A DNA stretch of 64,000 bases from Alphaproteobacteria bacterium (GTDB taxonomy: Bacteria > Pseudomonadota > Alphaproteobacteria > SP197), in the NCBI GenBank assembly GCA_965228895.1, contig OZ245842.1, forward strand, positions 4,608,001-4,672,000, read 5' to 3'. Numbering within the stretch: the first letter of the stretch is position 1; every line of letters starts with the position of its first letter. The position numbers and the translations under genes are program-made. Below, in pieces: positions 1 to 64,000 of the stretch. The notes below the pieces were generated by a model. It had not been told where the DNA came from. It did no database searches and saw nothing but the letters and a program-made list of their open reading frames with translations.

Positions 1-206
1 ATGTCCTCCGCCAGCGCCAGGGCCGGCAGGTCAAAGCCATCAATCGCCGAATAGGTGATCTGCGATGGTTCCCGGTATTCATAGACCTGATCGATGACAA
101 TCAAGACCGTTTCCGCCTTGGCGCGCGACCAGCCGGCCACCGCAAGCACGGTGACCACGGCGAACACGGTTCGCGCCAAGAAAAGGGGCCGATTCGATCG
201 TTTCAT
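1..206 (-). CDS. Exported hypothetical protein, N-terminal part (runs off window start)
   Basis: ATG at 206 (minus), open to window edge: MKRSNRPLFLARTVFAVVTVLAVAGWSRAKAETVLIV...; signal-peptide-like N-terminus. Not in the ORF track because it is truncated. Confidence 0.55.
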   Translation of the reverse strand, partial: MKRSNRPLFLARTVFAVVTVLAVAGWSRAKAETVLIVIDQVYEYREPSQITYSAIDGFDLPALALAED

Positions 207-298
207 GCGGCCATTCTAGCGGGAATCCGGCCCAATTTCGCCTGTCCGGCGGCGGTCTGGCGTCACACGCTCGTGAGACCGCCCAAAGCGGTGTTGTT

Positions 299-886
299 TT
301 AAGGTTGGTGGTGGTCGCGCCAGGCCGCGATCAGTGTCTCGCCCTCGGCAATCTCATCGTCAGACAGGGTGTCGAGGAAAGAGGCGAGATTGGCCGCCGC
401 GAAAGCGTCACCGCCATCCGCAGCCAGGCTGAGCCACTGATAAGCCTCGGCGCGGCGGGTATCGTCACCGCGCGCAAGCAGATAGCCAAGCAGCGACTGT
501 GCCGCCGTATCACCGGCTTCGGCGACCGGGAACAGACTGTTTTCCGCGCCCGCCACGTCGACCGGGCCGCCGCGGCCCTCGATCTGCATCAAGGCCAGGC
601 GATACCCCGCACGTCCATGACCTTGTTCCGCCGCCTTCGCGTACCACGACCGCGCCGCCACCAGATCGGCGGCATCGTGGACGCCGTGCTCCAGCGCGAA
701 GGCGAGCAGGTATTGTGCTTCGGCATCGCCGGCTTCTGCCTGCTCGCCGTACCACGACAGAGCATCGCTGTAGCCGGCAGCCGCGTCAGAGGAAACGGCA
801 AGTCCGGCAATCAGCACGAAGGCGCAGCCAAGTGCTGCACCGATGTTGCCGATACGGCGCAGCGCGTTGCCACATAGAACCATCAT
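299..886 (-). CDS. Sel1-like repeat (SLR/TPR) exported protein
   Basis: Signal peptide followed by Sel1 repeats (AEAGDAEAQYLLA, WYAKAAEQGHGRAGYRLA, AYQWLSLAADGG). Confidence 0.85.
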   Translation of the reverse strand: MMVLCGNALRRIGNIGAALGCAFVLIAGLAVSSDAAAGYSDALSWYGEQAEAGDAEAQYLLAFALEHGVHDAADLVAARSWYAKAAEQGHGRAGYRLALMQIEGRGGPVDVAGAENSLFPVAEAGDTAAQSLLGYLLARGDDTRRAEAYQWLSLAADGGDAFAAANLASFLDTLSDDEIAEGETLIAAWRDHHQP

Positions 887-948
887 GGCGATGGCATGTC
901 CCCCAGTGTCCCCCCTGTCGGCCGGAGATTAGCCGCGACACACGCCCG

Positions 949-1914
949 TCACAATGGCCCGTCGCGTTCCTTTGTAAGGTGATGCAGCAACCCGCCTACC
1001 GCCTCATCGAAGGCGAGATCACCGGAAAGCACACGGTCGCACAATGCCCCGAGCGCATCGGGTCCCAGGTCATGGGCCCGGTCGCGGGCCAGATCGGCGA
1101 CCGCTGCGATCAGTAGCTGACCCATGCGCCGGCGCGCACCGTCGACGCCCGATGCCGCCTTGCGCGCACCGAGTTCCATCATTGTGTCGACGAGCGCTTC
1201 AACACCATCGCCCCTGACCGCGATCGTCTTGAGCACGACCGGCCGGCGGTCTTCCGGTAAATAGGATGACGCGCCCTTCAGTGCGGCTTCGGTCTGCACG
1301 GCCTGGGGCAAATCCGACTTGTTGACGACCAGAACGTCGGCAATTTCCAGGATGCCGGCTTTGGCGGCCTGGACCTCGTCGCCGGCGCCCGGCGCCCAGA
1401 CGACGACGCGAATATCGGCCAAGCCGGCGATCTCGATCTCCGACTGGCCGACGCCGACGGTTTCGACCAGGACAACGTCCTTGCCGCCGGCGTCCATCAC
1501 GTCGACCAGCCGCGCGGTGTTGCGCGACAGGCCGCCCAGGTGGCCACGCGAAGCGACCGAGCGCACGAAGACATCGGGGTCGCCGGCATGGTCAAGCATA
1601 CGCACACGGTCACCGAGCAGCGCGCCGCCGGTAAAGGGGCTGGACGGATCGACCGCCAGGACGCCGACCGTCCGGGATCGCGCGCGAAGATCGCGAATGA
1701 CCGCCGACACCAAGGTCGACTTGCCCGCACCCGGCGCACCGGTGATCCCGACCACAAGCGCACGGCCGGTTCTGCCATGGGCGGCACGCAGCACGACTGC
1801 TGCTTCGTCGGTATCGTTCTCCACCGCGGTGATCGCGCGCGCAAGCGCGGCACGGTCGCCTTCGAACAGGCGATCGATCCAGGTTGCGGTCGAAGTTGGG
1901 GAAGACGCAGACAT
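949..1914 (-). CDS. meaB: MeaB/ArgK-type G3E GTPase (cobalamin-dependent mutase chaperone)
   Basis: GITGAPGAGKST, VLAVDPSSPFTGGALLGDRVRM, VETVGVGQSE, VVNKSD motifs. Confidence 0.9.
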   Translation of the reverse strand: MSASSPTSTATWIDRLFEGDRAALARAITAVENDTDEAAVVLRAAHGRTGRALVVGITGAPGAGKSTLVSAVIRDLRARSRTVGVLAVDPSSPFTGGALLGDRVRMLDHAGDPDVFVRSVASRGHLGGLSRNTARLVDVMDAGGKDVVLVETVGVGQSEIEIAGLADIRVVVWAPGAGDEVQAAKAGILEIADVLVVNKSDLPQAVQTEAALKGASSYLPEDRRPVVLKTIAVRGDGVEALVDTMMELGARKAASGVDGARRRMGQLLIAAVADLARDRAHDLGPDALGALCDRVLSGDLAFDEAVGGLLHHLTKERDGPL

Positions 1915-2002
1915 TCTGGCGGCGCAGTCTACGCGTGTGGCCGATCAGTCGGAAGCCCGACGCCACATTGCGTCTCCGCGCGTTTTGACGCAGGTTTTCG
2001 GG

Positions 2003-3070
2003 ATGACCACGAACAACAAACTGGAATTGATGTCGGTGACCGGCGCCGACGGCGGCTGCACGCCGGTCGACGGTGTTTCTCTGCATGTTGAACCGGGCGA
2101 GACCCTTGCCATCCTTGGTCCCGAGCGCGCCGGCAAGTCGTCACTTATTCGTTTGATCGCCGGGTTCGGCGAGGTCGTGGGCGGTCACATTTCGTTCAAC
2201 GGCCATAACCTCGCCAAGGTTGCGCCGCGTCGACGACCGTTCGCCCTGCTCGGCGAACGCGATGCCCTGTTTCCCCATCTGACGGTGCGCAAGAACATCG
2301 CCTATGGCTTGAAGGCACACCGCCTTGACCCGCGCGACATCGAGGAGCGCATTCACGAGAACCTCGCCTACTTCGAGATCACCGCGCTGCTGAACGACTA
2401 TCCAGATGGCTTGAGCCGTTCGGATCGCCACAAGGTGGCGCTGGCTCGCGCGCTTGCGACCCGTCCGCTGGTGGTGCTGATGGATCAGCCATTTGACGCG
2501 CTCGATCCCATGCTGGCCGGCCAATTGATGTTCACCCTGCGCGACCTGCAGCGTCACGCCGGTTTCAGCGTGGTCATGGCGACCCGAGACAGCGAGGCGG
2601 CACTTGCCGTTTCCGACCGAATCGCCGTGATGAGCGAAGGTCGGCTGTTGCAAGTGGGAACGCCCGATGCACTTTTCGATCGGCCGGAACACGCCCTGGT
2701 CGCGACACTGACCGGCCCGGTCAACCTGATTTACGGGACAGCCCACGGCAACGCGATCGAGGTTTCCGGATTGGGAGCGTTGCCCGCAAACGCGAGCGCG
2801 CTGCCTGCCGGCACGCCGGCGGTCTTGTGCCTGCGGCCGGATTTGCTCGAGCTTTCGCTCTATCCGCCCGAAAGCGCGGAGATCGCCGTGCAGTTCGAGG
2901 TGCGCGACGTCACCTATGCCGGCGGCGGTTTGCGCGTGCGACTGGAGAACGGTTCCCATCGGCTGGCGGCGCGCCTGGACGGCCGGCGCCTGACATCTGG
3001 CGACTTGCCAGCGGGACGCCAGATATGGTGTACCTGGGACCGCGATGCCGCCCACGTCCTGGGCGCGTGA
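2003..3070 (+). CDS. PotA/MalK-like ABC ATP-binding protein with C-terminal TOBE region; catalytic motifs degenerate
   Basis: Start set at ATG 2003 (MTTNNK). Walker A GPERAGKS and ALFPHLTVRKNIAYGL retained. Signature reads LSRSD, Walker B VLMDQP, switch ATRD. Confidence 0.85.
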   Translation: MTTNNKLELMSVTGADGGCTPVDGVSLHVEPGETLAILGPERAGKSSLIRLIAGFGEVVGGHISFNGHNLAKVAPRRRPFALLGERDALFPHLTVRKNIAYGLKAHRLDPRDIEERIHENLAYFEITALLNDYPDGLSRSDRHKVALARALATRPLVVLMDQPFDALDPMLAGQLMFTLRDLQRHAGFSVVMATRDSEAALAVSDRIAVMSEGRLLQVGTPDALFDRPEHALVATLTGPVNLIYGTAHGNAIEVSGLGALPANASALPAGTPAVLCLRPDLLELSLYPPESAEIAVQFEVRDVTYAGGGLRVRLENGSHRLAARLDGRRLTSGDLPAGRQIWCTWDRDAAHVLGA

Positions 3071-3106
3071 AACAACAATCGATACCTAAGGATTCAGGGG
3101 GACTTC

Positions 3107-4399
3107 ATGAGTGACGGCAAGACCATCGTGTTCTTTCCAGAGGCCGCGTTCGGCCCGGCGCTAAACTCCGTCGGCATCGCGCAGGTCTGCCGTGACATGG
3201 GGCACAACTGCGTGTTCGTGGCCGATGTCGGCTTCGAAGGCGTGTTCGCCGGATACGGTTTCGAGGAACGGCTGATCCACATGTCCGAGCCGATGGATGC
3301 AGAGGCCTCGGCGCAGTATTGGGTCGACTTCATCAACGGCCATTTGCCGAACTTCCGCACCCCGCCGATCGACCAGATCTCGACCTACATCAAGGGCTGC
3401 TGGGAAGCGATCCTGGAGACCTCGGTGTGGGCGGAAAAGGAACTGCCTGAGACGCTTGCCGACATCAAACCCGACCTGATCTGCGTCGACAACGTGATCT
3501 TGTTCCCGGCGACCAAACAATATGGTGTGCCTTGGGTACGCATCATCTCGTGCAGCGAAAACGAGATAGAGGATCCGAATATTCCGCCTCATCTCTCCGG
3601 CTGTTTTGCCGATGATAAGGCCTGCTTCACCGCCTTCCGCGAAAAGTTCGAGCGCGAGATCAAACCGATCCACGACAATTTCAATGCCTTCCTGGCCGAA
3701 TGTGGTGAAGACCCGTATCCCCTCGGCCAGTTCTTCGAGGCCTCGCCATGGCTCAACCTGCTGCATTATCCCAAGCCGCTCGCCTATGAGCGCCTTCACC
3801 CGCTGGATCCCGAGAAGTTCCAGTACCTCGAAGGCTGCATTCGCGCCGAAGAGAGTTATGAAGTCCCGACGTTCAAGGAGAACAACGACAAGCCGCTGAT
3901 CTATGTCAGCTTCGGCAGCTTGGGGTCATCCGACACCGACCTGATGAAACGCCTGATCGCGACGCTCGGCAAGCTGCCCTATCGCGTGCTGGTGAATGTC
4001 GGCGACTACGGCGATGCCTATGAATCGGTCCCCGACAACTGTCATGTCGAGAGCTGGTACCCCCAACCATCGGTCATCGCCCAGGTCGATGCGGTCATCC
4101 ACCACGGTGGCAACAACAGCTTCAACGAGTGCCTGTTCTTCGGCAAACCAGCGCTGATCATGCCCTATTGCTGGGACGGCCACGACAATGCGTCGCGTAT
4201 TCAGGAGACCGGCTACGGCCTGAAGCTGGAGCGCTATACCTGGTCAGACAGCGATATCGAAAATGCCATGAACACCATGATGACGGACGGAGCCATGGCA
4301 ACGCGTCTCGCTGACCTGTCGCGCCACATGCAGGCCCAGGATGGGCGCCGCAAGGGTGCGGAGGCGCTGGATGCTCTTCTAAAGGCCACCGCATCGTGA
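3107..4399 (+). CDS. GT1/MGT-family (UDP-glycosyltransferase-like) glycosyltransferase
   Basis: IYVSFGS and PSPG-like box WYPQPSVIAQVDAVIHHGGNNSFNECLFFGKPALIMPYCWDG; purine-rich RBS upstream. Confidence 0.85.
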   Translation: MSDGKTIVFFPEAAFGPALNSVGIAQVCRDMGHNCVFVADVGFEGVFAGYGFEERLIHMSEPMDAEASAQYWVDFINGHLPNFRTPPIDQISTYIKGCWEAILETSVWAEKELPETLADIKPDLICVDNVILFPATKQYGVPWVRIISCSENEIEDPNIPPHLSGCFADDKACFTAFREKFEREIKPIHDNFNAFLAECGEDPYPLGQFFEASPWLNLLHYPKPLAYERLHPLDPEKFQYLEGCIRAEESYEVPTFKENNDKPLIYVSFGSLGSSDTDLMKRLIATLGKLPYRVLVNVGDYGDAYESVPDNCHVESWYPQPSVIAQVDAVIHHGGNNSFNECLFFGKPALIMPYCWDGHDNASRIQETGYGLKLERYTWSDSDIENAMNTMMTDGAMATRLADLSRHMQAQDGRRKGAEALDALLKATAS

Positions 4400-4758
4400 G
4401 CGACACGACGGTTCCACGACTGCCCGACGTCGCCAACCTGAACGAGAGCGACCTCGCCGACTGGGGTGATGTTCCCGAGCCGCTCAGCGAGGCCGTGTCG
4501 CACACGTCCGGCAAGGTCATCGTGGGCGGCGGCGGAACCTTTCCGGAGGCTGGCTATTGGCGCTGCACGCCGGGAAGCTGGCGCTGCGAGGTCGAGCGCG
4601 ACGAGTTCTGCCATTTTTTGGAAGGCACGTGTCTCTACACCCATGACAACGGCGAGGAGATCGCGATCAAGGGCGGCGATACCGCCTGGTTTCCGGCCGG
4701 CTGGCGTGGGCGTTGCGATGTCCGGGACACCGTCGCCAAGGTCTACCTGATCCGATAA
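4396..4758 (+). CDS. Cupin_3 (DUF861/EutQ-like) protein
   Basis: GYWRCTPGSW..DEFCHFLEG..IKGGDTAWFPAGWRGRCDV; GTGA overlap with the GT stop codon. Confidence 0.85.
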   Translation: MSDTTVPRLPDVANLNESDLADWGDVPEPLSEAVSHTSGKVIVGGGGTFPEAGYWRCTPGSWRCEVERDEFCHFLEGTCLYTHDNGEEIAIKGGDTAWFPAGWRGRCDVRDTVAKVYLIR

Positions 4759-4776
4759 CGGTTTGTTCTTGGGGGA

Positions 4777-4950
4777 CAGGGTTGCCGGTCCCTGTTGCGC
4801 GGCCTAGATCGGTGGAGAGCATCTGCCCTGGGGGGACCCCGACCTTAGCGGCGCGCAACGGGACCGGCTACTTCCCTGAGGAAGCCCGAAGACCGGGCTA
4901 TGCCGGTATCCGGTTGAGCCTCGGCATCGCCGGCCATGAACGGTGATGCC
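4777..4950. other. Structured intergenic region (long imperfect hairpin plus two smaller hairpins); possible sRNA or repeat
   Basis: gccggtccc-t-gttgcgcg (4784-4801) pairs with cgcgcaacgggaccggc (4852-4868); further stems gcccg/cgggc and ggcatcgccg/cggtgatgcc. Confidence 0.4.
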
Positions 4951-5122
4951 AGAGCTGTGAGGAGTCATATAAATCGGATATCGGCTAGAGTTTGTGACCG
5001 GCATCACTCGTCATGGCTTCGTTCGCCGGATTGGTAATGGTAATCACTGTCTTGCCGGCCCGCGGCCTTCCGAAGCGCCGCTGGTCGTGATGTCGCAGCA
5101 TCGCAGTCGCCAAGGGATCGCA

Positions 5123-7186
5123 ATGAAACATCTGCTCGCTACCGTCAGCCTCGCCCTCACCGCAACCGTCTCGCTCGGCGCGTTTGCCGGCATGGACGAA
5201 GCCAAGAACGCCTACGACACCGGCCAGTACGAATCGGCCTATCAGGAATTCGAAATCCTCTATGGCGAGGGCGACGCCGAGGCAGCGTACTACCTGGGCC
5301 GTATGCATCACTTTGGCGAGGGCGTATCGCAGAACTATTCGCAGGCGCTGAACTGGTACCGCACGGCGGCCGATGGCGGCCATGCGGAGGCCTACTTCGT
5401 GATGGGCCAGATGTACGAAAAGGGCCAGGGCTCGCCGCAGGATTTCACCCGCGCCTTTGAGGCCTATCGGGCCGCATCCGATCTCGACCACATGGCCTCG
5501 CGCAAGCGCCTGGCGATGATGCACGCGGAAGGCCTGGGCACGCCGGTCGACTATGGCGAAGCCGCCCGGTTGATGCAGACCGTCGCCGACACCGGCGATG
5601 CGGAGGCCCAGCAGTTGCTCGCCTATCTGATGGAGAGCGGCCAGGTGCCCAAGGATGTGGCTTCCGGCTCCAGCGAGCCCACGGTTGCGGCGATGCCGGC
5701 GGAGCCGCTCACGCCCGCCGAACAAATGCGCGCGCGGTTTGAACGCGCGCTGCATAGCGTCGACATGGGCCAGCAGCCTGACGCCGAAGCCGACCTGCTC
5801 TGGGAGCTCGATGTCACCGAAGCCGACGACGGCACCATTACCCTGGATCTTCTTGGCCTTAACCTGGTCGGCGAGGACGCTGCCTGGGAGATCGGCGATG
5901 CGCGCACCGTCATGACGCCGGTCGGCGATGCCATCTACGACACCACTGTCGAACTGCCCCAGGAGACCGTGTTCCTGGATGAAAAAGACCAGGCCATCGG
6001 CGGCACGACGTTCGCCAGCCAAAGTTTTGAAGGCATCTACCACCTGGATTTCGGTCAGTTCGTCACGCTGGACGCGGCCTATGACGATATCCGGGTCAAG
6101 GCCGAACCCGCCGGCGAGCCGGCGTTCGAAGTCTCGATTGCGCGTGTGGCCGCCCTTATGAACTTGGAGGAGACGGCGCCGGGCAAATGGTCGGGACCCT
6201 ATACCGGCGGTTTGGAATCGCTTGCCATCGACATCGCGGGCGAAGGCGGCATGACCGCTGACCGCATCTGGTTCGATACGGATACGCAGGGCGCCGATCT
6301 CGCGTTCTTCTCCACCCTTCAGCAGAACATGGAGCGCATGCAGTACGAGATGGCGGAGGATCCCGCCAGCGTCGACCAGAAGGCGATAGGCCAGATGATG
6401 CAGCAAGCCTTCGCCGAGTTCCGCACCCTGCTGGTTGAGCACCAGCCGTTGATCCAAAGCGTCGACTTCGCGCTGGGCGCCAACGGCACCCGCGTGGTCG
6501 ACGGTGACGGCGCGGTTCAGTTCGCCGCCGACGAGATCGGCTACGGCATTGGATTGACCAATCTGGACCAGCCGCTATCAACCATGTCGATCAACTACGG
6601 TCACACCGGCCTTGAAGCCGCCACGGACGAGGAGGTGCCGGACGCCTATCTGCCGACTGAGATGGAAGTCGCGTTTGAGTTCGACCGCCTGCCGCTCGAA
6701 CAAGCCATGACCATGATGGTGGAGATGATGGAAGGCGCGGCCGCCGACCCGGCGAGCTTTGAGGAGCAGATGGAAATGTCGCTGATGTTCCTGGGACTGG
6801 GCATGCAGCAGCAGTTCGTCAGCTCCGGCAGCGTGTTCCGCATCAAGGCGTTCAACTACGACAGCGAGGCGCTCGACGCCACCATGGCCGGCGAGGTCAC
6901 GGCGTCGGCCGAGTCACCCTATGGCGCCGTCGGCGCGATCGATCTGCAGATCGTCGGTTTGGACCAGGCCGTACAGGACCTGTCGGCCAACGCGGGCAAG
7001 GATCCCGATGCCCAAGACATGGTGGCGACCTTGACCATGCTGCAGTCCATGGGCGCGCGTACCGAAGCCGAAGGCCGTTCGATCCACGACTACGCCTTCA
7101 ACTTCACGCCCGACGGCCAGATCCTGCTGAACGGCAACGATATGGGGCCGATGATTGGCGGCATGATGGGCGAAGGTCAGCCCTGA
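5123..7186 (+). CDS. Exported Sel1-repeat protein fused to a long acidic beta-rich C-terminal region (YdgA/DUF945/DUF2125-like ending)
   Basis: Start ATG 5123 (MKHLLATVSLAL, signal peptide); Sel1 repeats (GEGVSQNYSQALNWYRTAADGGHAEA); C-terminus YAFNFTPDGQILLNG. Confidence 0.75.
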   Translation: MKHLLATVSLALTATVSLGAFAGMDEAKNAYDTGQYESAYQEFEILYGEGDAEAAYYLGRMHHFGEGVSQNYSQALNWYRTAADGGHAEAYFVMGQMYEKGQGSPQDFTRAFEAYRAASDLDHMASRKRLAMMHAEGLGTPVDYGEAARLMQTVADTGDAEAQQLLAYLMESGQVPKDVASGSSEPTVAAMPAEPLTPAEQMRARFERALHSVDMGQQPDAEADLLWELDVTEADDGTITLDLLGLNLVGEDAAWEIGDARTVMTPVGDAIYDTTVELPQETVFLDEKDQAIGGTTFASQSFEGIYHLDFGQFVTLDAAYDDIRVKAEPAGEPAFEVSIARVAALMNLEETAPGKWSGPYTGGLESLAIDIAGEGGMTADRIWFDTDTQGADLAFFSTLQQNMERMQYEMAEDPASVDQKAIGQMMQQAFAEFRTLLVEHQPLIQSVDFALGANGTRVVDGDGAVQFAADEIGYGIGLTNLDQPLSTMSINYGHTGLEAATDEEVPDAYLPTEMEVAFEFDRLPLEQAMTMMVEMMEGAAADPASFEEQMEMSLMFLGLGMQQQFVSSGSVFRIKAFNYDSEALDATMAGEVTASAESPYGAVGAIDLQIVGLDQAVQDLSANAGKDPDAQDMVATLTMLQSMGARTEAEGRSIHDYAFNFTPDGQILLNGNDMGPMIGGMMGEGQP

Positions 7187-8056
7187 TCACGGTCCGCTCT
7201 GGCGGCGAAGCATGGACTCGCGGCGGAAAACATAGATGCCGGCGCAGGCGATGACGGCCGCGCCGGTCAGCGTCAGGGCGTCCGGGAAGTTGCCGAAGAA
7301 GATCAGCCCGAAGATCACCGCCAGCACCATGTGCAGGAACGTGAAAGGCGCCAGCAGCGATACCGGCGCGTATCGATAGGCCAGGATCAAGCTGAAATGG
7401 CCGCCGGTGCCAAAGACACCGGCGGCGGCAAGAAGTAGCCAGTCCAGCGGCGCCGGCGTTTGCCAAACGAACGGCACGGCAATGCTGAGCGCCACGGCAC
7501 CGACGATGGCGGTATAGAAGAGCGTCGTATCCGAACCGTCATGGCGCGCCAGGATACGCGTCAGAATGGCGAAGATGGCCATGCATATCGCTGTGCCGAT
7601 GGGAAGAAAGTAAGCCCAGTGGCGAAACTCAAGGCCCGGGCGCATGATGATGAGCGCGCCGATTAACCCGATAACAATCGCCGCCCAGCGGCGTGGCCCG
7701 ACCTTTTCGCCGAGCAACGGTATCGCCAGCGCCGTCGTCAGGAGCGGCGCGATGAAGCCGATCGCCACGGCATCGGCCAGCGGGATGTATTTGACGGTCA
7801 GAAAGAACAGATAGGTGGTCACGGCCAGCAGCAACGACCTTAGGAGCTGCATGCCCGGCCGTGTCGTGCGCGCGGCCTGCATCATCCGCCGGGGCGGCAG
7901 GATCAGCGGCAGGATTGCCAGGGCGAAGATATAGCGGCCCCAGGCCACCTCGATCGGCGAATAGATCTGCGATAGGTGTTTCGCGACCGTGTCGAGCGAC
8001 ACGAAGAAGATCAGCGACAGCAGGAAATAGCCGATACCGCGAGGGATGTTGTCCAA
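7187..8056 (-). CDS. DMT/EamA family transporter
   Basis: About 10 TM segments; PLLGEKVGPRRWAAIVIGLIGALIIMRPG and AYRYAPVSLLAPF motifs. Confidence 0.9.
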   Translation of the reverse strand: MDNIPRGIGYFLLSLIFFVSLDTVAKHLSQIYSPIEVAWGRYIFALAILPLILPPRRMMQAARTTRPGMQLLRSLLLAVTTYLFFLTVKYIPLADAVAIGFIAPLLTTALAIPLLGEKVGPRRWAAIVIGLIGALIIMRPGLEFRHWAYFLPIGTAICMAIFAILTRILARHDGSDTTLFYTAIVGAVALSIAVPFVWQTPAPLDWLLLAAAGVFGTGGHFSLILAYRYAPVSLLAPFTFLHMVLAVIFGLIFFGNFPDALTLTGAAVIACAGIYVFRRESMLRRQSGP

Positions 8057-8189
8057 GGATGATCTGCCCGCGCCGGGATGGCGCTGGGGCCCTGCTTAGC
8101 ACGCAAAACAACCGCACGACATACTTGGCAATCGACGGTCAAACCAAGCTAGAGTGCGCGCCCGCAAGGTCTTTGGGGGAGTTTCAGCG

Positions 8190-9818
8190 GTGGACAACGA
8201 CATCGACGTGCTGGTCGTGGGCGCGGGGCCGGTTGGTCTCTTCATGACATGCGAGCTGATTCGCCATGGCGCGCGGGTGCGCCTTGTCGAAATCGCCGAT
8301 GCCCCGACGACACTGTCCAAGGCAATCGGCGTTCATGCCCGGACCATGGAGGTTTTCCAGGACATCGGTGTTGTCCAGGCCGCGCTTGCCAAAGGCAAGG
8401 TGATGCACGGCGCCAACATTTTTTCCGACGGCAAACGCATCGCCCACCTGTCGTTGGACGAGCTCGACAGCCCCTATCCCTTCCTTCTCGACCTGGAACA
8501 GAGCCGGACCGAAGAGATTCTGATCGACCACTTGGCCGGCCTCGGCGGCGGTGCCGAACGCGGCACCACCATGACCGGTTTCGAACAGGACGATACCGGC
8601 GTTACCGCGACCCTGCGCCGGGGCGACACCGAGGAGACAATAAGCGCCTCCTGGCTGGTCGGCTGCGACGGCGCGCACAGCACGACACGCCACACCCTGG
8701 GCCTGGAGTTCCAGGGCGATGCCCTTCCCCAGAACATGCTTCTGGCCGATGTCCGGCTGGACTGGGGTCAAGTCGATGACGAACTGACGGCAAGCCTGAA
8801 TGATCAGGGCCTATTGTTCGTGGCGCCCTTGGTCGGCGGACGCGCACGCGTCATCGCCGACGTACCCGATGACGTGAAAGAGGTCACGCTCGCCGACGTA
8901 CAACAGGTCATCGACGAACGAGGACCTGGTGGCGGCAAGGTGAGCGACCCGGTCTGGCTGACGACGTTTCGTATCAGCGAGCGCCAGGTCGAGCGCTACC
9001 GTGTCGGCCGCGTGTTCCTGGCCGGCGACGCGGCCCACGTGCACAGCCCTGCCGGCGGTCAGGGCATGAACACCGGCATTCAGGACGCCTATAACCTGGC
9101 GTGGAAACTAGGCTTCGCCATCCGGGGCCAAGCGAGCGAGGCGCTGATCGACAGCTACAATGGCGAACGCCACCCGGTCGGTCATGCGGTGCTGCGCGGC
9201 ACAAGCCTTGCGACCCGCGCCATCACGCTACGCAATCCGCTGGCGCGCCATCTGCGCGACAAGCTCGCCGGCTTCCTGACCAACATCGAGGTGGTTCAAG
9301 AACGCATGCGTACCAATGCCTCGCAGCTGGCCGTGGGCTATCGCGACAGCACGATCGTTGGCGAACACCGCGGACCCGGCCCGGGCGCTCGCGCCTTCAG
9401 CCACGGACCCTTACCGGGTCAGCGAGCGCCGGACGGGGACCTGATGGATCCGCAGGACGGCAGTATGGTCACCCTGTTCGATCTGCTTCGCGGGCCCGCA
9501 CACACCATGGTGTTTTTTGCCGGCACGATCTTGGACGACGGCGATGAAGGGGCGCGCGGCGCGGTCTTGGCGGCGTTGCCTGTTGAACTAGTTGGCGAGC
9601 TGCGCCTGATCTTGATCACGACCGGCGATGAACCTCTGCCGACGACCTGGGACGGCATCCGGGTCGTCGATACCGATGCCGCGTTGCACCACCGTTACGG
9701 CGCGGACAGCGCCTGCGTCTATCTGATCCGCCCCGACGGCTACATCGGCTATCGTGCACAGCCGATGGATGCTGCCTCGCTCCGCGCCTATTTCGATACG
9801 ATCACGGTGCAAGCCTGA
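8190..9818 (+). CDS. FAD-dependent monooxygenase (FAD_binding_3, PheA/TfdB/aromatic hydroxylase type)
   Basis: GAGPVG, LVGCDGAHS, RVFLAGDAAHVHSPAGGQGMNTGIQDAYNL, C-terminal LIRPDGYI; GTG start after GGGGAG. Confidence 0.9.
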   Translation: MDNDIDVLVVGAGPVGLFMTCELIRHGARVRLVEIADAPTTLSKAIGVHARTMEVFQDIGVVQAALAKGKVMHGANIFSDGKRIAHLSLDELDSPYPFLLDLEQSRTEEILIDHLAGLGGGAERGTTMTGFEQDDTGVTATLRRGDTEETISASWLVGCDGAHSTTRHTLGLEFQGDALPQNMLLADVRLDWGQVDDELTASLNDQGLLFVAPLVGGRARVIADVPDDVKEVTLADVQQVIDERGPGGGKVSDPVWLTTFRISERQVERYRVGRVFLAGDAAHVHSPAGGQGMNTGIQDAYNLAWKLGFAIRGQASEALIDSYNGERHPVGHAVLRGTSLATRAITLRNPLARHLRDKLAGFLTNIEVVQERMRTNASQLAVGYRDSTIVGEHRGPGPGARAFSHGPLPGQRAPDGDLMDPQDGSMVTLFDLLRGPAHTMVFFAGTILDDGDEGARGAVLAALPVELVGELRLILITTGDEPLPTTWDGIRVVDTDAALHHRYGADSACVYLIRPDGYIGYRAQPMDAASLRAYFDTITVQA

Positions 9819-9820
9819 AC

Positions 9821-10327
9821 ATGCCAACAACGGCCCCGGCCCTTGTCGCCCACGACAACCTCGACATTCGGGTGAAACCCGAGTGGATCGATTTCAACGG
9901 GCACATGAATATCGCCTGTTACGTCACCGCGTTTGACCTGGCGACCGACAACCTGTTCCTGCTCGTCACACCACAGGTCTGGCGGGATGGTCATTTCACG
10001 GAAGGTTTCTTCATCGTCGAAATGCATGTGACCTACGAGCGCGAACTCTACGAAGATGATCCGCTGAGATTTGATAGCCAAATGCTGGGCGTCGACGACA
10101 AACGCCTGCACTACCTGCACCGCATGTACCATGCCGAGAAGGGATATCTGGCCGCGACCAACGAGATCATGTTCTTGTCGGTCGACACCGAGACGCGCAA
10201 GGTCGCGCCCATGCGCGAGGACATTCGCGACGCCTTTGCCAAGGTGATGGAGGAGCACGCCGGTCTGCCGCGGCCGCCGCAAGCCGGCCGCGTCATGTCG
10301 GTCAAGGCGCGAAAGCCCGGCCGATGA
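9821..10327 (+). CDS. Hotdog-fold thioesterase (4HBT/CdhB-like)
   Basis: VKPEWIDFNGHMNIACY motif; 2 bp after the monooxygenase stop. Confidence 0.85.
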   Translation: MPTTAPALVAHDNLDIRVKPEWIDFNGHMNIACYVTAFDLATDNLFLLVTPQVWRDGHFTEGFFIVEMHVTYERELYEDDPLRFDSQMLGVDDKRLHYLHRMYHAEKGYLAATNEIMFLSVDTETRKVAPMREDIRDAFAKVMEEHAGLPRPPQAGRVMSVKARKPGR

Positions 10328-11538
10328 GCGAGGGCCGCTTCGACATTGCGATCGAGCGCGAGCCCGAAGGGCCGAGTCCCATGTCGAAGGGCGACCGCTA
10401 CCGCAGTTTGGCGGCGGTGATCGCCAGTGCCTTTGCCGCATCGCTGACGTTTTCGATTTGCATGCCGCTCTTGGCGCTGATCCTTGAGCGGCGGGGCACA
10501 GACACCGTCCTTATCGGGCTCAACACGGCATCAGCATCGGCGGGCCTGTTGATCTTCACCTTGGCGGCGCCGCTTATCGTCAACCGCTACGGCACGATGC
10601 GCACGCTCTATCTGGGCTTCGTCTTGATGATCTTCTCGATCGCCCTGTTGCCCGTGTTCGACAATGTGTGGGCGTGGTTTCCGCTGCGCTTCATCATGGG
10701 CATCGGCATCGCCATTCACTGGGTCACCAGCGAAACCTGGATCAACACCATCGTCGAAGACCGTATTCGCGGCCGGGTCATGGGGATCTACGTCACCGCG
10801 TTGTCGGGCGGCTACCTCGCCGGACTCCCGGTGCTCTACTTTGTCGGCTCTGAAGGTTACCTGCCGTTCTTTATCATCTGCGCCACCATGGCGGTCGCCG
10901 TCTTTCCCTTGGTCTTCGCGCACAACCTGGCGCCGGGCATCAAAACGACCGAAGGATTCGGCGTGTTGAGCGCCATCCGCCGCGCGCCCGCCACCATGAG
11001 CGCGGCGTTGACCGATGGTTTTGTCTTGGGCGGACTGTTCGCGTTTTTCCTGATTTACGTGCAGCGTTTGGGTTTCGACGAACAGTCGGCGATTGTCATG
11101 CTGATCGTCATGTCGCTCGGCAACGTCGTGATGCAGTACCCAATCGGATTCCTGGTCGACCTCGTCAACCGTCGTCTGCTGCTGATCATCTTTGCGATTC
11201 TGGTCGCGCTGGGCACCATTGCGCTGCCCTTTGTCATCGATCACGAGATCTTGCGATGGGTCCTTTTGTTCGCCTGGGGCGGTGTCATGGGCGGCATCTA
11301 CACCTGCGGGTTGGCGCTTGTCGGTCAACGTTTCAAGAAAGACGAACTGGCCGGCGCCAACGCGACGTTCATCTTCACCTATGAGCTGGGAACGCTGGCG
11401 GGTCCTATTGTCGGCGGCCTTGCCATCAGTTTGTGGAATCCGAATGGTTTGCTCGCCGTGACGGTGAGTGCCGGGGTCCTGTTCGCGCTGTTTACAACCG
11501 CCCGTCATCTGACGGCGAGAGGTAAGGCGTTGGAATAG
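10324..11538 (+). CDS. MFS transporter (YcaD-like)
   Basis: About 12 TM segments; ETWIN..RGRVMGIY, QYPIGFLVDLVNRR; ATGA overlap with the thioesterase. Confidence 0.88.
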   Translation: MSEGRFDIAIEREPEGPSPMSKGDRYRSLAAVIASAFAASLTFSICMPLLALILERRGTDTVLIGLNTASASAGLLIFTLAAPLIVNRYGTMRTLYLGFVLMIFSIALLPVFDNVWAWFPLRFIMGIGIAIHWVTSETWINTIVEDRIRGRVMGIYVTALSGGYLAGLPVLYFVGSEGYLPFFIICATMAVAVFPLVFAHNLAPGIKTTEGFGVLSAIRRAPATMSAALTDGFVLGGLFAFFLIYVQRLGFDEQSAIVMLIVMSLGNVVMQYPIGFLVDLVNRRLLLIIFAILVALGTIALPFVIDHEILRWVLLFAWGGVMGGIYTCGLALVGQRFKKDELAGANATFIFTYELGTLAGPIVGGLAISLWNPNGLLAVTVSAGVLFALFTTARHLTARGKALE

Positions 11539-11671
11539 CGGAAGAAAATTGGAAGGATTCAAAGCTTAGAAAGTGGTGGACCTCGCGCAAAAGGCACGCC
11601 TATGCTGGCGTGAAGCGGCTGAACAAGAAACAAGGAGCCGCGTGGTTTGGGGTGCAACTGGGGAGACAACA

Positions 11672-12691
11672 ATGACCTCATTGAAGATTCTGGGACTAGC
11701 AACCGCGGCCGTTATGGCAGCGAGCCAGGCATTTGCCGGCGCGACCGTCGACCAAATCAAATCGCAAGATGTCGTGCGCTGCGGCGTCAGCACGGGCCTT
11801 GCCGGTTTCTCGATCGCCGACAGCCAAGGCAACTGGACCGGCCTTGATGCCGATTTCTGCCGCGTTGTCGCGGCCGCCACTCTTGGCGACGCGACGAAGG
11901 TCGAATTTGTGCCGCTTTCCGCGCAACAGCGCTTCACCGCCCTGCAATCGGGCGAGGTCGATCTTCTGTCGCGTAACACGACGTGGACCTTGACCCGCGA
12001 TACGACGCTGGGCCTCGATTTCGTCGGCGTCACCTTCTATGACGGCCAAGGCTTCATGGTACCGGCCGACCTGGGTGTCTCCTCGGCGATGGAGTTGGAT
12101 GGCGCCGCCGTCTGCGTGCAGACCGGCACGACAACCGAGAAGAACCTGACCGACTTCTTCCGCGCGACCGGCATGTCGTTCGAGCCGGTGGTGTTCGAGG
12201 GTCTTGAAGAATCCAAGACCGCGTTCTTCGAAGGCCGCTGCGATGCCTATACGACGGACGCGTCGGGCCTGGCCTCGATCCGCGCCACCGATGCGCCGAA
12301 CCCGGATGACTATGTCATTCTGCCGGAGATCATCTCCAAGGAGCCCTTGGGTCCGGCCGTGCGTAACGACGACAGCGAATGGTTCGACATCGTCAGGTGG
12401 TCGGTCTTCGCGACCCTGCAGGCCGAAGAATTGGGCATCAATTCCGGCAACATCGACGACATGATGAACAGCGAAGACCCCAACGTGCAGCGCGTGACCG
12501 GCGCTGCCGCGGGCATGGGCGAAGCGCTGGGTCTTGACGAGGCCTGGGCCTATAACATCGTTACTCAGGTCGGTAACTACGGCGAGATCTTCGAAGCCAA
12601 TGTCGGCGCCGAAACGCCGCTTGGCTTCCAGCGCGGTATCAACGCGTTGTGGAAGGATGGCGGCCTGATGTACGCGCCGCCGCTGCGCTAA
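11672..12691 (+). CDS. aapJ: General L-amino acid ABC transporter substrate-binding protein
   Basis: RFTALQSGEVDLLSRNTTWT, ISKEPLGP, QVGNYGEIF, GGLMYAPPLR; start ATG 11672 after GGGAG. Confidence 0.93.
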   Translation: MTSLKILGLATAAVMAASQAFAGATVDQIKSQDVVRCGVSTGLAGFSIADSQGNWTGLDADFCRVVAAATLGDATKVEFVPLSAQQRFTALQSGEVDLLSRNTTWTLTRDTTLGLDFVGVTFYDGQGFMVPADLGVSSAMELDGAAVCVQTGTTTEKNLTDFFRATGMSFEPVVFEGLEESKTAFFEGRCDAYTTDASGLASIRATDAPNPDDYVILPEIISKEPLGPAVRNDDSEWFDIVRWSVFATLQAEELGINSGNIDDMMNSEDPNVQRVTGAAAGMGEALGLDEAWAYNIVTQVGNYGEIFEANVGAETPLGFQRGINALWKDGGLMYAPPLR

Positions 12692-12706
12692 CCGAATAAA
12701 GCCTAG

Positions 12707-12736
12707 CCGCCGCCCTGCCGTAACGCAGGGCGGCGG
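12707..12736 (+). terminator. Intercistronic hairpin after aapJ (mRNA stabiliser or partial terminator)
   Basis: Perfect 12-bp stem ccgccgccctgc/gcagggcggcgg, 6-nt loop, no U-tract. Confidence 0.6.
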
Positions 12737-12751
12737 TGACGCTTTAGCGCC

Positions 12752-13946
12752 ATGTCTAGCTATTCGGGCGATCCCGGGGACGTCAAACCGTCGCGTCCTG
12801 CCTTCTGGAACGACCCCGTCATCCGCGGGATCTTCTGGCAAATCGTCGTGGTCGGCGGCGTTGTGCTGTTGGCCGCGTTCCTAGTCTCCAACACGCTCTC
12901 CAATCTGGCGCGCCAAAACATCGCCAGCGGCTTCGGCTTCTTTAACGCTGAGTCAGGGTTTGCCATCGGCGAAGCGATCGTTCCCTTTGCGCCGACCGAT
13001 ACCTACCTGAGAGCCCTCATTGTCGGCCTGTTGAACACGATCAAGGTCGCCGTCGTCGGCGTCTTTTTTGCGACGATCATCGGCACGATCGTCGGGGTCA
13101 TGCGGCTGTCGCATAACTGGCTGATTGCCAAAATCGCCTCGGTCTATGTCGAAGTTCTGCGCAACATCCCGCTGCTGCTTCAGCTGTTCTTCTGGTACTC
13201 GCTGATCGTCTCGACCTTGCCGCGGGCCAAGGATGCACTGGGACCGTTCCTGGGGTTCCATCTGTCCAACCGCGGGCTGAACATACCGGTGCCCGACGAC
13301 TGGGCCTATCTCGGACCGATAGTCGGCATCCTGTTGGCCGCCGTGGTCACGTGGATCCTGCTGAAACGCAGCAAACGTATCCACGACGCAACCGGCGAGA
13401 CCAAACCGGTGCTGTGGCCGTCCGTCGGCATCTTCATCATGTTCATCTTCCTGGGCTGGGCCTCGACCGGATTCCCGACCTCGATCGATGCGCCGTCGGT
13501 CGCTACAGGGCTTCTCATTCCAGGGCGGCGTCGACGTTTCGTCGGAGTTTCTTGCCCTTTGGCTTGGTCTGACGCTCTATACCGCCTCGTTCATCGCCGA
13601 GATCGTCAGAAGCGGCATTCTTGCGGTCAACAAGGGCCAATGGGAAGCGGCCGGTGCGTTGGGGCTAAGGCGCGGCCAGATCTTGCGGTTCATCGCCCTG
13701 CCCCAGGCCATGCGCGTCATCATCCCGCCGATGACCAGCCAGTATCTCAATCTCACCAAGAACAGCTCTCTGGCGGTCGCCATCGGCTATCCCGACATCG
13801 TGTCGGTCGCCGGCACGACCATCAACCAGACCGGTCAGGCGATCGAGGGAATCGCCGTGATCATGGCGGTTTACCTGACCTTGAGCCTGTCGATCTCGCT
13901 GTTCATGAACTGGTACAACAAGCGCATTGCGCTGGTGGAGCGCTGA
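12752..13946 (+). pseudogene. aapQ: Amino acid ABC permease AapQ/BztB, frameshifted
   Basis: 5' part in the frame of 12752 (LIVGLLNTIKV, YVEVLRNIPLLLQ); 3' part in another frame (LYTASFIAEIVRSGI..GQWEAA..KNSSLA). A tandem GTCG duplication at 13495-13502 causes the shift. Confidence 0.85.
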
Positions 13947-13947
13947 C

Positions 13948-15048
13948 GTGTCAGATTCGGCCTTAGAAAGTCCCGAAATGGTACGCCCGCCGCGGCAGTC
14001 GGTCGGCGCTGTCGGCTGGCTTCGGGCGCACCTGTTCAGCTCCTGGTTCAACACGATTTTGACCGGCATTGCCGTCTGGATCATCATCGAGACCATACCC
14101 GGCATCATCATGTGGGCCTTTGTCGATTCGGTCTGGGGTGATGCCTCGCCGGAGACCTGCAAGGCGGCGGATGGCGCCTGCTGGGCCTTCATCTACGAGA
14201 AGTACCGCTTCATCCTGTTCGGTGTTTACCCCTGGGAGGAGCACTACCGGCCGCTGCTGGCCATGATCATCTTCCTGACCCTGGTGCTGACCAGCTGTTT
14301 CCGGCGCGCCTGGGGCCGGCCGCTGATTGCCGGCTGGATCATCGGCCTGGCCGCGGTGGCGGTGCTGATGTGGGGCGGTGTCCTGGGCCTGACCTATGTC
14401 GATCAGAGCCAGTGGGGCGGCCTTCCGTTGACCCTGTTCCTGGCTACCTTCGGCATCGCCGGCGCGTTTCCGATCTCGATCCTGCTGGCGCTGGGCCGAC
14501 GTTCGAAAATGCCCGCTATTAAGGCGCTATGTATCGGATACATTGAGCTTATTCGCGGCGTCCCCTTGATCAGCATCCTGTTCATGGCATCCGTCATGTT
14601 CCCGCTGTTCCTGCCACAGGGCATCAGCATCGATAAGCTGCTGCGTGCGCAGGTCGGTATCATCCTGTTCTCCGCGGCCTATCTGGCGGAAGTGATCCGC
14701 GGCGGTCTGCAGGCCATCCCCAAGGGCCAGTACGAGGCTGCCGATGCTCTGGGGCTCACCTATTGGCAGTCGATGCGCAAGATCATCCTGCCGCAGGCGC
14801 TTCGCATCACCATTCCGCCGATGGTCAACACCTTCATCGGCGGCTTCAAGGACACCTCGCTGGTCGTCATCATCGGCCTCTTTGACCTCTTGATGACCAC
14901 CCGTGTCGCCTTCCAGGACATCGAATGGCGGCCGTTTTTTGTCGAGGGCTACGTGTTCTGCGCCCTCATCTATTTCTGTTTCTGTTTCTTCATGTCCAAA
15001 TACAGCCAGTGGCTGGAGCGCGATCTGACGCGCGGCCACTCGCACTGA
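13948..15048 (+). CDS. aapM: Amino acid ABC permease AapM/BztC
   Basis: WGGLPLTL, IELIRGVPLI, AYLAEVIRGGLQAIPKGQYEAA, FKDTSLV. Confidence 0.92.
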   Translation: MSDSALESPEMVRPPRQSVGAVGWLRAHLFSSWFNTILTGIAVWIIIETIPGIIMWAFVDSVWGDASPETCKAADGACWAFIYEKYRFILFGVYPWEEHYRPLLAMIIFLTLVLTSCFRRAWGRPLIAGWIIGLAAVAVLMWGGVLGLTYVDQSQWGGLPLTLFLATFGIAGAFPISILLALGRRSKMPAIKALCIGYIELIRGVPLISILFMASVMFPLFLPQGISIDKLLRAQVGIILFSAAYLAEVIRGGLQAIPKGQYEAADALGLTYWQSMRKIILPQALRITIPPMVNTFIGGFKDTSLVVIIGLFDLLMTTRVAFQDIEWRPFFVEGYVFCALIYFCFCFFMSKYSQWLERDLTRGHSH

Positions 15049-15061
15049 CGGAGAGGTTGTT

Positions 15062-15826
15062 ATGGCGGTTGCGGAAGAACGTCCCAATTTGGGTCACGCT
15101 GTCGAATTGCGGCACGTCCATAAATGGTACGGCGAGTTCCACGTGCTCAAGGATATCAACCTGGAGGTGCGCCAGGGCGAGCGGGTCGTTGTCTGTGGAC
15201 CCTCGGGTTCCGGCAAATCGACCATGATTCGCTGCATCAACCGGCTGGAGGAGCACCAGCGGGGCCATATTCTGGTCGAAGGCACCGAATTGACCAACGA
15301 TTTGAAGAATATCGACACAATCCGGCGCGAAGTCGGCATGGTTTTCCAGCATTTCAACCTGTTTCCGCACCTGACCGTGCTGGAAAACCTGACCTTGGGG
15401 CCCACCTGGGTGCGCAAGGTTGCCAAGAAAGAGGCCGATGACACGGCGATGATGTACCTGGAACGGGTCAAAATCCCCGAACAGGCCCACAAGTACCCCG
15501 GCCAGCTCTCCGGCGGCCAGCAACAGCGCGTCGCCATCGCCCGCTCGCTGTGCATGAAACCCCAGATCATGCTGTTCGACGAGCCGACATCGGCCCTTGA
15601 CCCCGAAATGATCAAGGAAGTGCTGGATGTCATGATCGAACTGGCCGAAGAGGGCATGACCATGATCTGCGTGACCCATGAAATGGGTTTTGCCCGCACC
15701 GTCGGCGACACCATGGTCTTTATGGACGAGGGCGAAATCGTCGAAATGGCGCCGCCCAGCGAGTTCTTCGCCAACCCGAAGAACGAGCGGACCCGGCTGT
15801 TCCTGAGCCAGATTCTGTCCCACTGA
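15062..15826 (+). CDS. aapP: Amino acid ABC ATP-binding protein AapP/BztD
   Basis: GPSGSGKST, LSGGQQQRV, MLFDEPTSALDPEM, VTHEMGF all intact. Confidence 0.95.
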   Translation: MAVAEERPNLGHAVELRHVHKWYGEFHVLKDINLEVRQGERVVVCGPSGSGKSTMIRCINRLEEHQRGHILVEGTELTNDLKNIDTIRREVGMVFQHFNLFPHLTVLENLTLGPTWVRKVAKKEADDTAMMYLERVKIPEQAHKYPGQLSGGQQQRVAIARSLCMKPQIMLFDEPTSALDPEMIKEVLDVMIELAEEGMTMICVTHEMGFARTVGDTMVFMDEGEIVEMAPPSEFFANPKNERTRLFLSQILSH

Positions 15827-15851
15827 CGACCTGGCGGGCCGAATTGGCCCG

Positions 15852-15991
15852 CTAGAGCAGATCCTGTTTTGATGGAATCGCTTCGCGATGACATCAAGAC
15901 AGGTGAATCTGCTCTACTCATCGATAAAGAGCGGATTCACATGGTTAGTTGGGACCGTCAAGCGGTTCCATCTAACCATGATCCGCTCTAG
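15852..15991. repeat. RIME/BRU-RS-like double-hairpin intergenic element (MITE-like) bounded by CTAG
   Basis: Begins CTAGAGCAGAT and ends ATCCGCTCTAG; two internal long palindromes separated by a short linker. Confidence 0.75.
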
Positions 15992-16065
15992 GCCCGAAAC
16001 CGGACGCCGGACAGCCATAGCGTCCCGCTTTGAATCAGATTTGCGCCTGAATCCCCCTCCAACCC

Positions 16066-16081
16066 TGGCATAGCTCTTGCA
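16066..16081 (+). promoter_or_regulatory. Sigma54 (-24/-12) promoter
   Basis: TGGCATAGCTCTTGCA, with GG-N10-GC spacing, 30 nt upstream of the ATG at 16111. Confidence 0.7.
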
Positions 16082-16110
16082 TCCTATGGGCCGGGTTTGG
16101 AGTTATTATC

Positions 16111-16656
16111 ATGATGGTCACGTCGTTGATGCCGCGGGCGCGATATCACCAATGGGCCAATGTCCAATTGACCGATTTCCTTCTGGAGGCGGAGCAAACA
16201 GGCGCGTTTGACCGTCACGAAGACATGCGGTCGAGGGTCCATGACGTCCTGTGCCGGACCATGGCGGTCGATTGCCGATGGCTCGACCGGCTGGAAGGCC
16301 GTGAATTCGACAACTATGCCTCGCGGTTCGAGGGCATGGACTTCGCCGTTCTGCTAAAGGCTCGTTCGCTGTTGGACGCCCGTTTGATGGCGGCCGTCAA
16401 CCGGCTTGGCACGGCGGCCTCCGATGAGACGGTTCCTGCCTCGAACGGCATCAAGATCAGCCTGCCGGCGGTTGTGCGCTTCATGCTGGCACGCAACCAA
16501 CGGCAACGCTCGCATGTTGCCGGCATCTTATCCGAGCTTGAGCTGATGCCGCCGCTGATGGGCGAGCGCCTCTTCGAGGCGCGCACCCGCCGACGTGGCG
16601 AGCAGACAGAAATTTCAAACAGTGTTGATTCGCCCGCCTTGGCTGCCGTGGGATAG
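16111..16656 (+). CDS. DinB/YfiT-like four-helix-bundle protein, metal-binding His residues apparently lost
   Basis: ARYHQWAN N-terminus and VDCRWLDRLEG resemble DinB; C-terminal RNQRQRSHV in place of HxxHHRGQ. Confidence 0.6.
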   Translation: MMVTSLMPRARYHQWANVQLTDFLLEAEQTGAFDRHEDMRSRVHDVLCRTMAVDCRWLDRLEGREFDNYASRFEGMDFAVLLKARSLLDARLMAAVNRLGTAASDETVPASNGIKISLPAVVRFMLARNQRQRSHVAGILSELELMPPLMGERLFEARTRRRGEQTEISNSVDSPALAAVG

Positions 16657-16697
16657 TCAGGGCACAACGCAGCAACAAGAACAAGGGAGTTTCGTCT

Positions 16698-17081
16698 ATG
16701 CCCTGGGCGCGTTTGGGGATCGCTTTGTGCGTTCTATTCGTTGTGGCCGTGGGGCCGGTCAAAGCCACCGAAACGGAAGTCAGCGGCGACGAGCTACGTG
16801 AGCTTCTGACCGGCAATTCGATTGATGGCGTGTGGGGCGACACCCACTATATCCAATACTTCTCCGATACCGGCCGAACGCTCTACAAGGCAGACAACAG
16901 TCCCGGTGATTGGGGCACATGGCGCATCAACGACGCCGGCTACTATTGCTCGACCTGGCGCGGCGGTGCCGAGAACTGCTACAGCGTGGTCGACATGGAC
17001 GGTACCTTGTACTGGAAGTCCGAGAGCGGCAGCGTGACCTACCCCTTCACCATCATCGAAGGCAACGCGACCGAAGAATAG
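16698..17081 (+). CDS. Small exported beta protein (DUF995-like)
   Basis: Signal peptide; SGDELRELLTGNS..GTWRI...YCSTW..CY pattern. Confidence 0.7.
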   Translation: MPWARLGIALCVLFVVAVGPVKATETEVSGDELRELLTGNSIDGVWGDTHYIQYFSDTGRTLYKADNSPGDWGTWRINDAGYYCSTWRGGAENCYSVVDMDGTLYWKSESGSVTYPFTIIEGNATEE

Positions 17082-17152
17082 TCTTCGGGCGTCGCATTTC
17101 GTCGCTTCATCCGTGGACGTGGAGTCCGGCTTACCGTTACGATTCCGACTGG

Positions 17153-17174
17153 GACCTAAGTCAGTTCTTAGGTC
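17153..17174. promoter_or_regulatory. Palindromic operator-like site upstream of oppA
   Basis: GACCTAAG-tcagtt-CTTAGGTC perfect 8-bp inverted repeat just before the RBS. Confidence 0.4.
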
Positions 17175-17190
17175 GTGACGGGAGACGGCG

Positions 17191-18786
17191 ATGCGAATGG
17201 CGTTCGGCAGATGTGTTGCAGCGGCGTTAGCGCTTCTTGTGCTGCTGCCCGCCTGGGCATTCGCCGCCGCCATCCATATCGGCAACGGCGCCGAGCCCGA
17301 GAGCCTCGACATCCATCGCTCGTCCGGCGTGTCCGAAGCCAACATCCAGCGCGATCTTTTTGAAGGCTTGGTCACGCTCGGCGCTGACGCGAGCCTGCTG
17401 CCCGGCGCCGCCGAGAGCTGGACGGTCAGCGAAGACGGATTGACCTATACGTTCGTGCTGCGCCCCGATGCGCGGTGGTCGAACGAGGACCCCGTCACCG
17501 CGCACGACTTCGTCTACGCGATCCGCCGCGGGCTGGCGCCTGAGACCGCCGCCGACTACGCCTTCATCCTCTATCCGATCAACAATGCCGAGGCGATCAC
17601 GCGCGGCGAGATCGACGACATGGATGAATTGGGCGTGCGCGCCATCGATGATCTGACACTCGAGATCACCCTGAAGGCGCCGACGCCCTATTTTCTCGAC
17701 ATGCTGACGCATCAGATGGCGTTCCCGCTGCATCAAGAAAGCGTCGAGAGCCATGGCGACCAGTGGACCAAACCGGGCAACATGGTCTCCAACGGAGCCT
17801 ACAGTCTGGAAGAGTGGGTACCGCAGGATCGTATCAAACTGAGCAAAAACGACGCGTTCCATGCCGCCGACGACGTGCAGATCGACACGGTCTACTACTA
17901 CCCGACCGAAGATGTCGGCCAGGAGTTGAAACGCTACCGGGCTGACGAACTCGATATCACCTATGACGTTCCTGCCGATCAGGTCGCCTGGCTCGTCGAC
18001 AACCTGGCCGACGAGTTCGAGAACTTTCCCTATCTCGGCACCTACTATTACGCGATCAACACGACCGCGGCCCCCTTCGACGGCAACCCGGCTCTGCGTC
18101 AGGCGCTAAGCCTGGCTATCGACCGCGACCTCTTGACCGAGAAGATCACGCGGGCGGGTGAGGTGCCGGCCTATGCCTTCGTGCCGCCGGGGGTCATGAA
18201 CTACACCCATCAGACACGCGACGAGGCCGCTCTTTCAAAGCAGGAACGCGAGGCCAGGGCACAGGCACTCTACGCGGAAGCCGGCTATTCACAGGACAAT
18301 CCGCTTGATGTGGAGATCCTCTACAACACCAGCGACAACCACAAAAAGATCGCCATCGCGATCGCCGCGATGTGGAAACAGGTGCTGGGCGTTCAAGCAA
18401 CGCTGCGTAACGAGGAATGGAAGGTCTACCTGGCGTCACGCGATGAAAAGAGCTTCGAGGTCGCACGCGCCTCGTGGATCGGCGACTACAACGACGCCAA
18501 CACGTTCCTGGAACTGCTCCTGTCCGACGCCGGGCCGATGAACACGACGGGCTTCGCCGATCCCGAGTTCGACGAGCTTGTGCGCGCGGCAGCTTTCCAG
18601 CCCGATCTCGAGGAGCGTGCGGCCATGCTGGCACAAGCCGAGAACCTGCTGCTGGACGCGGCCGCCTTGATCCCGATCTACCACTACACGACCCAGCACA
18701 TGGTCAAACCGCATGTCGGTGGCTGGATGAACAACGTCAAGGACGTCCATCCGACACGTTTTTTGTGGATCGACGAGGAGTCTTGA
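17191..18786 (+). CDS. oppA: Oligopeptide ABC transporter substrate-binding protein
   Basis: GNGAEPESLD, LFEGLV, PGAAESWTVSEDGLTYTF, VSNGAY, WIGDYND. Confidence 0.93.
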   Translation: MRMAFGRCVAAALALLVLLPAWAFAAAIHIGNGAEPESLDIHRSSGVSEANIQRDLFEGLVTLGADASLLPGAAESWTVSEDGLTYTFVLRPDARWSNEDPVTAHDFVYAIRRGLAPETAADYAFILYPINNAEAITRGEIDDMDELGVRAIDDLTLEITLKAPTPYFLDMLTHQMAFPLHQESVESHGDQWTKPGNMVSNGAYSLEEWVPQDRIKLSKNDAFHAADDVQIDTVYYYPTEDVGQELKRYRADELDITYDVPADQVAWLVDNLADEFENFPYLGTYYYAINTTAAPFDGNPALRQALSLAIDRDLLTEKITRAGEVPAYAFVPPGVMNYTHQTRDEAALSKQEREARAQALYAEAGYSQDNPLDVEILYNTSDNHKKIAIAIAAMWKQVLGVQATLRNEEWKVYLASRDEKSFEVARASWIGDYNDANTFLELLLSDAGPMNTTGFADPEFDELVRAAAFQPDLEERAAMLAQAENLLLDAAALIPIYHYTTQHMVKPHVGGWMNNVKDVHPTRFLWIDEES

Positions 18787-18817
18787 GCCAGCCCCGCAAC
18801 CACGCGGCCGGCTGAGC

Positions 18818-19735
18818 GTGTACGCCTATTCCATCCGCCGCCTGATCGGCGCCATACCCACTCTGCTGGCGGTGATTGTGATCGCGTTTGTCATGATCCG
18901 CCTGGCGCCCGGCGGCCCGTTTGATAGCGAACGCAGTGTGCCGCCCGAGATCGCCGCCAACCTGGAAGCCGCCTACCGGTTGGATGCGCCGCTCGGCGAA
19001 CAGTTCCTGAGCTATCTGGGCGATCTTCTGCGCGGCGACTTCGGTCCGTCGTTCCGCTACAAGGACTTTACCGTCACCGAACTCCTGTGGTCCGCCTTCC
19101 CGGTCTCCGCGCAACTCGGTCTCGCCGCCATCATTCTGGCGGTCATCGCCGGCACCGCCGCCGGTGCCTATGCGGCGATGCGCCGCAACTCCATGCTCGA
19201 CGCCGGTGTCATGACGCTCGCCATGACTGGTATCGCGCTACCCAACTTTGTTGTCGCGCCGCTGCTGACCCTGGTGCTCGGTGTTTACTTGAGCTGGCTG
19301 CCGGTCGGCGGCTGGGGCGGTTTCTCCCATGCCCTGCTGCCGATCATCGCGCTGGCGCTGCCTCAGATTGCCTACGTCGCTCGGTTGACGCGCGGCAGCA
19401 TGCTTGAGGTGCTACGCGCCGACTTCATCCGCACCGCGCGCGCCAAGGGCATGAGCGATGGCCGCCTGGTCGCCCACCATGCGCTGAAAGCCGCTGCACT
19501 GCCGGTCGTCTCCTACCTCGGCCCGGCGACGGCGGCGATTATCACCGGTTCCGTCGTGATTGAGCAGATCTTCGGCATTCCAGGCTTGGGCCGTTACTTC
19601 GTACAGGGCGCGTTGAACCGCGATTACACCCTCGTCATGGGTGTGGTGATTTTCTATGCCGTCCTGATCGTGATCTTGAATCTGATCGTCGATCTCCTCT
19701 ACCCGCTGCTTGATCCCAGGGTGCGTTATGACTGA
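18818..19735 (+). CDS. oppB: Oligopeptide ABC permease
   Basis: LAPGGPFD, GDFGPSF, ARLTRGSMLEVL..FIRTARAKG, LDPRVRY. Confidence 0.93.
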   Translation: MYAYSIRRLIGAIPTLLAVIVIAFVMIRLAPGGPFDSERSVPPEIAANLEAAYRLDAPLGEQFLSYLGDLLRGDFGPSFRYKDFTVTELLWSAFPVSAQLGLAAIILAVIAGTAAGAYAAMRRNSMLDAGVMTLAMTGIALPNFVVAPLLTLVLGVYLSWLPVGGWGGFSHALLPIIALALPQIAYVARLTRGSMLEVLRADFIRTARAKGMSDGRLVAHHALKAAALPVVSYLGPATAAIITGSVVIEQIFGIPGLGRYFVQGALNRDYTLVMGVVIFYAVLIVILNLIVDLLYPLLDPRVRYD

Positions 19736-20600
19736 CGCCCTGCTTCAACAGACGATCAGAACGCCGGCCGGTCATGCTTGGGCCCGGTTACGGCGTAACC
19801 GAACGGCCATGCTGGCTGCTGTCGTTCTCTTGCTCATTGCGCTCGCCTGCATCATTGGGCCGTGGTTCAGCCCGTTCGCGCTGGATGACGTGGACTGGGA
19901 CAATCTGCAGACCCCGCCGGATTTCGGCGCCGGCCATCCGTTCGGGACCGACGCCAACGGGCGCGATCTTCTGGTGCGTATCCTGATCGGCGGCCGGGTG
20001 TCGCTCGCAGTTGGTCTTGCCGCCAGTCTTGTCGCCGTCTTGATCGGCGTCACCTGGGGTGCGATCGCCGGTTATGCCGGCGGGCGCACGGACGCCATGA
20101 TGATGCGCGCCGTCGACGTGCTCTATGCGCTGCCCTTCATGTTCTTCGTCATCCTGCTGATGGTCTTCTTCGGGCGCGACATCTACCTGCTGTTCATCGC
20201 GCTGGGCGCCGTCTCATGGCTCGACATGGCGCGCATCGTGCGCGGTCAGACCTTAAGCCTTAAGGAAAAGGACTTTGTCCGCGCCGCCCGCGCGCTGGGC
20301 ACACCGCCACTGCGTATCCTCATCCACCACATCGTGCCCAACGCGCTTGGACCGGTTGTCGTCTTCGCGACACTCACGGTGCCGCAGGTCATCCTCTTCG
20401 AATCGTTTCTGAGTTTTCTCGGCCTCGGCGTCCAGGAACCGATGACAAGCTGGGGCGTCCTGATCAGCGAAGGTGCTGATGTCATGGAGACGGCGCCATG
20501 GATGCTGATCGTTCCGGCTCTGTTTCTGACGACCACACTGTTCTGCCTGAACTTCCTGGGCGATGGGCTACGCGACGCGCTCGACCCGCGCGACAGTTAG
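19728..20600 (+). CDS. oppC: Oligopeptide ABC permease
   Basis: HPFGTDANGRDL, ARIVRGQTLSLKEKDFV, ESFLSFLGLG, GDGLRDALDP. Confidence 0.93.
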   Translation: MTDALLQQTIRTPAGHAWARLRRNRTAMLAAVVLLLIALACIIGPWFSPFALDDVDWDNLQTPPDFGAGHPFGTDANGRDLLVRILIGGRVSLAVGLAASLVAVLIGVTWGAIAGYAGGRTDAMMMRAVDVLYALPFMFFVILLMVFFGRDIYLLFIALGAVSWLDMARIVRGQTLSLKEKDFVRAARALGTPPLRILIHHIVPNALGPVVVFATLTVPQVILFESFLSFLGLGVQEPMTSWGVLISEGADVMETAPWMLIVPALFLTTTLFCLNFLGDGLRDALDPRDS

Positions 20601-20688
20601 AGCGTTCATGGCTTAGCAGGCCGGCACCGGTAACGCGCAAGCGAGTCATGCGCTAGACGAGACCCTGCTGATCGCGCATCATTGCGCC

Positions 20689-21297
20689 ATGACACAAACA
20701 TCAAGATCCGTCGGTATCTTCGTCTTCGATGGTGTCGAGCCGTTGGATACGGTCGGTCCCTTTGAAGCATTCCTTTGCGCCGAAAACGCCGACGAGGAAG
20801 CGCTGTTCGACGTCTTTCTGTTTGCCGAAACCCGGGCGCCGGTGACGGCAACCGGCGGCCTCATCATGACACCGCGGCATGGTTTCGGCGATCTGCCATC
20901 GATCGACATCCTGCTTGTCCCCGGCGGAAACGGCACGCGCACCCTTACCAAGCGCAACGACATCACGTCGTGGGTCGAACAGCGGCACGACGACAGCGAC
21001 CTCACACTGTCCGTCTGCACCGGCGCCCAGGTTCTCGCCGCGGCGGGCCTCTTGAAGAATCAGAAGGCGACGACCCACTGGGCGACTTACGACTGGCTGC
21101 GCTCGATCGAACCCGATGTCGACGTGCAGGAGGGCGCGCGTTATGTCGACAACGGCGACATCGTCTGCTCGTCCGGCGTCTCTGCCGGCATCGATATGGC
21201 GCTGCACGTGATCGAACGCCTGCACGGGGCCGATGTCGCGGCGCGTGCCGCCCGCAACATGGAGTACGAGTATTGGCCGCAAGGTCGCGTCGCTTAG
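20689..21297 (+). CDS. DJ-1/PfpI family protein (isonitrile hydratase/ThiJ-like)
   Basis: FDGVEPLD, LLVPGG, SVCTGA nucleophile elbow, ATTHW, SSGVSAGID. Confidence 0.88.
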   Translation: MTQTSRSVGIFVFDGVEPLDTVGPFEAFLCAENADEEALFDVFLFAETRAPVTATGGLIMTPRHGFGDLPSIDILLVPGGNGTRTLTKRNDITSWVEQRHDDSDLTLSVCTGAQVLAAAGLLKNQKATTHWATYDWLRSIEPDVDVQEGARYVDNGDIVCSSGVSAGIDMALHVIERLHGADVAARAARNMEYEYWPQGRVA

Positions 21298-21698
21298 CCG
21301 CGCTCGCCATCTTCAGCTTGTTGCCGGCGCTCCCTGCAATGGGGCACGCCAGCGAGATCGTGTTTGCCTGCATCGACCGCGACACCGCCATCGAGGTCGC
21401 CGATGTCACCAACGAGTATCACCTGCATGTTCTCGAAGTCGGACGGGTCACGATCGCCGAACGGCATGGCTACGGCAATTTGAAACGCCGCGCCAAACAT
21501 CGCACCGAGGTGGCCCGGACTTCGGGCGCATGCGCCTTTGTGCCGGCCTTTCCGCACCGATTGGTGTCCACGATCAGCGAGGGGCCCGAAAACCTGGCAG
21601 CCGCCGGACTGTTGCGACGGGTTTATGAAGTCGTCGCGTTAGAAAGCGGCGAGACGTTTTATCTGATTGGCATGGAGCAGCGGCCCGCTCAGCCCTGA
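21273..21698 (+). CDS. Exported hypothetical protein
   Basis: TTG at 21273 with GGAG upstream gives MAARSRRLAALAIFSLLPALPAMGHA (signal peptide); fills the gap up to the uup stop. Confidence 0.5.
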   Translation: MAARSRRLAALAIFSLLPALPAMGHASEIVFACIDRDTAIEVADVTNEYHLHVLEVGRVTIAERHGYGNLKRRAKHRTEVARTSGACAFVPAFPHRLVSTISEGPENLAAAGLLRRVYEVVALESGETFYLIGMEQRPAQP

Positions 21699-23509
21699 GT
21701 CCCGGCGGTCGCCAACGCCTCGCGCTGGCTTTCCAGCTCCAGCCAGCGTTCTTCGGCAGCCCCGAGCTCATCACGACAGCGCACCAGTTCGGCACTGACC
21801 GCCTCAAACCCGGCGGGGTCACGCTGATAAAATTCGGCGTCCGCGAGTTCGGTTTCGCAACGGGCGATCTGGTCTTCAAGATCGCTGATACGGCCAGGCA
21901 ATTGATCGAGCTCCCGTTGATCGTTGTAGGTCAGCCGCTGCCGGACGACGGCGCGTCGGGACGATGTCGCCGCTGAATTCTGGCGGGCCGCCGCCTCCGG
22001 CTGTTCGGCGCGCGCGCGTGTGGCGCGTTGTGCCAGGTAGTCGTCGTAACCGCCGGGGTATTCATCGACCCGGCCACCACCTTCCAACACCAAAGTCGAC
22101 GTCACCAGTCGATCAAGGAAGTCACGGTCATGGCTGACAAGCAGCACGGTTCCCGGAAAGTCGCTCAAGACTTCCTGCAGCAGATCAAGGGTCTCCATGT
22201 CCAGGTCGTTGGTCGGCTCGTCCATGACAAGAAGATCACTCGTCTGCGCAAACAGCCGCGCCAGCAACAAGCGGCTTCGTTCGCCGCCGGAAAGGGTACG
22301 AATCGGCTGGCGCGCCTGTGCCTCGGCAAACAGGAAGTCCTTGAGGTAAGCAACGACATGGCGCGACTGGCCACGCACCATCAGGTGATCGCCGCCGCCC
22401 GGCTGCAGTACCTGCCACGGCGTGAGCTCGGGGTCGAGCTGTTGGCGGCGCTGGTCGAAATAGGTGACGTTCAACCCCTTCGCCAAGCGTAGCTGGCCGG
22501 AATCCGGCGCAAGATCGCCGGTCAGCAATCGGATCAGCGTGGTCTTGCCGGCACCGTTGGGGCCCAACACACCGACCCGGTCGCCGCGCAGGATCCGCGT
22601 TGAAAAGTGATCGATGATGGTCAGGTCGCCATAACTCTTGGTCAGATCGACGGCTTCGATCACCAGCCGGCTCTTGGAACTGCCGGCTTCGACATCGATC
22701 TTGGCGGTGGCCTCCACATTACGCGCGCGTTCGGCGCGTAACTGGCGCAGGTCCGCGAGTGCGGCGACCCTGCGTTGATTGCGTTTGCGGCGAGCGGTGA
22801 CGCCACGTTCGTGATAGCGCTCTTCCTCTGCGATTCGCCGCTCAATCCTGGCATCTTCGACGGTTTCGGCCTCGGCAACCTCGTCGGTCCAGGCCTCGAA
22901 GTGCGAGAAACCCTGATTGCGCTGGCGCAACGTGCCGCGATCGAGCCACAGCATGCTCGTTGACACGCGCCGCAGAAAGGCCCGGTCATGGCTGACCGTG
23001 ACGACGGCGCCGGGGAAGCCGTCCAGGAAACCTTCCAGCCAGGTGATGGCGCGGATATCCAGATGGTTTGTCGGCTCGTCAAGCAGCAGAACGTCCGGCT
23101 CGCTGACCAGCGCGCGCGCCAGAAAGGCGCGCCGTTGTTCGCCGCCCGACAACGTTGCCATGTCACGATCACCGGCCAGATCCAGCCTATCGAGAACAGC
23201 ATCGGCGCGATGCGCGGCGGCTTCGCCGTCCGGGCTACCGACAACGAATTGCGCGACCGTGCCCGTGAGAGGCTCGACCGCTTCCTGATCGACCAACGCC
23301 ACACGCGTGCCCGGTTGTAGAAATCGCTCACCACGATCAGCTTCGACACGGCCGGCCAGAATCTTGAGCAGGGACGACTTGCCGCTGCCGTTACGTCCAA
23401 CCAGGCACAGACGCGCGCCAGGCTCGACGCCAAAACTCACCCGTTCGAAGAGTGGTTTGTGATCAACAATAAGCGCGGCATCGCGCAGGGCAAGAATCGG
23501 AGCAACCAT
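21689..23509 (-). CDS. uup: ABC-F family ATPase Uup
   Basis: Two ABC domains ([21 protein letters not shown] and [21 protein letters not shown]), linker [10 protein letters not shown], coiled-coil CTD ending EERWLELE. Confidence 0.92.
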
Positions 23510-23695
23510 GGCGCGACGGCATAGCACAATGAACCACCACGCCCCAACAGCCGACCGCCGCTGCGCACCCTTGCCGCTTCTTCAAGCCGATGACAGGATG
23601 CCGCCAAGGGGGCGCCAATGATCGAACAGACACGTGGATTGACCACCGCCGATAACGTGGCGGCCTGACATGGTGCCCAATCCGGTAGGACTCGG

Positions 23696-24643
23696 TTGAG
23701 CCGGGAAGATGCGGTCGCGCGATCCAGTCTGCGCCACGTTTTGTGGAGCCGGCTGTGGATCTACTTCGCGCTGGTCTTCTGCGGCGGCATTTGGGGACTG
23801 GTGCCGACACTGGCCAAGACGGCGGTGTCGGACGGCGCCCATCCCTTTGGCTTGACCTGGTGGCAGGCCGTCGGCGGCGGCACCATGGTGCTTCTCATAT
23901 CGCTTGCGCGCGGCAAGCGGCTGCCGCTGAACCGACAACACATCGGCTTCTATGCCTTCTGCGGCGTCGCCGGCACCATCATGCCGACACTCGCGCTGTT
24001 CTATTCGGCGTCTCACATTTCCGCCGGCATCGTCGCCGTTCTGATGGCATCGGTCGCGATCGCCGCCTACCCCTTGTCGATCGTCTTTCGCATCGACCGG
24101 CTGCAGCCCATGCGGGTGCTGGGTTTGTGTTTGGGCCTCGCCGGCGTCGCGATGCTGATCCTGCCCGGCGCCGGCATCGGCGGCGCCAGCGACCCCATGT
24201 GGATCATGATCGCGCTCCTGATCCCGTTCGGCTATGCGGCCGAGAACGTCTTCGTCGCCATCAAGAGCCCGCGCCAGACTGACACGACGACGCTGGTCGC
24301 CGGCATGCTGCTGATGGGCGGCGTTATGATCACGCCGGTCGTGGTCGCCACCGACACCTGGTACGCGATAACCTGGCCGCTGAGTGATGCCGAACTATCG
24401 GTGATCGGTATCTTCGTGATCAACGTGCTGAGTTATGTGCTGTTTCTGGCGCTCATCTACGCGGCCGGGCCGGTCTTTGCGTCGATGTCCGGATACTTCT
24501 CGGTGCTGACCGGGATTGTCTGGGGCATGGTGCTGCTGGGTGAAGGCCACGGCGCCTGGTTCTGGGCAGCGCTTTTGAGCATGTTGGCCGGCATGGCGCT
24601 GGTCAGAGAACGCGCCGCCCACCGCCGGATCGAGAAGCCGTGA
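23696..24643 (+). CDS. DMT/EamA family transporter
   Basis: About 10 TM segments; AGPVFAS..WGMVLLGE. Confidence 0.88.
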   Translation: MSREDAVARSSLRHVLWSRLWIYFALVFCGGIWGLVPTLAKTAVSDGAHPFGLTWWQAVGGGTMVLLISLARGKRLPLNRQHIGFYAFCGVAGTIMPTLALFYSASHISAGIVAVLMASVAIAAYPLSIVFRIDRLQPMRVLGLCLGLAGVAMLILPGAGIGGASDPMWIMIALLIPFGYAAENVFVAIKSPRQTDTTTLVAGMLLMGGVMITPVVVATDTWYAITWPLSDAELSVIGIFVINVLSYVLFLALIYAAGPVFASMSGYFSVLTGIVWGMVLLGEGHGAWFWAALLSMLAGMALVRERAAHRRIEKP

Positions 24644-25557
24644 GCGCACCAGGAACGGCAACTGCCGGCTCCAAACGCCTGTGGTTCATTTTCCTGATCT
24701 TGCTGAGCGGCGGTTCCTGGAGCCTGGTCTTCTCGCTCGGCAAGATCGCCGGCGAAGGCATCCACGACTCCTTAGGTCTGGCCTTCTGGCAAGGCGTCGG
24801 CGGTGGTCTGATGTTGCTTACCTATGCCGCCTTCCGCCGAAAGCGACTCCCGCTCGACAGACGCAGCCTCGGTTTCTATCTGATCTGTGGCGTCTTCGGT
24901 ACCGCGCTGCCGACAACCTTGATCTTCGAGATCGCGCCGGTCGTCGGGGCCGGCACGCTGGCCATCACCATGGCGCTGGTACCGCTGATAACCTATGGCG
25001 CCGCCATCGTGCTTGGCATCGACCGTGGCGCCGCCTTACGCATCACAGGACTAAGCCTGGGCTTCATTGCCGTCTTGCTGCTCATGCTGCCCACGGCGCT
25101 GGACGAAAGCATGGTGGGCCTGCTTTGGCTGCTTTTCGCGCTCGCCATTCCTGCCAGTTTTTCGACCGAGAACCTGCTTCTGGCCCTGCGCGGCCCGAAG
25201 GGGATCGATGCGATCGCGCTGGTCGGCGCGTTTCAGATCGCCGGCGCCGCGTTGCTTCTGCCCATTACCCTGGCGACCGGCACGTTCACCTGGATGGACG
25301 GTCCCTGGGGCGATCCGGAATGGGCGGCGCTTATCATGTTGCTGATCAACGCGCCGAGCTACACGCTCTTTCTTTACGTGCTCCAACGCACCGGGCCTGT
25401 GTTCGCTTCCCAGACCACCTATGTCGTCACGGTGCTGGGTGTCGTCTGGGGCATGGTCTTGTTTGGCGAAGCGCACTCCGCCTGGTTCTGGGGGGCGCTC
25501 ATGGTGATGATGGCGGGCATCGCACTTGTTCAGGAACGCAAGGTCGAACGCTTCTAG
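24640..25557 (+). CDS. DMT/EamA family transporter (paralog of upstream gene)
   Basis: Shares WQGVGGG, KRLPL, GPVFAS, WGMVLFGE motifs; GTGA overlap. Confidence 0.88.
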   Translation: MSAPGTATAGSKRLWFIFLILLSGGSWSLVFSLGKIAGEGIHDSLGLAFWQGVGGGLMLLTYAAFRRKRLPLDRRSLGFYLICGVFGTALPTTLIFEIAPVVGAGTLAITMALVPLITYGAAIVLGIDRGAALRITGLSLGFIAVLLLMLPTALDESMVGLLWLLFALAIPASFSTENLLLALRGPKGIDAIALVGAFQIAGAALLLPITLATGTFTWMDGPWGDPEWAALIMLLINAPSYTLFLYVLQRTGPVFASQTTYVVTVLGVVWGMVLFGEAHSAWFWGALMVMMAGIALVQERKVERF

Positions 25558-26123
25558 CTGCCGGCGCAATCCTCGAGAAGCTCGTCCAACGCGTCTTCGT
25601 CTTCCGCCTCGATTACCGCGCGCGCGATCTCGATGCCGAACCCCTTGCGCGCCAGCGACGCCAGGTCGCGTTGACGGCGCTCTTCACGCGCGGCCGGGTC
25701 ACGATAAGGGCCCAAGCGGCGGCGCCGAGCATAAGCGGCAGCGGCAATCCAATCGTCGTTCTCCTGTTCGACCTGCGCCAGCGCGGCGGCGATGGTGTCG
25801 GTATCGACGCCCTTGGCGGCAAGTTTCATGCGGATCGAGCGGGCGGATTCGCCGGAGCGCCTCAACGACATCACACGCATGTCGGCATAAGCTCGGTCAT
25901 CCAGCATGCCCGCGCGTTCAAGCTTCGCGACGGTCTCGTCAATCCACCGTTCGGCTTGTTCTTGATCGATCTCGGTCTCACGTGCCGCGCGCCACACTTT
26001 CCTGCGCAGCACCGCCTTCACGTTCTCCGATGAGCTGCTATAGCGCTCGAGATAGTAGACCGCCGCGTTATGCAGATACTCGGGCGTGATGCGGCGCGGA
26101 CGGCGGCGGCGGCGTTCGGCCAT
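25554..26123 (-). CDS. recX: RecX regulatory protein
   Basis: YLHNAAVYYLERYSSS, LDDRAYA, AYARRRRLGPYR, LARKGF (alphaproteobacterial RecX pattern). Confidence 0.88.
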   Translation of the reverse strand: MAERRRRRPRRITPEYLHNAAVYYLERYSSSSENVKAVLRRKVWRAARETEIDQEQAERWIDETVAKLERAGMLDDRAYADMRVMSLRRSGESARSIRMKLAAKGVDTDTIAAALAQVEQENDDWIAAAAYARRRRLGPYRDPAAREERRQRDLASLARKGFGIEIARAVIEAEDEDALDELLEDCAGS

Positions 26124-26124
26124 G

Positions 26125-27378
26125 TCAGGTAACGACGGGCAGCTTCGCCGGCGTATGCTGCAGAAATTCGGCGCCGTCTTCGGTGAACACCATCATGTCG
26201 ATGAACATCGACATGCCGGCCAGGTTCGGCAGGTAGAAGTTGGCTTCGTAGTTCGTTGTCATGCCGGGCTCGAACACCTCGTCGCCGGGATCGGTGTGGA
26301 CGTCGTAGTACCACGGCCCGACCCAGTCAGGCGGAAACGACATGCCGAGATCGTAACCGCCGACCCAGCATTGATCATCCCAAATACCGGTCTCGCGGTA
26401 ATACGTCTCGATAGTATCGAGCAGCTCGCGCACCGGGAGGTTGGGCCGGATGACATCGCTAAGCATCGCCTTGACGCCGGTGATCGCGTCGAGATAGCGG
26501 TCGACCTCCGGGTGCGGTTCGCCGATGCAGAACGTGCGCGCCATGTTGGTGTGGTAGCGGTTGTAGACACCGCATAGATCGATGTTGACGACGTCGCCGG
26601 CCATGATCTTGCGCCTTGATGCCAGCGCATGCATGCACGCGCTCTTGGCACCCGACGAGACCGGCATGGTGATCGACGGGTTTTCGCCGCCAGCCTGCGC
26701 CATAGCGCGCACCATCTCGCCATAGACGTCCAGTTCCGTGACGCCGGCGCGGATCGTATCGCGCGCGGCTTGCATGCCGATATCGCCGATACGCGCGGCC
26801 GTGCGGGTATAGGCGATTTCCTGAGGCGACTTGATCTTGCGCACACCGCCGACGATGTCCGTGCCGTCGACGACGGTCGCGCCCTTGCCTTCGAGCAGGG
26901 CCTGTAACATTTCGCTGACGCCGCGATTGGGGCGATAGCTGAACATCTCCAGCCCGACCCGGCCCTTCAGCCAGCCTTCGTCCGCCAGATTGTCGACGAT
27001 GAAGTCCAGCATGGAGTCCATCGGCTGGGCATCGCCGCCGAAGATGCGGAGGTCGCGCGAGATCGCGGTGAAGCCGGCCAGGACCTGCTCGTTCTGCACC
27101 TCGAAATGGATGAAGTCGTCGGCGTCGACGTTCACCGCCACACCGCTGACCGGCATCCACGATGTCGGCCCTTGGGCCTGATACCACTCGGCCCGGAAGC
27201 CGGAGAGATAACAGATGGCTTCCGGCGAGGTCAGGTAGAGCGTGTCGACCGAGGCCGCCGCCATCGCCGCGCGCACGCGCTCCAGCCGGCCGCGATACTC
27301 CTCCAAAGAAAACACCGTTTCCATCTCTGGCCGGATGAAACGAAGCGTCCGTTCCTTGTGGCTCATCGTTTGCGGCAC
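26125..27378 (-). CDS. M24 (creatinase/ectoine hydrolase DoeA/EutD-like) amidino/amidohydrolase
   Basis: FSLEEYRGRL, IKSPQEI, GVYNRYHTNMART, GYDLGMSFPPDW; canonical M24 metal ligands incomplete; GGAGG RBS before GTG. Confidence 0.8.
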   Translation of the reverse strand: MPQTMSHKERTLRFIRPEMETVFSLEEYRGRLERVRAAMAAASVDTLYLTSPEAICYLSGFRAEWYQAQGPTSWMPVSGVAVNVDADDFIHFEVQNEQVLAGFTAISRDLRIFGGDAQPMDSMLDFIVDNLADEGWLKGRVGLEMFSYRPNRGVSEMLQALLEGKGATVVDGTDIVGGVRKIKSPQEIAYTRTAARIGDIGMQAARDTIRAGVTELDVYGEMVRAMAQAGGENPSITMPVSSGAKSACMHALASRRKIMAGDVVNIDLCGVYNRYHTNMARTFCIGEPHPEVDRYLDAITGVKAMLSDVIRPNLPVRELLDTIETYYRETGIWDDQCWVGGYDLGMSFPPDWVGPWYYDVHTDPGDEVFEPGMTTNYEANFYLPNLAGMSMFIDMMVFTEDGAEFLQHTPAKLPVVT

Positions 27379-27504
27379 CTGGTCCTCCCGTCGCGTCCCC
27401 GGGTCATCCTAAGGGCCTGAATAGGCAGCAACAAACGCTCGATTCCGGGAACGGATTTCGTCATAGTTCGCCGCTTCCGCCGACCCCGTCTCCGGAGAAA
27501 CCAC

Positions 27505-29499
27505 GTGGCGCTTACCCTCGGCATCGATACCGGTGGCACCTACACGGATGCCGTGTTGTTCGACACGGCCAGCGGCACCGTCATGGCGAAGGCCAAGTCG
27601 CTGACCACCAAGCACGACCTGACGGAAGGCGTGCGTGGCGCGGTCGAGCAGGTGATTGGGACGAGCGGCGCGGACATCGGCCTGGTGTCGATCTCGACCA
27701 CGCTGGCCACCAACGCCATTGTCGAAGGGCAAGGCAGTCCCGCCGCCTTGGTGTTGATCGGCCATCAGCCGCGCGATCTCGAACGCCCGGATATCGCGAG
27801 TGCGCTGGCGCAGGACCCCTCTGTCCTGACCGCCGGCGGTCACGACGCGACCGGCGATGAAACGGCCCCGCTGGACCTCGACACCGTGCGTGAGTTCGCC
27901 CAGGACCAGCAGGGCCGCGTTGCCGCCTTCGCGGTCTCGGCCATGTTCGCCGTACGCAACCCCGCCCACGAGATTGCCGCCCGCGATTTGATCCGCGCGG
28001 AGACCGGGCTGCCGGTGACCTGCGCCCATGAGCTGAGCTCCAACCTGGACGCGCCGCGGCGTGCGCTGACCGCGTTGTTGAACGCGCGCCTAATCCCTTT
28101 GATCCAGGACCTCATCTTGGCGGTACGGGGCCTGATGCAAGGCTACGGCATCGCGGCGCCCCTGATGGTGGTGAAGGGCGACGGCTCGTTGATCGATGCT
28201 GATGTGGCGCTTGTCTCGCCGGTCGAGACCATCATGTCAGGGCCGGCGGCCAGTGTCGTCGGTGCGCGTCAACTGGCCGAGCTCGACAACGCCTTCGTTT
28301 CGGATATCGGCGGCACCACGACCGATGTCGCGCTGGTGACCGAGGGCATGCCGCAATTGAGCCGCGACGGCGCGGAGGTCGGCGACTTCCGCACCATGGT
28401 CGAGGCGGTCTCGGTCCATACCAGCGGTTTGGGCGGCGACAGCGAGTTGAACCTGGACGACCGTGGCCGTTTGGTCGCCGGACCGCGCCGCGCGGTACCG
28501 CTGAGCCTTCTGGCCAGCAGCCACCCGATGGTCCTGCGCGAGCTGGAACGCCAGGTCGAACGCGGTTACGCCAACCAGTGGGACGGTCAATTCGCCCTGC
28601 GCCAACGCGCCCTCGACACGTCGCTCGACACCATGTCGTCATCTCAGAAGCGGCTGTGGGAGCGCCTGGAGAAAGGTCCGGTATCGCTCGCCGCGCTCTA
28701 CCAAGACGAGACGCCAACGCTGGCGCTGCGCCGCCTGACCGGCCGGGGCCTGGTCATCCTGTCGCGCCTGACACCCAGCGACGCGGCTCATCTGCGCGGC
28801 CTGCAGGCGACCTGGGATCCGCGTGGCGCCGAACTGGGCGCGGCCTTGTGGCTGCGTCAGTGGCAGGCCAGCGGCCACCATGCGCCCGACGACATCGAAA
28901 GTTTCTGTGAGGCCATCTTCGAGACGGTCAGGACCCAGTCGGCACGCGCCCTGCTCGCCGCGGCCGTCGCCGAGGAGTACGGGCAGAGCCTGCCCGCCGG
29001 GCGCGCTGCGGATCTGTTTATCGACCGGCCGCTTTCCGGTGAGACCGGGCGCCTGTTCGCCATGAAGCTGGAGCTGCATCATCCGATCGTCGCGATCGGC
29101 GCGCCGGCGGCCGCCTATTACCCGCCGGTCGGTGAGCGCCTGGGGACCCGCGTCGTCGTGCCCGAACACGCGGAAGTCTGCAACGCCGTCGGCGCCGTCG
29201 CCGGCGGCGTGACCCAACGAGTCGACGCGCTGATCACCGCCCCTTCCGAGGGCCTCTACCGGTGCCACCTGCCCGACAACGTTGCCGACTTTCAGGACCT
29301 GGAAAAGGCCGCCGACCACGGCCTAAGGGTCATCACCGAGGCCGCGGCGCAAATGGCCGAGGCCGCCGGCGCCGTTGATGTGACCTTGTCGAGCCAGCGC
29401 GACGACAACGTGGTGCGCGGCGGCGATGGGCTTGAGACCTTCATCGAGAGCCGGTTGCGCGCGACCGCCACCGGCCGCCCAAGATTGAGCAAAACCTGA
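27505..29499 (+). CDS. Hydantoinase/oxoprolinase A-type protein
   Basis: GIDTGGTYTDAV, STTLATNAIVEG, SGPAAS, DIGGTTTD, GLGGDS, NAVGA. Confidence 0.88.
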   Translation: MALTLGIDTGGTYTDAVLFDTASGTVMAKAKSLTTKHDLTEGVRGAVEQVIGTSGADIGLVSISTTLATNAIVEGQGSPAALVLIGHQPRDLERPDIASALAQDPSVLTAGGHDATGDETAPLDLDTVREFAQDQQGRVAAFAVSAMFAVRNPAHEIAARDLIRAETGLPVTCAHELSSNLDAPRRALTALLNARLIPLIQDLILAVRGLMQGYGIAAPLMVVKGDGSLIDADVALVSPVETIMSGPAASVVGARQLAELDNAFVSDIGGTTTDVALVTEGMPQLSRDGAEVGDFRTMVEAVSVHTSGLGGDSELNLDDRGRLVAGPRRAVPLSLLASSHPMVLRELERQVERGYANQWDGQFALRQRALDTSLDTMSSSQKRLWERLEKGPVSLAALYQDETPTLALRRLTGRGLVILSRLTPSDAAHLRGLQATWDPRGAELGAALWLRQWQASGHHAPDDIESFCEAIFETVRTQSARALLAAAVAEEYGQSLPAGRAADLFIDRPLSGETGRLFAMKLELHHPIVAIGAPAAAYYPPVGERLGTRVVVPEHAEVCNAVGAVAGGVTQRVDALITAPSEGLYRCHLPDNVADFQDLEKAADHGLRVITEAAAQMAEAAGAVDVTLSSQRDDNVVRGGDGLETFIESRLRATATGRPRLSKT

Positions 29500-29529
29500 G
29501 AAACACTAGGGTTTTGCGGGATTTCCAGC

Positions 29530-29583
29530 TTGACAGGTCCGTGTCTTTCGCCCAGATAAACAGGACTGATTTGGTTCTATATA
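29530..29583 (+). promoter_or_regulatory. suf operon promoter with IscR type-1-like operator
   Basis: TTGACA at 29530, followed by AAACAGGACTGATTTGGTTCTATAT, which resembles ATA-N3-GACT-N5-AGTC-N3-TAT. Confidence 0.5.
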
Positions 29584-29601
29584 GATTCGGGTACGAAAAC
29601 G

Positions 29602-30060
29602 ATGATCCGCTTGAGCCGCATGGCGGACTACGGGGTGGTGGTGATGACCTACATGGCCCATTGCCGCGACCAGACCATGAGCGCCCATCAGGTGGCCGAA
29701 GGCACCGGTTTGCCGGAACCTGCCGTGGGCAAGCTCCTGAAGATGCTGAGCCGTGGCGATCTTCTGGATTCTCATCGCGGCGCACGGGGCGGCTATGCCC
29801 TGACCAGCGCGCCGGAGGACATCTCCGTCGCCGACATCGTGACCGCCGTCGAGGGTCCGATCGCGCTCACGCTGTGTGTCGACGACCACCCGGGCAACTG
29901 CGATGTCGAGTCCCTGTGCCCCATGCGCGGCGGCTGGAACCAGATCAACACGGCGCTGCGTGAGGCGCTGGATAGCGTGACCTTGGCCACCATGGCCTAT
30001 CCGGTGCCGCCGGTCTTGGCCGGCGCGACGCCAAACAACGCGTCAGTCGGCGCGCGCTGA
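29602..30060 (+). CDS. iscR: SUF-associated Rrf2-family (IscR-like) regulator
   Basis: RLSRMADYG, SHRGARGGY, AVEGPIALTLC..C..C (three Cys); first gene of the suf operon. Confidence 0.85.
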   Translation: MIRLSRMADYGVVVMTYMAHCRDQTMSAHQVAEGTGLPEPAVGKLLKMLSRGDLLDSHRGARGGYALTSAPEDISVADIVTAVEGPIALTLCVDDHPGNCDVESLCPMRGGWNQINTALREALDSVTLATMAYPVPPVLAGATPNNASVGAR

Positions 30061-30080
30061 ACAGGGTTTGAGGAGAAACC

Positions 30081-31541
<1,461 letters not shown>

Positions 31542-31574
31542 CCCGATGCGGAACAGAGGACAAGACGCAAGAGC

Positions 31575-32330
31575 ATGAACATTCTTTCGATCAAAGACCT
31601 GCACGCCACCGTCGACGGCAAGGCGATCCTGAACGGCATCGACCTGGAGATTAATGCCGGCGAGTTGCACGCGATCATGGGCCCTAACGGCTCCGGCAAG
31701 TCGACGCTGTCTTATGTGCTCTCCGGGCGCAGCGGCTACGAGGTGACCGAGGGCGAGGTGCTCTACAAGGGCGAGGACCTGCTTGCTATGGAGCCGGAGG
31801 AGCGCGCCCAGCAGGGCGTCTTCCTCGCCTTCCAGTATCCCGTCGAGATTCCCGGCGTGCCGACGACCTCGTTCCTGAAGCAGTCGATCAACGCGGTCAG
31901 GAAAGCGCGCGGCGAAGATCCGCTTGATGCCATGGAGTTCCTGAAGCTGGTGCGAGCCAAGCTGAAGGAGCTTGGCGTCGGCGAGGACATGATCAAGCGC
32001 GCGGTCAATGCCGGCTTCTCCGGCGGCGAGAAGAAGCGCATGGAGGTCCTCCAGATGGCGCTCTTGGAACCGTCGCTCGCGATCCTCGACGAGACCGATT
32101 CCGGCCTCGATATCGACGCGCTGAAGATCGTCGCCGACGGCGTTAACGCGCTTCGCCGCGCCGATCGCGCCATGCTGGTCATCACCCACTATCAACGCCT
32201 GCTCGACTACATCGTGCCCGACCACGTGCACGTGCTGTCGGCCGGGCGCATCATTCGTTCCGGCGACAAGTCGCTGGCGCTCGAGCTCGAAGAAAAGGGT
32301 TATGCCGACATTGTGTCGGCAGCGGCCTGA
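31575..32330 (+). CDS. sufC: Fe-S assembly ATPase SufC
   Basis: GPNGSGKST, FQYPVEIPG, GFSGGEKKR, DETDSGLDIDAL, ITHYQRLL. Confidence 0.97.
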   Translation: MNILSIKDLHATVDGKAILNGIDLEINAGELHAIMGPNGSGKSTLSYVLSGRSGYEVTEGEVLYKGEDLLAMEPEERAQQGVFLAFQYPVEIPGVPTTSFLKQSINAVRKARGEDPLDAMEFLKLVRAKLKELGVGEDMIKRAVNAGFSGGEKKRMEVLQMALLEPSLAILDETDSGLDIDALKIVADGVNALRRADRAMLVITHYQRLLDYIVPDHVHVLSAGRIIRSGDKSLALELEEKGYADIVSAAA

Positions 32331-32339
32331 GGATCGGCG

Positions 32340-33644
32340 ATGACCACAAGCGTTCCCTTCATCGAGAACTACGGCGACCTGCGCGCCGGCCTGCCCGGCG
32401 CTGATCTGCCGTGGCTCGACGCGTTGCGCGGCACCGGCCTCGATCGTTATGAAGCGCTCGGTCTGCCGACGCCCAAGGTCGAAGACTGGAAGTACACCAA
32501 CCTTCGTTCTCTGACGGCACAGAGTTTTTCGCTCGCCTCTGCCGACCGGCCCGTCACCGTCGATGACGTCCCGGCGTTGGACTTCGAGGGCGACATCCAT
32601 CGTGTCGCGCTGGTCAACGGCATGGTCAATGCCGAGTTGAGCGGCCTCGACACGCTGCCTGACGGCCTCACCATCTTGCCGCTCGATCAGGCAATCGCCG
32701 GGGATCCTGGAATCGTCGAGGCCCATGTCGGCCACGTCGCGGCGCTTGGCCGCAAGCCGTTCGTCGCGCTCAACACCGCCTATCTCGGCACCGGCCTGGT
32801 CATACGCGTGTCCGCCGGCACCACGATCGAAGCGCCCATCCACCTCGCCTTCATCGGCGCGGCGGGCGACGACCATCTGGTCTGGCACCCCCGGCTTCTG
32901 ATTGTCGTCGAAGACGGCGCCAGCGCGACGCTCGTTGAGACCCATAGCGGCAGCGGCGCCTATTTCTCCAATGGCGTTAGCGAAGTCTGCATCGGCAACG
33001 ATGGCAGCTTGAACCACCTGAAGATCCAGAACGAAGGACCGCAGGCGTTCCACATCGCCGCCATCGAGGCGCGTATCGGTGCGCGTGCGTCCTATGAGAG
33101 CTTCATTCTGTCGACCGGCGCGTCCCTGTCGCGCAACCAGATCGGCGTTCTGTTCGCCGAGGAAGAGGCGCGTTGCCGGATCAACGGCGCTTACCTGATG
33201 CGCGACAACCAGCATGTCGACACGACGAGCATCATCGACCACGCCGTGCCCAACTGCAAAAGTAACCAGGTCTTCAAGGGCGTGTTGGACGACAAGTCGC
33301 GCGCGGTGTTCCAAGGCAAAGTCATTGTCCGCAAGGATGCCCAGCACACCGACGGTCATCAGTTGAACAAGACCTTGCTGCTGTCCGACCGCGCGGAGAT
33401 CGATGCCAAGCCGGAGCTTGAAATCTACGCCGATGACGTGACCTGCGGTCATGGCGCGACGGCCGGCGAGATCGACGAGAACGCCCTCTTTTATCTGCGG
33501 TCGCGCGGCATCGATAAGGAAACGGCGCGCTCGATGCTGATTGATGCCTTCATCGATGAAGCGCTCCAGGAAATCTCCCGCGAGGATCTGCGCGATACGT
33601 TCCGTCATGTCGTCGCAGCGTGGCAAAAAGGCGCGGCATCATGA
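32340..33644 (+). CDS. sufD: Fe-S assembly protein SufD
   Basis: EDWKYT, KPELEIYADDVTCGHGAT, FYLRSRGI. Confidence 0.95.
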   Translation: MTTSVPFIENYGDLRAGLPGADLPWLDALRGTGLDRYEALGLPTPKVEDWKYTNLRSLTAQSFSLASADRPVTVDDVPALDFEGDIHRVALVNGMVNAELSGLDTLPDGLTILPLDQAIAGDPGIVEAHVGHVAALGRKPFVALNTAYLGTGLVIRVSAGTTIEAPIHLAFIGAAGDDHLVWHPRLLIVVEDGASATLVETHSGSGAYFSNGVSEVCIGNDGSLNHLKIQNEGPQAFHIAAIEARIGARASYESFILSTGASLSRNQIGVLFAEEEARCRINGAYLMRDNQHVDTTSIIDHAVPNCKSNQVFKGVLDDKSRAVFQGKVIVRKDAQHTDGHQLNKTLLLSDRAEIDAKPELEIYADDVTCGHGATAGEIDENALFYLRSRGIDKETARSMLIDAFIDEALQEISREDLRDTFRHVVAAWQKGAAS

Positions 33645-34897
33645 ACAAGGCTGCCGTTTCGCCCGCCTTGGCCAACGCGCCGCTGGATATCGCGCGGATC
33701 CGCAGCGATTTTCCGATCCTGTCGCGCGAAGTCTACGGCAAGCCGCTGGTGTTTCTGGATAGCGCGGCGAGCGCCCAGAAACCGCAGGTGGTTATCGATG
33801 CGGAACGGCATTGTTATGAAGAGGAGTATGCCAACGTCCACCGCGGCGTTTACTACCTGAGCCAGGCTGCAACGGAGAAGTTCGAGGCGACGCGCACCCG
33901 CGTGCGCGACTTCATCAACGCAGCAAGCGACGACGAGATCGTCTTCACCCGCGGCGGTACCGAAGCGGTCAACCTGGTCGCCGCGAGTTACGCGCGCCAT
34001 CATCTTGAACCCGGCGACGAGATCCTGGTTTCCGAACTGGAGCACCATTCCAACATCGTTCCGTGGCAGCTGGTCGCTGAGGAAAAGGGCCTGGTCATCG
34101 TGCCGATTCCGATCCTGGATGACGGCCAGATCGACATGGCGGCCTATCGCGACGCCCTTGGCCCGCGCAGCAAGATCGTGGCGATTACCCAGATGTCGAA
34201 CGCGCTGGGTATCGTGACGCCGATCCATGAAATCATCCGCCTGGCCCACGGCGCCGGCGCACGCGTGCTGGTCGACGGCTGTCAGGCCATCACCCATAGC
34301 ACCGTCGATGTGCAAGATCTCGACTGCGATTTCTACGTCTTCTCGGGCCACAAGATTTACGGACCGACAGGTGCTGGCGCGCTCTACGCCAAGGCTGAGC
34401 TGCTCGACATGATGGCGCCCTACCAGGGTGGCGGCGAAATGATCGCGCGGGTGTCGCTCGAGAAATCGACGTTCAAGAAAGGTGCGGCGAAGTTCGAGGC
34501 TGGCACGCCGGCGATCGCCCAGGTGATCGCGCTGAAGGCCGCACTCGACTACGTCGCCGATCTCGGCATGGACCGCATCGCCGATCACGAGCACCTGCTG
34601 CTGGAATACGCGACCGATCGGTTGTCGGCGATCGACGGTCTGACGATCTACGGCACCGCGCCGGCCAAGGCGAGCATCGTGTCTTTCACAATGGCCGATA
34701 TCCACCCGCACGATATCGGCACCATCGTCGACCGCGAGGGTGTCGCTGTCAGGGTCGGGCACCATTGCGCCCAGCCGGTGATGCAACGCTACGATATCGC
34801 GGCGACCGTGCGCGCCTCGTTCGGGCTCTACAACACGACTGATGATATCGACCGGCTGGTCGATGCCTTGGGCGTGGTGAAGGAGATGTTCGGCTGA
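33641..34897 (+). CDS. sufS: Cysteine desulfurase SufS
   Basis: LDSAASAQKP, NVHRG, EHHSNIVPW, FSGHK (PLP Lys), HPHD, RVGHHCA. Confidence 0.96.
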   Translation: MNKAAVSPALANAPLDIARIRSDFPILSREVYGKPLVFLDSAASAQKPQVVIDAERHCYEEEYANVHRGVYYLSQAATEKFEATRTRVRDFINAASDDEIVFTRGGTEAVNLVAASYARHHLEPGDEILVSELEHHSNIVPWQLVAEEKGLVIVPIPILDDGQIDMAAYRDALGPRSKIVAITQMSNALGIVTPIHEIIRLAHGAGARVLVDGCQAITHSTVDVQDLDCDFYVFSGHKIYGPTGAGALYAKAELLDMMAPYQGGGEMIARVSLEKSTFKKGAAKFEAGTPAIAQVIALKAALDYVADLGMDRIADHEHLLLEYATDRLSAIDGLTIYGTAPAKASIVSFTMADIHPHDIGTIVDREGVAVRVGHHCAQPVMQRYDIAATVRASFGLYNTTDDIDRLVDALGVVKEMFG

Positions 34898-35358
34898 TGG
34901 ACGAACTGCGCGAACTCTACCAGGAGGTCATCCTGGACCACGGCCGGAACCCCCGGAACTTCGGTCATCCGGCGGCATGCAACCGCCAGGCGGAAGGTGA
35001 CAACCCTTTATGCGGCGACCAACTGACGGTCTACTTGATGGTGGACGACGCCGGCGTTGTCGAGGATGTGGCCTTTGAAGGTCGCGGATGCGCGATTTCC
35101 ATGGCTTCGGCGTCGATGATGACCGAGCTGGTCAAGGGCAAGACCGCGGCGGACGCCGAGGCCTTGTTTGAGAAATTCCATCATCTTGTGACCGATGACA
35201 CGGTCGATCTGAACAGCGCGGCGGAAGATGAGGACCTGGAGAAGCTGGTCGTGCTCTCCGGCGTCCGGCAATTCCCCATGCGGGTCAAGTGTGCCACCTT
35301 GGCCTGGCATACGATGACCGCCGCAATCGAAGGCAAGGCGACGGTGACGACGGAGTGA
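34897..35358 (+). CDS. sufU: SUF-system NifU-family sulfur transfer protein SufU
   Basis: LYQEVILDH, NPLCGD, GCAIS, FPMRVKCATLAWH; lacks the IscU LPPVK motif. Confidence 0.9.
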   Translation: MDELRELYQEVILDHGRNPRNFGHPAACNRQAEGDNPLCGDQLTVYLMVDDAGVVEDVAFEGRGCAISMASASMMTELVKGKTAADAEALFEKFHHLVTDDTVDLNSAAEDEDLEKLVVLSGVRQFPMRVKCATLAWHTMTAAIEGKATVTTE

Positions 35359-35360
35359 TT

Positions 35361-35837
35361 ATGGACGAGACCCGCACCCAGCCAGGCAGCCCGCTGCCCG
35401 CAACCGACCCGGCGCCTGCGCCGAGTCCGGCGCCGGCGACTGCCACGGACACGGAAACCGTGGGCCAACAGGCCCACGAGAGCTGGAAACCGGACTACGA
35501 GGCCGATCCGACCAAGATCGTGCAGAAAGAAGGCGAGCCGCTGATCAGCGACATCGTCGATGCGATACGCACGGTGTTCGACCCTGAAATTCCTGTGAAC
35601 ATCTACGATCTCGGCCTGATTTATGCCATCGATTCGCGTCAGGATGGCTCGGTAAAGGTCGAGATGACCCTGACGGCGCCGGGTTGTCCGGTGGCCGAGG
35701 AGATACCAATTTGGGTACGCGACGCCATCGCGACCGTTGAAGGCACGACCGACATCGATGTCGAGATTGTCTGGGACCCGCCGTGGGACCCCTCGATGTT
35801 GTCGGAATATGCTAAGATAGAACTTGGGTTGTTCTAG
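35361..35837 (+). CDS. sufT: DUF59/SufT Fe-S maturation protein with Pro/Thr-rich N-terminal extension
   Basis: DPEIPVNIYDLGLIY, MTLTAPGCP, WDPPW. Confidence 0.9.
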   Translation: MDETRTQPGSPLPATDPAPAPSPAPATATDTETVGQQAHESWKPDYEADPTKIVQKEGEPLISDIVDAIRTVFDPEIPVNIYDLGLIYAIDSRQDGSVKVEMTLTAPGCPVAEEIPIWVRDAIATVEGTTDIDVEIVWDPPWDPSMLSEYAKIELGLF

Positions 35838-35862
35838 GCCCTTAAGGAGTGGAACGAGGACC

Positions 35863-36207
35863 ATGTTTGGAAGTCCCGACAGCAAACTCTTTACCTTGAC
35901 CGACAAGGCCGCCGAGCGTGCCAAGATTCTGCTCGCGCAGAACGATCAGGCGATCGGTCTGAAGGTCGGCATCAAAACGGCCGGCTGCAGCGGCTTTTCC
36001 TACACCATGGACTATGCCGAAGAAGCGACCGGCAAGGAGGATGTGGTTGAGGAGAAGGGCATCAAGATCCTGATCGAGCCGACCGCGACCATGTTCCTGA
36101 TCGGCACCGAACTGGACTGGCACGAGGACAAGCTTGAGTCCCGCTTCGTCTTCAACAATCCCAACGCCAAAGGCATGTGCGGCTGCGGCGAATCCTTCAC
36201 GGTTTGA
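35863..36207 (+). CDS. sufA: A-type Fe-S carrier (HesB/IscA/SufA)
   Basis: GCSG, FNNPNA, CGCGESF. Confidence 0.92.
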   Translation: MFGSPDSKLFTLTDKAAERAKILLAQNDQAIGLKVGIKTAGCSGFSYTMDYAEEATGKEDVVEEKGIKILIEPTATMFLIGTELDWHEDKLESRFVFNNPNAKGMCGCGESFTV

Positions 36208-36251
36208 TTCAACGACATAACCCCAAGGGCGCGCCTCAGAGGTTCACGCGA

Positions 36252-38210
36252 ATGAACATCAGCCGGTTTGTTTCAGTACTGGCCGTGTTTGTCGGTGTGT
36301 TGGCTGTGACCGAGGCGCACGCGCTGTCGGAAGCCGACCAAGCGCTCTACGCCCAGGCGTTCGAGGAAGTCGAGGAAGGCAACTGGCAGGACGCCTATGG
36401 TCTTGCGGCGCGCGCCAGCGACCAGCGGCTGGCCGAAGTCATCTATTGGCTCGATTTGCAGGACACGGAAACCGAAGAGCCGTTCAGCGAAATCCTCGGC
36501 TTCATGCTCGACCATCCCGATTGGCCGCGGCTGAGGACCCTGCGCGGCATCGCTGAAGAGGCGATGCCCGACGATTTACCGGCAAACGACGTCATCGCCT
36601 ATTTCGGCGCCTACCCGCCGGTCGAAACCGCCGGCATTGTGCGTTACGGCTTGGCCCTGATCCGCAGCGGACAGGATGCTGAGGCGACCGCCCTGGTTCG
36701 CAGTGCCTGGGTCGCGGACGACTTCTCCGCCTCCGAAGAGGCGGACTTCCTGAAGTATTTCAGATCGCGTCTGACCCTGGACGATCACCTGGCGCGGCTG
36801 GACCGGCTGTTGTGGGAAGGCAAGACGTTCTCCGCCAAGCGCATGCTGAACCGGGTCGGCCAGGATCAGGCCGCGCTGGCATTCGCGCGCATCACGCTCA
36901 GATCGGCTGAGCCGGGCGTCGACGGCGCGATCAACCGCGTGCCGGCCGAGCTACGCGATGACCCCGGCCTGATCTTCGAGCGGCTGCGTTGGCGCCGGGT
37001 TAAGGGTTTCGATGACTCGGCCGCCGAACTCCTGATGCCGTCACCGGACGAGTTGGTCTATCCCGATCTTTGGGCGCGGGAGCGCCTGATCCTCGCGCGG
37101 CGCTATCTGGATAACGACGATGCCGCGACGGCCTACCGCCTGCTCGCCGACCACGGCAACACCAACGGCGCCTTCCACCACGAGGTCGATTGGCTTGCCG
37201 GCTGGGTCGCGCTGAGGAAACTCGACGAGCCGGCCGTCGCGCTCGATCACTTCATGACGTTTTATGAAGGCGTCGGCTACCCGATCAGCCGCTCGCGCGG
37301 CGCGTACTGGGCGGGACGTGCCGCCGAAGCCATGGGCGACATGGAGCAGGCACGGGTCTGGTACGATCTGGCCGCCGATCACGGCAACACGTTCTATGGT
37401 CAACTCGGCGCCGAAAAACTGGATGTCGCACCGCGTTTCGCCGAGGTGCCGGAACCCACCGAGGCCGAGGTCAATGCCTTCGCCGCCGATGAATTGGTGA
37501 CTCTGGTGCGCCTGCTGGACGAGGTCGGCGCGCGCGATCAGGTACGCCGTTTCCTGCTGCATATCGGCGACCGCGCGGATTCACCGGCAACGCTGCATCT
37601 GAGCGCCCAGCTTGCCCTGGTGCTGGGTCGTCCCGATCTTGCCGTAAGCATTGCAAAAGCCGGTGTCAGGCGTGGCACCGTGCTGGTTTACGCAGGCTAT
37701 CCGATGATCGACCTGCCCACGGAGTCAACGGTCGATCCGGCGCTGGCGCTTGCGGTCATTCGCCAGGAGAGCTCGTTTGATCCGGGCGCCATCAGTTCCG
37801 CCGGCGCGCGCGGCCTGATGCAGTTGATGCCGGCGACCGCACAAGGCGTTGCCGACGATCTCGGCATCTATCACACGCGCGCCAAGCTCACGAGCGATCC
37901 CCTGCACAACATGCGCCTGGGCACTGCCTATATGGCCGAACTGCTGGACGCTCAGGGCGGCTCCTACGTCCGCGCCATCGCCGCCTACAACGCGGGTCCG
38001 TCGCGGGTTTACCGCTGGATCAACGAGTACGGCGACCCCACCGCACCCGGCACCGACATCGTCGACTGGATCGAGCAGATCCCGTTCAGCGAGACCCGCA
38101 ACTACGTCCAACGCGTGCTCGAAGCTCTCATCGTCTACCGCGTTCTACACGGCGTCCAAACCGCCAGCCTGAACGACTCCCTCACCGGCCACTGCGCCGC
38201 GATGTGCTAG
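36252..38210 (+). CDS. slt: Soluble lytic murein transglycosylase (Slt70-like)
   Basis: Signal peptide, helical N-domain, catalytic IRQESSF, GARGLMQLMPATA, AAYNAG, ETRNYVQRV. Confidence 0.92.
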   Translation: MNISRFVSVLAVFVGVLAVTEAHALSEADQALYAQAFEEVEEGNWQDAYGLAARASDQRLAEVIYWLDLQDTETEEPFSEILGFMLDHPDWPRLRTLRGIAEEAMPDDLPANDVIAYFGAYPPVETAGIVRYGLALIRSGQDAEATALVRSAWVADDFSASEEADFLKYFRSRLTLDDHLARLDRLLWEGKTFSAKRMLNRVGQDQAALAFARITLRSAEPGVDGAINRVPAELRDDPGLIFERLRWRRVKGFDDSAAELLMPSPDELVYPDLWARERLILARRYLDNDDAATAYRLLADHGNTNGAFHHEVDWLAGWVALRKLDEPAVALDHFMTFYEGVGYPISRSRGAYWAGRAAEAMGDMEQARVWYDLAADHGNTFYGQLGAEKLDVAPRFAEVPEPTEAEVNAFAADELVTLVRLLDEVGARDQVRRFLLHIGDRADSPATLHLSAQLALVLGRPDLAVSIAKAGVRRGTVLVYAGYPMIDLPTESTVDPALALAVIRQESSFDPGAISSAGARGLMQLMPATAQGVADDLGIYHTRAKLTSDPLHNMRLGTAYMAELLDAQGGSYVRAIAAYNAGPSRVYRWINEYGDPTAPGTDIVDWIEQIPFSETRNYVQRVLEALIVYRVLHGVQTASLNDSLTGHCAAMC

Positions 38211-38234
38211 AGACAATTGTTGTAAGGCGGTCTG

Positions 38235-38702
38235 TCAGGCACGTTCGATACGACCGGCGTAGCATCCTTGCTTGGCGTTATGGGCGTGGATGTAGGACGT
38301 TCGCGGGTTCTCGAACAGCCGCTCGACGGTCGGCCTGATCTCGTCATCGAACGCAAGATCGGCCTCGACCAACATACCCGTGGCATCGAAGGCGCGCAGC
38401 GATTGCGGATAGGCGCGCATGACCTCCGGCACGTCGTTATCGCCGACAAAGGTCTGCTCAGCGCCTTCCAGGACGTAGATCGCGTGACTTGCCCGGTACG
38501 GTGTGTCGGCAGTTTGGCTGACATGGTTGAGCAGGAGAACCGCCTCGCCCGGCCTGGCGTTGCGCATCTCGATTCGGTCCGTGTAGGCGGTCGCCTCATC
38601 GGCGACATAGCGCCTGACGCCCCGCTTAGCGAGCTCATCGTCGGAGAGGCCATAGAGATGCCGAAACGGATCGGCCGAGAGGCCGATGATACGAAAACCC
38701 AT
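38235..38702 (-). CDS. DUF1203 family protein
   Basis: PYRASHAIYV, SLRAFD, YIHAHNAKQGCYAGRIER. Confidence 0.82.
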   Translation of the reverse strand: MGFRIIGLSADPFRHLYGLSDDELAKRGVRRYVADEATAYTDRIEMRNARPGEAVLLLNHVSQTADTPYRASHAIYVLEGAEQTFVGDNDVPEVMRAYPQSLRAFDATGMLVEADLAFDDEIRPTVERLFENPRTSYIHAHNAKQGCYAGRIERA

Positions 38703-38792
38703 GATCGTTACTCCGCAAGCAATGGAGCTAACGATCTAGGTCTCCAGCCCCGACGCCTGCCACCCGTTTCTTGCTGCGACAGACGCGGGCGT

Positions 38793-40364
38793 TTACCCGC
38801 CGGCGACGACTTTTGCCCATGGCGACATGATGAAGGCGGCGCCATCGTGGGTGCCGTCGTGATTGTCGCAAACCGCGTTCGGACAGGCATAAAGCGTCGG
38901 ATTCACCGCATACGGCAGATCGACCGTCGCGTGTTCGGCGGCCAGAGCCTGGCGGATCGTCTCGTCGAGCCGAGTGTCGACGGCAATCGCGGCCTCGGCG
39001 CTGACATCAATGCGCGGCTGAGCAAACGCGCGATCGAGTTCCCAGCCGAAGTCGCTGACAAACGAGATCAACTGGAACACAGACGCCATGATGCGCCGGC
39101 CGCCCGAAGCACCAAGGCCCATCAGGCCAGAGCCGTCGGCGCGCGTCACCACGGTCGGCGCCATGTTGCTCAACGGCCGCTTGCCGGGCCCAACGCTGTT
39201 GGGACGGCCCGGTCGCGGATCGAACCACATGATGCCGTTGTTCATCAGGATACCGGTGCCCGGCAGCATCACGCGGCTACCGAAGACCGACAGCAGGGTC
39301 TGGGTCAAAGCGACGATACTGCCGTCACGGTCGATGACGGTGAAATGCGTGGTGCAGCTTTCGCCTGCCTTGTCGTTGTCCCCGAGGGCCGCGAAACGTT
39401 TCTCATAGGCGCCCTCCATGGCCGCCGCATAGGCCAGATAGGCGCTAGCGTCGGGTCCCTCGCCAGGCGTCCAGGACGCTTCCAACCGCTGGAAGCTGTC
39501 GATCAACGTGGGGCCTGCGTTCAACCCGGCGGGCACATTGATGGTGACATCGCGATACTTGCCTTGAACCGCATCACCCGCGCTTGCCTGATAACCGGCG
39601 AGATCCTCGCCTGTCAGGGTGCCGCCCAGGGCCGCCATGTCGCTGGCAATCGATGATGCGATCTCGCCCCGGTAGAAATCCTCAGGACCCGCCTCGGCCA
39701 AACGTTTGAGCGTCGCAAGATAGGCATCGTTCCGCCGTGTCGTCAGATCAGCCGCGTTCAGGCTCAGCGCGGGCAGACCACCGGGCAGGAAAAAGTCGCG
39801 CGAAGCCGCGTATCTCGCGAGGCCCGGCGCTTCAAGCGCGATCCTGAGTGTGGCGTACCAGTCGATCTTCATGCCGCGCTCAGCCAATGCGATCGCCGGA
39901 GTCAGAACGTCCGACCAGCTCATGGTGCCGAACTTTTCGAGCGCCAGGGCATGGCCGGCGACAAGACTGGGCACGCCAATCGAGAGCGGTCCCTGCACGT
40001 TGCAATCGTCGATCACGCGAGGCCAGCCGAACAGGTCGGCGTCGGTGTCCTGGCCGCTGTCGAGCGGATAAGCGGCGGGGTCCAGGCCGCGCGGCGATAC
40101 TGTACCGAAGTCAATGGCGTGGGTTTTCTTGGTCTTGGCGTCGTAAAACACGAGATAACCACACGCGCCCAGATTGCTCATCCACGGTTCGGCGACACCG
40201 ATCGCCATGCCGGTGGCGATCGCCGCGTCGACCGCATTGCCGCCGGCATCAAGTACGGCCGCTCCGATCTCCGAGGCCTCGTGGTGTTGGCTTGCCACCA
40301 ATCCGCCGGCCGAGCGGACGGCCGGTTTGGTGACAGTCCAGGATTCGTGTATCGGCACGGACAT
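38793..40364 (-). CDS. ggt: Gamma-glutamyltransferase family protein
   Basis: GGNAVDAAIA, FYRGEIA, nucleophile CTTHFTVID, MNNG, PGKRPLSNM, GASGG. Confidence 0.9.
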   Translation of the reverse strand: MSVPIHESWTVTKPAVRSAGGLVASQHHEASEIGAAVLDAGGNAVDAAIATGMAIGVAEPWMSNLGACGYLVFYDAKTKKTHAIDFGTVSPRGLDPAAYPLDSGQDTDADLFGWPRVIDDCNVQGPLSIGVPSLVAGHALALEKFGTMSWSDVLTPAIALAERGMKIDWYATLRIALEAPGLARYAASRDFFLPGGLPALSLNAADLTTRRNDAYLATLKRLAEAGPEDFYRGEIASSIASDMAALGGTLTGEDLAGYQASAGDAVQGKYRDVTINVPAGLNAGPTLIDSFQRLEASWTPGEGPDASAYLAYAAAMEGAYEKRFAALGDNDKAGESCTTHFTVIDRDGSIVALTQTLLSVFGSRVMLPGTGILMNNGIMWFDPRPGRPNSVGPGKRPLSNMAPTVVTRADGSGLMGLGASGGRRIMASVFQLISFVSDFGWELDRAFAQPRIDVSAEAAIAVDTRLDETIRQALAAEHATVDLPYAVNPTLYACPNAVCDNHDGTHDGAAFIMSPWAKVVAGG

Positions 40365-40460
40365 GGCTGGCTCTCCTCAAACGATGTTGCGCGCGAGCCT
40401 ACGTCGGCTAAGCTCCGGCGTCATCCTGCCTCCGCATATCCCGAAGACGGAGTTCCGTAC

Positions 40461-41759
40461 GTGGACCACCCCTTGTTTGCCGACGACATGAAACTTACGC
40501 CCTATTGGTGGGACGATGCGCCGCGTCCCGACGTCCCCAAGAACGCCCTGCCGGATCAGGTCGACGTCGCGATCATCGGCGCCGGCTATACCGGCCTGAC
40601 CGCCGCGCTTGTTCTGGCGCGCGCGGGTCGCAGCGTGCTGGTCTTGGAAAAAGGCGAGATTGGCGTCGGCTGCAGCTCACGCAACGGCGGCCAGATCGGC
40701 TCCGGCGTTAAACCGGGGCTGGACGAACTCACCAAGCGTTATGGCCGCGATGGCGCCGGCGCCATGCTGCGTGAAGGCTACGCCTCGCTCGACTACGTTA
40801 CCGAGTTTGTGAAGGCCGAAGGAATCGACTGCGACTTTCGAACCTGCGGCCGTTTCATCGGCGCCCACCGGGCCAATCGTTACGAGCAAATGGCGCGCAA
40901 TTTCGAATCCGTCAAAAACGTCGTGCCGATCGAATGGGAGATGGTGCCCAAGGCCGAGATGCACAACGAGATTGGCTCAGACGCCTATTTCGGCGGCGCG
41001 ATCATGCCGCATCATGCCGGCCTGCAGCCGGCCAAGTACGTCAACGGGCTCTACGAGCGCGCCGCAGCGGCCGGCGCCCAGATCGAGACGGAGACCCTGG
41101 TCATCGGCATCGACAAGGAGAGCGACGGGTCGTCGGTCGTCACCGACCGGGGCAAGGTCAAGGCCCGCGAGGTCATCGTTGCCACCAATGGTTACACAAC
41201 ACGGCTGACCCCAGGCTTGCAGCGCCGGTTGATCCCGATCGGCAGCTACATGATCGCGACCGAAGAGATTCCCGACGATCTGATGGCGCGCCTGTCACCC
41301 AAAGGCCGGGTCATGAACGACAGCCGCAAAGTCGTCTATTACTTCACCACCTCGCCTGACAGAAAACGCATGGTGTTTGGTGGACGGGTTGCCTTGAAGG
41401 AGACCGACCCAAAGATCAGCGGGCCACGTCTGCACGCGGTCATGACCGGCATCTGGCCGGAACTAAAAGACACCAAGATCAGCCACTCCTGGATGGGCTT
41501 TGTCGCCTACACCTTCGATCACCTGCCCCATATCGGCCAGCGCGACGGCGTCTGGTTCTCGATGGGTTATTGCGGTTCGGGCGTCGCCTGGGCGAGCTAT
41601 CTGGGCCACAAACTGGCGCATAAGGTCCTGGGTACCGAGGAAGGCAAGACGGCCTTTGACGGCATCAGCTTCCCGACCCGCCCGCTCTACACGGGCGATC
41701 CGTGGTTCCTGGGCGTTGCCGTTGCCTATTACCAGGCGCTGGACCGCTGGGGGCCGTGA
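40461..41759 (+). CDS. FAD-dependent oxidoreductase, DAO family (PuuB/OrdL-like)
   Basis: TPYWWD, IIGAGYTGL, SSRNGG, ATNGYT, GYCGSGV; start GTG 40461. Confidence 0.88.
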   Translation: MDHPLFADDMKLTPYWWDDAPRPDVPKNALPDQVDVAIIGAGYTGLTAALVLARAGRSVLVLEKGEIGVGCSSRNGGQIGSGVKPGLDELTKRYGRDGAGAMLREGYASLDYVTEFVKAEGIDCDFRTCGRFIGAHRANRYEQMARNFESVKNVVPIEWEMVPKAEMHNEIGSDAYFGGAIMPHHAGLQPAKYVNGLYERAAAAGAQIETETLVIGIDKESDGSSVVTDRGKVKAREVIVATNGYTTRLTPGLQRRLIPIGSYMIATEEIPDDLMARLSPKGRVMNDSRKVVYYFTTSPDRKRMVFGGRVALKETDPKISGPRLHAVMTGIWPELKDTKISHSWMGFVAYTFDHLPHIGQRDGVWFSMGYCGSGVAWASYLGHKLAHKVLGTEEGKTAFDGISFPTRPLYTGDPWFLGVAVAYYQALDRWGP

Positions 41760-41786
41760 TCAGCTTCTTGGATTACCGATGCGGCT

Positions 41787-41855
41787 CCGGCCCACTCCCC
41801 CGCCCGGCCACCCATGGCAGCATCCTCGAGGTGGCCGGGCGGGGGAGTGGGCCGG
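41787..41855. repeat. REP-like palindromic repeat, copy 1
   Basis: ccggcccactcccccgcccggccacc-loop-ggtggccgggcgggggagtgggccgg; lies between convergent genes. Confidence 0.85.
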
Positions 41856-41875
41856 TGTTGCAGCTACACCAAGAC

Positions 41876-42457
41876 TCAGCCCGCCGCCGCGATGTCGGCG
41901 ACGTGATCCCTAGCGATTTGGTGGATGACGTCCAGGCTGAATCCGTCGGGGTCCTGGGTGTGGCGTAGCCACATGCCGTAGATCAGCGCGACGATCGCCT
42001 GGGCCCTGACCTCCACCTTGTCGGCGGCGACGACCTTTTCCAGCCGCGGCCGCAGCAAACCGAGCAGGGTTTCGTCCAGCTCGCACTGAATGCGGGTGAA
42101 ATCCGGATTGCCGGGCACCTGGGCATAGAAGCTGAGCCAGGCGCTAATCGCTTCCGGCGACCGCTGAGACGGGGCGAAATTGCCGTCGATGATGGCAATC
42201 AACGCCTCTTCCGGCGTCGTCGCACCGGCCAGCAGCGCCTCGGCGCCAGCCATGGATTCGGCCGCCAGCGACTGCATGGTCGCTTCCAGCAGCTCGCCCT
42301 TGCCGTCGAAATAGTGATTGACCAGGCCGACTGACAGTCCGGCGCGGCGGCTGATTTTGGCCACTGTCGCATCGCGGAAGCCGTCCTGGTGAATCGACTC
42401 GATGGTCGCTTCGATCAATTGCCGGCGTCGCACCGGCTCCATACCTACCTTGGGCAT
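41876..42457 (-). CDS. betI: Choline-responsive TetR-family repressor BetI
   Basis: MPKVGMEPVRRRQLIEAT, GLVNHYF..KGELLEATM, WLSFYAQ, GMWLR. Confidence 0.85.
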   Translation of the reverse strand: MPKVGMEPVRRRQLIEATIESIHQDGFRDATVAKISRRAGLSVGLVNHYFDGKGELLEATMQSLAAESMAGAEALLAGATTPEEALIAIIDGNFAPSQRSPEAISAWLSFYAQVPGNPDFTRIQCELDETLLGLLRPRLEKVVAADKVEVRAQAIVALIYGMWLRHTQDPDGFSLDVIHQIARDHVADIAAAG

Positions 42458-42481
42458 GGCGCGTTTATCGTACGGGACGCA

Positions 42482-44605
42482 CTAATGGTCAATCAGGCCG
42501 AGATCCCGCTTCTTCTGTTTGGCCCACGCCTGAATGACGCGGTCGGCGACCATCGCCATCAGCGCCATGCTGCCGCCGGCGATGAAACCCTGGCCGAACT
42601 TGGCGTTGGTCAGGCTGTCATAGACCCACTGGCCCAAGCCGCGCGTACCGACCAGGGCTGCGATGACCAGCATGGCGAGCGCGAACATGATGACCTGGTT
42701 CAGCCCCAGCATGATTTCGGGAATTGCGAGCGGCAGTTTCACGCGCCACAGGATCTGATTTTCGGTGCATCCCATGCTGCGTGCGGCCTCGACAGCGGAG
42801 GGGTCGACATGACGCAGGCCGTACTCCGTGTAACGGATCGCCGGCACGATCGAATACATAATGATCGCCAGCAGCGCGGAAAAATCGCCGACCAGGAAAA
42901 CCATGATGACGGGGATCAGGAAGACGAACAGCGGCATCGTCTGCAGCGTGTCGTTGATGGGTCGAACAATCGCCGAGACGCGGTCGCTCTGCGCCGCCCA
43001 GATACCGATCGCACCGCCCAGCAGGAAGCAGATGATGACCGACGTCGCCGCCAGGTAGAACGACAACATCGCGCGCGGCCACGCTCCGGTGACCAGCATG
43101 AAAGCAAGCGCCAGGCACGCAAACAAGCCGACACGCCAGCCGCCGACCTGGAACGCGATCAACGTGACCGCGCCGATGAAGACGGGCCACGGCGTCCCTG
43201 TCGAGCCGAAGAAAAACAGCATGCTCAGAAGCCCGACCACGACGCCGGCGCGCCAGCCGAACTTGCGCACCGCCGCGGACCCGGCCAACAGCGCAATGAA
43301 CCAATAGACGGCGGCCGCCGTCGCCGTCATCTCGAAACCCCAGTTGTCGGGCCGCGCGATACGTTCCAGTCCGGCTTTCATGGGCAGCATGAAGAAATAG
43401 AGCGTGTAGGTCTTGATACCGTCGGTCAGCCAGAAGAAGTTCCGGGTGAACCAGCTGACCCAGCCATTCAGGATCTCGGCGGGATAGAAAACCCATGCCG
43501 TCGGGTAGCTGCCGAACTCTGGGATCAGGCGGGCGAGCACGACACCAATCAGCGTCGCCATGATGACCGCCAGGAGATAGGGGTGACGATGCATCAGGCC
43601 GCCCTTGCGCGCGACATGGATCTCACCTGTGCGTTCGGCAAAACCACGGCTGATGCGGTCCATCATCATCGCCATCAAGACAATGACGATACCGGCCAAC
43701 AGGCTCTGGCCGGTCTGCGCCTTGCGCATGGTCGACAGCACTTCCCAACCGATATCGGCAAAGCCGCCGATGATGGCCGCGATAATCACCATGGAGAGTG
43801 CGGCCATGATCGTCTGGTTGACACCAACCATGATGGTCGGCAGCGCCGACGGCACGCGGACCATGAACATCAGCTGGAACTCGCTGCAGCCGGACATGCG
43901 GCCGGACTCGATGACGTCGTCCTGCACGCGCGACAGGCCCAGCATACAGTTTCTGACCATCGGCGGGCTGGCATAGATGGCGCTCGCCACCATGCCGACC
44001 ACGGGGCCGACGCCGAACAGGATCAAAATCGGCACCAGATAGGCGAAGGTCGGCACCGTCTGCATGACATCCAGCGTCGGTTCGATGATGCGGCGCGCCC
44101 ATCGGAACTTGTAGGCCATCAAGCCCATCGAAAAGCCCAGCGCGAGCGATAGCGGCACGGACATGCCGACCAGCGCCAAGGTGCTCATGCTCTCGTCCCA
44201 GTAGCCGACGATCAGCATGTAAGCCATGGCGGCGACGCAAAACGCAGAAAGCCGCCAGCCCTTTGCCGCGTAGGCCATGATGGCGACGATAGCAATGGTC
44301 GCCGGCCACGGCAGCCAATGGAGCAGGCCCTCGAGCCATTCCATGGGATAGGAAAGCACCATGGAAACGAACCGGAAGATCACCTTGAAGGTGTCGGTGA
44401 ACCAGTCCATGGCGACGTCAAGCCAGCTGGCGAGCGGGACGATCCATGCGTTGGGATAACGCATCGCCCAAGCCAGATCGTCGCGGAACACGAGAAAGCC
44501 GATCGCGATAACGGCGAAGGCCAACCATGCCAGAAGCTGGGGATTGGCGAGTTTGCCGGTGCCGGCAAACGGGGATTCAGGTCGATCCCGTGTCGCGATG
44601 CTCAT
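42482..44605 (-). CDS. proW: Glycine betaine/proline-type ABC permease with two fused ProW-like domains
   Basis: Two copies of the P.LD.MQT.P.F.YL.P and GVNQTIM/GLNQVIM motifs in 707 aa. Confidence 0.85.
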   Translation of the reverse strand: MSIATRDRPESPFAGTGKLANPQLLAWLAFAVIAIGFLVFRDDLAWAMRYPNAWIVPLASWLDVAMDWFTDTFKVIFRFVSMVLSYPMEWLEGLLHWLPWPATIAIVAIMAYAAKGWRLSAFCVAAMAYMLIVGYWDESMSTLALVGMSVPLSLALGFSMGLMAYKFRWARRIIEPTLDVMQTVPTFAYLVPILILFGVGPVVGMVASAIYASPPMVRNCMLGLSRVQDDVIESGRMSGCSEFQLMFMVRVPSALPTIMVGVNQTIMAALSMVIIAAIIGGFADIGWEVLSTMRKAQTGQSLLAGIVIVLMAMMMDRISRGFAERTGEIHVARKGGLMHRHPYLLAVIMATLIGVVLARLIPEFGSYPTAWVFYPAEILNGWVSWFTRNFFWLTDGIKTYTLYFFMLPMKAGLERIARPDNWGFEMTATAAAVYWFIALLAGSAAVRKFGWRAGVVVGLLSMLFFFGSTGTPWPVFIGAVTLIAFQVGGWRVGLFACLALAFMLVTGAWPRAMLSFYLAATSVIICFLLGGAIGIWAAQSDRVSAIVRPINDTLQTMPLFVFLIPVIMVFLVGDFSALLAIIMYSIVPAIRYTEYGLRHVDPSAVEAARSMGCTENQILWRVKLPLAIPEIMLGLNQVIMFALAMLVIAALVGTRGLGQWVYDSLTNAKFGQGFIAGGSMALMAMVADRVIQAWAKQKKRDLGLIDH

Positions 44606-45663
44606 GTCAGGGCCTCATCGTCATCGCTGGCCAGCGCCGAGAGCACGGCCTGCGGCGAGACCTGGCCGACCACGCTGCCGGCGTCGGCAACCGCGATAGC
44701 GCCGAGGCCTTCGGAAAATTTCGGCATCAGGTGTTCCAACGTCATGTCGGGCGGCACCGCTTGGCTGACGTCCAGACCGTTGGTCGGCTGGGTCATGATA
44801 TCGCCGGCCGTGATCACCTTCACCCGCGGCACGTCCTGGGTAAACTCCTCGACGTAGTCATCGGCGGGCGTCATCACGACCTCCGCCGGCGTGCCGATCT
44901 GCACGACCTTGCCGTCCTTCATGATCGCGATGCGGTCACCCAGCCTTAGCGCTTCCAGGAAGTCGTGGGTGATGAAGACAATCGTCTTGTGCAGCAACTT
45001 TTGCAGGCGCATGAACTCGTCCTGCATCTGACGCCGGATCAAGGGGTCGAGCGCCGAAAACGGCTCATCGAGAAACCACAGTTCCGGCTCCACCGCCAGG
45101 GATCGCGCGATGCCGACACGCTGTTGCTGACCGCCGGAGAGCTGGCGCGGATAACTGCCCTCGCGCCCATCGAGCCCAACCAGTTCGATCATTTCCATGG
45201 CGCGCGCCATGCGATGTTCCTTGTCGATGCCCTGAACCTGCAAGGGAAAGGCGACGTTTTCCAGCACGTTCAAGTGGGGCAGCAAACCGAAATTCTGGAA
45301 CACCATGCCCATCTTGTGGCGCCGGATGTCGATCAGCTGTTCCTTGGAGACACGAAGCAGGTCTTCGCCGTCGAGCAGGACCTCACCGGCCGTCGGTTCG
45401 ACCAGGCGCGACAGGCAGCGGACCATCGTCGACTTGCCCGAGCCCGACAGCCCCATGATGATAAAGATCTCGCCGACATGGACGTCGAACGACACGTCGC
45501 AAGCCGCGCCGATATGGCCGCTTTCCTGGATCTCCTGAATCAGAGCGCCGGTATTGGCGACCTGACCGTTGCCGTTGTCAAAGAAACCGTCGGCTTCCGG
45601 TCCATAGACCTTCCAGACGTTACGGCACACCAGTTTGATGTCGCGCTCGCTGCTTTCGACCAT
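44602..45663 (-). CDS. proV: Glycine betaine/choline ABC ATP-binding protein
   Basis: MGLSGSGKST, LSGGQQQRVG, DEPFSALDPLIRRQMQDE, FITHD; short CBS-like tail; start ATG 45663. Confidence 0.9.
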   Translation of the reverse strand: MVESSERDIKLVCRNVWKVYGPEADGFFDNGNGQVANTGALIQEIQESGHIGAACDVSFDVHVGEIFIIMGLSGSGKSTMVRCLSRLVEPTAGEVLLDGEDLLRVSKEQLIDIRRHKMGMVFQNFGLLPHLNVLENVAFPLQVQGIDKEHRMARAMEMIELVGLDGREGSYPRQLSGGQQQRVGIARSLAVEPELWFLDEPFSALDPLIRRQMQDEFMRLQKLLHKTIVFITHDFLEALRLGDRIAIMKDGKVVQIGTPAEVVMTPADDYVEEFTQDVPRVKVITAGDIMTQPTNGLDVSQAVPPDMTLEHLMPKFSEGLGAIAVADAGSVVGQVSPQAVLSALASDDDEALT

Positions 45664-45929
45664 TGCCCTCTTTCGCCCACCCGCCGGACTATTGCTGTCC
45701 GCGACGCGTGATTTGCCCATACTTTTTGTCTGTTGGCCGGCATTGCCGGCGAATCGTCCGATAGTTAGCCACGACCAACGCTCAAGGTCCACACACGCAA
45801 CCGACAGCATGGCGGACCCCATGCCGCTTCAGCGCCTCGCGTGGTTGTATCGCGCCGCCGTCTATCCCTTCGAGATTGCACCATGCCATCGGCAAACACC
45901 CATCTGAAGCGCCATTGCGATCGCCCGAA

Positions 45930-45950
45930 ATGGTTGGCCGTTCATCAATA
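45930..45950. promoter_or_regulatory. Candidate BetI operator upstream of proV-proW-betI
   Basis: ATGGTTGGCCGTTCATCAATA matches the E. coli BetI operator TTGATTGGACGTTCAATATAA (recalled from memory) at 14/21 positions. Confidence 0.45.
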
Positions 45951-46045
45951 GTAACCAACTCAGCCATTTGCCATACTTCGTTGTCTTGTGTCGGTTAGGA
46001 CGTGTTGTCACGGCCACGGGCACAAGACGGTTCGTCTGGGGGCTT

Positions 46046-47644
46046 TTGTTGCAACTCGAACGGTCGATTGGCCTTGTTGGTCTGACCTTCGTCGCGGTTG
46101 GCGGCGTGTTGGGTTCCGGTTGGCTGTTTGCGCCGCTTCTGGCGGCCGAGCAGGCCGGACCCGCCGCGATTTTAGCCTGGGTCATCGGCGCGATCGCCGT
46201 CCTGCTGCTGGCGATGACGTTTGCTGAAGTCACCGCGATCCTCCCCGTCGCCGGCGGCCTGGCGCGTATACCCTATTTCAGTCACGGCAACGTGGTGGCC
46301 GCGCTCATGGGCTGGACCGCCTGGATCGGCTATGCGGTGATGGCGCCGATCGAGGTCTCGATCATGCTGAACTACTTGGGACCGGAGGTGCCCTGGGCGT
46401 TTGGCCCGAGTTCGACGCGCGACGCTATCGCGCTGTCGCCCTATGGTATGGGGCTGGTCGTGATCATGATGGCTGTCATGACCCTGATCAACGCGTTTGG
46501 CGTGGCGTTCTTCGCCCGCGTCAACACATCACTGACATGGCTCAAGATCATTCTACCCGTGGTCGTCGGCATCATTCTGATCGCGAGCCGGTTTGAGACG
46601 TCGAACTTCCACGATGTCGGCGGCTTCGCGCCGTTTGGCGTAGCCGGGGTGCTGGCCGCCGTGACGACCGGCGGCGTCGTGTTTGCCTTTATCGGCTTTC
46701 GCCACGCTATCGACATGGCCGGCGAGACAAAGAACCCGCAGGTAACCATCCCGATTGCGCTCATCCTGGCCGTTGGGATCTGTGCCGCCATCTACCTGCT
46801 GCTGCAGGTCGCGTTTATTGGCGCCATGGACCAACAGGAGCTCGCCAGAGGCTGGAAAGGGATCAGCTTCGATCATGATGGCGGGCCCTTGGCGGCCATT
46901 GCGCAGACGCTGGCGCTGTTGTGGCTTGTCTCCTTGATTATCGGCGGCGCGGTGATCTCGCCCTTCGGTTCGGCACTGATCGCGGTTGGCTCCAACGGAC
47001 GCCTTGTGCTGGCGCTCGCCAACAACGGTTTTTTCGGCGCGGCATTGACAAAACTCTCATCACGCGGCGTGCCGTTGAATGCCTTTCTTCTCAACCTGGC
47101 CGTCGGAACCTTTGCGGTTATCGTGCTGCCGTTCCATCAACTCGTCGCCTTGAATTCATCGGCCATCACGCTTTCCTTGGCATCGGGCCCGCTGGCACTA
47201 CTGGCGCTTCGCCACCTGGCGCCCGATCACGAGCGCTGGTTCCGGCTGCCCGCCGCGCCTCTCTTGGCAGGTCTGGCCTTTATCTTCGCGACTCTGATTG
47301 TCTATTGGTCAGGCTGGGACACGTTGAGGAGTCTTGGTCTGGCCATGGCCGTCGGCGTCGTCTTCTTCATCTGGCGCCATCGCAAGACCGGGCTTGAAGG
47401 GCTTGAGCTGCAGGGTGCCGTCTGGCTTGTTCCCTATATCGCGGGCATCGGTCTGGTATCGGCCTTCGGCCAGTTCGACGGCACCGGCGACATACCTCTG
47501 GGCTGGGACATGGTTATCCTTGCGGCTCTTGCGGCGGGACTTCTCATGCTTGCCGTTCGCGGACGCATCACCCGCGAGAAGTTTCAGAGGCGCCGGCGCG
47601 TTAGCCTGGGGAAAGCGGACCCGCCACCGCAAGATATACAATAA
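46046..47644 (+). CDS. APC family amino acid permease
   Basis: GGVLGSGWLF, AGPAAILAW, FAFIGFR..AGETKNPQ; many TM segments; start uncertain (TTG 46046/46049). Confidence 0.88.
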   Translation: MLQLERSIGLVGLTFVAVGGVLGSGWLFAPLLAAEQAGPAAILAWVIGAIAVLLLAMTFAEVTAILPVAGGLARIPYFSHGNVVAALMGWTAWIGYAVMAPIEVSIMLNYLGPEVPWAFGPSSTRDAIALSPYGMGLVVIMMAVMTLINAFGVAFFARVNTSLTWLKIILPVVVGIILIASRFETSNFHDVGGFAPFGVAGVLAAVTTGGVVFAFIGFRHAIDMAGETKNPQVTIPIALILAVGICAAIYLLLQVAFIGAMDQQELARGWKGISFDHDGGPLAAIAQTLALLWLVSLIIGGAVISPFGSALIAVGSNGRLVLALANNGFFGAALTKLSSRGVPLNAFLLNLAVGTFAVIVLPFHQLVALNSSAITLSLASGPLALLALRHLAPDHERWFRLPAAPLLAGLAFIFATLIVYWSGWDTLRSLGLAMAVGVVFFIWRHRKTGLEGLELQGAVWLVPYIAGIGLVSAFGQFDGTGDIPLGWDMVILAALAAGLLMLAVRGRITREKFQRRRRVSLGKADPPPQDIQ

Positions 47645-47837
47645 CGGTCAAATATTCAGACAAGCCTTCCAGCAAGATTCCGTGCTAAACTTCCCTGATC
47701 GCAAGGCGGCTCCTCCATCGCTCGGCTATTACTTGCCAACCCGTGATCGACGATCATCCGACATGATGGCGGAGGTTGGAGCCCATAACGGCGGTCGATG
47801 TGGACTTGTCGGTATCTGGTGACGTCGTGGAGGTGTA

Positions 47838-48200
47838 ATGGGTTCTTCGATTCTGGTTGTCGATGACAGCAAGCTCGCCCGCCTTATGGTGACCAACCTG
47901 ATTGCCGAGCGGTGGCCGCAAGCCGAGATCGAGGAAGCGGAAAGTGCGGATCAGGCCTTTCTCGCCATCGAAAAGCATATCCCCGACCACGTGATCATCG
48001 ACCACAACATGCCGGGCATGGACGGTCTTGACCTGGCGCGTCAGCTACGCGACGTCGCGCCGCAAGCCAGCCTGACCTTGTTGACCGCGAACATCCAGGT
48101 ATCGATCCGCGAACAGGCGGAAGCGCTGGGCTGCCGGTTTATCGCCAAACCCGTCAACGAGGACAAAATCTCAGATCTGCTGGCGGAGCTTGGCGACTGA
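47838..48200 (+). CDS. Single-domain response regulator (REC)
   Basis: VVDDS, IIDHNMPGMDG, LLTAN, FIAKP; GGAGG RBS. Confidence 0.9.
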   Translation: MGSSILVVDDSKLARLMVTNLIAERWPQAEIEEAESADQAFLAIEKHIPDHVIIDHNMPGMDGLDLARQLRDVAPQASLTLLTANIQVSIREQAEALGCRFIAKPVNEDKISDLLAELGD

Positions 48201-48204
48201 GCCG

Positions 48205-48813
48205 ATGACGCAGTACTTCACGGCGGACGAGAGCGACGCTTTCACCGAGATTTTCAACATCGGTGCGGGCAAGGCCGCCAACGCGCTTAGCGAATTGCTC
48301 GACACGCCGATCGAGTTCACGGTTCCCTACTGCGTTATCCTGCCGGTCGATCACGCGGCCGACTTCCTGCGTGATCGCTTTGGCACCAATATCAGCATGA
48401 TCAGCCAGGACTTTTCCGGTCCGTTCGACGGATCGGCCTTGCTGATGTTCCAGGAGGCGAGCAGCCTGAAACTCGCCCAGAGCGTTCTGGGCGGCGACGA
48501 GCCGGTCGAGACCTTGACCGAGTTGGAACGCGAAGCGCTGACGGAAATCGGCAACATCGTGCTGAATGCCTGCCTCAGCAGTTTCGGCGATCTGCTCGAC
48601 CGCGAAGTCGCGACCTCGTTGCCGCGCTTTTCGCTCGGCGACAGTGCGGAACTGCTGAACCACACCAGCGGTTATGACCTGGTCCTGATCGTCAAGGTCG
48701 ATTTCCGGGTTCGCGGTGGCGAGATCGAAGGTTATGTCACCTTCGTTTTGAATGTTGATTCGGTGAAGGCCTTTCGCGAGGCCGCCAGCCGGTTGATGGA
48801 GAGCCTGCACTGA
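48205..48813 (+). CDS. cheC: CheC-like phosphatase
   Basis: Two E-x2-N...P motifs: TEIFNIG..FTVP and TEIGNIV..TSLP. Confidence 0.85.
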   Translation: MTQYFTADESDAFTEIFNIGAGKAANALSELLDTPIEFTVPYCVILPVDHAADFLRDRFGTNISMISQDFSGPFDGSALLMFQEASSLKLAQSVLGGDEPVETLTELEREALTEIGNIVLNACLSSFGDLLDREVATSLPRFSLGDSAELLNHTSGYDLVLIVKVDFRVRGGEIEGYVTFVLNVDSVKAFREAASRLMESLH

Positions 48814-48821
48814 GGCATTGA

Positions 48822-51197
48822 ATGGCAAGCGCGCGCGCTGAGCTGGAGAACAATTCGGATGCGATCGACCTGTTCGGCGCGGCACTGGGGCGTTGCGACA
48901 ACGGTGTCACATTGCTTGATAGTCACCAGAAGGTCATCTTCTGGAATGACTGGATGGCCAACGCCAGCAACATTGAAGCCGATCAGGCACTAGGCCGGAA
49001 TCTCAGTCAGCTTTTCCCCGAAGCCGCCTTACGACGCGTCAACCGTGCGATAGCTGCCGCACTGGAGGATCGCCAGGCATCGGTCCTGTCGCGCGCCCTC
49101 AACCCAACGCTGTTTCCGCTTTTTCATCGAACGGCAAAAGGCAAACGCGGCGGCGCCATCGAGCATCAGGCGGTCATCAAACCGCTCAATACCGTCGCCG
49201 GACGATATTGTTTGCTGCAGATCTTCGATGTGTCCGACGCCGTCCACCGCGAACGGTATCTGAAGGATCAGGCGGCGACACTCAGCCGACTGGCCGACGA
49301 GCTGACGGCAAGCGAACAGCGTTTGCGTCGGCTGTTGGAAGCAAGCCCGACAGGCGTCGCGATCATTGGCGGCGACGGTGTCATACAGTTCGCCAATCAC
49401 CGACTTGCGGAACTGTTCCTGGCCACCGCCGGCACGGTTTCCGGACGCCACATCGGCGACTTTTTTGTTGAGCCGCTCGACCTGGTCGAACAGATCGGAA
49501 AGGGCGTCGAACGGCTGGAAGTTCAGTTTCGCCGCAACGACGGATCCAATCTCTGGGCCCAGGTCACTGGCGAAGAGATTCGTTACCAGGACGCGACGGC
49601 TGTCCTGTGTTGGGTCTATGACATTTCCGAACAGAAGGAAGCCGAGCTGGTTCTGACGGGCGAACGAGACCGCGCGCAACACATCGCCCAGACCAAGACC
49701 GACTTCCTGGCCATGGTCAGCCACGAGATCCGTACGCCGTTGAACGGCATTCTGGGCATGGCCCACATGCTGGGCGACACCGGTCTGGAGACGCGCCAGC
49801 GCGAGTTTGTCGACACGATCCAGTATTCCGGCGAAGCCCTGTTGACCATCCTGAACGAAGTGCTGGACCTGTCGAAGTTCGAGGCCGGCGGCTTGAAACT
49901 GGAAGAGAGCGACGTCGATGTGCGCCGTCTCGTCGACAGCATGTTGATGCTGATGTCCGCGCGTGCCAGCGAAAAAGACCTGGACCTCAGCGCGCTGATT
50001 GAAGACGACGTCTGTCATGTGGTGGTCGGCGACGCCGGCCGGCTGCGCCAGGTTCTGCTGAACCTGATTGGTAACGCCATCAAGTTTACCGAACGTGGCT
50101 CGGTCGCTGTCTCGGTCGAGCAGCTCAGAGAAGCCGACGATGTCGTCACGTTGAGATTTTCGGTGACCGACAGCGGCATCGGCGTGCCGGAAGACGTTCG
50201 CAGCAAGCTGTTCACGGAGTTCTACCAGGTCGATCCGTCAATCTCTCGCCGGTTCGGTGGCACGGGGTTGGGGCTTGCGATCTGCCGGCGCATCGTCGAG
50301 GCGATGGGCGGTACGATCGGCGTTGACAGCACGCCAGGTGACGGTAGTCATTTCTGGTTCGAAGTTGCGCTGAAAAAGGGCGATCCCGAACGCGCGGCGT
50401 CGCCAAGGGCAGTCCGCGCCGCCGTCGCCGACGTGCCGCAGCTCAAGGTCCTGTTGGTCGAAGACAACGAGATCAATCAGAAGGTCGCCTTGGGCATGCT
50501 GGCGCGCGACAACCATGATGTCAGCGTGACAGCCAGCGGTCAGGGCGCCATCGATCACGTACAACGCCAGGCGTTTGACCTGGTCCTGATGGATATTCAG
50601 CTGCCGGGGATGGACGGCCTGGAGGCAACCCGGCGTATCCGCGCTCTGGACGATGTCGCCAAAGCGAACACGCCAATTGTCGCGCTGACAGCCAACGCCA
50701 TGCCCGAGGATGTCCAAACCTGTCTGGCTGCGGGCATGAACGATGTCTTGGCCAAGCCGATTGACCCCGGGCGGTTGAACAAGGCCATTCTGGATGTCGC
50801 TGACCTGCCGGGTCCCGCCAGCGACAATCGTGGCCCTGTTGCCGTCGTCGGCGGCATCGACTGGTCAACGATTGACGGGCTGACCGATACCATCGGCGCC
50901 GACAAACTTGTCGAACTGTTCGACCTGTTCGATACGTCCTGGAGGGAAACGCTGGACGAGATGGCGGGCGCCATCGGCACCGGCGACCGTGACGGCCTGC
51001 GGCAGTTGGCGCACCGGTTGAAGGGCAGCGCGCTCAATCTCGGTTTACACGCCGTCAGCGATGCGACGATCGCAATCGAAGACGCCATTCGTCAAGACGC
51101 GCCGATTGACGAAATCAAACCGATGGTAAGGACACTTGAAGAGCTCTGTCGCGATACACAATCGGCCCTTAACAAGGTACGCCCTGTCGGCGCGTGA
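48822..51197 (+). CDS. Cytoplasmic hybrid histidine kinase PAS-PAS-HisKA-HATPase-REC-Hpt
   Basis: SHEIRTPLNG, QVLLNLIGNAIKFT, DSGIG, GGTGLGL, LMDIQLP, Hpt AHRLKGSA; no TM segment. Confidence 0.92.
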   Translation: MASARAELENNSDAIDLFGAALGRCDNGVTLLDSHQKVIFWNDWMANASNIEADQALGRNLSQLFPEAALRRVNRAIAAALEDRQASVLSRALNPTLFPLFHRTAKGKRGGAIEHQAVIKPLNTVAGRYCLLQIFDVSDAVHRERYLKDQAATLSRLADELTASEQRLRRLLEASPTGVAIIGGDGVIQFANHRLAELFLATAGTVSGRHIGDFFVEPLDLVEQIGKGVERLEVQFRRNDGSNLWAQVTGEEIRYQDATAVLCWVYDISEQKEAELVLTGERDRAQHIAQTKTDFLAMVSHEIRTPLNGILGMAHMLGDTGLETRQREFVDTIQYSGEALLTILNEVLDLSKFEAGGLKLEESDVDVRRLVDSMLMLMSARASEKDLDLSALIEDDVCHVVVGDAGRLRQVLLNLIGNAIKFTERGSVAVSVEQLREADDVVTLRFSVTDSGIGVPEDVRSKLFTEFYQVDPSISRRFGGTGLGLAICRRIVEAMGGTIGVDSTPGDGSHFWFEVALKKGDPERAASPRAVRAAVADVPQLKVLLVEDNEINQKVALGMLARDNHDVSVTASGQGAIDHVQRQAFDLVLMDIQLPGMDGLEATRRIRALDDVAKANTPIVALTANAMPEDVQTCLAAGMNDVLAKPIDPGRLNKAILDVADLPGPASDNRGPVAVVGGIDWSTIDGLTDTIGADKLVELFDLFDTSWRETLDEMAGAIGTGDRDGLRQLAHRLKGSALNLGLHAVSDATIAIEDAIRQDAPIDEIKPMVRTLEELCRDTQSALNKVRPVGA

Positions 51198-51226
51198 TAG
51201 GGGCTGTGGATCTAGACCAGCAATGC

Positions 51227-53956
51227 TCAGGCAGAAGTCGGCGTTGTTCCTGAGAATGCCAGGCGCATCAAACCGTCGGGATCCAGGATCAAGACGATGC
51301 GCCCATCGCCCAACGTCGAAACGCCGCCGATACCTGGGATTGACGCGATACCGGGGTGGCTCTCCTTGACGTAGATGTCTCGGCGGTTGATGACACGATC
51401 GACGCTAACACCAAGCCGCCGCGGCCCCAGCGCCAACACCACGACGCGGTGCTCGCCATTGACAGCGGTCGTCGACGGCACGTTCAGCAGGTCGCCCAGA
51501 CCAACCACCGGCAGCGGCGCTTCCTGTGCGCCGCCAGCGCGTTCGCCCGCCGCATCGGGACTGACGACCTGATGAACGAAACGTTCAGGGATAGCAAACA
51601 CCTGATCACCCTGCTGCACCACAACGGTGGTTTGAATCGCGGCTGAAAGCGGCAGATCCATGATGAACCGCGTGCCTTTGCCTGAGCTTGTTCGAACCCG
51701 TATCGCGCCGCCCAACCGAACGATCGCGCGGTCCACCACGTCCATGCCGACACCACGGCCCGACGTCTCGGTCACCGCTTTGACGGTCGAGAATCCGGGT
51801 GCGAAGATCAGACGGCTGACGTCATCGTCAGCCATGTCGGCGACGGCTTTCTGGCTTGCCAGACCCAGCTCAACGGCACGGGCACGGATCCGGTCCAGGT
51901 CGATTCCCCGCCCATCATCGCTGAGTTCGATAATCACGCGGTCACCTTGTTGCTCCGCCGATAGCGCAATCGTTGCCTGCTCAGGTTTGCCGAGCGCACG
52001 CCGTTCCTCCGGGCGCTCGATGCCGTGATCAACGGCATTGCGGACCATGTGGTTCAGCGGATCCGACAGAACATCGACCATGCCCTTGTCGATCCGCGCA
52101 TCCCGGCTTTCGACGAGCACGCGAACGTCTTTCTCGTGGCGTCGTGCGAGATCGCGTGCGACGCGCGGGAAACGCTGCAGCAGCACGTCGACCGGAACCA
52201 CCCGCAAATCAAGGGCATCACCCTGGAGCAGTTTCAACGTTCGGCCGAGGTCGTCGGTCAAACCGGTCAGCCGGCCGTTCCACTGTTCGAAGCGGTTTAC
52301 GAGATCACCACAATCGATGCCCGCTTCGTCCGCCTGGCGCAGCACGCTGATCAGGGCCGGCATGAGCTCTTTGCTGCCCGTGGCGTGTTCGTAGCCCGCC
52401 TGGATGTGCACGAGATCGCCGATGCGGTTCATGAATGAGTCAAGCGCTTGTCCGGTCACCCGCACCACGTGATCGCCTGGACGCGTATCGGCCTTACGCT
52501 GGCGAGTCTGGCGTTCGCGGCCGTCACAGACATGAAACGCTGTCAACGCATGCGTCGGGTCAATCGACGACAACGCCTCTGCCAATTCGTCCTCTGGCGT
52601 GCGCATGGCGATCAACAAGCGCGTAGCCGGTTGACCATCGACATCGACAATGCGGCTGCCGATAAGCTCGCCATGCTCGGGAACCCATGCAGCCAGCTGA
52701 TCGGCAAATTGCGCATCGCTCTCCAGTTGCGCATCCAACTCCACCAATTGGATCGTCGGATCATCGGCAGCGGTACGAAGGCGGTCAGACGCATCGCCGG
52801 GCAGCAGCGCAAGAAGGTTCATGTCAACGCCAAGCGTCTGCAGCCGATCACCGAGAACCGGATCGACCAAACCGTCTGTCGCGGCGCGCAAGGCCTTGAC
52901 CAGGTCATCGGCCTTCGATGTCGGCAAATCGCCCGGCGGCTCCAGCGCAACGGTGGCGGCGATCGCCTCGGCCGCATCCAACATGAGTTCCTTCAACTCG
53001 TTGCCGATCGCGCCACGACGCAGAATGTCGGCACACAGGCGAGCGACACGCCCACTATGAGTCAGTTCCAGGAGATCGGTATGATCGGCGATGGCCTCCA
53101 TCGCGAGCGCCGGTGCATCGGGGTCGTCATCGCGGGCTTCGCCACTGAACAGGGCGGCGGCCCTGGCACAGAGTTTGCCGGTATCACCCGCGCCACGTTG
53201 TGCGACCATATCCAGCAAGACGTGACGACCGGCATCGCGCCCGGTCAGTTCCTCCAGTGTGGCCAGGCTGACGGCGGTGTCGCGCAACAAGGCAACGCCG
53301 GGTCCATCGCGGTGCACCGCACGGCTCAACCCGCGAACGCGACGGCGGAATCCGTGCAGGCCGAGCTCGCCGGCGACACTATCCAGCTTGACGAGATCGT
53401 CATCGAGCGCGCGCATGGCATCCGGCGACGACGAGGCCATGGCATCGACCAAGGCGGTCATGGTCGCCAGCACGCGATCGGCGAAACTCGCCAGTTCGTC
53501 GTCGGCTGATTCGACAGCTTCTTCGCGGGCCGTTGCCTTTACCTTATCCGGCTCGGGTTCCGTTGCCGTTGCGCCAGCCGCAGGGTTTTGCAGCGCTGCG
53601 ACCAGATCGTCGGGCGCCGGGCCATCGGCACGTTCGGCAACGGCACGCTCCTGCATCGACCGCAACGCATCGAGCGCGCGTACAAGCACGCCAACCAACG
53701 GCGCGGCCAGTACGGCTTTGCCTTCGCGCACGGGCGCCAGCGCCGATTCAGCCGCATGCGCCAAAACTTCCATGCCCGCCATGCCCATCGCCGCGGCGAG
53801 ACCTTTCAGCGAATGAAACGCCCGGAACAATGACGCAATCGTTTCGTCGTCGACCGACGCGGCGTCGAAACCACCCAGCATGGTCTCAAGCGCGTCCAGA
53901 TGCTCCTGGGTTTCGACCTCAAACTGCTGCCATAGCACTTCGGTGATATCGGCCAT
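51227..53956 (-). CDS. cheA: Chemotaxis-type histidine kinase CheA (long insert between P1 and P3)
   Basis: FRAFHSLKG, HMVRNAVDHGIE, DDGRGID, FAPGFST, GRGVGMDVV, C-terminal CheW domain. Confidence 0.93.
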   Translation of the reverse strand: MADITEVLWQQFEVETQEHLDALETMLGGFDAASVDDETIASLFRAFHSLKGLAAAMGMAGMEVLAHAAESALAPVREGKAVLAAPLVGVLVRALDALRSMQERAVAERADGPAPDDLVAALQNPAAGATATEPEPDKVKATAREEAVESADDELASFADRVLATMTALVDAMASSSPDAMRALDDDLVKLDSVAGELGLHGFRRRVRGLSRAVHRDGPGVALLRDTAVSLATLEELTGRDAGRHVLLDMVAQRGAGDTGKLCARAAALFSGEARDDDPDAPALAMEAIADHTDLLELTHSGRVARLCADILRRGAIGNELKELMLDAAEAIAATVALEPPGDLPTSKADDLVKALRAATDGLVDPVLGDRLQTLGVDMNLLALLPGDASDRLRTAADDPTIQLVELDAQLESDAQFADQLAAWVPEHGELIGSRIVDVDGQPATRLLIAMRTPEDELAEALSSIDPTHALTAFHVCDGRERQTRQRKADTRPGDHVVRVTGQALDSFMNRIGDLVHIQAGYEHATGSKELMPALISVLRQADEAGIDCGDLVNRFEQWNGRLTGLTDDLGRTLKLLQGDALDLRVVPVDVLLQRFPRVARDLARRHEKDVRVLVESRDARIDKGMVDVLSDPLNHMVRNAVDHGIERPEERRALGKPEQATIALSAEQQGDRVIIELSDDGRGIDLDRIRARAVELGLASQKAVADMADDDVSRLIFAPGFSTVKAVTETSGRGVGMDVVDRAIVRLGGAIRVRTSSGKGTRFIMDLPLSAAIQTTVVVQQGDQVFAIPERFVHQVVSPDAAGERAGGAQEAPLPVVGLGDLLNVPSTTAVNGEHRVVVLALGPRRLGVSVDRVINRRDIYVKESHPGIASIPGIGGVSTLGDGRIVLILDPDGLMRLAFSGTTPTSA

Positions 53957-53959
53957 GGC

Positions 53960-54364
53960 CTAGGTGAGTCCCAGCGCACGCCGCGCAGCCTTGAGAATGT
54001 CGTGGCCGCGCTTGGAGTCGAGATCCAGACTCAAGGCTCCGGACGGTTTACCGACAACGTCGGCCGCGCCCAAACGCCGCGCCTCGACCGCCTGTGGCGA
54101 TGCGATCTGCGCAATCGACGACACAACGATCACCTTGGCGCGGCTGAACAAAGAAAGCCGTTTCAATGCCTCGATACCATCCATGACCGGCATTTCGATA
54201 TCCAGCAGGATGAGATCGGGATCGAGCTCGCGCGCCTGCTCGATTGCCTCCGCGCCGTTCGCCGCCTGCCCCACCACATCAAAGGTCTCGTCGGCCGAGA
54301 CGAGGTCGGCGAGCACGGCACGCATCATGGTCGAATCGTCGACGATAAGGATAGATTTCGTCAT
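53960..54364 (-). CDS. Stand-alone receiver protein resembling the CheB N-terminal REC domain
   Basis: IVDDS, VGQAANG, LLDIEMPVMDG, VIVVSS, GAADVVGKPS; start ATG 54364 overlaps the cheB stop. Confidence 0.88.
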   Translation of the reverse strand: MTKSILIVDDSTMMRAVLADLVSADETFDVVGQAANGAEAIEQARELDPDLILLDIEMPVMDGIEALKRLSLFSRAKVIVVSSIAQIASPQAVEARRLGAADVVGKPSGALSLDLDSKRGHDILKAARRALGLT

Positions 54365-55425
54365 GGCGAAACCGCCTCTTCTTGCGCCGCCGACAGGGTG
54401 GACAGCCGACGAATGATACCGCCAATCGTCAACACGTCGCTCGCCGCACCGTTGTCGATCGCCGCGCGCGGCATGCCGTCGACAACACAGCTTTCCGGCG
54501 ACTGCACGAGAACCGGGAGACCTTTGTCCGCGAAAGCGCGCGCACCTTCGGCGCCGTCCTGACCCATCCCGGTCAAGATTACCGCGACCGGATGTTTGGC
54601 ACACGCCAGCGCCGTCTTCAGAACCAGGTCGGCCCACGGGTGTACCGGTTGGTCACCCGGCGTCGCATGCATGATGGCCATGGCGCCGCTGGTGTCGGTG
54701 GAAATCTTACTGTCCGTGCCGCCGGGGAGCACCACGATGGCGCCATCTTGAAGAATCATGCCGCTTTCGGCTTCGACCACCTCACGCCCGCTTCGCGTCG
54801 CAAGGTGCGTGGCGAAGTCATGGGTGAAACCGCTTGGCATGTGCTGCGCTATGACAATCGGTGGGCCACCGGGATCCAGGCCGGTGACGAACTCCGTCAA
54901 GGCCCGAGGTCCGCCGGTCGATGCGGCCACGACGATGAGATCGGGCCGCCTTCGCAACGTGACGGTCGACGGCGCCGAAACCACCTTTTCCTGCGCCGAC
55001 GGCTGCCGGCGGACCGGCGCCTCTTGGCTGACCCAATGACGTACCTTGGCTGCCAGCTCTCTCTGGATCCAGGCCATGTCCAGATCAGCCAGATCGCTTC
55101 CCTTCGCCACGACATCGACCGCGCCCAGATCAAGCGCGCGAATGGTGGCACGCGCGCCATCACGCGTCTCCGTGCTGACCATGATGACGGGACAGAGCTG
55201 GTCAGCCGCGATCGTCTTGAGCGCGGCCATGCCATCCATGCCGGGCATGATGATATCAAGCGTCATGATATCCGGGCGAATGCGGCGCGCCAGATCGATC
55301 GCCTCTTCGCCGTCACGGCCCTCACCAACAACGGAGATGCCGTCGGCCTCCAGCATCTGCCGTATCGCGATGCGCATGAATGCGGAGTCGTCGACAACGA
55401 CGGCGCGGATCGTCTCGCCCGTCAT
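54361..55425 (-). CDS. cheB: Chemotaxis methylesterase CheB (REC + esterase)
   Basis: VVDDSAFMR, ASTGGP, QHMP, LTGMGQDG, VVDGMP. Confidence 0.93.
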   Translation of the reverse strand: MTGETIRAVVVDDSAFMRIAIRQMLEADGISVVGEGRDGEEAIDLARRIRPDIMTLDIIMPGMDGMAALKTIAADQLCPVIMVSTETRDGARATIRALDLGAVDVVAKGSDLADLDMAWIQRELAAKVRHWVSQEAPVRRQPSAQEKVVSAPSTVTLRRRPDLIVVAASTGGPRALTEFVTGLDPGGPPIVIAQHMPSGFTHDFATHLATRSGREVVEAESGMILQDGAIVVLPGGTDSKISTDTSGAMAIMHATPGDQPVHPWADLVLKTALACAKHPVAVILTGMGQDGAEGARAFADKGLPVLVQSPESCVVDGMPRAAIDNGAASDVLTIGGIIRRLSTLSAAQEEAVSP

Positions 55426-56744
55426 GCCGCCCGCCCTTCCTGAAGGATACGCCGCGTGTCGACCAAGTGGATGGCGTGCGCCGATCCTGCAATCTGGCCG
55501 GCGACAAAAGGCTGGTCCGAGGTCTCGACCCGCCCCGACCCGACATCATCGATCTGACCCAGGGCATCGCACATGAAGGCGATATCGCCTTCTGGTGTCG
55601 CCATGACCGCTGCCACGCCGCCACGCCTACGCGGTGCCATGTAGACGCGATGAAGGTCGACCGCCGGCAAGGTTTCACCGTGCAGGGCGACAAATCCGTC
55701 GAACTTTGAGAGTTTTCTAGGCAGGGGCGCGAAATCCAGCGGTGTTCCGACGGCGCGTACCAGGTCAGCCGTCAGCCCGTACCACGTTTCGTTGACACGG
55801 ACGGTCAACAGCCGCATGCGATCGCCGGTCGTTGTCTCGCGTTTCTTGGCAAGCGGGAGGGTCGGGCCGCGGCTGCTCTCAACCGGTCGCTCGAACTGCC
55901 GCGCCAGGTTCTGCAGGCCAAGCCGTTCAGCGGTCGATCCGTCATCAAGATGAAGCCGTTCATCGTCACCGTCGACGACATGACGGCACGATTTGATCCC
56001 GTGCACGGCATCGACGGCGAAACCGATTTCCTGGCCAGCGGAAACAACGACCGCGACCGCGGTCGGTTGCGGCGCGTCATCGACACCAAGTTCCTTCGCC
56101 AACGACACGATCATGCAGCCATCGTCGCGTGAGCGCCCCAGCAGCGAAGGCGAACCCTCGACGCGATGAATGACCGTCGGCATGTCGGTTAGTCGTTTAA
56201 CGAGTTGAGGCACAACCGCAAACGTCCGGCCCGCGCATTCGAGGATCAACCTGTCCTCGATTACGGTCATATCGTCATCGCGTCGAGCCTCCGCGATACC
56301 CCAGGCCGGCTCGTTGATCTGTCCGTGGCGCTCGACCTGCGGCTCAAATGTCAGGGCCTCGGCCACAACCACGCGATACGCTTCGCCACGATACCGCACA
56401 TGGCCATCAAACAGGTTCGAGGTAGCCGTTTCCTGCTCGCTTGAACTGGCAACCCTGTGACGCGACACCATTGTCTCGACGGCCGAGACGCTCATCGCCG
56501 TGCCGCCCGCGCCATTGTCGACCAGGATAAGAAGATCGGCGTTGCCGGTCTCGGCTTGCGGGTCGAGACGCCGCGCCAGACTTTGCTGTGGAACGGCCTT
56601 GATGAATGCTGCGGAGACCCCGTCGACATAGTCGGGTGCGAAGGGTAGCGGCGCCACACCGGCCCTCGGCGCGATCCCCAGAACGCAGGACGCTCGCAGG
56701 GCATAACCTTGTCTGGCGTCGCGAAACAAGAGGAACGCCGGCAT
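55422..56744 (-). CDS. cheW: Scaffold protein with three tandem CheW-like domains
   Basis: Three ~130-aa units each with CheW-like pattern (PLPFAPDYVDGV; IGFAVDAVHGI; PLPRKLSKFDGFVALHGETLPAVDL); located between cheR and cheB. Confidence 0.75.
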   Translation of the reverse strand: MPAFLLFRDARQGYALRASCVLGIAPRAGVAPLPFAPDYVDGVSAAFIKAVPQQSLARRLDPQAETGNADLLILVDNGAGGTAMSVSAVETMVSRHRVASSSEQETATSNLFDGHVRYRGEAYRVVVAEALTFEPQVERHGQINEPAWGIAEARRDDDMTVIEDRLILECAGRTFAVVPQLVKRLTDMPTVIHRVEGSPSLLGRSRDDGCMIVSLAKELGVDDAPQPTAVAVVVSAGQEIGFAVDAVHGIKSCRHVVDGDDERLHLDDGSTAERLGLQNLARQFERPVESSRGPTLPLAKKRETTTGDRMRLLTVRVNETWYGLTADLVRAVGTPLDFAPLPRKLSKFDGFVALHGETLPAVDLHRVYMAPRRRGGVAAVMATPEGDIAFMCDALGQIDDVGSGRVETSDQPFVAGQIAGSAHAIHLVDTRRILQEGRAA

Positions 56745-56750
56745 CCCACG

Positions 56751-57641
56751 TCAATCCAGTTTTCGGTAAATGACGGCGTTATCGGCTTGGCAGCGCTCGT
56801 ATCGCTCGGCATCAGCGATTCGATCGGTGACGCCCAGCAGCAACAAGCCACCTTGCGCCAATGATCGGGTCAACAGGTCCTGTGTATGCGCCTGGCCCTC
56901 GTCTTCGAAGTACATCATGACATTGCGGCACAAGACGATGTCAAAGTCATCGCCGGGCGGGCGGTCACCCATAAGGTTGTGCTGGTGGAACCGAACGAGC
57001 GCGGAGAGTTCAGGGCGCACGCTCTTTCGGTAGGGCTGCGCACCATCAACGTCTGAAAAGTAGACCATGTTTTCAGCTGGCATCTGCCTGAACGAGTCGA
57101 GTCCCGGCCCACCATAGACACCATCCCTGGCCTTCTGGATCATCTGCGTGCTGATGTCGGTACCCAGAATATCAATGGCCCACGCTTTGGAATCCAGGCC
57201 GGCCTGCAAGAAGGCACGCAGCACAAGAATGGCGAGGGTATAGGCTTCTTCGCCGGAAGCGCATCCAGCCGACCAGATGGCCAGGCGGCGGTCACCAGAC
57301 CGATCACGCTCGTCGATCAGCTCGGGCAGGCCACGCACGCTCAGCATGTCGAGCTGCGCGGGATCGCGGAAGAAGAAGGTCTCATGAACAGTGACGCCCT
57401 CGACCAGCGCCAGCCATTCGGGATCGTGGTCCGATCGACTGACCATGCGATCGACCCAGTCGATGGCCTCGTCAGGCGAGAACCGGGCGACGGCCGAGTT
57501 CAGTTTACGCATCAACAGTTCGTCGCGGCGAAAGCCGCAGCGTTCGCGAAGATCAGCAAACAACCGCTCTGCGCACGCCTCCAAACGACCGTCTGGCATC
57601 TGCAGGCCCGGGGTAGCCACGCTTGTCATCATTTCCGGCAC
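56751..57641 (-). CDS. cheR: Chemotaxis methyltransferase CheR
   Basis: VHETFFFRD, WSAGCASGEEAYTLAI, GTDIS, CRNVMMYF; no TPR tail. Confidence 0.93.
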   Translation of the reverse strand: MPEMMTSVATPGLQMPDGRLEACAERLFADLRERCGFRRDELLMRKLNSAVARFSPDEAIDWVDRMVSRSDHDPEWLALVEGVTVHETFFFRDPAQLDMLSVRGLPELIDERDRSGDRRLAIWSAGCASGEEAYTLAILVLRAFLQAGLDSKAWAIDILGTDISTQMIQKARDGVYGGPGLDSFRQMPAENMVYFSDVDGAQPYRKSVRPELSALVRFHQHNLMGDRPPGDDFDIVLCRNVMMYFEDEGQAHTQDLLTRSLAQGGLLLLGVTDRIADAERYERCQADNAVIYRKLD

Positions 57642-57648
57642 GTTTGCC

Positions 57649-59154
57649 TCAAGTGGTTTTGAATCGGTCGACCTGATCGCGCGAACGTTGGGCGAGTTTC
57701 GAAAGCTCGATCATGGTTGCGGTAATCTCTTCTGCCGCGGTCGCGTTGCCTTGGCCGATCTCGCGCAGCGATCCGACATTGACCTCAATGCGTGCGACTG
57801 CCGCGCGCTGCTCTTCAACGGCGGTCGCAACGGATCTGACCATGGCATCGGACTCAGACACCCGCTCGGCAATCTGGTCCATGGAGTGTCCCATGGTCTC
57901 GGCCGATTCGACGCTGCGCGCGGCATCCGCCTCGGCCTGTTTGGCAAGCGCCAGGATTTCCTGTGCCGATTCCGCGGCATCCTCGGCAAGCTGTCCAACC
58001 TGTTGCGCGACGACCGCGAAACCCTTGCCCTGATCGCCAGCACGCGCGGCCTCGATCGAAGCATTCAGCGACAGCATATGGGTCTCATTGGCGATCCGCG
58101 TGATCGCGTCAGAAATCCTGTTGATGCGTTTGCTATCCTCGGCAATGCCCCGCGATGTCCGCAGCATGGCTTCCATGCGCTGGCCGCCGTCCTCGACCAG
58201 GCGCGCGGCTGCGGCGGCCTGTTGGGAGGCCTCGCGCGTTGTCTGCGCCGCCTCGGTGATCGATAAGCTGGTCTGCTGCATGGCGTCGACAATCTGGTTC
58301 AAGTCGTCGATTTGCGTCTGAGCGCCTTCGGCGACCTGGCCGATGGCGTTGCTGGCCTGGGTCGCGCCACCGGCGACCTGTGTGGTGTTTTGCGACAGTT
58401 CGCGCAAGGCGGCCTGCGTCTGCTCCATCAGCGTGTTGAACGACGCCGATGCCTTGCCGATCTCGTCATCGCGCTCGTAGACATGGCGGCGCGTGAAGTC
58501 GAGCTCGTCGGCGACTTCTTCGAGCAGCCGGCTTAGTTCGCTGACTGGCCTGACGATATGGCTGCGTACCAAAATGCCGGCGAAGACGGTCAGCAGCAGG
58601 ATACTAACCACCGGACCGATGACGATCGGCAGCCTGGCATCCTGCAACAGCATCAACGTCGTTTCACGATCGGCGAAGACCCGTTCGGAAATATCGTCGG
58701 CCAACGTCTTGATCGCGCCCAGCGCATTGTTCAGCTCAACCGACTGCGCCTGGCCGATCTCCTGGGTTTCGGGATTGGCAATATAGTTCCTGAGTTCGTA
58801 GATCGATGTCAAAAGCTCGTTGTGGCCGGCCTGGATCCATTCCTGATCGGTCAAAACTTCCAGGGAGGCGCTGATTTCGGTCGTAAGCGCGGCCATTTCG
58901 CCACGCGCCTGCAACCGTGTCGCGCTATCGACACCCTGCCGCGCGCGCTGTTCCTGAAGCGACAACTCCAAAAGGTCGCCCTTCAGGTCCTGGATCAAAA
59001 TGATGTCTTCAAAGTAATCGTTGGTCAGCCGGTCGATCCTGAGCTCGACCTCGCGCAGTTGGACGATAGCGTTGGTGACCAAAGCCAAAGCCAGCAGCAC
59101 TGCCAAGAAGAGCAACGCGTAGAGCTTGGTACTGATCGACATCGAACGAAACAT
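57649..59154 (-). CDS. Methyl-accepting chemotaxis protein (2 TM, 4HB-like sensor, HAMP)
   Basis: Tip motif LSLNASIEAARAGDQGKGFAVVA; HAMP RDDEIG; two TM helices. Confidence 0.92.
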   Translation of the reverse strand: MFRSMSISTKLYALLFLAVLLALALVTNAIVQLREVELRIDRLTNDYFEDIILIQDLKGDLLELSLQEQRARQGVDSATRLQARGEMAALTTEISASLEVLTDQEWIQAGHNELLTSIYELRNYIANPETQEIGQAQSVELNNALGAIKTLADDISERVFADRETTLMLLQDARLPIVIGPVVSILLLTVFAGILVRSHIVRPVSELSRLLEEVADELDFTRRHVYERDDEIGKASASFNTLMEQTQAALRELSQNTTQVAGGATQASNAIGQVAEGAQTQIDDLNQIVDAMQQTSLSITEAAQTTREASQQAAAAARLVEDGGQRMEAMLRTSRGIAEDSKRINRISDAITRIANETHMLSLNASIEAARAGDQGKGFAVVAQQVGQLAEDAAESAQEILALAKQAEADAARSVESAETMGHSMDQIAERVSESDAMVRSVATAVEEQRAAVARIEVNVGSLREIGQGNATAAEEITATMIELSKLAQRSRDQVDRFKTT

Positions 59155-59347
59155 GGCAACCACCCCTTCGTCACGGCACAAGCGCCGTGACCATCCCCCT
59201 GCAGCGGTGTCTTTATCTCATAAGAGCGCGCTATAGTTAAAGCCGACCATAACCCATCGGTTGTGGCGTCAAAGGTCTGCCGCCCAGAAATCGGGCGCTA
59301 TATGATCGCCGTCACATACCCAAACGCCCAGAACGAGGACGTCAACA

Positions 59348-60484
59348 ATGCTGACCAAAAACCAGGTCCGGCAACTATATCGCGAAACCGACAAAGCTCG
59401 GGGCTTGCCGGGATTCGTTTACACGTCGGAAGATTTTGCCCGCGCGGAGTACGATAGGCTCTTTGCGCGCACCTGGATGTGTGCCGGCTATGCCCATGAG
59501 ATACCGCAACCTGGCGATGTATTACCGCGCGCCGTTGCGGGTGTTCCGGTCCTGTTCACCCATGATCGCGACGGCAACATCGGCTGTTTTCACAACATCT
59601 GCACCCACCGCGGCAGTTTGCTGGTCCCTGAAGCAAAAAGCGGCGCCCAGACACTTCAATGCCGCTATCACTCGTGGACCTTTGACCTGGCCGGCAACCT
59701 GCGCGCAACACCCCATTGGGGCGGCTATAACCAACCGAAGGCCGAGGGCTTCGACCGCAGTTGCCACGGACTCAAACCCGTACGCATGGCGCGCTGGCAC
59801 GATTGGCTTTTCGTCAACCTGGACGGCAACGCACCGCCGTTCGAGGAGTATGCCGCGCCGTTCCTGAAACACGTTCAGGAGTACGATCTCGATCAGGCGG
59901 CCTGGACGACCTGCCTTCCGTTCGACATCAACGGCAATTGGAAGCTGGTCGCCGAGAACTATCTAGAGGTGCTCCATCTGCCCTATGTACACACGGTGCT
60001 GGCCGAAGCCGCGCCGTTCCAAGAACACGACGTGATTACAGAGGGCGCCTGTTTGGGCACCGTCATTGACACCGGCCTGCCGGCAAGCTGGTCCGAGGAC
60101 GATCTGCCGCGTTGGCCGGGCATTGATGCGGATGCGCAGAACGCCAAGAACATGGCGTTGTTCCCCAACTTCAAACTGGTGATCGGCCCAGACCACTGCT
60201 GCAGCATGGTCGAGTTCCCTCAGGGCGCTTCGAAGTCACACCAGCGATGGGATTTCTACTTTGTCGGCGACGGCGGTCATGATGACCGATACAAAGTCGC
60301 CCGCGACGCGATCATCGAGTTCTACCGCAAGACCAATGTCGAGGACTTTGGGGCGGTTGAGGGGGTACATGCCGGCCACATGTCGCCCGCCATGACCGGC
60401 GCGCAATTCTCAGGTGTTTGGGAAGGTGCGGTGCACCACTTTCAGAAACTGGTTGCCGATGCCATGGTTGATGATCGGGATTAG
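59348..60484 (+). CDS. Rieske non-heme iron oxygenase alpha subunit (choline monooxygenase/CntA/GbcA-like group)
   Basis: NICTHRG and CRYHSW Rieske ligands; NWKLVAENYLEVLHLPYVH and ED mononuclear iron site. Confidence 0.88.
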   Translation: MLTKNQVRQLYRETDKARGLPGFVYTSEDFARAEYDRLFARTWMCAGYAHEIPQPGDVLPRAVAGVPVLFTHDRDGNIGCFHNICTHRGSLLVPEAKSGAQTLQCRYHSWTFDLAGNLRATPHWGGYNQPKAEGFDRSCHGLKPVRMARWHDWLFVNLDGNAPPFEEYAAPFLKHVQEYDLDQAAWTTCLPFDINGNWKLVAENYLEVLHLPYVHTVLAEAAPFQEHDVITEGACLGTVIDTGLPASWSEDDLPRWPGIDADAQNAKNMALFPNFKLVIGPDHCCSMVEFPQGASKSHQRWDFYFVGDGGHDDRYKVARDAIIEFYRKTNVEDFGAVEGVHAGHMSPAMTGAQFSGVWEGAVHHFQKLVADAMVDDRD

Positions 60485-60511
60485 CGCATCACTTGCTTAC
60501 GCGAGGCGGTG

Positions 60512-60580
60512 CCGGCCCACTCCCCCGCCCGGCCACCCATGGCAGCATCCTCGGGGTGGCCGGGCGGGGGAGACGGCCGG
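60512..60580. repeat. REP-like palindromic repeat, copy 2
   Basis: Near-identical to 41787-41855 in the same orientation, just after the Rieske stop. Confidence 0.85.
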
Positions 60581-60675
60581 CGATGCCAACGAAACAGTGA
60601 ATACTCTAGCCACCGTCGACAAGCGCGCGCCGCAATGCTAGAGCCGAAGAAACACACAACCGAGGGACCGACGCC

Positions 60676-61557
60676 ATGAACACCGATGTTTTCATTACCT
60701 GTGCCCTGACAGGAGCCGGCGACACGGTGGACAAGAGCGACAAGGTGCCGGTCACGCCCGAGCAGATCGCCAACGACGCCATCGAAGCGGCCAAAGCTGG
60801 CGCCGCGATCGCCCACATCCATGTGCGTGACATCGAGACCGGTCAAGGCAATCGCGACCCCGAACTGTTCCGCGAAACCGTTGCACGCATTCGCGACAGC
60901 GACACCGACGTCATCATCAACCTGACCACCGGCATGGGCGGCGACTTCGTGCCCGATCCCGACGACCCCACGAAGCTGGCCGAAGGTTCCGACATGGCAT
61001 CGGCCGAAGACCGCGTGATCCACATCGAAGAGCTGTTGCCGGAGATCTGCAGCCTGGACGTCGCGACCATGAACTTCACGCACGGCGCCTTCATGAACGT
61101 GCCCCAGGTGCTGCGCGTCATGGCCGACCGCATCAAGGCGGCCGGCGTCAAACCGGAGCTGGAGTGTTTCGACCTTGGCCATGTGCGACTGGCCAACCAG
61201 TTGATCCAGGAGGGCCATATCGCCGAACCGCCGCTGTTCCAGCTGTGCATGGGCGTGCCGTGGGGCGCGCCGTCCGACCCGGAATCGGTCATCGCGATGC
61301 GTAACCTGTTGCCGGAAAACGCCATGTGGTCGGGCTTCGGCATCAGCCGCATGCAAATGCCGATGGCGGCACAGATGGTGATTCTGGGCGGCAATGTGCG
61401 GGTCGGCCTGGAGGACAATCTCTATCTGTCGCGCGGTGTGCTGGCCAGCAACGGTCAGTTGGTCGAACGCGCGGTCGATATCGTGGAGAACTTGGGCGCG
61501 CGTGTTATGTCGCCCGCCGAAACGCGCGAAAAACTAGGCCTGACGCAACAGCATTAG
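60676..61557 (+). CDS. Beta-keto acid cleavage enzyme (BKACE/Kce), 3-dehydrocarnitine cleavage CdhC-like
   Basis: ITCALTGAGDT, VPVTPEQIA, AHIHVRD, NLTTGMGG, KPELECFD, RVGLEDN. Confidence 0.88.
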   Translation: MNTDVFITCALTGAGDTVDKSDKVPVTPEQIANDAIEAAKAGAAIAHIHVRDIETGQGNRDPELFRETVARIRDSDTDVIINLTTGMGGDFVPDPDDPTKLAEGSDMASAEDRVIHIEELLPEICSLDVATMNFTHGAFMNVPQVLRVMADRIKAAGVKPELECFDLGHVRLANQLIQEGHIAEPPLFQLCMGVPWGAPSDPESVIAMRNLLPENAMWSGFGISRMQMPMAAQMVILGGNVRVGLEDNLYLSRGVLASNGQLVERAVDIVENLGARVMSPAETREKLGLTQQH

Positions 61558-61570
61558 GACCGGTTGATCG

Positions 61571-62803
61571 TCACTCCAGCAGCGCGGCTTCATAGGGAAA
61601 CTGCGATAGCCGTTCGTGACCGTCCTGGGTGATGAGCACCTGCTGTTCCAGCTTCACGCCATCACGCTCACCCACCGCGCCGATATAGCTCTCGACACAG
61701 ATCACCATGCCGGGCTCGATCGTGCCATCGTAGACGAAGCTGTCGCGAAAGACCGGTTTGACTTGCGGATACTCGTCACACATGCCGACGCCATGGATCA
61801 CGCAGGCATAGGCGTTCTGCCGGAACTCTTCGGGGACCGGCCAGGCTTGCTCGCGGATCTCGCCCAGCGTGATGCCCGGGCGCATCAGTTTCAGGTTCGT
61901 CTCGACCTCGTCCATCGCCAGCCGGTAAAGCTCTTTCTGGCGTTGCGTCGGCTTGGACGGACCGCAGTGGAAGGTCCGCGAGATATCCGCGAAGTAACCG
62001 TACGGCCCGACCATGTCGGTATCGAAGCCGACGAGGTCGCCGTCCTCGACCTTCCGCGGCGATGCCTCCTGAAGCCACGGATTGATCCGCGGTCCGGAGG
62101 CCAGCATGCGCCCCTCGTGCCAATCGCCGTTGTTGGCGAGGTTGGTGTAGTTCAGCAGCGCCCATAGCTGGACCTCGCTGACACCCGGTCGCAGGGCGTC
62201 CTTCATCTTGGCCGCCCCCAGTTCGGCGACGGCGACGGCCCATTTGATGCAGGCAACTTCGTCGGGCGACTTGATCACGCGCGCCTCCTCGGCGATCGAA
62301 ACGCCGTCGCCGACATCCAGGCCGCGCTGCATCAGCGCCTGGGTGACGCTGGGATTGGTGTATTCGATCATGACGCGGCGGTTGTCGGTGCCGATTTCAC
62401 CCAAGTAGTCGACGACATCGCCGGCCAGCAGCCGCGCTTCATCGGGCAGCTCCTGTGCACCGTCGAAGAACGAGTGGGCCCGACCGGCGCGCGTCTCGTC
62501 GACACCGGGCGGATCGCCGAAACTGTTGTAGATGACGACCGGGCCCTCCTGCGGCACGAACAGGTAGGTCGACGGAATGTGAGACTGGAAGAGCCCGTAG
62601 GTGCGATAATCGACCGCGTAGCGCAGGCTGATCGGGTTGACCAGGATGCACATAGCGGCGTCGTGGCGCTTCAGGGCTTCTCTGATCCGGCCCAGGCGAT
62701 AAGCAAACAAACGGTCGAAATCGATCGCCGGCATATCCCGGTACCGGGAGAGATCGCTCCAGTCGTCATTCGAGACAATCGCGTCGATGGTGTGATCAGA
62801 CAT
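61571..62803 (-). CDS. M24B metallopeptidase-fold protein, DMSP lyase DddP-like
   Basis: LASGPRINPWLQE, FDTDMVG..DISRT, YACVIHGVGMCDEYP, PGMVICVE, KLEQQVLIT match the DddP pattern. Confidence 0.75.
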   Translation of the reverse strand: MSDHTIDAIVSNDDWSDLSRYRDMPAIDFDRLFAYRLGRIREALKRHDAAMCILVNPISLRYAVDYRTYGLFQSHIPSTYLFVPQEGPVVIYNSFGDPPGVDETRAGRAHSFFDGAQELPDEARLLAGDVVDYLGEIGTDNRRVMIEYTNPSVTQALMQRGLDVGDGVSIAEEARVIKSPDEVACIKWAVAVAELGAAKMKDALRPGVSEVQLWALLNYTNLANNGDWHEGRMLASGPRINPWLQEASPRKVEDGDLVGFDTDMVGPYGYFADISRTFHCGPSKPTQRQKELYRLAMDEVETNLKLMRPGITLGEIREQAWPVPEEFRQNAYACVIHGVGMCDEYPQVKPVFRDSFVYDGTIEPGMVICVESYIGAVGERDGVKLEQQVLITQDGHERLSQFPYEAALLE

Positions 62804-62912
62804 GATGACGTCCCGCAGCCATGCATTACCGTCTCGCACAATCACGCCCGAACCAGCGTCGTGTCAAAGCTTTGTCGTCATCGATGTTGGGGACGGCCCT
62901 TAAGGGCGTCGG

Positions 62913-63665
62913 TCAGGATCCCGCTTGATCGGGATCCCAGACAATCTCGCGCGCACCCAGGATCGGCCCCAGCCCTTCGGGCTGCACGATGATGGCACAG
63001 CCGAAGTCATGACCGCCGTCGGCGGCAAGCGCTTCCCACGGCAAGGTGATCGCCATGGCCTCACCGTTCCACATGCCGATCGCCGTCAATTCCTCAACGA
63101 CGTTGGCATGGTAGAGCGTGCGCCCGGCGTTCTCGCCGGACAGCACATCGGTCTCGTCATCCAACAGGTAGCGCACGAACCAGATCGTCGCTTCGCCATC
63201 ATACTCGGCGGCCGGGATGGAGACGGTCAGCGCCTTCTTCTCGGACCAGGTCAACCCGATGTTCAGGTCGACGGTCTTCTCGTTTCTGGCGTCAGTGATC
63301 GCCTCCATCACCTGACCACGCGCCGACCCCACAACATGCTCGGCACCGTTCACCACCATCTGCGGCGTATAGACCATGGGCGAACCAAGCGATCGGGCAT
63401 AGGAACGTTGGCGGTTGGTGAAGTCGCTGGTCGCGAACCGATCACGCCAGCCAAGGTAGTCCCAGTAATCGACGTGAAACGCGAGTGCGAGCACGTCGTC
63501 ATGCTGACGCAGCTCGGCAAGCAGCAAATCCGCCGGCGGGCATGAACTGCAGCCTTCCGACGTAAACAACTCGACGACGACGGGCGAGCTGTCGGCCTTG
63601 GCAACCGCCGGCACGCCGGTCATCAGAACGAGGGCCGACGCAGCGGCCAGAAAAAGCTTTCGCAT
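62913..63665 (-). CDS. DUF1223 thioredoxin-fold exported protein
   Basis: VVVELFTSEGCSSCPPAD, HVDYWDYLGWRD, YTPQMVVNG, GENAGR. Confidence 0.9.
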   Translation of the reverse strand: MRKLFLAAASALVLMTGVPAVAKADSSPVVVELFTSEGCSSCPPADLLLAELRQHDDVLALAFHVDYWDYLGWRDRFATSDFTNRQRSYARSLGSPMVYTPQMVVNGAEHVVGSARGQVMEAITDARNEKTVDLNIGLTWSEKKALTVSIPAAEYDGEATIWFVRYLLDDETDVLSGENAGRTLYHANVVEELTAIGMWNGEAMAITLPWEALAADGGHDFGCAIIVQPEGLGPILGAREIVWDPDQAGS

Positions 63666-63771
63666 GGGCTTGATACTGAGTAGCAGGTCCGTAACCGGCA
63701 ACTCACGTTGTGGTTATGGTGCCGTCTTGAAATCGCTGAGAACGGCAGGATTCTAAGCATAACGCGATGCC

Positions 63772-64000
63772 ATGGGAACGCCGATTGTGATCTATCTCGT
63801 ACGACACGGTCAGACTGTCTGGAACCGGGCGGACCGCCGCCAAGGCCAGCGCGACTCGCCTCTGACAATGCGAGGCATTAACCAGGCAAGAGCCGTAGGA
63901 CACCTGCTGAACGACCTCCTGGGCGAAGCAGTTCTGCCGATCGTCAGCAGCCCGCTGGGCCGGGCATGGCAGACCGCCGTCATCATCGCGGAGGTTCGCG
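63772..64000 (+). CDS. Histidine phosphatase (phosphoglycerate mutase family), truncated by window end
   Basis: MGTPIVIYLVRHGQTVWN..QG..DSPLT..G..QA..SSPLGRAWQTA. Confidence 0.85.
   Translation, partial: MGTPIVIYLVRHGQTVWNRADRRQGQRDSPLTMRGINQARAVGHLLNDLLGEAVLPIVSSPLGRAWQTAVIIAEVR

Follow-up and report, generated by a model that had tools for sequence, protein, structure and literature searches.

A selectively maintained, probably non-catalytic ABC importer ATPase homolog encoded next to a GT1 glycosyltransferase in a small clade of Alphaproteobacteria

What is the role of a gene for an ABC importer ATPase whose reading frame is intact, while most of the residues required for ATP turnover have been replaced and no transporter is encoded next to it? 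This question is raised by a gene, here referred to as pABC (product P0001), in an alphaproteobacterial genome (G000), of which a stretch of 64,000 nucleotides, the window, was analysed; all coordinates are given as positions within this window (Table 1). The initial annotation had regarded the product as an intact natural pseudo-ATPase that binds but does not hydrolyse ATP, and had proposed for it a role as regulator, modulator or heterodimer partner of a polyamine-type transporter or, alternatively, as a TOBE-based ligand sensor.

Table 1. Positions of pABC, its sequence motifs and its neighbouring genes within the window.
Feature	Position	Strand	Remarks
meaB	949-1914	-	upstream neighbour of pABC
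meaB-pABC divergent intergenic region, 88 nt	1915..2002	.	presumed promoter region
pABC	2003..3070	+	355-aa PotA/CysA-like NBD + TOBE_2, ATP-site motifs degenerate, frame intact
Asp16 at A-loop aromatic position	2048..2050	+	F/Y in 53/54 canonical rows; aligns to F of 2it1
Walker A GPERAGKS	2117..2140	+	aa 39-46; formally intact (GxxxxGK[ST])
Q-loop region LLGERD	2246..2263	+	Glu85 in place of invariant Gln
Signature LSRSD	2411..2425	+	aa 137-141; LSGGQ expected
Walker B VVLMD, then Gln162	2471..2488	+	Gln162 in place of catalytic Glu; Asp161 kept
Switch (H-loop) region ATRD	2579..2590	+	Arg195 in place of His
TOBE_2 domain	2825..3061	+	aa 275-353 of P0001
DLPxGR(R/Q)(V/I)WCTW	3002-3037	+	clade-specific conserved C-terminal motif, aa 334-345, inside TOBE_2
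GT1/UGT-type glycosyltransferase (GT)	3107-4399	+	starts 36 nt past pABC stop
cupin_3 (EutQ-like)	4396-4758	+	overlaps GT stop; only some clade loci

The translation of pABC comprises 355 amino acids followed by a stop codon and contains no internal stops. Ortholog alignments begin at residue 1 of P0001, and ATG 2003 is thus taken as the start; that the frame is open further upstream, from position 1319, is attributable to the high G+C content only, as this stretch overlaps with meaB on the opposite strand. Two Pfam domains pass their gathering scores, ABC_tran (PF00005; residues 23-164, 81.6 bits versus a cut-off of 25) and TOBE_2 (PF08402; 34.2 bits versus a cut-off of 21), and the proposed full-length architecture of NBD plus TOBE domain therefore stands. 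P0001 shares this two-domain architecture, with clear homology, with the importer ATPases PotA, CysA and MalK, for which structures have been solved (8y5f, 1z47 and 1q12, respectively; E 1.8e-49 for CysA 1z47 and 1.5e-41 for PotA 8y5f). Unlike in these proteins, its motifs are non-canonical except for Walker A and the Walker B aspartate, it is accompanied by neither permease nor binding protein (SBP), and its score amounts to about half of the cut-off for every NCBIfam equivalog. The best match among the latter is the 2-aminoethylphosphonate ATPase PhnT2 (TIGR03265; 228 versus a cut-off of 457.7), and the scores for the PotA polyamine ATPase similarly fall short with both TIGR01187 (210.5 versus 355.6) and NF006987 (195.1 versus 482). 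In the ESM Atlas, relatives of P0001 occur in generic ABC ATPase clusters only. The AF2 model of P0001 has a mean pLDDT of 76, with values below 50 at residues 1-6, 8-18, 44-47 and 49-70, including the end of Walker A, and was left out of any consideration of site geometry.

All of the motif changes that had been listed initially (GPERAGKS, Glu85, LSRSD, Gln162 and Arg195) were located in the translation of P0001, and the loss of the A-loop aromatic residue at Asp16 represents a further change beyond that list. Thus, among the elements that mark a competent ABC ATPase, Walker A is present, whereas the A-loop aromatic residue, the Q-loop glutamine, LSGGQ, the catalytic glutamate and the switch histidine are missing. 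The aromatic residue of the A-loop stacks on the adenine, and mutagenesis of MalK, HlyB and MJ0796 has established that the exchange of the catalytic glutamate to glutamine or the loss of the switch histidine is, each alone, sufficient to abolish hydrolysis. P0001 is hence predicted to be unable to hydrolyse ATP.

Of 8000 candidates scored in a large protein search with P0001, 6220 qualified as relatives at E <= 1e-10. The unusual motifs are shared by the best 13 of these 6220 relatives only (89-42% identity), and the aligned sequences from P0014 downwards are canonical. Further members of this degenerate clade were added by scans of genomes and metagenomes, which contributed nine of ten genome loci, L011 and seven of 80 metagenome loci. 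For a comparison of the motifs, 25 clade rows (89-42% identity), some of which represent the same protein with a slightly different cut (e.g. L003/P0009 and L007/P0012), were set against 54 canonical rows. The A-loop aromatic residue is absent from all clade rows (0/25 versus 53/54), as are the first signature glycine and the switch histidine (0/25 each versus 54/54). The Q-loop glutamine is found in a single clade row, the signature serine in four and the second signature glycine in seven, all three being invariant in the 54 canonical sequences. Losses are less complete at the Walker A lysine, which 19 of the 25 rows have kept and six have lost, and at the catalytic glutamate, which is present in 13 rows and otherwise mostly replaced by glutamine (6), aspartate (4) or asparagine (2); the canonical rows again retain both throughout (54/54). 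The aspartate of Walker B is retained in 24 of 25 clade rows. Since the same sites are degenerate throughout the clade and invariant in the 54 canonical relatives, the pattern seen in P0001 is not due to chance, and the counts indicate that the losses of four elements, the A-loop aromatic residue, the Q-loop glutamine, the signature and the switch histidine, date back to the base of the clade. The exchange of the catalytic glutamate to glutamine is confined to the sub-branch of the window. Although this particular copy keeps GxxxxGKS, the description as an ATP-binding, non-hydrolysing protein does not extend to the clade: with the Walker A lysine lost in six of 25 rows and the A-loop aromatic residue missing in all 25, a conserved function cannot depend on nucleotide binding. 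The pABC clade is monophyletic with an SH-aLRT of 100, and the branch that sets it apart from all canonical sequences measures about 1.05 changes per site, compared to a median end branch of 0.27. When representatives at 50% identity were considered, the 22 motif-checked sequences among the matches listed were canonical, with the exceptions of P0011 and the long-branch P0127.

Each of the 25 clade rows has an intact pABC frame, including those with an identity as low as 42%. Ratios of dN/dS were estimated by Nei-Gojobori counts for three independent pairs and amounted to 0.094 for the window and L001 (dS 0.64; meaB 0.091, GT 0.041), 0.178 for L002 and L003 (dS 0.43; meaB 0.106, GT 0.098) and 0.122 for L004 and L006 (dS 0.87; meaB 0.071, GT 0.031). 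The ratios obtained for pABC thus lie well below one and resemble those of the neighbouring meaB. Values for the FAD-monooxygenase from the pairs L004/L006 (>1) and L004/L005 were disregarded, as these involve poorly matched or non-orthologous segments. Neither a disrupted frame nor neutral evolution was found, and, with the catalytic sites degenerate clade-wide, P0001 is best classified, to judge from its sequence, as a natural pseudo-ATPase and not as the product of a broken gene, as had been proposed.

Constraint has been redistributed along the protein. The mean column conservation drops from 0.99 in the canonical sequences to 0.69 in the clade for Walker A and from 0.88 to 0.57 for the H-loop; as the canonical set is phylogenetically broader, these values are to be compared by their pattern across regions and not in absolute terms. 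Conversely, at more than 30 positions a residue that is rare in canonical relatives reaches at least 90% conservation in the clade. These positions include N5, G14, G56, F65-N66-x-H68, D87 and T237/P239 and, in the C-terminal part of the TOBE domain, R324, D326, D334, L335, R339, C343 and T344 (DLPxGRRVWCTW). This TOBE C-terminus is the most distinctive conserved part of the clade, and a role of pABC as a TOBE-based sensor, as one of the initial proposals had it, is therefore possible. High conservation was also found for helix 1 (LRLIAGFG) and the DALFPH stretch (mean column conservation of 0.95 and 0.80), which in canonical importers line the groove for the coupling helix of the permease, and this would also fit a membrane-bound role of pABC.

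The same GT1 gene lies directly downstream of pABC in all of the 18 clade loci examined, which comprise the window, nine of nine genome loci, L011 and seven of seven metagenome loci; in one of the latter, L028, the GT is seen as a short match only, at the contig end. The GT, which the initial annotation had named merely as a pull-down candidate, is the sole invariant associate of pABC and accounts for the origin of the gene. The encoded glycosyltransferases are 76-96% identical across the nine pABC genome loci and 77-82% identical in the other pABC loci, with 94% over one 69-aa end piece, and the GT is followed by a cupin gene in five of nine genome loci, L011 and L024. L007 retains pABC-GT-cupin within different flanks, and the visible flanks of the other clade loci share a wider Sel1-meaB-pABC-GT-... 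synteny block. As the clade members are related and, except for L007, have syntenic flanks, part of the linkage between pABC and GT reflects simple inheritance. The GT itself belongs to a family far larger than the pABC clade, for which 3012 relatives were found, the best 120 of these 3012 being 64-91% identical. One relative, P0317, comes from a contig of the same length (20166) as that of the canonical ATPase P0014, a hint that the two genes may be adjacent. The nearest solved structures are spider-mite UGTs; the C-domain matches Pfam EryCIII-like_C, and a weak match exists to NCBIfam TIGR04516, 'activator-dependent family glycosyltransferase' (51 bits versus a cut-off of 440). A prediction of a complex between GT and pABC (score 0.00, mark 0.32) carries no weight either way. 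A scan of positions 1700-5200 for promoters and terminators returned no promoter-like and two terminator-like sites, a result not above that of shuffled sequences, and no promoter consensus within 1915..2002. Rfam gave a single sub-threshold match for positions 1-8000 of the window, which lies inside the GT gene (24.5 versus 42.5 bits) and was taken as chance.

Among 301 genomes sampled from the class, 14 contain the GT. Loci from 12 of the 13 non-own matches were examined, and that of G159, where the match lies 251 nt from the contig end, was left out. Upstream of the GT, these 12 loci display four different states. In L015, L020 and L021 the GT is preceded by a canonical importer (SBP-PotB-PotC-ATPase), the ATPase of which has canonical motifs throughout (GPSGCGKT, MFQSYA, LSGGQ/E, LLLDEP, VTHDQ); the setting of the L020 operon is Puu-like, with a PuuR-like regulator, a PotD-like SBP, an aldehyde dehydrogenase and a DAO oxidase. 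L011 carries the degenerate pABC, and L013 a truncated remnant consisting of the C-terminal half of an ATPase, which has kept VTHDQ and shares 48% identity with the ATPase of L020 over 137 residues. In the remaining seven loci, among them L012 from G210, no ATPase adjoins the GT. G210 is a congener of the pABC-bearing G033, and no member of the pABC clade was found anywhere in its 100% complete genome. As its GT is nested inside the pABC-linked GT clade as sister to that of L007 (SH-aLRT 100), the loss of pABC in G210 is secondary. Thus, at least one lineage can do without pABC, and the GT, which is kept in G210 and occurs in at least seven loci without an adjacent ATPase, does not need pABC. 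The GT tree mirrors that of pABC, which is consistent with a single origin of both genes followed by joint vertical descent. In the best tree of the ATPases, the pABC clade and the canonical GT-linked ATPases share one side of a branch whose support is only 67, so that it is mainly synteny which identifies the ancestor of pABC as the ATPase encoded in a PotABCD-like importer operon that ended in the GT.

Taken together, it might be hypothesized that pABC is a stranded importer ATPase which has been kept as a selected non-catalytic adaptor or regulator within a pABC-GT(-cupin) unit, a reading in which we place moderate confidence. The ancestral operon would have encoded a PotABCD-like importer with GT1 and cupin as its last genes, and the ancestor of a small clade of Alphaproteobacteria would have lost the genes for binding protein and permeases. 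Decay of the ATP site at A-loop aromatic residue, Q-loop glutamine, signature motif and switch histidine would have occurred once, followed in some branches by loss of the catalytic glutamate or the Walker A lysine as well, while purifying selection has retained pABC as the first gene of the unit. At present, the protein would act as a soluble, hydrolysis-independent and probably also nucleotide-independent adaptor or regulator and not as a transport motor, and the conserved TOBE domain together with the newly constrained surface residues may provide a binding site for a ligand or for a protein that belongs to the GT pathway. That the partners and the residues for ATP use are gone and the gene is nevertheless under selection suggests that it probably fulfils a different, non-enzymatic task. 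Of this scenario, the degeneracy and monophyly of the clade, its selection, the invariant linkage to the GT and the layout of the ancestral operon are borne out by the data, whereas the loss of ATPase activity and the present role are inferred. Our confidence in any specific partner is far lower than that in the explanation as a whole.

The proposed loss of the transporter agrees with the distribution of permease genes. In the window, no gene for an ABC permease or binding protein adjoins pABC, whose neighbours are meaB, GT1 and cupin_3, in line with what had been noted initially. The closest ABC permease ORF begins only at 13927, as part of another system that has an ATPase of its own. Similarly, neither PotB, PotC nor SBP was found in the fetched flanks of 10 clade genome loci and seven metagenome loci. 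An ortholog of the ancestral transporter was not detected in G000 either, where the best PotC-like protein and the best SBP reach 44% and 30% identity, respectively, and both lie beside their own ATPase, compared to 66-68% between the true orthologs of L015 and L020. Of 18 NBD+TOBE ORFs in G000, all except P0001 have a BPD_transp_1 permease ORF within about 1.3 kb; for P0001, the distance to the nearest one is 9.7 kb. Thus, cognate permease or SBP genes for P0001 were found neither in an operon nor elsewhere, and there is no adjacent NBD with which it might form a heterodimer with one degenerate site. A heterodimer that includes P0001 would have both of its composite ATP sites crippled, since the degeneracy affects the motifs on either face of the domain. 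These data hence do not bear out the initial proposal that pABC assists a polyamine-type transporter as its partner or modulator.

G000 contains several ATPase-less permease sets, one of which consists of an SBP and a 580-aa fused permease, the latter 62-72% conserved in five genomes; no ABC ATPase was found within about 8 kb of this locus in G000 or in any of the four of these five genomes that were checked. Its weak best NCBIfam matches include PhnU2/PhnS. As G210 keeps this locus (63-69% identity) without pABC, pABC was rejected as its required ATPase. One ATPase-less PotB/PotC pair turned out to be merely a recent duplicate (99.4% identity).

Such sets are nevertheless relevant for an alternative explanation, in which pABC still docks as a non-catalytic NBD, i.e. 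as a heterodimer partner or dominant modulator, on the permeases of another importer, either those of the SBP/fused-permease locus or of one of the about 17 PotA-like systems in G000. The conservation of helix 1 and the DALFPH region and the status of P0001 as the sole orphan NBD+TOBE ORF in G000 speak for this idea, as does the weak likeness of the permease locus to PhnU2/PhnS with PhnT2 as best match of P0001; the score for PhnT2 is, however, barely above that for potA (210). The Q-loop glutamine, which couples the NBD to the TMD and is gone in 24 of 25 rows, argues against docking, as do the degeneracy of both faces, the retention of the permease locus in G210 and the lack of a permease in the flanks of all 17 clade loci checked, and we regard it as unlikely. 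An even less likely explanation, in our view, is that pABC serves as a dedicated accessory subunit of the GT1, be it by activating or stabilising the enzyme or as a regulator that senses a ligand, and that its source was the ATPase of the importer which once fed the pathway. A strict partnership of this kind is disfavoured by the presence of the GT without pABC in most genomes, by the loss in G210 and by the fact that the linkage is largely due to shared ancestry.

It might also be argued that pABC is a functionless relic which decays slowly and is kept open by chance or only because the downstream GT is transcribed or translated through it. The gene was lost without replacement in G210, the replacement residue at each catalytic site varies freely, and pABC evolves several times faster than the GT, with 42-46% versus 76-80% identity for the same genome pairs and much longer tree branches. 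These features have to be weighed against the intact frame in 25 of 25 rows, dN/dS ratios similar to those of meaB at dS values of 0.43-0.87 and the more than 30 clade-specific conserved positions; moreover, a true relic at the same position, that of L013, looks different and has been cut to its C-terminal half. A relic thus appears quite improbable to us. Most improbable of all would be an active NTPase that operates with unconventional residues, such as Walker A and the Walker B aspartate in combination with another base. Six independent non-canonical elements in P0001, two of which would each be expected to stop hydrolysis on their own, and the absence of the Walker A lysine from six of 25 orthologs stand against it, even though P0001 itself has kept GxxxxGKS and the Walker B aspartate, the latter like all but one of the clade rows.

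Several known systems resemble pABC in part. The regulatory domain of MalK is a protein-binding module for MalT and EIIAGlc, demonstrating that a TOBE-like C-terminal domain can make regulatory contacts unrelated to hydrolysis; MalK, unlike pABC, is an active transporter subunit. The P450-like proteins EryCII and DesVIII are pseudoenzyme helpers of GT1 glycosyltransferases of the EryCIII type, and pABC is, similarly, a dead enzyme homolog encoded beside and co-inherited with a GT1 (EryCIII-like_C). However, its fold is unrelated, the GT remains far below the cut-off for activator-dependent enzymes and mostly occurs without pABC, and binding between pABC and GT is putative. Heterodimeric ABC exporters carry degenerate nucleotide-binding sites (PMC7756269; for Rv1273c/72c, PMC12038006), in which catalytic glutamate, switch histidine and signature are naturally substituted and under selection, as in P0001. 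In these exporters, however, the degeneracy is limited to one of the two composite sites, with a canonical partner half and a working transporter, whereas in P0001 both faces are degenerate and the protein stands alone with no transporter. MsmX and MsiK are multitask orphan importer NBDs (PMC7658222, PMC5730181) which, like P0001, have a C-terminal regulatory domain and are encoded away from permease genes; they are, however, canonical and hydrolyse ATP to drive several permease pairs, whereas P0001 is without the catalytic residues. A description of a stand-alone, fully degenerate importer NBD was not found in a literature search at the level of abstracts, which is no proof of its absence.

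Degenerate ATP sites have thus been well studied within working ABC exporters, and pABC would add a free-standing case, a pseudoenzyme that persisted after its machine had been dismantled, and a clean evolutionary case of an ABC-derived pseudoenzyme. The four outcomes at one genomic position, canonical operon, remnant, deletion and dead copy, provide a natural experiment on the reuse of ABC cassettes, and the locus offers an entry point into an uncharacterised family of bacterial UGTs that is both large and highly conserved. If the role as a GT accessory were true, it would represent a new class of glycosyltransferase helper derived from an ABC cassette, following a logic like that of the P450-derived helpers of EryCIII-type enzymes. 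In annotation, proteins of this kind routinely receive the name 'ABC transporter ATP-binding protein' and are added to the transport capacity of a genome; for pABC, this is probably incorrect.

Longer, fused relatives of P0001 were also recovered, 18 in total and all of them at most 41% identical. None of the 18 contains a GT domain; 11 are fusions of NBD and permease, and the remaining ones carry other or repeated ATPase-type domains.

The canonical version of the glycosyltransferase (GT) locus, in which an intact PotA-type importer lies 5' of the orthologous GT (L020, genome G036), looks like a Puu-type amine-utilisation cluster (see table). The best matches of its DAO-family oxidase were pipecolate oxidase and an aminophosphonate oxidoreductase, both of which scored far under the cut-off. 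At a second locus (L013, genome G017), a truncated 3' remnant of a canonical ATPase is located directly 5' of the orthologous GT (9474-9890); the VTHDQ motif is still encoded, and the remnant shares 48% identity with the L020 ATPase across 137 aa. Here the transporter was lost independently, and the outcome was decay and not retention. Another state is found in G210, a congener of a genome bearing the degenerate, probably catalytically dead ATPase (pABC), where just about 170 bp separate meaB from the GT (L012, 7830-8001). The pABC of the clade is absent anywhere in this 100%-complete genome, and the terminal branch of the G210 GT has a length of 0.20 compared to 0.068 for its sister at L007, a locus carrying pABC, GT and cupin between different flanks.

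The GT is exceptionally conserved, being 76-80% identical between genomes whose MeaB proteins share 57-69% identity, and many of its positions are invariant in a 28-row alignment, including the sugar-donor motif HHGGNNS...E...D(G)HDN. The G+C content of the window's GT and cupin genes (3107-4758) is about 0.58-0.59, below that of the flanks at 0.64-0.67. Both genes coding for the Sel1-repeat proteins that flank the block of meaB, pABC, GT and cupin are syntenic in most loci of the clade.

Positions of gene clusters and of ABC importer sets in the canonical locus, the window and its genome (G000)
Feature	Position	Remark
PuuR-like HTH-cupin regulator, PotD-like SBP, PotB, PotC, ATPase, GT, two cupin_3, aldehyde dehydrogenase, DAO-family oxidase	L020 3233-13901	canonical cluster
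Sel1-repeat protein, 195 aa	window 299-886	flanks block
Sel1-repeat protein, 730 aa	window 4994-7186	flanks block
Amino-acid-type permease, ATPase	window 13927-15826	ABC importer
SBP_bac_5, OppB/OppC-type permeases	window 17191-20600	ABC importer
SBP (SBP_bac_6-like), convergent 580-aa fused double permease	G000:C1:1196805-1200026	L105/L111
PotB/PotC permease pair	G000:C1:970300-972155	without ATPase
SBP_bac_3, two permeases	G000:C1:595481-597705	ABC importer set
SBP_bac_5, OppB/OppC-like	G000:C1:2431691-2435328	ABC importer set
OpuAC, 727-aa fused permease	G000:C1:4247857-4251142	ABC importer set beside IS110 transposase

Several importer sets of G000 lack an ATPase. No ABC ATPase was found within 90 kb of the locus of the 580-aa fused permease, nor within about 8 kb of its counterpart in the four related genomes that were checked; the permease is conserved at 62-72% across five related genomes, which include these four, and the best NCBIfam matches of the locus are weak and of the sulfate and PhnU2/PhnS types. 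The PotB/PotC pair is a 1857-bp duplicate, 99.4% identical to the permeases of a complete system at ~1534631-1536486. No ABC ATPase ORF occurs within 20-39 kb of the SBP_bac_3 set, the SBP_bac_5 set at 2431691-2435328 and the OpuAC set. The two ABC importers of the window itself are unrelated systems.

The closest solved structures to the window GT (3107-4399) are those of the spider-mite enzymes UGT203A2 (7lvy, E 3e-52) and, second, UGT202A2 (6pnt, 1e-31). According to PMC10731231, the mite UGTs were acquired from bacteria. The family of the window GT could be near their donor lineage.
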